Source: an uncultured Mageeibacillus sp. (GTDB taxonomy: Bacteria; Bacillota; Clostridia; Saccharofermentanales; DTU023). From it: a stretch of DNA of 26,481 bases. The first letter of the stretch is position 1. Each line of letters starts with the position of its first letter. The position numbers and the translations under genes are program-made. Location: positions 1 through 26,481 of the forward strand of contig CAZVVR010000001.1 in assembly GCA_964630605.1 (NCBI GenBank), in the 5' to 3' direction. Below are positions 1-26,481 of the stretch, piece by piece. The notes below the pieces were generated by a model that saw nothing but the letters and a program-made list of their open reading frames with translations, was not told the origin of the DNA and did no database searches.

Positions 1-159
1 CGCTTCTTTGGCCGCAAAACGGCCGGCCAGCCGCTGCATTGATCCCTGACATACATCTAGTTCTGCCGGAGTGAAAACGCGCTCTAAAAAACGCTGGCCG
101 CTTCGTTCAACAGCTCGCTTTATACGTTTTACCTGAACAATATCGATACCGCAGCGCAT
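1..159 (-). CDS. acpS: Holo-[acyl-carrier-protein] synthase AcpS, 5' part (runs off window edge)
   Basis: Manual translation from ATG at 159: [53 protein letters not shown]. Contains the GIDIV, F-x-x-R-x-FT-x-x-E and [10 protein letters not shown] motifs of AcpS. SD-like AAGGGGTGG upstream. Not in the ORF track. Confidence 0.92.
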
Positions 160-177
160 GTTTTTCCACCCCTTACT

Positions 178-1200
178 CTAAGACTTTTGCTGACTTTCAT
201 CACGCAATTTAAGCCGAATGTCACCAGCGGGAAAACGATAAAATATATAGTTACCCATCAGCCTGCTGTAAGTGCGCTTGTCATAGGTGGCACGCAGATC
301 CGCATCACTCAGATTGGTAGCTATTATGCTGTGCAATGATTTATGTAAACGCGTATCCAGCAAAGTTAAAAAATCCGAAGTGTTGGCCTCTACCGTCCAG
401 CTGGCGCTGATCTCACTGCCCAGATCATCTAGTAACAGCAGGTCAACAGACATAAGAGCGTCGGTCAAAAGTTCCATTTCCTCATACTGGGCCCGGTCAG
501 GGTTATAAGACTGATGCAGTTTGGTCATTCTTTTCAGCCAGTCAAAAACAATCGGTGCTGTCAAATAGATGACGGTATAGCCCTGGCTTAGCACTTCACG
601 TCCAATTGCTTGCATCAGAAAGGTTTTTCCCGTTCCTGTTTCACCGGAAAAAAGCAAGTTCTGATCCTGAACCTGAGAAAAATGCCGGGTATAAAATACA
701 GTCACGTCCCGCAAATCCCGCATGCGGTCCCGGGCAGATTGTTCACCTTCGTTTTTTTGATCAGAAAACAGATTTAAATTAAAATTAGAAAACTTGGCCT
801 TGTCCTGAAAAGGAATCGGCAGATATTTGGTAATTTCCTTTTGAAATAAAAGTCTGCGGCAGGGACACCACTCACCCGTGTCCAGGCTGCCGGTATCATT
901 GCAAAGCGAACAAAGATATTCCGGGCTGTCGTAATCAGCTGCAATACCGTGAGTTTCCAAAAATTCCTTGCGCTCGTGTATAGTACTTTTAAGGCAAAGG
1001 TTATCGCAATCTTCTCCTAAAAAACGGAAAAGTTCAGATATTCCGGCCTGCTGTATTTTGCTGTCCATAGCTTTCAGATCCGGATATTCCCGGTAAAGCT
1101 GAGACCGTTTCATCTCACAGCGCTTCTCCGCCAGTAGGCGGCGCTGAGAATATAGGGCCGCTAAATCTCTGTTAATGCGTTTTTCCAGTTGCGACATCAA
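178..1200 (-). CDS. dnaC: DnaC/DnaI-like replicative helicase loader (AAA+ ATPase)
   Basis: Zn-finger-like CSLCNDTG..CPC, Walker A GETGTGKT, Walker B LLLLDDLGSE, IIATNLS and RTYSRL motifs. Directly downstream of a DnaD-domain gene. Start is TTG 1200 or ATG 1197. Confidence 0.8.
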   Translation of the reverse strand: MMSQLEKRINRDLAALYSQRRLLAEKRCEMKRSQLYREYPDLKAMDSKIQQAGISELFRFLGEDCDNLCLKSTIHERKEFLETHGIAADYDSPEYLCSLCNDTGSLDTGEWCPCRRLLFQKEITKYLPIPFQDKAKFSNFNLNLFSDQKNEGEQSARDRMRDLRDVTVFYTRHFSQVQDQNLLFSGETGTGKTFLMQAIGREVLSQGYTVIYLTAPIVFDWLKRMTKLHQSYNPDRAQYEEMELLTDALMSVDLLLLDDLGSEISASWTVEANTSDFLTLLDTRLHKSLHSIIATNLSDADLRATYDKRTYSRLMGNYIFYRFPAGDIRLKLRDESQQKS

Positions 1201-1201
1201 T

Positions 1202-2230
1202 CTATTTCCCTTCTGCAGCAGATTCCTCAGAATTTTTCAGACGGGGCCGGGTAATACGCCGGGCCAATTCCTGGCTAATCTGCTCTACTTGTGTCTCACT
1301 TTCATCGCTCATCGTAAAATCGCCGCTGACTTTTTTCTGGCCATTTTTCTTAGCAGCAGCTCGTCTCTGCTGATATTTTTGTTCGTAATCGTGAATCTCA
1401 TCGATCGTCTGCAAACCTGCATCATGCCATTCACTTAGGATGGAATCAAGATACTTGACGCTGGGATTGCTGGCTCCGGTCAGCTTTTTCAAAGCTTGCT
1501 CTACAATTAGTTCCCCGTAACCGTATTCATCCATCCATTTAACGATCTGAATATTATCCGGTTCGGACAAACGTCTTCTCAGGTTTTTGGCCACCAGAGA
1601 CTGCAGTTGTTTCTTTTCTAAAAAGCGTTCATAGTAAACGCTCAGCTGATCGTAATTTTTCACTCCTGCCTGCGACCAGTCTTCTGCTATGCGCCTGATG
1701 TAGGCAGTAGTGCGTAAGGCACTTGCATTGGCAGCTTCCTGAAAAAGTGAATACATCACAGACGGTTCGAAATTGTAATGGACAAACCAATAGTCGATCA
1801 GCTCATACCAGGTATAGGTCATTGTACCCTGAAAAAACGTCATGTTTATTTCATTAATAATTTGTTCGCGATCCTGATATTCCTGCTCACGCTCAATAAT
1901 ATCAGTGGGTGGCGCTGTTTCCTTAGGACGGAAACGGCGCTCCAGCTCTTTGGCCTTGATATCTTCCAGTCGGATATCATGTTGGCTGATGTGGATCAGG
2001 CCTTCGGTTTGCAGCTGTTGCAACAGCTGGTCTACTTTCTTACTGGTAAAACCGAGCCTCGCCGCCATATCATCTGAGGTTATTGTGCGCGAGCCATTTT
2101 CAGCCACACTCAAAAGTAACAAATAACACTTTACTGCGTCTCCATCAAGTTTAGCCATGAAATCATGAATAAACAGATCGGAAACTGCTGTGTCACTAAA
2201 GGTTGAGTTGCGGTTATGGATTATACGCAA
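1202..2230 (-). CDS. dnaD: DnaD/DnaB-domain replication initiation protein
   Basis: N-terminal 'SDLFIHDFMAKLDGDAVKCYLLL' winged-helix segment and two DnaD-type C-terminal repeats (YIRRIAEDWSQAGV; YLDSILSEWHDAGL). TTG start preceded by AAGGAG. Confidence 0.85.
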   Translation of the reverse strand: MRIIHNRNSTFSDTAVSDLFIHDFMAKLDGDAVKCYLLLLSVAENGSRTITSDDMAARLGFTSKKVDQLLQQLQTEGLIHISQHDIRLEDIKAKELERRFRPKETAPPTDIIEREQEYQDREQIINEINMTFFQGTMTYTWYELIDYWFVHYNFEPSVMYSLFQEAANASALRTTAYIRRIAEDWSQAGVKNYDQLSVYYERFLEKKQLQSLVAKNLRRRLSEPDNIQIVKWMDEYGYGELIVEQALKKLTGASNPSVKYLDSILSEWHDAGLQTIDEIHDYEQKYQQRRAAAKKNGQKKVSGDFTMSDESETQVEQISQELARRITRPRLKNSEESAAEGK

Positions 2231-2250
2231 TGTAATTCTCCTTGCCTGCG

Positions 2251-2281
2251 AAACAGAGAGCCGGATGATCCGGCTCTCTGT
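2251..2281 (-). terminator. Probable intrinsic terminator after nifJ
   Basis: Perfect 13-bp inverted repeat ACAGAGAGCCGGA-tga-TCCGGCTCTCTGT (2253-2281). Only a short T tract follows on the minus strand (TGTTTC). Confidence 0.7.
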
Positions 2282-2314
2282 AATCTTATCAAATACAACT
2301 GGTCTGCTACAAGC

Positions 2315-5300
2315 TTACTCTTCTGCTGCCGCCAGACGTTGGTAGGTTTTATATCGGCGATCTGCTGCATCACGTGCTTTGGCAAAGATTTCGTCCACCT
2401 TTTCCGGACTGTACTTTTGAGACAAAGAGGTATAACGCACCTCTCCCTTGAGGAATTCGGTGTAATCACGTTTCGGCTCTCTGGAGTCAAGAACAAAGGG
2501 GTTTTTGCCTTCCGCTTCCAGGTCAGGATTAAAGCGGTAAAGATGCCAATAACCGGTTTCAACTGCATCCTTTTCACGCTGCTGTGAAAGAACCATGCCG
2601 CCGCGAATGCCGTGGTTGATGCAGGGTGCATAAGCGATAACCAATGAAGGTCCATCATACTCTTCTGCTTCCCGCAAAGCTTTCAGGGTCTGGTTATAAT
2701 TTGCTCCCATTGATATCTGTGCTACGTAAACGTAACCATAGGACATTGCCATTAATCCCAGATCTTTTTTCTGACGTTCTTTACCACCGGCAGCAAATTG
2801 GGCCACAGCACCTAAAGGCGTAGCCTTGGAAGCCTGTCCACCGGTATTCGAATATACTTCCGTATCCAAAACCAGAACATTAACGTCTTCACCGCTGGCC
2901 AGAACGTGATCTAAACCGCCAAAGCCAATATCGTAGGCCCAGCCATCGCCACCTATAATCCACTGGGAACGCAGCATCAGGTAGTCGGATAGATCAGACA
3001 GATGTTTACAGGCTTCTCCGGCTTCACCACTTAATTTACAGTTTTTCAAAACCTGAGTCAGTTTATCTGAAACTTCACGTGAGCGTTCCCTGTCCTGGGA
3101 AAACTCATTAAAGTCTGCCAGGGCCTGGCTTAAATCAGCTGGCAGATCTTCGAATTTTTCGAGATCTTTTACCAACTGCAAAGCCCGGTTGCGAATCTGA
3201 TTATAACCCAGATACATACCAAATCCATATTCTGCATTATCTTCAAATAAAGAGTTAGCCCAGGAAGGACCATGACCGTCCCGGTTGGGACAATAAGGCA
3301 TTGAGGGCGCAGATCCACCCCAGATTGAAGTACAACCTGTAGCGTTAGCAATCATCATGCGGTCACCAAAAAGCTGAGTGGCAAGTTTAACATAGGGAGT
3401 CTCGCCACAACCGGCACAGGCACCGGAGAACTCGAGCAACGGTTCTTCAAACTGGCTGCCTTTGACGCTGAATTTTTTCAGAGGATTCTCTTTTCGTGAA
3501 ATCGTCATCGAGTAATCCCAGTTTTCAGCCTGGTGCATCTGATCTGCAAGTGGCTCCATAACTAAAGCCTTTTCCTTAGATGGGCAAACTTCAGCACAGT
3601 TACCACAGCCGGTGCAATCAAGAGCTGACGGCTGGATACGGAACTGATACTGATCATACTGTCTCATTCCGGTAATAGTCTCATAGTCTTCCGGAGCATT
3701 TGCCTTTTCTTCTTCGGTCAGCAGGAAAGGTCTGATAACTGCGTGCGGACAAACATAGGAGCACTGGTTGCACTGGATACAATTTTCGGGAATCCAGCGG
3801 GGGATATTAAAGGCTATTCCGCGTTTTTCATAACGGGAAGTACCTTGAGGGAAAGTTCCGTCCACATGATCGACAAAGGCCGACACCGGCAGCGAGTCAC
3901 CTTCCTGCCTGTTCATAACATCCGCGATATCAGTTATGAAATCAGGGGCATCACGCTCAATTTCAGCTTTGTCTTCAGCCTTGTTCCAGCTCTCAGGTAC
4001 TTCGACCTTTCTCAACTGAGAAATACCGGCGTCTACCGCATTGTAGTTCATCCTAACGATGTCTTCGCCTCTATTGCCATAAGAGCTAACAATAGCTTGT
4101 TTCATATAGGTAACCGCGTCATCAACCGGAATTACTTTACTTATTTTGAAAAAAGCAGCCTGGCAGATGGTATTGATGCGTCCGCCCAGCCCCAGTTCTT
4201 CAGCGATGGTGGCAGCATCAATAACATAGAATTCGGCGTTACGTTCTGCTAAAGCACGTTTAATCGATGCAGGAAGTTTTGCTTCGATTTCCTCATCGCT
4301 CCAGGCAATGTTAAGCAGAAATGATCCGCCTTTTTTTAAAGGAGCCAGCATATCATAAGTGTAAATATAAGCAGGCGTGTGGCAGGCGACAAAATCGGCT
4401 GTATGCACTAAATAAGGTGCACGGATCGGTTTTTTGCCAAAGCGCAGGTCGGAAATAGTCACGCCTCCGGATTTTTTGGAGTCATAAGAGAAATACGCCT
4501 GGGCATACTGGTCTGTATGATCACCGATTATCTTGATGGAGTTTTTATTTGCACCAACTGTTCCGTCAGAGCCCAGACCCCAAAAACGCGCCTGGAAAGT
4601 ATCTTTGTCAGTTACATCAACTGCTTCTTCTTCAGGTAAAGAAAGATAGCTGACATCGTCAACAATGCCAATGGTGAAATTGGTTTTGGGTTCGGGCAGT
4701 TTCAAATTGTCAAACACCGATATTATCTGTGAGGGTGTTGTGTTTTTTGAACCTAAGCCATAACGTCCGCCCACAATTTCAACCTCAGGACGTGTGTGGC
4801 AGAGAGCCTTGACTACGTCAAGATAAAGTGGTTCACCGGTGGAGCCGGATTCTTTGGTACGATCCAGGACTGCAATGCGCTTGACTGATTCAGGAATTGA
4901 CCCCAGCAGCAAAGCATCGACAAAGGGACGGTAAAGATGAACATGCAGTACTCCGGTCTTTCTTCCCCGGCTATTCAGGAAATCTACAGTTTCACAAGCT
5001 GTACCATAAACGGAACCCATGCAAATAATAATTTCTTCCGCATCGGAAGCACCGTAGTAAGAAAAAGGTTTATAGTGGCGGCCGGTAATTTTGCCGTATT
5101 CGTCCATGTAATGTTCGACAATGGACGGCAGTACTTCATAGTAAGTATTGGAAGCTTCTTTCTGCTGGAAAAATATATCCGGGTTCTGAGCCGTGCCCCG
5201 CAAGCTAGGGGCATTAGGAGTAAGCCCGCGATCGCGGAAAGCCTGAACTGCATCCATATCAACCAGTCCTGCTACATCTTCGTAGTCATAGACTTCAATT

Positions 5301-5851
5301 TTCTGAATCTCATGCGAGGTGCGGAAGCCGTCAAAAAAATGTAAAAAAGGAACACGCCCCCTGATAGCTGCCAGGTGAGCGATAACCGCCATATCCAGTG
5401 ATTCCTGAACGCTTGAAGACGCCAAAAGGGCGAATCCGGTCTGGCGCGCAGCCATAACGTCACTGTGGTCACCGAAAATCGACAAAGCATGAGCAGCGAT
5501 TGAACGGGCCGATACGTGAAAAACGGCAGGTAAAAGCTCACCGGCCATTTTATACATATTGGGCACCATCAAAAGCAGCCCCTGTGAAGCTGTATAAGTT
5601 GTCGTTAATGCTCCGGTCGCCAGAGAACCGTGAACGACTCCCGCAGCTCCCCCCTCGGATTGCATTTCGATAACATTGACCGTCTGGCCAAAAACATTTT
5701 TGCGTCCCTGCTGTGACCACTTGTCGACCAAGTCAGCCATGCTGGAAGACGGTGTAATTGGGTATATACCTGCAACTTCAGTAAACGCGTAAGATGAATA
5801 CGCAGCTGCTTCGTTGCCATCCATTGTCATAAATTGTTTGTCTTTATGCAT
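2315..5851 (-). CDS. nifJ: Pyruvate:ferredoxin/flavodoxin oxidoreductase (single-chain PFOR)
   Basis: 1178 aa. MDGNEAAA, YPITPSS, two ferredoxin motifs (CIQCNQCSYVCP, CTGCGNCAEVCP), GACAGCGETPY and TPP-binding GGDGWAYDIG..N. SD AAGGAG. Confidence 0.97.
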   Translation of the reverse strand: MHKDKQFMTMDGNEAAAYSSYAFTEVAGIYPITPSSSMADLVDKWSQQGRKNVFGQTVNVIEMQSEGGAAGVVHGSLATGALTTTYTASQGLLLMVPNMYKMAGELLPAVFHVSARSIAAHALSIFGDHSDVMAARQTGFALLASSSVQESLDMAVIAHLAAIRGRVPFLHFFDGFRTSHEIQKIEVYDYEDVAGLVDMDAVQAFRDRGLTPNAPSLRGTAQNPDIFFQQKEASNTYYEVLPSIVEHYMDEYGKITGRHYKPFSYYGASDAEEIIICMGSVYGTACETVDFLNSRGRKTGVLHVHLYRPFVDALLLGSIPESVKRIAVLDRTKESGSTGEPLYLDVVKALCHTRPEVEIVGGRYGLGSKNTTPSQIISVFDNLKLPEPKTNFTIGIVDDVSYLSLPEEEAVDVTDKDTFQARFWGLGSDGTVGANKNSIKIIGDHTDQYAQAYFSYDSKKSGGVTISDLRFGKKPIRAPYLVHTADFVACHTPAYIYTYDMLAPLKKGGSFLLNIAWSDEEIEAKLPASIKRALAERNAEFYVIDAATIAEELGLGGRINTICQAAFFKISKVIPVDDAVTYMKQAIVSSYGNRGEDIVRMNYNAVDAGISQLRKVEVPESWNKAEDKAEIERDAPDFITDIADVMNRQEGDSLPVSAFVDHVDGTFPQGTSRYEKRGIAFNIPRWIPENCIQCNQCSYVCPHAVIRPFLLTEEEKANAPEDYETITGMRQYDQYQFRIQPSALDCTGCGNCAEVCPSKEKALVMEPLADQMHQAENWDYSMTISRKENPLKKFSVKGSQFEEPLLEFSGACAGCGETPYVKLATQLFGDRMMIANATGCTSIWGGSAPSMPYCPNRDGHGPSWANSLFEDNAEYGFGMYLGYNQIRNRALQLVKDLEKFEDLPADLSQALADFNEFSQDRERSREVSDKLTQVLKNCKLSGEAGEACKHLSDLSDYLMLRSQWIIGGDGWAYDIGFGGLDHVLASGEDVNVLVLDTEVYSNTGGQASKATPLGAVAQFAAGGKERQKKDLGLMAMSYGYVYVAQISMGANYNQTLKALREAEEYDGPSLVIAYAPCINHGIRGGMVLSQQREKDAVETGYWHLYRFNPDLEAEGKNPFVLDSREPKRDYTEFLKGEVRYTSLSQKYSPEKVDEIFAKARDAADRRYKTYQRLAAAEE

Positions 5852-5902
5852 CTAAATCTCCTTATCCTAATGCAGGAAAGCCCTGCTTTTTTCCCCATGA
5901 AT

Positions 5903-5911
5903 ATTATAACA
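5903..5911 (-). promoter_or_regulatory. Extended -10 promoter element (TGnTATAAT) for nifJ
   Basis: Minus strand reads TGTTATAAT about 50 nt upstream of the nifJ ATG. No recognisable -35 at 17 bp. Confidence 0.55.
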
Positions 5912-5924
5912 CTTATTTTTGATC

Positions 5925-7487
5925 CTATTTTTCGATCAAAGACGTGCCTGTCATTGCTTCCGGTTGCTTCAGATTTGCTAATTCCAGTATTGTAGGAGCC
6001 AAATCAGCCAGCCTTCCGTCCCTAAGTTCAACCCCCTTGACTCCGGCCAGAATTAGCGGAACCGGATTACAGGTATGAGCAGTAAACGGTCCGGTATTTT
6101 CAAAGTCAATCATTGTTTCCGCATTGCCGTGATCAGCTGTAATCAAGGCTACCCCGCCTTGATCAAGGATCAGCGGCACCAGTTTTGCCAATGATTTATC
6201 AACTGTTTCGACTGCTTCGACAGTCGCTGAGAAAACACCGGTATGGCCAACCATGTCACAATTTGCATAATTCATAACAATCAGATCGTAAATCTTCTCC
6301 TCGACCAGTTGTGCCACAGCTGCTGTCAGCTCCGGTGCGCTCATTTCGGGTTGCAAGTCATAAGTTGCCACTTTAGGTGACTGAATAAGCAGGCGATCTT
6401 CTCCGGAAAAACTATCTTCACGGCCACCGTTAAAAAAGAAAGTCACATGTGCATATTTTTCCGTTTCGGCAGCACGCAGCTGCCTCAAATTTGCCCGGGA
6501 GAATATCTCTCCCAGACTTTCAGTGACATCCTCAGCTTCGAAAGCTATTTTTAAATTTCTATAATTATTAAATTGGTTGTCATATTCCGTCATGCTGACA
6601 TAATCCAGCTGACCAGGTTCCAGCACAGTAGTAAATTCGGCAAATTCCGGATCCATAAAAGCTCGCGTCAATTCCCGTGCCCTGTCCGGCCGGAAATTAA
6701 AGAAAATAAAGCTGTCTCCGGATTCCAACAAAGCAATGGGCCTGCCGGCTGCATCAGTTATTTGAGCAGGATGCAAAAACTCATCCGTAACCCCGTTAGC
6801 ATAAGATTGTCTGATATATTCGACGGCAGATTGACTGCTGGGTCCTTTATAATCAATATCGCTGATAGCTTGATAAGCTTTGTGCACCCGCTCCCAGCGC
6901 CGGTCACGATCCATCGCATAATAACGACCTGAAACGGATGCAATTTTCCCAATTTGATTCAGCTGAATAAAGGACTCCAGCGCTTTGGTATATTCCAGGC
7001 CGGATTCTGGTGCTGTATCGCGACCGTCGTAAAAAGCGTGGATATAAACTTTTTCCAGGTTCAGTGACTTTGCCATTTCCAGCAAGGCGAAAAGATGATT
7101 AATATGACTGTGCACTCCTCCGTCAGACAAAAGTCCGGCTAAATGCAGGGCCTTTCCCCGGTCACGGGCGGAAATCATGCTGTTTTTAAGCACTTCGTTT
7201 TCAAAAAAACTCTTATCATCAATTGCAAGGTTTATACGCATTAAATCCTGGTAAACAATCCGTCCCGCACCTATGTTGGTATGTCCTACTTCAGAGTTTC
7301 CCATCTGTCCTTCGGGCAGTCCGACATCAAGACCACTGGTATAAATCCTGCTGGATTTCCACTCGCTGAATAATTTATCCAAATAAGGAGTGTCAGCTGC
7401 TTTTACAGCGTTGCCTTCTGTTTCTTCGGATAAACCCCAGCCGTCAAGAATAATTAAGGCCAGAGGACGATATTTAAGCTCTGTCAT
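5925..7487 (-). CDS. gpmI: 2,3-bisphosphoglycerate-independent phosphoglycerate mutase
   Basis: LIILDGWG, GQMGNSEVGH, DGGVHSH, GRYYAMDRD, NFRPDRARE, AETEKYAHVTFF, DMVGHTG, TADHGNAE, TAHT. Start placed at ATG 7487 (SD GAAAGGA); the ORF track extends to 7514. Confidence 0.97.
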   Translation of the reverse strand: MTELKYRPLALIILDGWGLSEETEGNAVKAADTPYLDKLFSEWKSSRIYTSGLDVGLPEGQMGNSEVGHTNIGAGRIVYQDLMRINLAIDDKSFFENEVLKNSMISARDRGKALHLAGLLSDGGVHSHINHLFALLEMAKSLNLEKVYIHAFYDGRDTAPESGLEYTKALESFIQLNQIGKIASVSGRYYAMDRDRRWERVHKAYQAISDIDYKGPSSQSAVEYIRQSYANGVTDEFLHPAQITDAAGRPIALLESGDSFIFFNFRPDRARELTRAFMDPEFAEFTTVLEPGQLDYVSMTEYDNQFNNYRNLKIAFEAEDVTESLGEIFSRANLRQLRAAETEKYAHVTFFFNGGREDSFSGEDRLLIQSPKVATYDLQPEMSAPELTAAVAQLVEEKIYDLIVMNYANCDMVGHTGVFSATVEAVETVDKSLAKLVPLILDQGGVALITADHGNAETMIDFENTGPFTAHTCNPVPLILAGVKGVELRDGRLADLAPTILELANLKQPEAMTGTSLIEK

Positions 7488-7506
7488 ATAGTTCCTTTCA
7501 CCGTGA

Positions 7507-9450
7507 TCAGGCATTGGCGATTACATTAAAAGCGTCAGCCTTGAGTGATGCACCGCCCACCAAACCACCGTCGATCGACTCAGATGCAAAAAGTTCTGCT
7601 GCATTTTCTGCATTTACTGAACCACCGTAGAGAATCTGTACCCGCTCAACCCAGTTGGCAGGGTATTTCTTCCCGAGCAGTGAGCGAATGAAAGCACAAG
7701 CTTCTCCGGCCTGTTCTACCGTTGCGGTGCGTCCGGTGCCGATAGCCCAGATAGGCTCATAAGCCACTATTATCTGTACCAGTTTATCGGCTGTAACAAA
7801 TTCAAATGCAGATTCAATCTGACGAGTTAAAACTTCCTCAGTTTCTTCTGCTTCCCGCTCTTTTAATGACTCTCCGCAGCAGAGAATAGGACGCAAACCC
7901 CAGTTTAGGGCTGATCTCAGCATGATTTGCACGCGTTCATCAGATTCGTTGTCCATGGCACGACGCTCCGAATGTCCGATCAGCACATACGGGACATGCA
8001 TTTTTGCCAGAAAAGCCATTGACACATTTCCGGTATAAGCTCCGGAATCTACTTCATGTCCGGCTTGTGCAGCGATATGTATATTGCTGTAAGCACTGGC
8101 AGTCAAAGCTGCATCGAGTGCAGTAAATGGTGGAGCCACAATTATTTTGGCAGGGGCATCAGAAAGTTTATGCTTTAATTCTTCAATAAAAGCGACAGCC
8201 TCTGCCGGTACTCCCTTGTTCATTTTCCAGTTGCCGGCTGCAACCGTACGTCTGGGATCCAGATCCAACAAACAGTCCACTCCGGGCAGCACTCTGCCTT
8301 CAAGCAGTTCCAGTGATGCTCCGCCCCCGGTTGAAATATGTGTCATGCGTTCAGCATCACCGAATTGCCTGACCGCAGCAGCTGAATCTCCTCCGCCGAT
8401 AATGGTGACAGCATCTGACCGGGCCATGGCTGCGGAAATTGCTTTGGTTCCTTCTGCAAAGGCCGGGAATTCAAAGACCCCCATAGGTCCGTTCCAGACT
8501 ACGGTGCCGGATGATTCAATAATCTCAGCGAAAGCCTGACAGCTTTTAGGTCCTATATCCAATCCCTGCCAGTCTGCCGGAATCTCATCGCTGTTTACTG
8601 TGCGTTTTTCAGCATCAGGGGAAAATTCGCTGGCGATCACCGTATCCTGCGGCAAGCTAAGTCTGACGCCTTTTTCTTCAGCTTCAGCCATCAATTCCCG
8701 GGCCAGATCTATTTTGTCGTTTTCGAGCAAAGAATGACCGACTTCCAGACCTTTTGCAGCCATAAAAGTATAGGCCATGCCTCCGCCGAGAATCAGATTG
8801 TCTACTTTATTGAGCAGGTGCCTGATGACACCGATTTTATCCGATACTTTCGCTCCGCCCATCACTGCTGTGAAAGGTCTCTGCGGATCTTCGACAGCGC
8901 CGCCGATCATTTCCAGCTCACGCTGAATCAGATCACCGGAAACACCCGGCAAAAAGCTGGCGACTCCGGCCGTGGACGCATGAGCACGATGTGCTGTGCC
9001 GAATGCATCATTAACATATAAATCTGCCAGGGCTGCCAGGCTGCGGGCAAATTCAGGATCATTTTTTGTTTCTTCTTTATGAAAGCGCACATTCTCCAAC
9101 AACATAACCCGGCCATTTTCCAGAGCAGCAGATTTCTCTTTGGCATCAGCACCTATCACGTCCTGCGCCTGAACAACCTTTTGCTCTAACAGTTCAGAAA
9201 GACGTTGAGAGCAAACTGCTAAGGATAATTTGCTGTCAAAACCCCGGGGACGCCCCAGATGCGATACCAGGATCAGACAGGCACCACGGGACAAAAGCTT
9301 CTTGATCGTGGGCAAAGCAGCCACTATCCTCTGGTCATCCATAATTTCACCGCTGTTTTTGTCCAGAGGCACATTAAAGTCAACGCGCATTAAAACCCTC
9401 TTACCCTGAACATCAATATCGTCATGTGTCATTTTTTTGGCTTTTAACAT
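7507..9450 (-). CDS. pgk-tpiA: Bifunctional phosphoglycerate kinase / triosephosphate isomerase, in-frame fusion
   Basis: aa ~1-399 are PGK ([64 protein letters not shown]). aa ~401-647 are TIM ([35 protein letters not shown]). No stop or frame change at the junction. Confidence 0.96.
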
Positions 9451-9541
9451 AATTTATCCTTTCGCATAGAAATATAATTTTCCGGTAATCTATGTTTTCT
9501 TAAATATTTTCCCATATAATTCGTAAATACATTATACAAAT

Positions 9542-10492
9542 CTACTCTGTTATTTGGCCGCGTGACAAAACATAATCACGATAAAGCCATACTTCTCCGG
9601 AATACATGGAATGGTGGCTGTCATTTTCTTTTTCGCCGTGATTATCAGAGCCTTGCGTAACAATTAAATCCAATTCCCGTGCCAGCTTGTAAAATAAATA
9701 GGCATGTTCCGGGCCGACCATACCGTGAAAAGCTTCGATGCCATGTAATCCAAGGGCTTTGAGATCTCTGAAAATACTGCTCAGCAGCTGAACCCCTGCC
9801 TGATCATCAACCGATGCCGGACAGAATTTGTACTCATGGGGATGCGCCAGAACTGCCACACCATTTGCTGCATTGATGGCCTCCAAGGTCTCCTGAGCCG
9901 TAAAGTGCCGCCGAGCGATATAACCGGGCTTTCCCGGTTTCAATAATTCGGCAAAAGCCTCATTATTGCTGTCAAAATGCCCATCTTTTACCAACTGGCG
10001 GGCTAAATGCATCCGGCCCCATACTGCATCTTCACTGGCTTCTTTACCAGGTCCTGAGCTGGAAAGATTATAGCCAAGATCTTTTACTTTTTTGATCATT
10101 ACCCGATTGCGCTTTTTGCGTTCTTTTTGTAATTCACCAATAAATTCATACATTTTTGCAGGCGGTTTTTCAGAAAAATAAGCAAGAATATGGATCTCAG
10201 TGTCAGCAAAACGGGTGCTGATTTCTATGCCGGCAACAAAAGCCGTAGAATTGGCGGAAATAGTTTTTTCTTTCAGCTGTCTCTCCTGCTCAGCCAAAGC
10301 CTCAGAAATCCCGCCTAAACTGTCGTGATCGGTAATGGCCAGTGCTCTGAGCTTTGCCTCCCAAGCTGCGCGAACAATCTCCGACGGTCGTTTTTTGCCA
10401 TCTGAATAATGCGAGTGCAGGTGGAAATCGACGCCACCTTCTACCGTGCTTTGATCAAGAAATTTTGCCAGTATTTTTTGTTTATCAGTCAT
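9542..10492 (-). CDS. PHP-domain metal-dependent phosphoesterase (YciV/TrpH-like)
   Basis: DFHLHSHYSDG, AITDHD, GIEIS, HILAY, VLAHP and GSDNHG metal-binding motifs. Overlaps the end of the GT2 gene by 8 nt. Confidence 0.85.
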   Translation of the reverse strand: MTDKQKILAKFLDQSTVEGGVDFHLHSHYSDGKKRPSEIVRAAWEAKLRALAITDHDSLGGISEALAEQERQLKEKTISANSTAFVAGIEISTRFADTEIHILAYFSEKPPAKMYEFIGELQKERKKRNRVMIKKVKDLGYNLSSSGPGKEASEDAVWGRMHLARQLVKDGHFDSNNEAFAELLKPGKPGYIARRHFTAQETLEAINAANGVAVLAHPHEYKFCPASVDDQAGVQLLSSIFRDLKALGLHGIEAFHGMVGPEHAYLFYKLARELDLIVTQGSDNHGEKENDSHHSMYSGEVWLYRDYVLSRGQITE

Positions 10493-11459
10493 CTTTTGCC
10501 CGGCCTTTGCGTTCGCTGATTAAATACCGCGGTCTTTGTTTTACTTCTATGTAAATACGATCGATATAAGTGCCGATTATACCCAGGCTCAGAAAAACGC
10601 CGCCTCCTATCAACAGTTGCAGCAATATAACCGTGGTAAAACCTGCCACTGCCTGTCCCCGGAAATAATTAACCAAAGTTTGAAGACCCAGAATCAAAAA
10701 GAAAAGTATAAAAATCCATCCCACTATATTTATAATCTGCAGGGGTTTAGAAGAAAATCCGGTTAACGCATTGCCGCTGAGGCGGAACAGCTTGAAAACA
10801 TTCCATTTGCTTTGTCCGCTTTTGCGTTTCTGCACTTCAAACTCAAAAGAAGTACGGCTAAAACCCAGCCAGGCTGTGAGGGCCCGGTAAAAAGTTTCTT
10901 TTTCCGGCAAGTCATTCCAGGCATCTATAACCTTACGATCAAGCAACTTGAAGTCAGAAGCATTCTTGAGCTTAAAGCCGGAAGCAAATTTGAATAGTTT
11001 ATAAAAAGTGTTGGCTGCCAGTCTGGATAATATGTTATCGTTGCGCGAGGATTTAACTCCCTCAACAATGTCGTAACCTTCCTGCCACAACTTAATCATC
11101 TGCGGTATGTATTTCGGATCATGCTGCAAATCACCGTCCATAGTAATGGCAGCATCAGCTCTTACTTCGGCCAGGCCTGCAGAAAGAGCCGCTTCTTTAC
11201 CAAAATTTCGAGACAGGCGCAGGGCATAAATTTGAGGATATTTTTCAGCATAACCGGACAAAAGTTCCCAGCTGCGATCACTTGAACCATCATCCACACA
11301 AACTATCTCATAAGGAAGATCCAGGGAATCCATAATTGGCAGCACTGTTTTCAGAGTATTACCAATTTGTTTTTCTTCATTATAAAAAGGAATCAATAAG
11401 GAAACTGTGGGTTTATCAGTTTCATCAAACCTTTCTGCAGTCTTGTCGTCTTTTAGCAT
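10485..11459 (-). CDS. GT2 glycosyltransferase, polyisoprenyl-phosphate glycosyltransferase type (GtrB/YkoT/CsbB-like)
   Basis: IPFYNEE, VDDGSSD, LSRNFGKEAAL, MDGDLQH (DxD), two C-terminal hydrophobic helices, and the ending 'IGTYIDRIYIEVKQRPRY'. Confidence 0.9.
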   Translation of the reverse strand: MLKDDKTAERFDETDKPTVSLLIPFYNEEKQIGNTLKTVLPIMDSLDLPYEIVCVDDGSSDRSWELLSGYAEKYPQIYALRLSRNFGKEAALSAGLAEVRADAAITMDGDLQHDPKYIPQMIKLWQEGYDIVEGVKSSRNDNILSRLAANTFYKLFKFASGFKLKNASDFKLLDRKVIDAWNDLPEKETFYRALTAWLGFSRTSFEFEVQKRKSGQSKWNVFKLFRLSGNALTGFSSKPLQIINIVGWIFILFFLILGLQTLVNYFRGQAVAGFTTVILLQLLIGGGVFLSLGIIGTYIDRIYIEVKQRPRYLISERKGRAKDD

Positions 11460-11646
11460 TTATCACCTAGCACATTTTTCTGTAGACACATCAAAATTAC
11501 AGCAACTATATTGCTTGCAGTAATCTGTAATTTCCACTATACAGTATAAGCGAAGTTTGATGAATTTATTGTGTTGTTTGAATATAATTTTTCATTTTTA
11601 CTGTGAAAAAAGCTGAGCTCGGCCAATCAGTAATCTTTCCAGAATT

Positions 11647-13602
11647 TTATTCGGTACCGGTAGGCTCAGACGGTGAAGTTTCAGCTGTCGTCGGAGCCGG
11701 AGTAGTGGTGGTTGTGGTTTCCGTTGTCGGACTTGTTTCCGGTACGCTTTCGGTTGGAGGCAGGCTGGGTCCGTGCTCTATTCTGCGCGCAACGCTGGGA
11801 TAACGGCTGTAGGTTAGATATTGACGGTCAAATTCGACTCCGTTTTTATAATAAACTTTGTAGGTTTCCCACGTCGACCCAACAACCGGTTCCAGGGTTT
11901 GCTTTGATTCACCCGCTTCAATTTCTGTGTTCAATACATGCTGAGTTGATTCTATAGGCGCCAGATCTCCGGTCTTGACGGAAGCTAATTCTATAGTCAC
12001 ACCTTCGGGTAAAGGCTGGCCGTAAATTTTATACACCAGGTAATTGCCTTGTGTTTCAGCCACTACAGCTAAAGGGTAGTCCGTATTATTGCGGAATTTA
12101 AAGTCAAAGCTGCCGCCGTAAATCATTGCATCCTGACCATATTGATAGTAAGGGCTTCTCATGCCGTGGTTGTGTCTTTCCACAATTTCCAGATCGGCTT
12201 TGGCTACAGCCTGAAATAAAGTAGTGCTGGGCTGGCAGAGGCCACCTCCAATAACGTCGATATAGGTGCCACCTACAATGGCACTGCCGGCCTTAAATCC
12301 GGTTGCAGTTGTTATGGGACCGAGTGCTGTCATATAAGAATATGTTTCACCGGGTTGAACCACGTCACCGGTCATTTTTTCAGCAGCTACAATCAAATTG
12401 TAATTACGATCCACCTGCCAGGATCCATATATAGGAGTACTAGCCTGAGCAACAAAACCTGTATTGTTGTGGATCATGGCGGCTGTTAATTCCGGCTGCT
12501 TTTCTTCCAGCTGCAGATGTATTTCTCCTTGAAACTCCTTGTCTTGCAACAGTTGGTTTATATCAGTTATAGCAGCTGAAATATCAGCATTTAACCCGAC
12601 TGTACCGTCTTCTACCTGAAAACGAAGTGTTACGGGATCAAAACCGGTTGCTTTGGCTTCTGTAAACACGGGAAGTACTGCAGACAATTTCTGCTGCAAG
12701 GAATGCTTTATAACTGCTAAGTCAAAAAATCCGTCCAGGTCAATATGTAACGGATCTTTTTCCAGGGCAGAAATAACCTGATAGCGTAGAACATCATCCA
12801 GTTCATCAACATAATGCTCGTCTGAGCGACCAATTGACCAGGCTTTCTCCAGGGCAGAAAAGGTATCGTAATTATAGCCGAGATCATCTGCAGACAAAGT
12901 GAAACTGTCGCTGTTGGCCCAGACTGTAATTTCAATTTTTTGCCGTAATCTTTCAGTTTCTTCGGCTAAGGCCATGGTTGCCTCTTCAGCAGAAAGGCCT
13001 GAAAGATCGACATCTGCTATGTATATGCCGGGAAAGACAATTTCTTCCGACAGCGCTAACTTTGCTTCCTGATACTCTGCCGGGGTCCAGGCTTCTTCTT
13101 TGACCGGAGTTGTTGAACTGGGCTTAGTCTGTATAACGGGTTTAGCAGGAGAACGATTAAGCAAGCTGCCTGCAGCAAAAGTAATAAGCACTGCAACAAG
13201 AAGAACTATTGCTGTTATAAGTAAAACCTGCTGGCGTTTTTTCTCACTGGCACTGGCTTCTTCTTCAAAGTTCCTGCGTCCGGAGGATTGTTGAGACAAC
13301 TCAGCCTGGGCTCTTGCCCTGGCAATAGCTGCTTCTTTTCTGCCGGCTGCGGCGGGATCGGTGTTTTGCTGTTTTACTCTGATTTCCCGGGCTTTACCGG
13401 CCATGTCATTTTTAGATTCAAGAGCTTCTTCCGCATTCAAAAAATCGGCGCGAAAATTCTTGCCGGTATATTGGAGTTTTTCCGGGTACTGAGCCTGCTC
13501 AGAAGATTTTATTTGCGAATGGCGAAGTTTTGGTGCCATGCGACGTTGGTGCGGCTGAGTCTTATCGCCTTTATGATTATCAGGACGATTCTGAGTTGTC
13601 AT
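11647..13602 (-). CDS. Membrane-anchored VanW-family protein (peptidoglycan-binding-like middle region, G5-like C-terminus, P/T-rich tail)
   Basis: Charged N-terminal region, one TM (VLLITAIVLLVAVLITFAAG), VanW motifs GGGLCQPSTTLFQA, ERHNH, GQDAMI, DFKFRNNT, and a C-terminal PTTETTTTTTPAPTT tail. Confidence 0.85.
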   Translation of the reverse strand: MTTQNRPDNHKGDKTQPHQRRMAPKLRHSQIKSSEQAQYPEKLQYTGKNFRADFLNAEEALESKNDMAGKAREIRVKQQNTDPAAAGRKEAAIARARAQAELSQQSSGRRNFEEEASASEKKRQQVLLITAIVLLVAVLITFAAGSLLNRSPAKPVIQTKPSSTTPVKEEAWTPAEYQEAKLALSEEIVFPGIYIADVDLSGLSAEEATMALAEETERLRQKIEITVWANSDSFTLSADDLGYNYDTFSALEKAWSIGRSDEHYVDELDDVLRYQVISALEKDPLHIDLDGFFDLAVIKHSLQQKLSAVLPVFTEAKATGFDPVTLRFQVEDGTVGLNADISAAITDINQLLQDKEFQGEIHLQLEEKQPELTAAMIHNNTGFVAQASTPIYGSWQVDRNYNLIVAAEKMTGDVVQPGETYSYMTALGPITTATGFKAGSAIVGGTYIDVIGGGLCQPSTTLFQAVAKADLEIVERHNHGMRSPYYQYGQDAMIYGGSFDFKFRNNTDYPLAVVAETQGNYLVYKIYGQPLPEGVTIELASVKTGDLAPIESTQHVLNTEIEAGESKQTLEPVVGSTWETYKVYYKNGVEFDRQYLTYSRYPSVARRIEHGPSLPPTESVPETSPTTETTTTTTPAPTTAETSPSEPTGTE

Positions 13603-13617
13603 ACAATATTTTCTCCG

Positions 13618-13661
13618 TAAAAACGAATGGACGCATTCTGTCCGAGCGCGCCCATCCGTTT
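13618..13661 (-). terminator. Probable intrinsic terminator after the NlpC/P60 gene
   Basis: Minus strand AAACGGATGGGCGC-13 nt-GCGTCCATTCGTTT forms a 14-bp stem with two G-U pairs, ending in a TTTT run. Confidence 0.6.
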
Positions 13662-13678
13662 ACTAATTTCAATTAATC

Positions 13679-15724
13679 TTAATCAAATACGCGCATAGCC
13701 AGTCTAACAGGTGAATAATGGTTATACAATGATACAACCTTCACTAAATGACCCGGTGCTTGCGCATGTACCATTTGTCCATTGCCCAAATAAATTCCAA
13801 CATGTGTGTAGTTATCGTTAGGAGCGCTGCCATAGCGATTAAAGAAGAGCAGATCTCCCGGCAGTAATGTAGCTTCGTAATTAGAATTTGAAAAAGATAC
13901 TGCGTAACCGGCGCCACGGGCCTGACTGTTAGAGCCATGGGACAAGTTGATACCCAATTGGCCGTACGTATATTTCACTAAACCGGAACAGTCCACACCA
14001 TAGATGGAAGCACCACCATAAACATAGGGGACGCCCACCAATGATCGTGCAATATCTGCTGCCTGCTGGCCTCGAGTGGATACTTGTGGCGGCGCAGGAT
14101 CAGCTGTACTGATCTCTTGCGTCTGGAAAAGACTGCTGTGCAGGTAACCTATCTGGCCGCCGGCGGTCTTAATTTTAGTCCAGGTATCGTTAGCAGCTAT
14201 TCTGTCTACCGCATCAGCATAAGACAATGTTCCCACAATCGACGATGAGGTACTTGGTTCTGCGCGCAAATTGGCTGCAGACACCTTGACATAAACCTTG
14301 CCGCTCACTTCCGTAAAGGGATTAGACGGAGCTTCAGTAGGAGCGGGAGTTGTCGCTGCCGGCGGATCGCTGGGGTTTGTTGTTGGATTTGTTGTTGAAT
14401 TTGTGGGCGGAGGAGCTGTTTCTACAGGAGTCGGTGCTATTCCGGTCAAAAATTCATTCAGGACAAATCCTTCGACACCAGCTGCTGTTCTGATTCTGGA
14501 CCAGCTGCCGTCAGTTTCAATCTGAAGAATTTTTTCATCTTGCCGAACCTGACCGACTACTTCACTGTCTGTAGAGGCAGTGGCACGGATATTACTTACA
14601 GAAACTGTTATATATTGATTTCGGTTGGTAGTTGCAAAAGGTGTGACCGGCGCGGTCTCTCGCAAAAGGTCGTTGCGTACATATCCTTGCAGGCCGTCTG
14701 AACTTTCAATCTTGGACCAGCTGCCATCTGTAGATATCTGTACTATTTTGTCATCCATGGCCAAGGCTGTAATTTTTTCAGAATCAACTGTGGGCTTTTC
14801 GCGCATATAAACAACGTCGTAATTAATATATCTAACTGCGTTGGTTTCAACGCTTTCTCTTAATTGTTCAACTTTTCGTGTTCCGAAAAGCTCATTCAGC
14901 ATATAGCCGCGAAGACCTGTTTCGGTTCTGATCATGGACCATTCGGCACCGGCTTCAACCACTGTCAAACGCGTACCTTTAAATCCAAAACCAATAATAT
15001 CGTAATCAGTTCCCGCTCCGGAACGTATATAAGCCTGACCGACCTGAACATACATATCCATACCGGGTACAATTGCATCAGAAAGTACTGAAGAAAGCAG
15101 GTCCTGGTGCACATAGCCCCTGAGGCCGTCTGCAGTCAGAATTTCTATGAAATCCGCTTTCTGACCTAACTTTTCCAGTTTCTGGTTAAAAGCAACCTGG
15201 CCTATTATCTCGGAATCTGTTGAGGCCTCTTCACGCACGTTAACGGTGCTGCTTGCCACATACAGATATTCCTTAACTGAAATTCCTGCAGTCGTCTCTG
15301 GTTCCAGCACAACTGCTTCCGGCGCGGCCGGCAGAGAGAATGCTTCAGCTTCAGCTTCAGTTTCAGCGGTAGTATCGATTTCGGTCTCGGTGGTACTTGC
15401 TTCGGTTTCCTGAACTTCTTCAATTTCCGGCAAAGCACCCATATCCCGCTGAATCCGTGCGATATTTTCTTTTACCTCAATTGGATTCTCATTGCGAAAT
15501 TGTTCATCAGATACTGATCTTGAGTCGGTAATAATTTTTACAACAAAAACTGAGACCAGCAAAGCAAAAGCGATAACGGGCACTGCTACTGAGGCCCATT
15601 TTCCTATACTGAAGTTTGCTGAAAAAATGCTACGCAACTTGCGGCGAGAAAACCGGGAAGGTCGTTTCTTTTTCAAATCGTACGTTTCAAAGGGATCTTC
15701 TTTATGTCTATGATGTAAAGCCAT
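13679..15724 (-). CDS. NlpC/P60 peptidoglycan endopeptidase with five SH3b domains and an N-terminal membrane segment
   Basis: C-terminal PYVYGG..VDCSGL..HVGIYLGNGQMVHA (Cys/His catalytic motifs). Five repeats of type N-[VIL]-R..[ST]..I..W..I....G..GY. P/T linker before the fifth repeat. Start placed at ATG 15724 (SD GAGGT); the track extends to 15772. Confidence 0.92.
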   Translation of the reverse strand: MALHHRHKEDPFETYDLKKKRPSRFSRRKLRSIFSANFSIGKWASVAVPVIAFALLVSVFVVKIITDSRSVSDEQFRNENPIEVKENIARIQRDMGALPEIEEVQETEASTTETEIDTTAETEAEAEAFSLPAAPEAVVLEPETTAGISVKEYLYVASSTVNVREEASTDSEIIGQVAFNQKLEKLGQKADFIEILTADGLRGYVHQDLLSSVLSDAIVPGMDMYVQVGQAYIRSGAGTDYDIIGFGFKGTRLTVVEAGAEWSMIRTETGLRGYMLNELFGTRKVEQLRESVETNAVRYINYDVVYMREKPTVDSEKITALAMDDKIVQISTDGSWSKIESSDGLQGYVRNDLLRETAPVTPFATTNRNQYITVSVSNIRATASTDSEVVGQVRQDEKILQIETDGSWSRIRTAAGVEGFVLNEFLTGIAPTPVETAPPPTNSTTNPTTNPSDPPAATTPAPTEAPSNPFTEVSGKVYVKVSAANLRAEPSTSSSIVGTLSYADAVDRIAANDTWTKIKTAGGQIGYLHSSLFQTQEISTADPAPPQVSTRGQQAADIARSLVGVPYVYGGASIYGVDCSGLVKYTYGQLGINLSHGSNSQARGAGYAVSFSNSNYEATLLPGDLLFFNRYGSAPNDNYTHVGIYLGNGQMVHAQAPGHLVKVVSLYNHYSPVRLAMRVFD

Positions 15725-16104
15725 CTGAACCTCAAATCCATTAGCAGAAAGGCGATAAATATTGTGCAGCAATTATAAATACTGCCTCCGCTATTCGCTA
15801 TCGGTTTTCAAAAGTATAGCAGTTATAAGATTCTGCTGCAATTAAAAGGCCTCTATATTTCATTACAAGTTAGTTTCAATCTGGTCAAATGCTAACTTTT
15901 AGTATTAAACCGACAAATTATTCTATAAATAACAAAAATTCCGGAAGCTGATTCAAGGTTCCGAAATTTCTCTTCTTTTTTCTTCCAGGTCAGTATATAG
16001 CTTAAAAGTTTTTTGTTTTTAGACTAATTTCGTCTTCTGAACTTTGCCAGTTACTATAACCCGACTTACTGTAATTTACCGACGGAAAATTAAAATGAAA
16101 TTGT

Positions 16105-17142
16105 CTAAAGTTTGGCTTTTGGCAAACTAACACCAAAAACCCGCTCAAGATTCGCCTTGGGGCCAATATCATCCGGAAAAAATTGAGCTGCCTGGTACAT
16201 ATAAAGGGCAGGAATTTCATTACCTTCAATAACCACCGGACCGTCAGCAGTCACGGTGATGTCCCAGCCGGCATAGGCTTGTTCGGGCACTACCAAAGCC
16301 AGCTCACGGGCATAATCCAGAACCTGATCGAAAAAGGGAATTTGAAAACCGACGAATTCAGTTCCCGTAATCGGATGACGGTCAACAAAACGCCGGCAGG
16401 GTTTAAAGCTGATGCAGGGATAAAGCAAAATTCCGTCGTCTGAAATCATGGTATAACCACCACCGCGGCTTACATTGTCCACCACCGGGTCAGACATGGA
16501 AGTGCGCAGACGATTATATAAAATTTCAACACTGCCGTCAGCCTGCAAAACCGTCCCTATACGCAGTGTGCACAAAGCTGCCGGGGAAATCGGCAGCAAG
16601 TCTTTGTGCAGAATTATTTCTTCTTCCAGCACTGTCTGCTCTTTATCCAGCAAAATACGATAAAGCTGAGCCAGGTCAGTTTCTGCATTCGTTTTTATCT
16701 TGTCGACCCCTTCGCCGCCATGTCCGCGGGGGATTTTTGCAAAAAAAACAGGATGCCGCTGCACAAATTCCTGAAAAGCTTGCTGGGAACTTTCTTGCAA
16801 GTCCAGATGATCCCGGCGCAAAAACTGTGAGAAACGCCGGTTGAATTCTGCTTTGTCGCTGAAAATAGCCTGCGATTCCGCTGTCGAGCTGCTGCGGATC
16901 AATAGCCGGTTGTCGATATATTCCGATCCAAAAGTTGCTCGCAGCTCCGGATCTGTAATGCGATCGAACTCGTACAGCGAATACTCGGCCCAAGTATAAC
17001 CACCGCGTTTGTACATGCGTGTTTGGTCCCGGAGCAGATCAAAAAATCCACGTCCGGAATCTTTACTCAGCTGTCTGGTAGATTTTAACAGTGTACTCCA
17101 GTCAGCAGTAAAGATTTTTGCAATTTTAGAAAAAACATTCAC
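16105..17142 (-). CDS. ATP-grasp protein (resembles the sugar-transfer-associated / alpha-L-glutamate ligase-like ATP-grasp family)
   Basis: DKAEFNRRF, FAKIPRGHGGEGV, LEEEI, CTLRIGT, VVDNVSRGG, HPITG, GWDITVTADGPVVIEGN. Start placed at GTG 17142 (SD GGAAGGT); the track start 17187 is also possible. Confidence 0.8.
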   Translation of the reverse strand: MNVFSKIAKIFTADWSTLLKSTRQLSKDSGRGFFDLLRDQTRMYKRGGYTWAEYSLYEFDRITDPELRATFGSEYIDNRLLIRSSSTAESQAIFSDKAEFNRRFSQFLRRDHLDLQESSQQAFQEFVQRHPVFFAKIPRGHGGEGVDKIKTNAETDLAQLYRILLDKEQTVLEEEIILHKDLLPISPAALCTLRIGTVLQADGSVEILYNRLRTSMSDPVVDNVSRGGGYTMISDDGILLYPCISFKPCRRFVDRHPITGTEFVGFQIPFFDQVLDYARELALVVPEQAYAGWDITVTADGPVVIEGNEIPALYMYQAAQFFPDDIGPKANLERVFGVSLPKAKL

Positions 17143-17189
17143 GATTACGACCTTCCGTAAATTATGATAATTTTCGCCTGTTTGCACTT

Positions 17190-18758
17190 TCAGATATCAG
17201 AAAGTAATTCTAGCACAAGAAAGCAGATGGCGAGAAGATCAGCTGCCCCGCCGGGGCTGTATCCGTTTTTCTTAAAATAATCATCCCATTGTTCGATATA
17301 GGAAATTACAGAAGATTCCCGGCCGGCTATATTGTCCAGGCAGTCAGCGGTTAGCACATCAGCCGCCATGAGTTTCGGCTTGCCGGTGACCTGATCGCCG
17401 GAACTGCAATTAATCTGCAATTGTTCTGGGCAATAGTTCTCTGACTGTGACAGTTTTTCAAAAAATTCCACCAGCTGTTTTTGAATTAATCTTGTCCGGT
17501 ACAGGCCGGCACGGTTAATCAAATTTGTATCATCCGTTGCGGCCAGCAAAAGCAGCAGTGTTATTGCAGCAGCTTCGTTTTTCGCCAGCTTTCTCCGGCA
17601 CAATCCGCGGTAAAAAGGCAAAGACAACTGAAAAACGGTTGCAAGCCCTGAGGCAGCTTCACCGCGCACACCTGATATGCCATAAAGCCTTTGGATTCTA
17701 TTTCCTGCTGTTTCCTGTCCTGCAGGTAAAGCAGCTTGAATCTTGTGCAAGGCTTCCGTCCAGCGGCTTATTTCTTTCTGCCACAGCTCAGTCACAGAAT
17801 GCTCGCTTTCTTTTTTAAATTTAAAAGCAAAAACCTGTGGTTCCAACGCCAGAGATGCCGCTGCTGCCAGCACTATGCCTGCCAGATAAATAAACCCTTT
17901 TTGCGTGTTGACACCGTGGCTGGCGGCGAACATCAGGCGCTCGGCCCTCATCCCCTCAAAGTGCAGTCTGGAAACTATTTCAACAAAATCTGCTGCTTCC
18001 TTTTTTGCTGCTGCAGTTTCAGCAGCCGAATTTCTGCGCAGAGCTTCTGCCAGTCCGCAGCCGGCAGCTGACCAAAAATAGCCGGCGAGTGCGGCTGTGC
18101 TGTCAGCATAAGTAAACCGATCCATATCAGTGTGTGAACCCGCATCAGTTCCGGTCACCAAGCCCGGTTTGGGAGCTACCAGCAGTTCAGAGAAAGCTGC
18201 TGCCAGGGCTGAAGACTGCATACGTTCAGGCAAAAGCTGCCGCAGCCCGTCTGCCTGAAACTGTTGGATTTTATTCTGCAGTTCAATGATCGAATGCCGC
18301 CGGGATCGGCTGCAGACATGTGCCTGTTCTGAGCAGATAAGGCAGGAACGCTCCGGCAAATCCAGGTCAGACCGCGAAAGCTGCCGGCCATCTGACAGGT
18401 AAAGGTCCAGATCCAGCGCCCGACTCCAGGCAAATTCTGCTTCCAAAAGCATGGCAGTTTTTTTTAAAGCAACCGGATTGGTTTCGGCAGAAAAAACAAA
18501 AAAATATGAATCACCGGCAGGATCAGCCAAAGCCTCTTCCCCGCTTATACAAAAATTCTGCCCTTGCAGCTGCTTGCGCAAATAAGAGCAGTATTCTCGC
18601 AAAAAGGCACGTGACAGTTTCGTCGTTTTTACTGTACCCGGCATTAGGAGTGTAACGCTCAACAGACACTTTCCTTTTTCTGCAAGAAGTTTTTTACGCT
18701 TTGCTGAACGGCGGTCACGGGCTTGAAGAACAGCTGTCAAATCTACTGTCCCGGCCAC
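17190..18758 (-). CDS. citXG: Fused CitX (apo-ACP phosphoribosyl-dephospho-CoA transferase) - CitG (triphosphoribosyl-dephospho-CoA synthase)
   Basis: CitX half: LQARDRR, MPGTVK, RALDLDL, SRSDLDLPERSCLIC...CSRSRRH. CitG half: PKPGLV, GSHTDM, NTQKG, GVRGEA, DDTNL, SPGGAADLL. Start placed at GTG 18758 (SD GGTGGG); the track uses TTG 18788. Confidence 0.9.
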   Translation of the reverse strand: MAGTVDLTAVLQARDRRSAKRKKLLAEKGKCLLSVTLLMPGTVKTTKLSRAFLREYCSYLRKQLQGQNFCISGEEALADPAGDSYFFVFSAETNPVALKKTAMLLEAEFAWSRALDLDLYLSDGRQLSRSDLDLPERSCLICSEQAHVCSRSRRHSIIELQNKIQQFQADGLRQLLPERMQSSALAAAFSELLVAPKPGLVTGTDAGSHTDMDRFTYADSTAALAGYFWSAAGCGLAEALRRNSAAETAAAKKEAADFVEIVSRLHFEGMRAERLMFAASHGVNTQKGFIYLAGIVLAAAASLALEPQVFAFKFKKESEHSVTELWQKEISRWTEALHKIQAALPAGQETAGNRIQRLYGISGVRGEAASGLATVFQLSLPFYRGLCRRKLAKNEAAAITLLLLLAATDDTNLINRAGLYRTRLIQKQLVEFFEKLSQSENYCPEQLQINCSSGDQVTGKPKLMAADVLTADCLDNIAGRESSVISYIEQWDDYFKKNGYSPGGAADLLAICFLVLELLSDI

Positions 18759-18823
18759 GTTATACCCACCAATCTGACTGCGCAGCAAGCTTGCTTTCTC
18801 TTGTTTGCTTTCAGCATCTGAAG

Positions 18824-19786
18824 TTAAACTTCCTCTTCTTCCCTGAAAACAGCACTGACATCAGTAGACAGTAATTTATTAAGCTGCAGCAGCTTGTAAT
18901 CGCTGTCTACATTAACCAAACCGATCATCTGATACTCACCTGAAATAGGTTCTACTACTAAATCCGGATAAATATGAAAACTTTTGACACCACCGGTACT
19001 TTTTACGTGCAGGCGCGGACCTGTACAATAATGGCGCTGATCGCCAATCAGGATATGAGTGTCATCGACATATGAAATAGGAAGATCACGCTCAATCAAA
19101 TCCTGCACATCGGACTCTATTTTTCGCAGATCAAGTTCCGGCTTATCGTGGAAGGTCAAAACAAAACCCGAACGAACATCTGAGTGATCATAATGAAAAA
19201 TGCGGTGGTCCAAAAGCACAAATTCAGTTAAATCTTCTGCGGTATGAGCCATTCGACGTGTCGGGAAAGAGGCGAACACAATATCTTTAATATAGTCAGG
19301 TTCTGGTCCGAACATATTAGGCCGGGTAATGATGATTTCTTCACCTACTCCCAGCAGCAGATGCGCATTCATATCCAGGAAAGGATAAATTAAGTCAAAA
19401 TGCTCAACGATGACACGTTTTTTGCGGTTAACCGCCTCCATGATTGCGGTCGCCAGCTCATGCGGCTGATAAAAAGCCATTTCAAAACGAATATCAACAT
19501 GATAGGTATGCGGAGAAAAAAAACCGGTATCGTCAAGATTCATAACAGGCAAAGGACGGACATTTACACCCTCATCGTCGTTGGTCAGCTCCAGACCGGG
19601 AAACATGCCTTTAATCAAAACGCTTTTACCTGATCCGCCTTCTCCTATCACGCCAATCAGCCGGTCATAGGGTGAAAGATACATCTGTGCTATTTGAGCG
19701 CCCTGATCCGCCAGCCGGGCTGCTCCGCGCGGACACAGCAGTACACTATACAAGTGGCTTTTCTGCATACGTTGCGAAAATGACAT
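18824..19786 (-). CDS. Uncharacterised protein: N-terminal P-loop NTPase/kinase-like domain plus C-terminal Ala/Thr-tRNA-synthetase editing (SAD/AlaX)-like domain
   Basis: Walker A GVIGEGGSGKS and Walker-B-like RVIVEHFD. RMAHTAEDL and HYCTGPRLHV resemble the HxxxH and CxGxH zinc motifs of AlaX/ThrRS editing domains. ATG 19786 with SD GGAGG. Confidence 0.7.
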   Translation of the reverse strand: MSFSQRMQKSHLYSVLLCPRGAARLADQGAQIAQMYLSPYDRLIGVIGEGGSGKSVLIKGMFPGLELTNDDEGVNVRPLPVMNLDDTGFFSPHTYHVDIRFEMAFYQPHELATAIMEAVNRKKRVIVEHFDLIYPFLDMNAHLLLGVGEEIIITRPNMFGPEPDYIKDIVFASFPTRRMAHTAEDLTEFVLLDHRIFHYDHSDVRSGFVLTFHDKPELDLRKIESDVQDLIERDLPISYVDDTHILIGDQRHYCTGPRLHVKSTGGVKSFHIYPDLVVEPISGEYQMIGLVNVDSDYKLLQLNKLLSTDVSAVFREEEEV

Positions 19787-20070
19787 AAATGCCTCCAATT
19801 TGCTTATGGCTGTCCGGTAATAACAGCAAACAGCCGATTTTTATCAATTATAAACATTTTACCAGTAATCAGAGATAACTGCCTTGTCACAGTTGTTTGA
19901 TCTCTGACATCAAAATCAGCTGCTCCCGGGAAATTAACACCTGTTTTCACAATAACTCATGTAGTTGTCACATTTATTGCTATTTGCTCACTGTGATTCC
20001 TGCCTTCACTACTATACTGTGGAGCATGAATACTTATTATTTAGTCAAAGTAGATTTTTCGGAGTAACCA

Positions 20071-21117
20071 ATGGATAAAGAAACAATTTACGTCATAAGT
20101 GGTGCTTCCGGGCATTTGGGTAATACCGTTGTACGCAAGCTTTTGCAAAAAGGCGAAAACGTACGGTGTCTGATTATGGAAGCTGAACGTCCTGAGGCCT
20201 TACAGGGACTGGACTGCGAAGTTTACAGCGGTGATATCACCAAACCCGGGACACTGGTGCCGCTTTTTACCGGTCTGGAAAATAAAAACCTAATTGTGCT
20301 GCATCTGGCCAGCATGATTTCTATTGCCTCAAAAATTGACCCTCGCATGACCAAAACCAATGTTGAGGGAACCCGGAACATGATAGACCTGGCTCGTGAG
20401 CACAAGGCAAAACGCTTTCTCTATTGCAGCTCAGTCCACGCTATCCCGGAAAAAAAATTCAACGCTCCTATCAGTGAAGTATATTCCTTCAACCCGGATT
20501 GGGTAAAAGGAGCATATGCTAAAACCAAAGCTGCAGCCACAGAAAAAGTTATGCAAGCCGGACGTGATGGTATGGACATTGTAGTAGTGCACCCCTCCGG
20601 CATTGTTGGCCCCAACGATTACTTGCAGGGCCGACTGGTACAGGTGTTACTGGACTTTGCCGACAGCCGCCTGAAAACAATGGTAAAAGGCGGCTACGAT
20701 ATGGTGGATGTGCGCGATGTCGCAACCGGGCTGATTGCTGCCGCAGAAAAGGGACGCTCCGGTGAAACTTACATTCTGAGCAACGAAATTCACTCTATGG
20801 GTGAAATGTGCGACATTGCAGCAGAGTACAGTGGCAGAAAACCAATCCGCAGACGGGTACCTTTTAACTTGGTTAAATTGCTGGCTCCTTTGTTCGAGTT
20901 ATGGGGTAAACTGCGAAAAAAACGCCCGCTACTCACCCCCTATGCGCTTTATTCTCTGGAAAGCAACTCTAATTTTTCCAACGAAAAAGCCCGCCGTGAG
21001 CTAGGATTCTCACCGCGGCCTTTTCCGGAAACAGTTATAGACACTATGGCTTTTTTAGAAGATAAAAAACGATTTCGCTATCAGTTTAAAACTAACCGGG
21101 CTAAAAGCCGCGCTTAG
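20071..21117 (+). CDS. Extended SDR, NAD(P)-dependent epimerase/dehydratase (dihydroflavonol-reductase/HpnA-like)
   Basis: Rossmann motif VISGASGHLG, HLASMI, TNVEGT, CSSVHA, catalytic YAKTK, HPSGIVGP, VDVRDVA, GETYIL. SD GGAG. Confidence 0.88.
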   Translation: MDKETIYVISGASGHLGNTVVRKLLQKGENVRCLIMEAERPEALQGLDCEVYSGDITKPGTLVPLFTGLENKNLIVLHLASMISIASKIDPRMTKTNVEGTRNMIDLAREHKAKRFLYCSSVHAIPEKKFNAPISEVYSFNPDWVKGAYAKTKAAATEKVMQAGRDGMDIVVVHPSGIVGPNDYLQGRLVQVLLDFADSRLKTMVKGGYDMVDVRDVATGLIAAAEKGRSGETYILSNEIHSMGEMCDIAAEYSGRKPIRRRVPFNLVKLLAPLFELWGKLRKKRPLLTPYALYSLESNSNFSNEKARRELGFSPRPFPETVIDTMAFLEDKKRFRYQFKTNRAKSRA

Positions 21118-22523
21118 TCCTCCAGCTGACAGATCCGATCTAAAATTTCACCGTCACGAGACCGTACCAGTGCAACTGTGCGGTCTTTTCTTTTAACCGG
21201 CCTGGGCACGCCGCAAATTTTCTCCGCTTTCATTTTTAATTCCCTGATATCAAAAACAGGCAATCCGGCTGTTTGAAAACGTTTCCGCAAATCCGAACGC
21301 AACGGATTAACGGCAATTCCATACTGGGTCAGCAAGACATCAACATCTTTGCCCGGTGTAGAGATACAAGTAACCCGATCAACGATCGAAGGTAATCTGG
21401 CCCGAAACAAAGGCGCTATAATCATTGACATGGAGGCTCCGGCAGCTGTATCACTGTGACCGCCCGACCCTCCCATAATGACACCACCGGAATCCGTATG
21501 CACATTAACGTTGAAAGCGAGGTCAATTTCTGTAGCACCCAGGATAACCACATCCAGTTGTTGTGCCACATTGCTTTTTGCCTCCGGACTGGCATAACGG
21601 GAAGCGCTGATCTCAATATGCCGTTTATTCTCTGCAATCGATTTGACTGCTGCCCGGTCAAAGCACTGCACGTCGAGCAGCTTTTGGAACATGCCCGTGT
21701 TCAACATATCCACCAGCATGCCGGTGATGCCACCGGAAGCAAAACTGCCTTGAATCTCTTGAGACAACATGCGTTGGTTAAGGCCTTGCGCAACTGCCAG
21801 CGAGGCTCCTCCGGCCCCGGTCTGGAAAGAAAATCCATTCTGTAAAAGACCTGAAGCGGCAATGGCGTCAACGGCAAGATCAGCCATAAGCAGGCCAATG
21901 GGATCGCGGGTTACACGTGTAGTACCGGAAACTATTTTCTCCGGATCCCCGATAGAATCTACAAAAACCACGGCATCGACCAAACTTTCGTCAATCGAAC
22001 TGTGCTCCAGCGGATAAGTGGATTTTTGATCGCTGATAATTATTACATAGTCAGCAAATGCTGCATCTGCCATGGCGTAGCCAATAGAACCGAAAGCAGA
22101 TTTACCGGTAAATCCGTTGCAGTTCCCGGCTGCGTCAGCAGCAGAAGCAGCAATAAAAGCGACATCTATCTTGGATTCTCCGCGTTGAAGATCAGCGGGG
22201 CGTCCACCGTGGCTGCGGAAAATAATAGGTTTTTCAAGCAGGCCCCGGCTAAATTTCTCACCGAGTGCCAGATCCATGTAATTACATTCGAGGCCGCTGA
22301 CTACTCCTTGCGCGACATGATCAAGCAGCGGTTTATGGCAGGGAAAAAGAGCACTGGCATTGACGGTAAGATCCCTGTATCCCAACTCAGAAATAGCTGA
22401 CATTACCCTGTTCAAAACGTAATCACCATTGCGCAGATGATGGTGAAATGATACGGTCATGCCGTCTTCCAGAGAGGAGACTTTGATCGCACTTTTTATA
22501 TCTTTGAATTCTTTACTTAGCAT
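21114..22523 (-). CDS. citF: Citrate-lyase-type alpha subunit (acyl-ACP transferase); probably citramalate lyase by context
   Basis: DGMTVSFHHHLRNGD, RSHGGR, IDVAFIAA, FQTGAGGASLAV, DVQCFD, LGATEID, GGSGGHSDTAAGA, TPGKDVDV, RDGEILD. Confidence 0.9.
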   Translation of the reverse strand: MLSKEFKDIKSAIKVSSLEDGMTVSFHHHLRNGDYVLNRVMSAISELGYRDLTVNASALFPCHKPLLDHVAQGVVSGLECNYMDLALGEKFSRGLLEKPIIFRSHGGRPADLQRGESKIDVAFIAASAADAAGNCNGFTGKSAFGSIGYAMADAAFADYVIIISDQKSTYPLEHSSIDESLVDAVVFVDSIGDPEKIVSGTTRVTRDPIGLLMADLAVDAIAASGLLQNGFSFQTGAGGASLAVAQGLNQRMLSQEIQGSFASGGITGMLVDMLNTGMFQKLLDVQCFDRAAVKSIAENKRHIEISASRYASPEAKSNVAQQLDVVILGATEIDLAFNVNVHTDSGGVIMGGSGGHSDTAAGASMSMIIAPLFRARLPSIVDRVTCISTPGKDVDVLLTQYGIAVNPLRSDLRKRFQTAGLPVFDIRELKMKAEKICGVPRPVKRKDRTVALVRSRDGEILDRICQLED

Positions 22524-23407
22524 TGGTCACCTTTTTCCAAACCATCCATAAGACCGCTGACACGAGCAATTTCCACTGTCTTTTTGGCTTGTTCGGCCAC
22601 TGGTTTGTCAATCATTTTCCCCCGCAAAGAAGCAGCTCCTGCTCCTGATTTGAGGGCTTGCTCCATTACCCGGATAACCTCCAGTGCAAATTCTATTTCT
22701 GACTGAGTCGGAGTAAAAGCCTGATGTATACCTTTTAAGTGATGGGGAGAAATCGCCAGCTTTCCGCTGAAACCAAGCGATTTGGCCAGAAGAGCATCTT
22801 CCAGTAAACCGGCCCTGTCCCGGGCATCGGTAAAAGGTGTGTCAATCGCCTGAATACCGGCTGCACGGGCAGCTATCACCAGTCTTTGCCTGCTGTAAAG
22901 CAACTCCTGACCCTCTTTAGTGCGGGTGCAGCCAAGATCAACAGCCAGATCTTCACCGCCCAAGGCCAGAGCAACCACTCTTTGCGAAGCCCGGGCAGCC
23001 TCAAAAGCAAACTCGATGCCGGCAGCCGTTTCAATTAAAGGCAGCAGTCTGATACTGCCGGCTTTTATCTCAGCTTCTTTTTCTATCACATGTAATAAAG
23101 CATCGATTTCTTTTATTAAAGCGGAACCTGCAACCTTAGGCAGCATGATGCTGTCTGCCCCCGCCGGGACGACAGCTCTGATATCCTGCTCACGCAAATC
23201 GCTGTTTTCATTAATTCGCACAATTTTTTCGCGTGGGCCAAAATCAAGGCACTGAAGGGCAGATGCTACCAAATTTCTGGCACTGTCTTTTTCATCCGCC
23301 GCCACTGCATCTTCCAGGTCAAAAATAAGAGCGTCCGCCGGCAGGACCGTTCCGTTTTGGAGAAGAGAAGCCTGGTTGCCGGGTAAAAATAAAAGTGATC
23401 GCCACAT
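22517..23407 (-). CDS. citE: Citrate-lyase-type beta subunit (acyl-ACP lyase, HpcH/HpaI family)
   Basis: RSLLFLPG, FDLEDAV, VRIN, LPKV, LIETA, ALGGED, DTPFTD, GFSGKLAISP, MIDKP. ATG 23407 with SD AAGGAG; the track extends to 23437. Confidence 0.9.
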   Translation of the reverse strand: MWRSLLFLPGNQASLLQNGTVLPADALIFDLEDAVAADEKDSARNLVASALQCLDFGPREKIVRINENSDLREQDIRAVVPAGADSIMLPKVAGSALIKEIDALLHVIEKEAEIKAGSIRLLPLIETAAGIEFAFEAARASQRVVALALGGEDLAVDLGCTRTKEGQELLYSRQRLVIAARAAGIQAIDTPFTDARDRAGLLEDALLAKSLGFSGKLAISPHHLKGIHQAFTPTQSEIEFALEVIRVMEQALKSGAGAASLRGKMIDKPVAEQAKKTVEIARVSGLMDGLEKGDQC

Positions 23408-23417
23408 ATAACTCTCC

Positions 23418-23678
23418 TTAATCAAAGGACCGCTCAAGTGCTGTTTTCAGCCTGGCCCGAATGGTGCAGTCTAAAGCGCCGCGATCTATTAGCTCAATCT
23501 CTGCTGCTGTAATACCCATTTTTTTCAAAACTTCATCCACCGTTTCACGGATAGTATCTCCGTATTGGGCCAGCACCGGCGATTTTATTGCTACCGATAA
23601 ATTTTCTGATGGCCGGATTCGGACCATCACATCGCTGGATTCAAGACTTCCGGCCACTGCCATCCTGCTCGGATTCAT
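23418..23678 (-). CDS. citD: Citrate-lyase-type acyl carrier protein (gamma subunit)
   Basis: 86 aa. AGSLESSD with Ser14 (the prosthetic-group serine position in CitD), QYG..I, DRGALDCTIRAR. Confidence 0.92.
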   Translation of the reverse strand: MNPSRMAVAGSLESSDVMVRIRPSENLSVAIKSPVLAQYGDTIRETVDEVLKKMGITAAEIELIDRGALDCTIRARLKTALERSFD

Positions 23679-24938
23679 TTATAACCTCTTTCTTTGTTTT
23701 GCGCTTCTTAAGGCTAAAATATCCTGCATTTCGTTGTAGACAATCATCAGTCCCTCATCAACACCCATGCCCGGTTTTGCTAAAATCTGATCTGGCTGGC
23801 TGGCCATTGCAACCTGGGTGCAGATCTGGGCAGAGCGGACAGTCTCGTTGCAAGTCCCGCCCTGGTAAGCTTTTACCCCATTTTTTTTGCAATAAAGAGT
23901 TGCTTGAATAGTCTTGTGCAGGCCACCCAGATCCGGTGTTTTCACCTGAATCATGTGACCGGCTCCGGCATCAACAAAATCAACCACATCCTGATAATTG
24001 TTACACCATTCGTCAGCAACCAGTTCCACGGGAATGTTTCGTTTGTTAATCAAAGAGGTCAAAGCAGCCAAATGCTTTATTGTGTCAGCCTTGTTGCCTG
24101 CATCCATCGGACCTTCGATCCGCAGTTTAAAGGGTGCGGCAGCTGCTGCCAAGGTCTCCAGATAAACCGCCATAACCTCGTAGTTATCGTCACCAAAAGC
24201 CTGACCTATGGTACCGTAAACATCAATATGTAAAATAGGCATATACTCCGGATCGAGTCTGTGGGTTTTGATACGATTACTTAACCACCCAACGTACTCC
24301 AGCAGCAGTTCGCCCTTTTCACCCAATTTATCAGCAACATTGTTAATTAAAGCGTGAGGCATGACATCAGCTTGCTTGATGATCATTTTGTCTGCGTTTT
24401 CATAGCGATTGTCGCCTGACTGGCAGAAAACAGGAAGAGTTTTTGAGCTGACTTCAAGACCGTATTCATCAGCTACCAGCTCACAGATCATACACTTGTT
24501 AGCCTTAGCCAGTGCATCCAGCAACACCTGAGACAAACCGTAGCGAATAGCAGTATGCAGTCTCTTACCGTCAGCGGTACGAAAATCTTCCCACTCACTT
24601 ATCATTTTGCGAAAAGAGGTTAACGTCCTTTCTTTCAGCAAAGGTGCAATTTCTTTTTCAATTAAAGGGATAAAATCTGCTGCCAGAAAAAGCGGATCGC
24701 GCCCGCCGGCTCCGGAATACTGCACCGCAGTACAATCACCGTAAGCGACTTGTCCATCTTCTAAAATTAACATTAAAGAAACAGACTCGCCTGCTTGTCT
24801 GACTGATGAAAAACCTGCTGTCGCTGCTTCTCCCAGGTAGAAAAGCCCGTCCATCCGCGCTCCGGCTTTGATAGCCTTTTGATCGTCAAAATAGAAGCCG
24901 GTTCTGCCCGGTGCACAGATTAATTGCTTTATTTTCAT
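23679..24938 (-). CDS. mal: Methylaspartate ammonia-lyase (beta-methylaspartase)
   Basis: TGFYFDDQ, AVQYSGAGGRDPLF, HTAIRYG, PHALINN, HIDVYG, RIEGP, ADEWCN, QVKTPDLGG, GGTCNET, AKPGMGVDEG. ATG 24938 with SD GGGAG; the track extends to 24953. Confidence 0.97.
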   Translation of the reverse strand: MKIKQLICAPGRTGFYFDDQKAIKAGARMDGLFYLGEAATAGFSSVRQAGESVSLMLILEDGQVAYGDCTAVQYSGAGGRDPLFLAADFIPLIEKEIAPLLKERTLTSFRKMISEWEDFRTADGKRLHTAIRYGLSQVLLDALAKANKCMICELVADEYGLEVSSKTLPVFCQSGDNRYENADKMIIKQADVMPHALINNVADKLGEKGELLLEYVGWLSNRIKTHRLDPEYMPILHIDVYGTIGQAFGDDNYEVMAVYLETLAAAAAPFKLRIEGPMDAGNKADTIKHLAALTSLINKRNIPVELVADEWCNNYQDVVDFVDAGAGHMIQVKTPDLGGLHKTIQATLYCKKNGVKAYQGGTCNETVRSAQICTQVAMASQPDQILAKPGMGVDEGLMIVYNEMQDILALRSAKQRKRL

Positions 24939-24956
24939 ATTATTCTCCCGCATTTT

Positions 24957-26408
24957 TTATTTAGGTCTGCCGACCAATCTGCCTTTACTGATTGCGTAAA
25001 CATCATCTATAACCATCTGGAAAGAGGCCTCGCGATTCTCGTAGCGTGCCCGCTCACGCATTTTTTCCTGATGAAATTCTTTGAGTTCGGCTGTCAGAGG
25101 AATATTTCCGACGTGAAAAAGTCTGATTGCTCCTTCGTTGTCTCGGGCCGGCAGCATTTTACCTGCGTTAAAACGGCTGGGGGCGAATGGGATATCGAGA
25201 ACACCGGAACCGACTGCCAAAATAACTCCTTTGGCTAAATTGCCTGCACCGAGCTCTATTATACGATCTACAACGCAACGCGTTTCAGCGGCAATAATGA
25301 CTTTTTCATCTTTAAGGCTATAGGTATCGAGCTGCTGGTCACCCAGCATATTGATACTTTGCCTGGTACACAGCAGGCCGGCAGCGTTGGCCTCTTTGGT
25401 AGGCACACCAAATGCTTCGTGTGACGTTTTGGCAATCACTTTGGTGGCGTGTGACAAAGCAGCTACAGCACTGCCCCAGGCGATTACAGCAAAGGCCTTG
25501 GATTCATCATCGGGAAAGCCGCCCATCCATTGATGCAGCACTGTCGTGACTTCAACATCGCCATAACCGTATTTGCGCAAATATTCATCGGTCAGACTCT
25601 GTAAAGTCTGTACTGCAGCAACATCCTGCACTAAATTACCGCACTGGCCGTAACCAACCGTAATATTTTTCACTCCCTGTTCTGCTGCCAAAAGGCTTTC
25701 AATAATTGCGACGCTGTGGGAAATAAAAGGTGGTACCAGCGTGCCGGTTAGCGGTCCGTAAGGCTCGCGGTTAATGGGACAGCCTGCTTCCTCATAAATT
25801 CCGCTTAAGCGGTCAACATATTGCCAGTCGCGAATGGTAGTTTCCAAAGAGACATCTTTAGCATAAGGGATATTATAAGATATGCCCCCACCCTCAAAAC
25901 TGGTAAAACCTCCTGCATAGCATACCTCTGCCAAAAGACGTGCATCCGGAGTTCCGTGTCGGACCTGGATCGGTTTTTCCAGCGAATCAATCAGTTGCCT
26001 GCAGCCGGAAACACCATGATTTACAGCCGGGAAACCGTTGAGCATGGATTTGTTGCTTTTTACGGATTCGGTGATACCGACTTCAGCTTCTTTATAACGG
26101 TTCTGCCGTGTGTAACTGTCAATTGTGGTCGGAAGCAAATCAGCCTCACCCTTGTCCTGCAAATATTGCAGCAGTCGGATCTGATCCTGTATCAAGGGAA
26201 CTCCCGCACGGGGCTGAGTCAGAGTAGTCCCCTTTTCTTTCGCTTTGTTCAAAATATTGCTGAAAACCTTGCGCCTGGGCAAACTCTTGTGATAGGCCTG
26301 TGCTTTGTCCAAATCCACCTCTTTACCGGTGGGCCATTGTGTCAAAACATCCTTCCTGACCTTTTCAAATTCGTCCCGTGTCCATTTTTTATTTTGTAAT
26401 TCTCGCAT
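24957..26408 (-). CDS. glmE: Glutamate (methylaspartate) mutase, B12-dependent, E (epsilon) subunit
   Basis: [87 protein letters not shown]. 483 aa. SD GAGAGG. Confidence 0.97.
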
Positions 26409-26422
26409 TTTTTACCTCTCGC

Positions 26423-26481
26423 TTAAATTAACTGTTTATCGGCTAAAAACATAACCTGTTTGCCTGCATATTTGGTGCCAT
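26423..26481 (-). CDS. Possible 3' end of an upstream gene (unidentified)
   Basis: Open frame ...GTKYAGKQVMFLADKQLI* ends 14 nt before the glmE ATG. Too short to assign. GlmS or GlmL would be expected by context, but no motif was recognised. Confidence 0.3.
   Translation of the reverse strand, partial: GTKYAGKQVMFLADKQLI

Follow-up and report, generated by a model that had tools for sequence, protein, structure and literature searches.

Genes for a probable (S)-citramalate lyase fused to the methylaspartate gene cluster of an uncultured Saccharofermentanales bacterium

Gene content of the locus

We analyzed a 26,481-nt stretch of DNA, here referred to as the window, from a metagenome-assembled genome (MAG) of an uncultured, Saccharofermentanales/Fastidiosipila-like bacterium. 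The list of open reading frames (ORFs) and the sequence place glmE, mal, citD, citE, and citF head to tail on the minus strand in that order. These genes and the other features considered here are as follows.

26423..26481, minus strand: presumed 3' end of glmL; the ORF runs off the contig end (stop TAA 26425-26423)
26408-24957, minus strand: glmE, glutamate (methylaspartate) mutase subunit E; TIGR01503 (MthylAspMut_E), 762 bits; PF06368, 738 bits; stop TAA 24959-24957
24938-23679, minus strand: mal, 3-methylaspartate ammonia-lyase; TIGR01502 (B_methylAsp_ase), 555 bits (cut-off, 286); MAAL_N and MAAL_C
23678-23418, minus strand: citD-type ACP (gamma subunit), 86 aa; TIGR01608, 83 bits, and NF009726, 103 bits, both above cut-off
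23407-22517, minus strand: citE-type beta subunit, 296 aa; PF03328 (HpcH_HpaI), 198 bits; TIGR01588, 283 bits
22523-21114, minus strand: citF-type alpha subunit, 469 aa; TIGR01584, 589 bits; PF04223, 557 bits
18824..19798, minus strand: conserved protein with P-loop and AlaX-like domains, function not assigned; co-occurrence and fold search
17190..18788, minus strand: citX-citG fusion; PF03802, 144 bits (residues 16-177), and PF01874, 170 bits (residues 193-448)
2315..5851, minus strand: pyruvate:ferredoxin oxidoreductase (PFOR); POR_N, POR, EKR, PFOR_II, Fer4, and TPP_enzyme_C

The genes from 23678 to 21114 consecutively encode an ACP, an HpcH/CitE-type lyase, and a CitF-type acyl transferase (PF06857, PF03328, and PF04223), the three-gene set of an ACP-dependent CitDEF-type lyase complex. 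The mal gene starts at the ATG at 24938, preceded by a Shine-Dalgarno sequence (GGGAGA) and 18 nt from glmE (a second in-frame ATG, at 24953, is a weaker candidate), and its stop (TAA 23681-23679) is followed with a 0-nt gap by the citD ATG (23678-23676). A 10-nt gap containing GGAGAG lies between the citD stop (TAA 23420-23418) and the citE ATG (23407-23405), and the end of citE (TAA 22519-22517) overlaps the start of citF (ATG 22523-22521) by 7 nt (ATGCTAA). The coordinates thus confirm all four spacings (zero, 10 nt, overlap, and 18 nt) claimed in a first-pass annotation of this DNA. The prosthetic-group motif of CitD (VAGSLES14SDV) aligns with AGTLESGDV of Escherichia coli CitD, and Ser14 is, after Klebsiella pneumoniae CitD, what we take to be the site of the 2'-(5''-phosphoribosyl)-3'-dephospho-CoA group.

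The gene identities and the fusion of mal to citDEF were read directly from the window; that glmE-mal-citDEF is co-transcribed we infer from the precedents of citrate lyase and the Clostridium tetanomorphum enzyme. No terminator-like sites were found in the glmE-to-citF junctions, and the promoter/terminator scan did not exceed shuffled sequences. One metatranscriptome run (X11), which may contain DNA, yielded only fragmentary, low-depth contigs for the block, none of them across the mal-citD junction.

The reading frame at the contig end stops 14 nt ahead of the glmE ATG (it reads ...GTKYAGKQVMFLADKQLI up to its stop) and is presumed to be the tail of glmL, the gene for the MutL-type glutamate mutase reactivase. 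Relatives place glmL immediately upstream of glmE, and another contig of the same genome (C160) breaks off within glmL; compared with GlmL tails, the 18-residue ORF tail gave no match and no recognizable conservation.

The citX-citG fusion is predicted to serve triphosphoribosyl-dephospho-CoA synthesis and attachment to the ACP, giving holo-ACP. The P-loop/AlaX-like gene was found in 40 loci, every one of them linked to mal, glm, or mes genes, and was missing from all loci that are unlinked or have a citrate context; in Peptoclostridium acidaminophilum it sits between citC and citX. This co-occurrence suggests that it belongs to the citDEF unit. An ATP-grasp gene (16105-17187) was rejected as a substitute for CitC, having no CitC similarity and being missing from a syntenic relative (L009), and the true citC is on a separate contig. 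The PFOR, which the first-pass annotation had proposed as a consumer of the pyruvate formed, is real and, as a housekeeping enzyme, plausible in that role, but it lies outside the unit, 15 kb off, where unrelated cell-wall and glycolysis genes separate it from citXG.

Remainder of the pathway in the same genome

The MAG is 1.6 Mb in size. Contig C160 carries mesA-mesB-gntR-glmS-glmL and terminates inside glmL, and citC is at positions 3921-4979 of contig C45. Together with the fusion gene of the window, this completes the maturation set of citX and citG with the ligase gene citC, and the other components of the methylaspartate pathway are all present in the genome (mesAB, glmS, glmL, citC, and citXG). 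The window holds the sole citDEF set, there being one CitE, one CitF, and no second CitE-like gene. Across the window and C160, the association with glutamate mutase, methylaspartase, and mesaconase that is expected of (S)-citramalate lyase (EC 4.1.3.22) is present.

The association with citrate uptake and oxaloacetate decarboxylation that is expected of citrate (pro-3S)-lyase was found neither in the window nor in the genome, which is 87.5% complete. Pfam scans of the 18 main ORFs of the window bear out the earlier statement that it contains no oxaloacetate decarboxylase, citrate transporter, or CitAB. By tblastn, no homologues of 2HCT, CitT, or CitAB were detected in the 87.5% complete MAG, and matches to CitMHS reached just 34 to 41 bits. 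Neither was an OadA-type decarboxylase found at this level of completeness, and the only OAD_beta gene adjoins a Carboxyl_trans alpha subunit, as in decarboxylases of the acyl-CoA type. Because of the 87.5% completeness, the missing citrate uptake genes are weak evidence.

Linkage in other genomes

Of the 80 closest CitF loci from other genomes, 51 have mal, glm, or mes genes within 10 kb of citDEF, and the adjacency is therefore not due to chance. The order mal-citD-citE-citF repeats in L003, L004, L005, L009, and L072, and hut genes border the cluster in P. acidaminophilum. This last observation bears on the direction of the pathway, which could in principle be reversed, with pyruvate and acetyl-ACP giving citramalate and then glutamate. 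We consider such an anabolic role extremely improbable: every step is chemically reversible in principle and the MAG is small (1.6 Mb), but the lyase equilibrium favors cleavage, the GntR regulator and the catabolic-type layout are common to known glutamate and histidine fermenters, hut genes adjoin the P. acidaminophilum cluster, and the literature searched gave no support. The locus of Blautia celeris (L010) is of the same type as that of the window; a 2026 preprint picked this species for 13C-histidine tracing to acetate and butyrate, and for B. coccoides tracing to glutamate is reported.

Phylogeny of CitE and CitF

The tree survey covered 110 CitF loci, with support for the split (100/100) computed on a 65-row subset, and the informative split emerged once the classical citrate lyases of a class-wide survey had joined the tree. 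All mal/glm/mes-linked loci (57/57) fell on one side of this single split, which we call clade II. The opposite side, here called classical, holds the verified citrate lyases, with E. coli, K. pneumoniae, and E. faecium and all citrate lyases linked to Tct, to OadA/CitMHS, or to aconitase/IDH. Separate CitE and CitF trees gave the same split. The CitDEF proteins of the window are separated from experimentally verified citrate lyases by the 100/100 branch and share clade II with Clostridium-type loci (L071, L076, L079, L084, and L086, a set that does not include the C. tetanomorphum sequence).

It is very unlikely that an ordinary citrate lyase stands beside glutamate genes by chance while another enzyme cleaves citramalate. 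Family models do call CitF and CitD citrate lyase subunits, above cut-off, and a 2026 preprint describes a distinct two-subunit citramalate lyase, cmlAB of Raoultella planticola. However, the junctions to mal measure 0 to 10 nt in a linkage that recurs across dozens of genomes, the genome yielded no further CitE-like gene, 2HCT/CitT carrier, or OadA-type decarboxylase, and the proteins lie outside the verified citrate lyase clade (100/100).

The first-pass annotation had proposed a CitE/CitF phylogeny as a check on whether mal-linked copies group apart from oad-linked citrate lyases; they do so (100/100), but the clade is not exclusive to them. Nested inside clade II are nine loci that adjoin a 2HCT carrier, malic enzyme, or CitAB, and a search for mal in four genomes of this group found none; locus L007 of Sedimentibacter is an example of a transporter-linked clade II set. 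An AU test rejected a tree in which the mal-linked loci form a clade by themselves (p = 1e-5). Given these mal-less members, phylogeny alone does not fix the substrate, and with the nine transporter-linked loci inside the clade, neither clade membership nor the residue signature described below proves specificity.

Some genomes carry both types. G135 and G295 each have a classical copy, next to either a 2HCT carrier or aconitase and IDH, plus a separate, mal-mesAB-linked clade II copy, and both types also occur in Formivibrio citricus, a citrate fermenter; the two copies of G107 were judged from coordinates only.

Residue signature

The window carries the clade II signature directly in its sequence, as L22, M88, L124, P191, and D204 in CitE and as N81-Y82-M83-D84, I209-G210, and M350 in CitF. 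Four arginines that are invariant or nearly so in classical enzymes (CitE R101; CitF R125, R250, and R391, in E. coli numbering) are uncharged in clade II, or at least non-basic in the case of R125. CitE R101 is Arg in 19/19 classical sequences and Met, Leu, Val, or Ile in 82/82 of clade II (M88 in the window). The equivalent residue is Met in human CLYBL and in the Rhodobacter sphaeroides malyl-CoA lyase (4l9y), Leu in the 5ugr lyase, and Val in RipC, and the clade II change thus matches known citramalyl-CoA lyases. For CitF, R125 is Arg in 21/21 classical sequences; R250 is Arg or Lys in 19/21 and Val or Ile in clade II; and at R391, clade II has Met or Ile where most of the classical sequences shown have Arg (L073 has Met). 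At the position of Rv2498c Met133, a residue in contact with the 3-methyl group of citramalyl-CoA (PMC6689899), classical CitE has Ala or Ser and clade II mostly Phe or Leu; the subclade of the window has Ala148, the classical type. P191 stands where classical enzymes have Val, and a proline of HaloMS/MCL contacts the methyl of pyruvate.

The nine transporter-linked loci retain the clade II signature; should citrate be their substrate, the signature would not mark specificity. No position cleanly split mal-linked from transporter-linked loci among the first 80 loci, and the sole partial separator within clade II is a relaxation of CitF R450 (E. coli numbering), which is lost in 35/58 mal-linked copies and retained in the window as R409. 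Taken with the interleaving of mal-linked and transporter-linked loci in clade II (AU test p = 1e-5 against mal-linked monophyly) and with the small CitE Ala148, the lack of a clean separator other than the relaxed R450 and the retention of R409 would fit a bifunctional complex that cleaves both citramalate and citrate, the context (mal or transporter operon) setting which substrate is met. We regard this as improbable, since genomes needing both functions hold two paralogous sets (G135 and G295), four basic residues have been lost relative to the classical enzyme, and no 2HCT/CitT citrate carrier was found in the genome; nor is there cross-activity the other way, E. coli citrate lyase being without citramalate lyase activity (PMC4682846).

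Family scores did not serve as a discriminator. The window CitE (283 bits) falls under the TIGR01588 equivalog cut-off of 443.4, a weak test because transporter-linked Firmicutes CitE score 302 to 365, which makes a low score nondiagnostic. E. coli (452 bits) alone passes, and citrate-context and mal-linked Firmicutes alike score 283 to 365.

Proposed function and its significance

We conclude that citDEF of the window very probably encodes an (S)-citramalate lyase, acting at the final step of the methylaspartate pathway. The first-pass annotation had read the genes in this way, and the fusion to mal, the complete pathway, the single citDEF set, the absence of detected 2HCT, CitT, CitAB, and OadA genes, and the phylogeny all support it. 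For the substrate and all of the catalytic steps, this proposal follows the precedents of citrate lyase and the C. tetanomorphum enzyme. GlmS/GlmE, maintained active by GlmL, would convert glutamate to (2S,3S)-3-methylaspartate, from which Mal would remove ammonia to give mesaconate, and MesAB (contig C160) would hydrate this to (S)-citramalate. CitF would then act as an acetyl-ACP:(S)-citramalate ACP-transferase, exchanging the acetyl group on the CitD thiol for citramalate and releasing acetate, and CitE, as a (3S)-citramalyl-ACP lyase, would cleave citramalyl-ACP to pyruvate and regenerate acetyl-ACP. CitXG would make the prosthetic group and attach it to CitD Ser14, and CitC (contig C45) would prime the cycle by acetylating the thiol.

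This reading is not new, because Kronen & Berg 2015 (PMC4682846, citing Boiangiu 2005) read citDEF of clostridial glm-mal clusters as citramalate lyase. What is new relative to the published idea is the clear phylogenetic split and the sequence signature; the window itself is an ordinary, well-preserved instance of a known gene cluster. In the literature searched, we came across neither a biochemical assay of a clade II enzyme nor an enzyme assay of a recombinant complex of the CitDEF type, and database labels therefore still read citrate lyase or "CoA ester lyase." Relatives are indeed mislabeled, as the first-pass annotation had anticipated, being named "citrate lyase subunit alpha" and "CoA ester lyase" at NCBI and "citrate lyase subunit beta/citryl-CoA lyase" at JGI, and one genome paper calls the methylaspartate pathway incomplete, with citramalate lyase missing (PMC6163223). 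With the clade split and a short residue signature, annotation pipelines could tell both enzymes apart, and for gut and digester communities there would be better predictions of how glutamate and histidine are fermented to acetate and butyrate.

More tentatively, clade II as a whole may be a distinct and widespread family of ACP lyases whose ancestral substrate was (S)-citramalate, the loss of CitE R101 and CitF R125, R250, and R391 converting a citrate lyase into a citramalate lyase; we consider this less likely than not. If it is true, the nine transporter-linked loci would represent one of two things: an unrecognized pathway that breaks down citramalate, or some other 2-hydroxy-dicarboxylate, after import, or a secondary reversion to citrate that relies on different residues, CitF R450 being the determinant that was retained.

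Comparison with known systems

The (S)-citramalate lyase of C. tetanomorphum (EC 4.1.3.22) was reportedly purified in 1976, by Buckel and Bobi. The window block resembles that lyase and the clostridial clusters in pathway role, three-subunit ACP architecture, and CitC/CitX/CitG helpers. The gene set of the clostridial clusters (gntR, glmS, glmL, glmE, mal, mesA, mesB, and citDEF) is identical, and L071, L076, L084, and L086 lie in clade II with the same signature. The arrangement differs: here, mal abuts citD and mesAB-gntR precedes glmS, whereas in Clostridium mesAB separates mal from citD; moreover, citC is unlinked, citX and citG are fused, and there are an extra P-loop/AlaX-like gene and an inverted SDR gene. 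The window CitE is 45% identical, and CitF ∼52 to 53% identical, to those of C. liquoris and C. cadaveris.

Citrate (pro-3S)-lyase of K. pneumoniae, E. coli, and Enterococcus (EC 4.1.3.6) has homologous subunits (E. coli CitF is 48% and CitE 43% identical to the window proteins), the CitD serine motif, the maturation genes, and presumably also the mechanism, with a transferase step and a lyase step, in common with the window. In contrast to it, the window CitE lacks Y34, R101, A137, and V204 of E. coli, CitF lacks S122-G123-x-R125, R250-E251, R391, and an N-terminal extension of ∼40 residues, and the genes are unlinked to CitS/CitT/2HCT, OadGAB, CitM, and CitAB.

Stand-alone CitE-like lyases (human CLYBL, 5vxc; Yersinia RipC, 3qll; Mycobacterium tuberculosis Rv2498c, 6aq4) have the TIM-barrel fold family in common with the window CitE. 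They also share with it the hydrophobic residue ahead of (L/I)PK; in CLYBL, its top solved relative (E value, 6.5e-46), the stretch MLPKV is identical. Stand-alone citramalyl-CoA lyases would also share the proposed reaction, from a citramalyl thioester to pyruvate and an acetyl thioester; they differ in using free CoA esters from a separate CoA-transferase, whereas the window encodes its own ACP and ACP-transferase subunit.

Gene layout

The window spans an entire 26.5-kb contig (C1) of a 1.62-Mb MAG that is 87.5% complete. Its nearest protein relatives are labeled Fastidiosipila or Saccharofermentanales, and near-identical DNA occurs in metagenomes from landfill, bioreactor, sludge, and manure. 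Five genes, each called as an ORF and backed by a family model, form the block of interest:

26408-24957, minus strand, glmE
24938-23679, minus strand, mal
23678-23418, minus strand, citD
23407-22517, minus strand, citE
22523-21114, minus strand, citF

The junctions described in the first-pass annotation were borne out by ORFs and sequence: glmE and mal are 18 nt apart, with GGGAGA ahead of the mal ATG at 24938; mal and citD are 0 nt apart; citD and citE are separated by 10 nt containing GGAGAG; and citE and citF overlap by 7 nt (ATGCTAA). These junctions leave no space for a terminator, and a promoter/terminator consensus scan of the operon gave no signal above shuffles. Expression evidence is weak: one metatranscriptome yielded low-depth fragments only, none reaching across mal and citD. 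Pfam scans of the main ORFs likewise upheld the absence of a citrate carrier, oxaloacetate decarboxylase, or CitAB from the window; the remaining main ORFs encode DnaD/DnaI-like proteins, PFOR, iPGM, a phosphoglycerate kinase-triosephosphate isomerase (PGK-TIM) fusion (647 aa, 7507-9450, minus strand), PHP, GT2, VanW, NlpC/P60-SH3, ATP-grasp, a citX-citG fusion, a 324-aa protein, and an SDR.

The SDR/epimerase gene (20071-21117, HpnA-like at 206 bits, below cut-off) is the sole plus-strand gene, convergent with citF with overlapping stop codons, and is kept inverted at the same position in three related loci (L003, L005, and L009). The ATP-grasp gene (PF14397, 16105-17187, minus strand), which is unrelated to CitC, starts 2 nt after citXG and has no counterpart in L009, a syntenic relative. 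It was probably gained in this lineage or else belongs to the downstream cell-envelope block.

Pathway genes in the genome

By tblastn with related-locus proteins, a second contig (C160) carries mesA-mesB-gntR-glmS and stops inside glmL, of which it has the 5′ portion. The last 59 bases of the window carry the 3′ terminus of an ORF whose stop lies 14 nt ahead of glmE. The two contigs thus probably abut, matching the order mesA-mesB-gntR-glmS-glmL-glmE-mal in relatives (L004-L009). All steps from glutamate to citramalate are thus encoded in the genome. A full-length citC stands alone on C45. CitF and CitE-like genes each occur once in the whole genome, and the window citDEF is the only candidate for citramalate cleavage. 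No 2HCT, CitT, or CitAB homologues were found by tblastn in this 87.5% complete MAG, and the CitMHS superfamily gave weak matches only. The sole OAD_beta gene is accompanied by a Carboxyl_trans alpha subunit, as in decarboxylases acting on methylmalonyl- or glutaconyl-CoA rather than in the OadA type.

Context and phylogeny of CitF loci

We scanned the CitF alignment against one genome per species, took the nearest 80 loci, and labeled neighboring ORFs by BLAST against Pfam-checked reference proteins. Linkage to mal/glm/mes was found at 51 loci, and the order mal-citD-citE-citF recurred in L003, L004, L005, L009, and L072. A 2HCT carrier, malic enzyme, or CitAB-like system adjoined 10 ("transporter-linked," E. 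coli reference included), and 21, many of them short contigs, had neither linkage. In a class survey of 401 genomes, 35 had CitF; of the other 34 among these, 22 had mal too, mostly ≤10 kb away. The survey also yielded higher-scoring "classical" CitF copies; in 28 fetched and annotated regions these adjoin TctCBA, OadA plus CitMHS, 2HCT, or aconitase plus IDH.

Within the nearest-80 set, mal-linked and transporter-linked copies interleave, and monophyly of the mal-linked set was rejected (AU test, p = 1e-5). When classical copies were added (CitF, 110 rows; CitE, 101 rows), the separate trees shared one split. Every mal-linked row (54 CitE, 57 CitF) falls on one side, called clade II, with nine transporter-linked and some unlinked copies; none is on the opposite side, where E. 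coli and all copies linked to Tct, Oad, or aconitase/IDH lie. The split is supported 100/100 in a concatenated 65-row tree that includes Klebsiella pneumoniae (L112, oadGAB-citS-linked) and Enterococcus faecium (L111, citM-2HCT-citCDEFXG). The phylogeny proposed as a check thus places mal-linked copies apart from Oad-linked ones, but nine transporter-linked loci share their clade. The window's own subclade (L003-L006, L008, and L009) is entirely mal-linked.

Some genomes keep a copy of each type, which is evidence against the two being interchangeable. In G135 the classical set (L083) lies beside 2HCT, and the other (L084) reads mal-mesAB-citDEF-citC; in G295 the classical set (L085) is linked to aconitase and IDH and the other (L086) to mal. 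G107 shows the same pairing, judged from coordinates alone. The citrate fermenter Formivibrio citricus carries a classical CitF (775 bits) plus a clade II copy (L077).

Residue signature

Residues separating classical and clade II proteins (E. coli numbering)
CitE Y34: classical Tyr; clade II Leu (some Met, Phe, His); window L22
CitE R101 in VVRLPK: classical Arg, 19/19; clade II Met/Leu, rarely Val/Ile, Arg 0/82; window M88
CitE A137: classical Ala; clade II Leu; window L124
CitE DTV(Y/F)SD: classical; clade II DTPFTD; window P191
CitE E217: classical Glu; clade II Asp; window D204
CitF S122-G123-x-R125: classical; clade II N/D-Y-M-x; window N81-Y82-M83-D84
CitF R/K250-E/D251: classical; clade II V/I-G (few Ala); window I209-G210
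CitF R391: most classical (L073 Met); clade II Met or Ile; window M350

In HMMER alignments to solved structures, the CitE R101 position holds Met in two enzymes, human CLYBL and the malyl-CoA lyase of Rhodobacter sphaeroides (4l9y); it is Val in RipC of Yersinia and Leu in 5ugr, a malyl-CoA/beta-methylmalyl-CoA lyase. CLYBL and RipC are known citramalyl-CoA lyases. The loss of several basic residues and added bulk would be expected if a methyl replaced a carboxymethyl group in the substrate. Met133 of Rv2498c touches the 3-methyl group of its (S)-citramalyl-CoA ligand (PMC6689899, which also describes the Yersinia itaconate pathway). The equivalent column precedes the invariant GxED magnesium motif by two; classical CitE has Ala/Ser there, most clade II proteins have Phe/Leu, and the window has Ala148. 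Within clade II, one position tracks genomic context: CitF R450 is Arg in 22/23 classical and 9/9 transporter-linked clade II copies but in only 23/58 mal-linked ones; the window retains it (R409).

Transporter-linked members of clade II

All nine transporter-linked loci of clade II carry its signature in full. No mal was found in F. citricus or in the genomes of the transporter-linked loci L007, L029, and L074; it was likewise not found in G032, G068, and G101, the source of a further three of the nine. Adjoining malic-enzyme genes suggest that the product at transporter-linked loci is oxaloacetate and hence the substrate citrate; if so, clade II membership is insufficient to call citramalate. 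The sub-threshold TIGR01588 score of the window CitE is also seen in citrate-context Firmicutes proteins.

Three of these loci (L007, L014, and L038) encode a two-subunit aconitase-family hydratase (415 + 179 aa, ~7000-8850 in each) between the 2HCT carrier and citD, with malic enzyme in all three and CitAB in L007 and L014; the substrate there may be citrate, aconitate, citramalate, or some other 2-hydroxy acid. At L088 (copy 2 of G230), a clade II citE-citF pair without a nearby mal or a detected citD adjoins split transketolase genes.

An associated P-loop protein

The 324-aa protein (18824-19798, minus strand) has a Walker A motif (GEGGSGKS) and no Pfam or NCBIfam match; NCBI labels its relatives [quoted passage not shown] Its AlphaFold model (pLDDT 78) has structural matches among ATPases of the TsaE/YjeE-like kind and the editing domains of AlaX/ThrRS. 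Within the nearest-80 set it occurs at 40 loci, every one mal/glm/mes-linked, often between citC and citG, and is absent from all citrate-context and unlinked loci. It is present in Peptoclostridium acidaminophilum and missing from Clostridium-type clusters. Speculatively, it could act on the acyl-ACP of the lyase as a deacylase, for editing or as an off switch.

On the P. acidaminophilum megaplasmid (L113, 596093-617499), the histidine-utilization genes urocanase, ftcD, and hutI directly adjoin citXG, and next to these are citC, citDEF, the P-loop gene, gntR, glmSLE, mal, and a gene for a corrinoid adenosyltransferase. Together they make up one histidine-to-pyruvate island, and the strain is in culture, which would help experimental work.

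Assignment and comparison with known systems

The window genes are best read, with good though incomplete confidence, as (S)-citramalate lyase of a complete methylaspartate pathway; the main rival is a bifunctional enzyme. Assignment of citDEF to citramalate cleavage, put forward in the first-pass annotation, is sound as an inference but already published: Kronen and Berg (PMC4682846), citing Buckel and Bobi (1976) and Boiangiu (2005), named CitDEF and CitCXG accordingly and show that E. coli citrate lyase lacks citramalate lyase activity. The literature searched turned up no enzyme assay of a recombinant citramalate lyase of the CitDEF type. The cmlAB genes of Raoultella planticola, used in a 2026 preprint, encode a different, two-subunit citramalate lyase. 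A second 2026 preprint picked two strains that encode the methylaspartate pathway, Blautia coccoides and B. celeris, and reported tracing of 13C-histidine to glutamate for B. coccoides. The kind of gene cluster is known, and the citramalate-lyase idea is published; our additions are modest, namely, the split between clades, the paralogues that coexist in some genomes, and the signature of lost arginines, which make the assignment testable.
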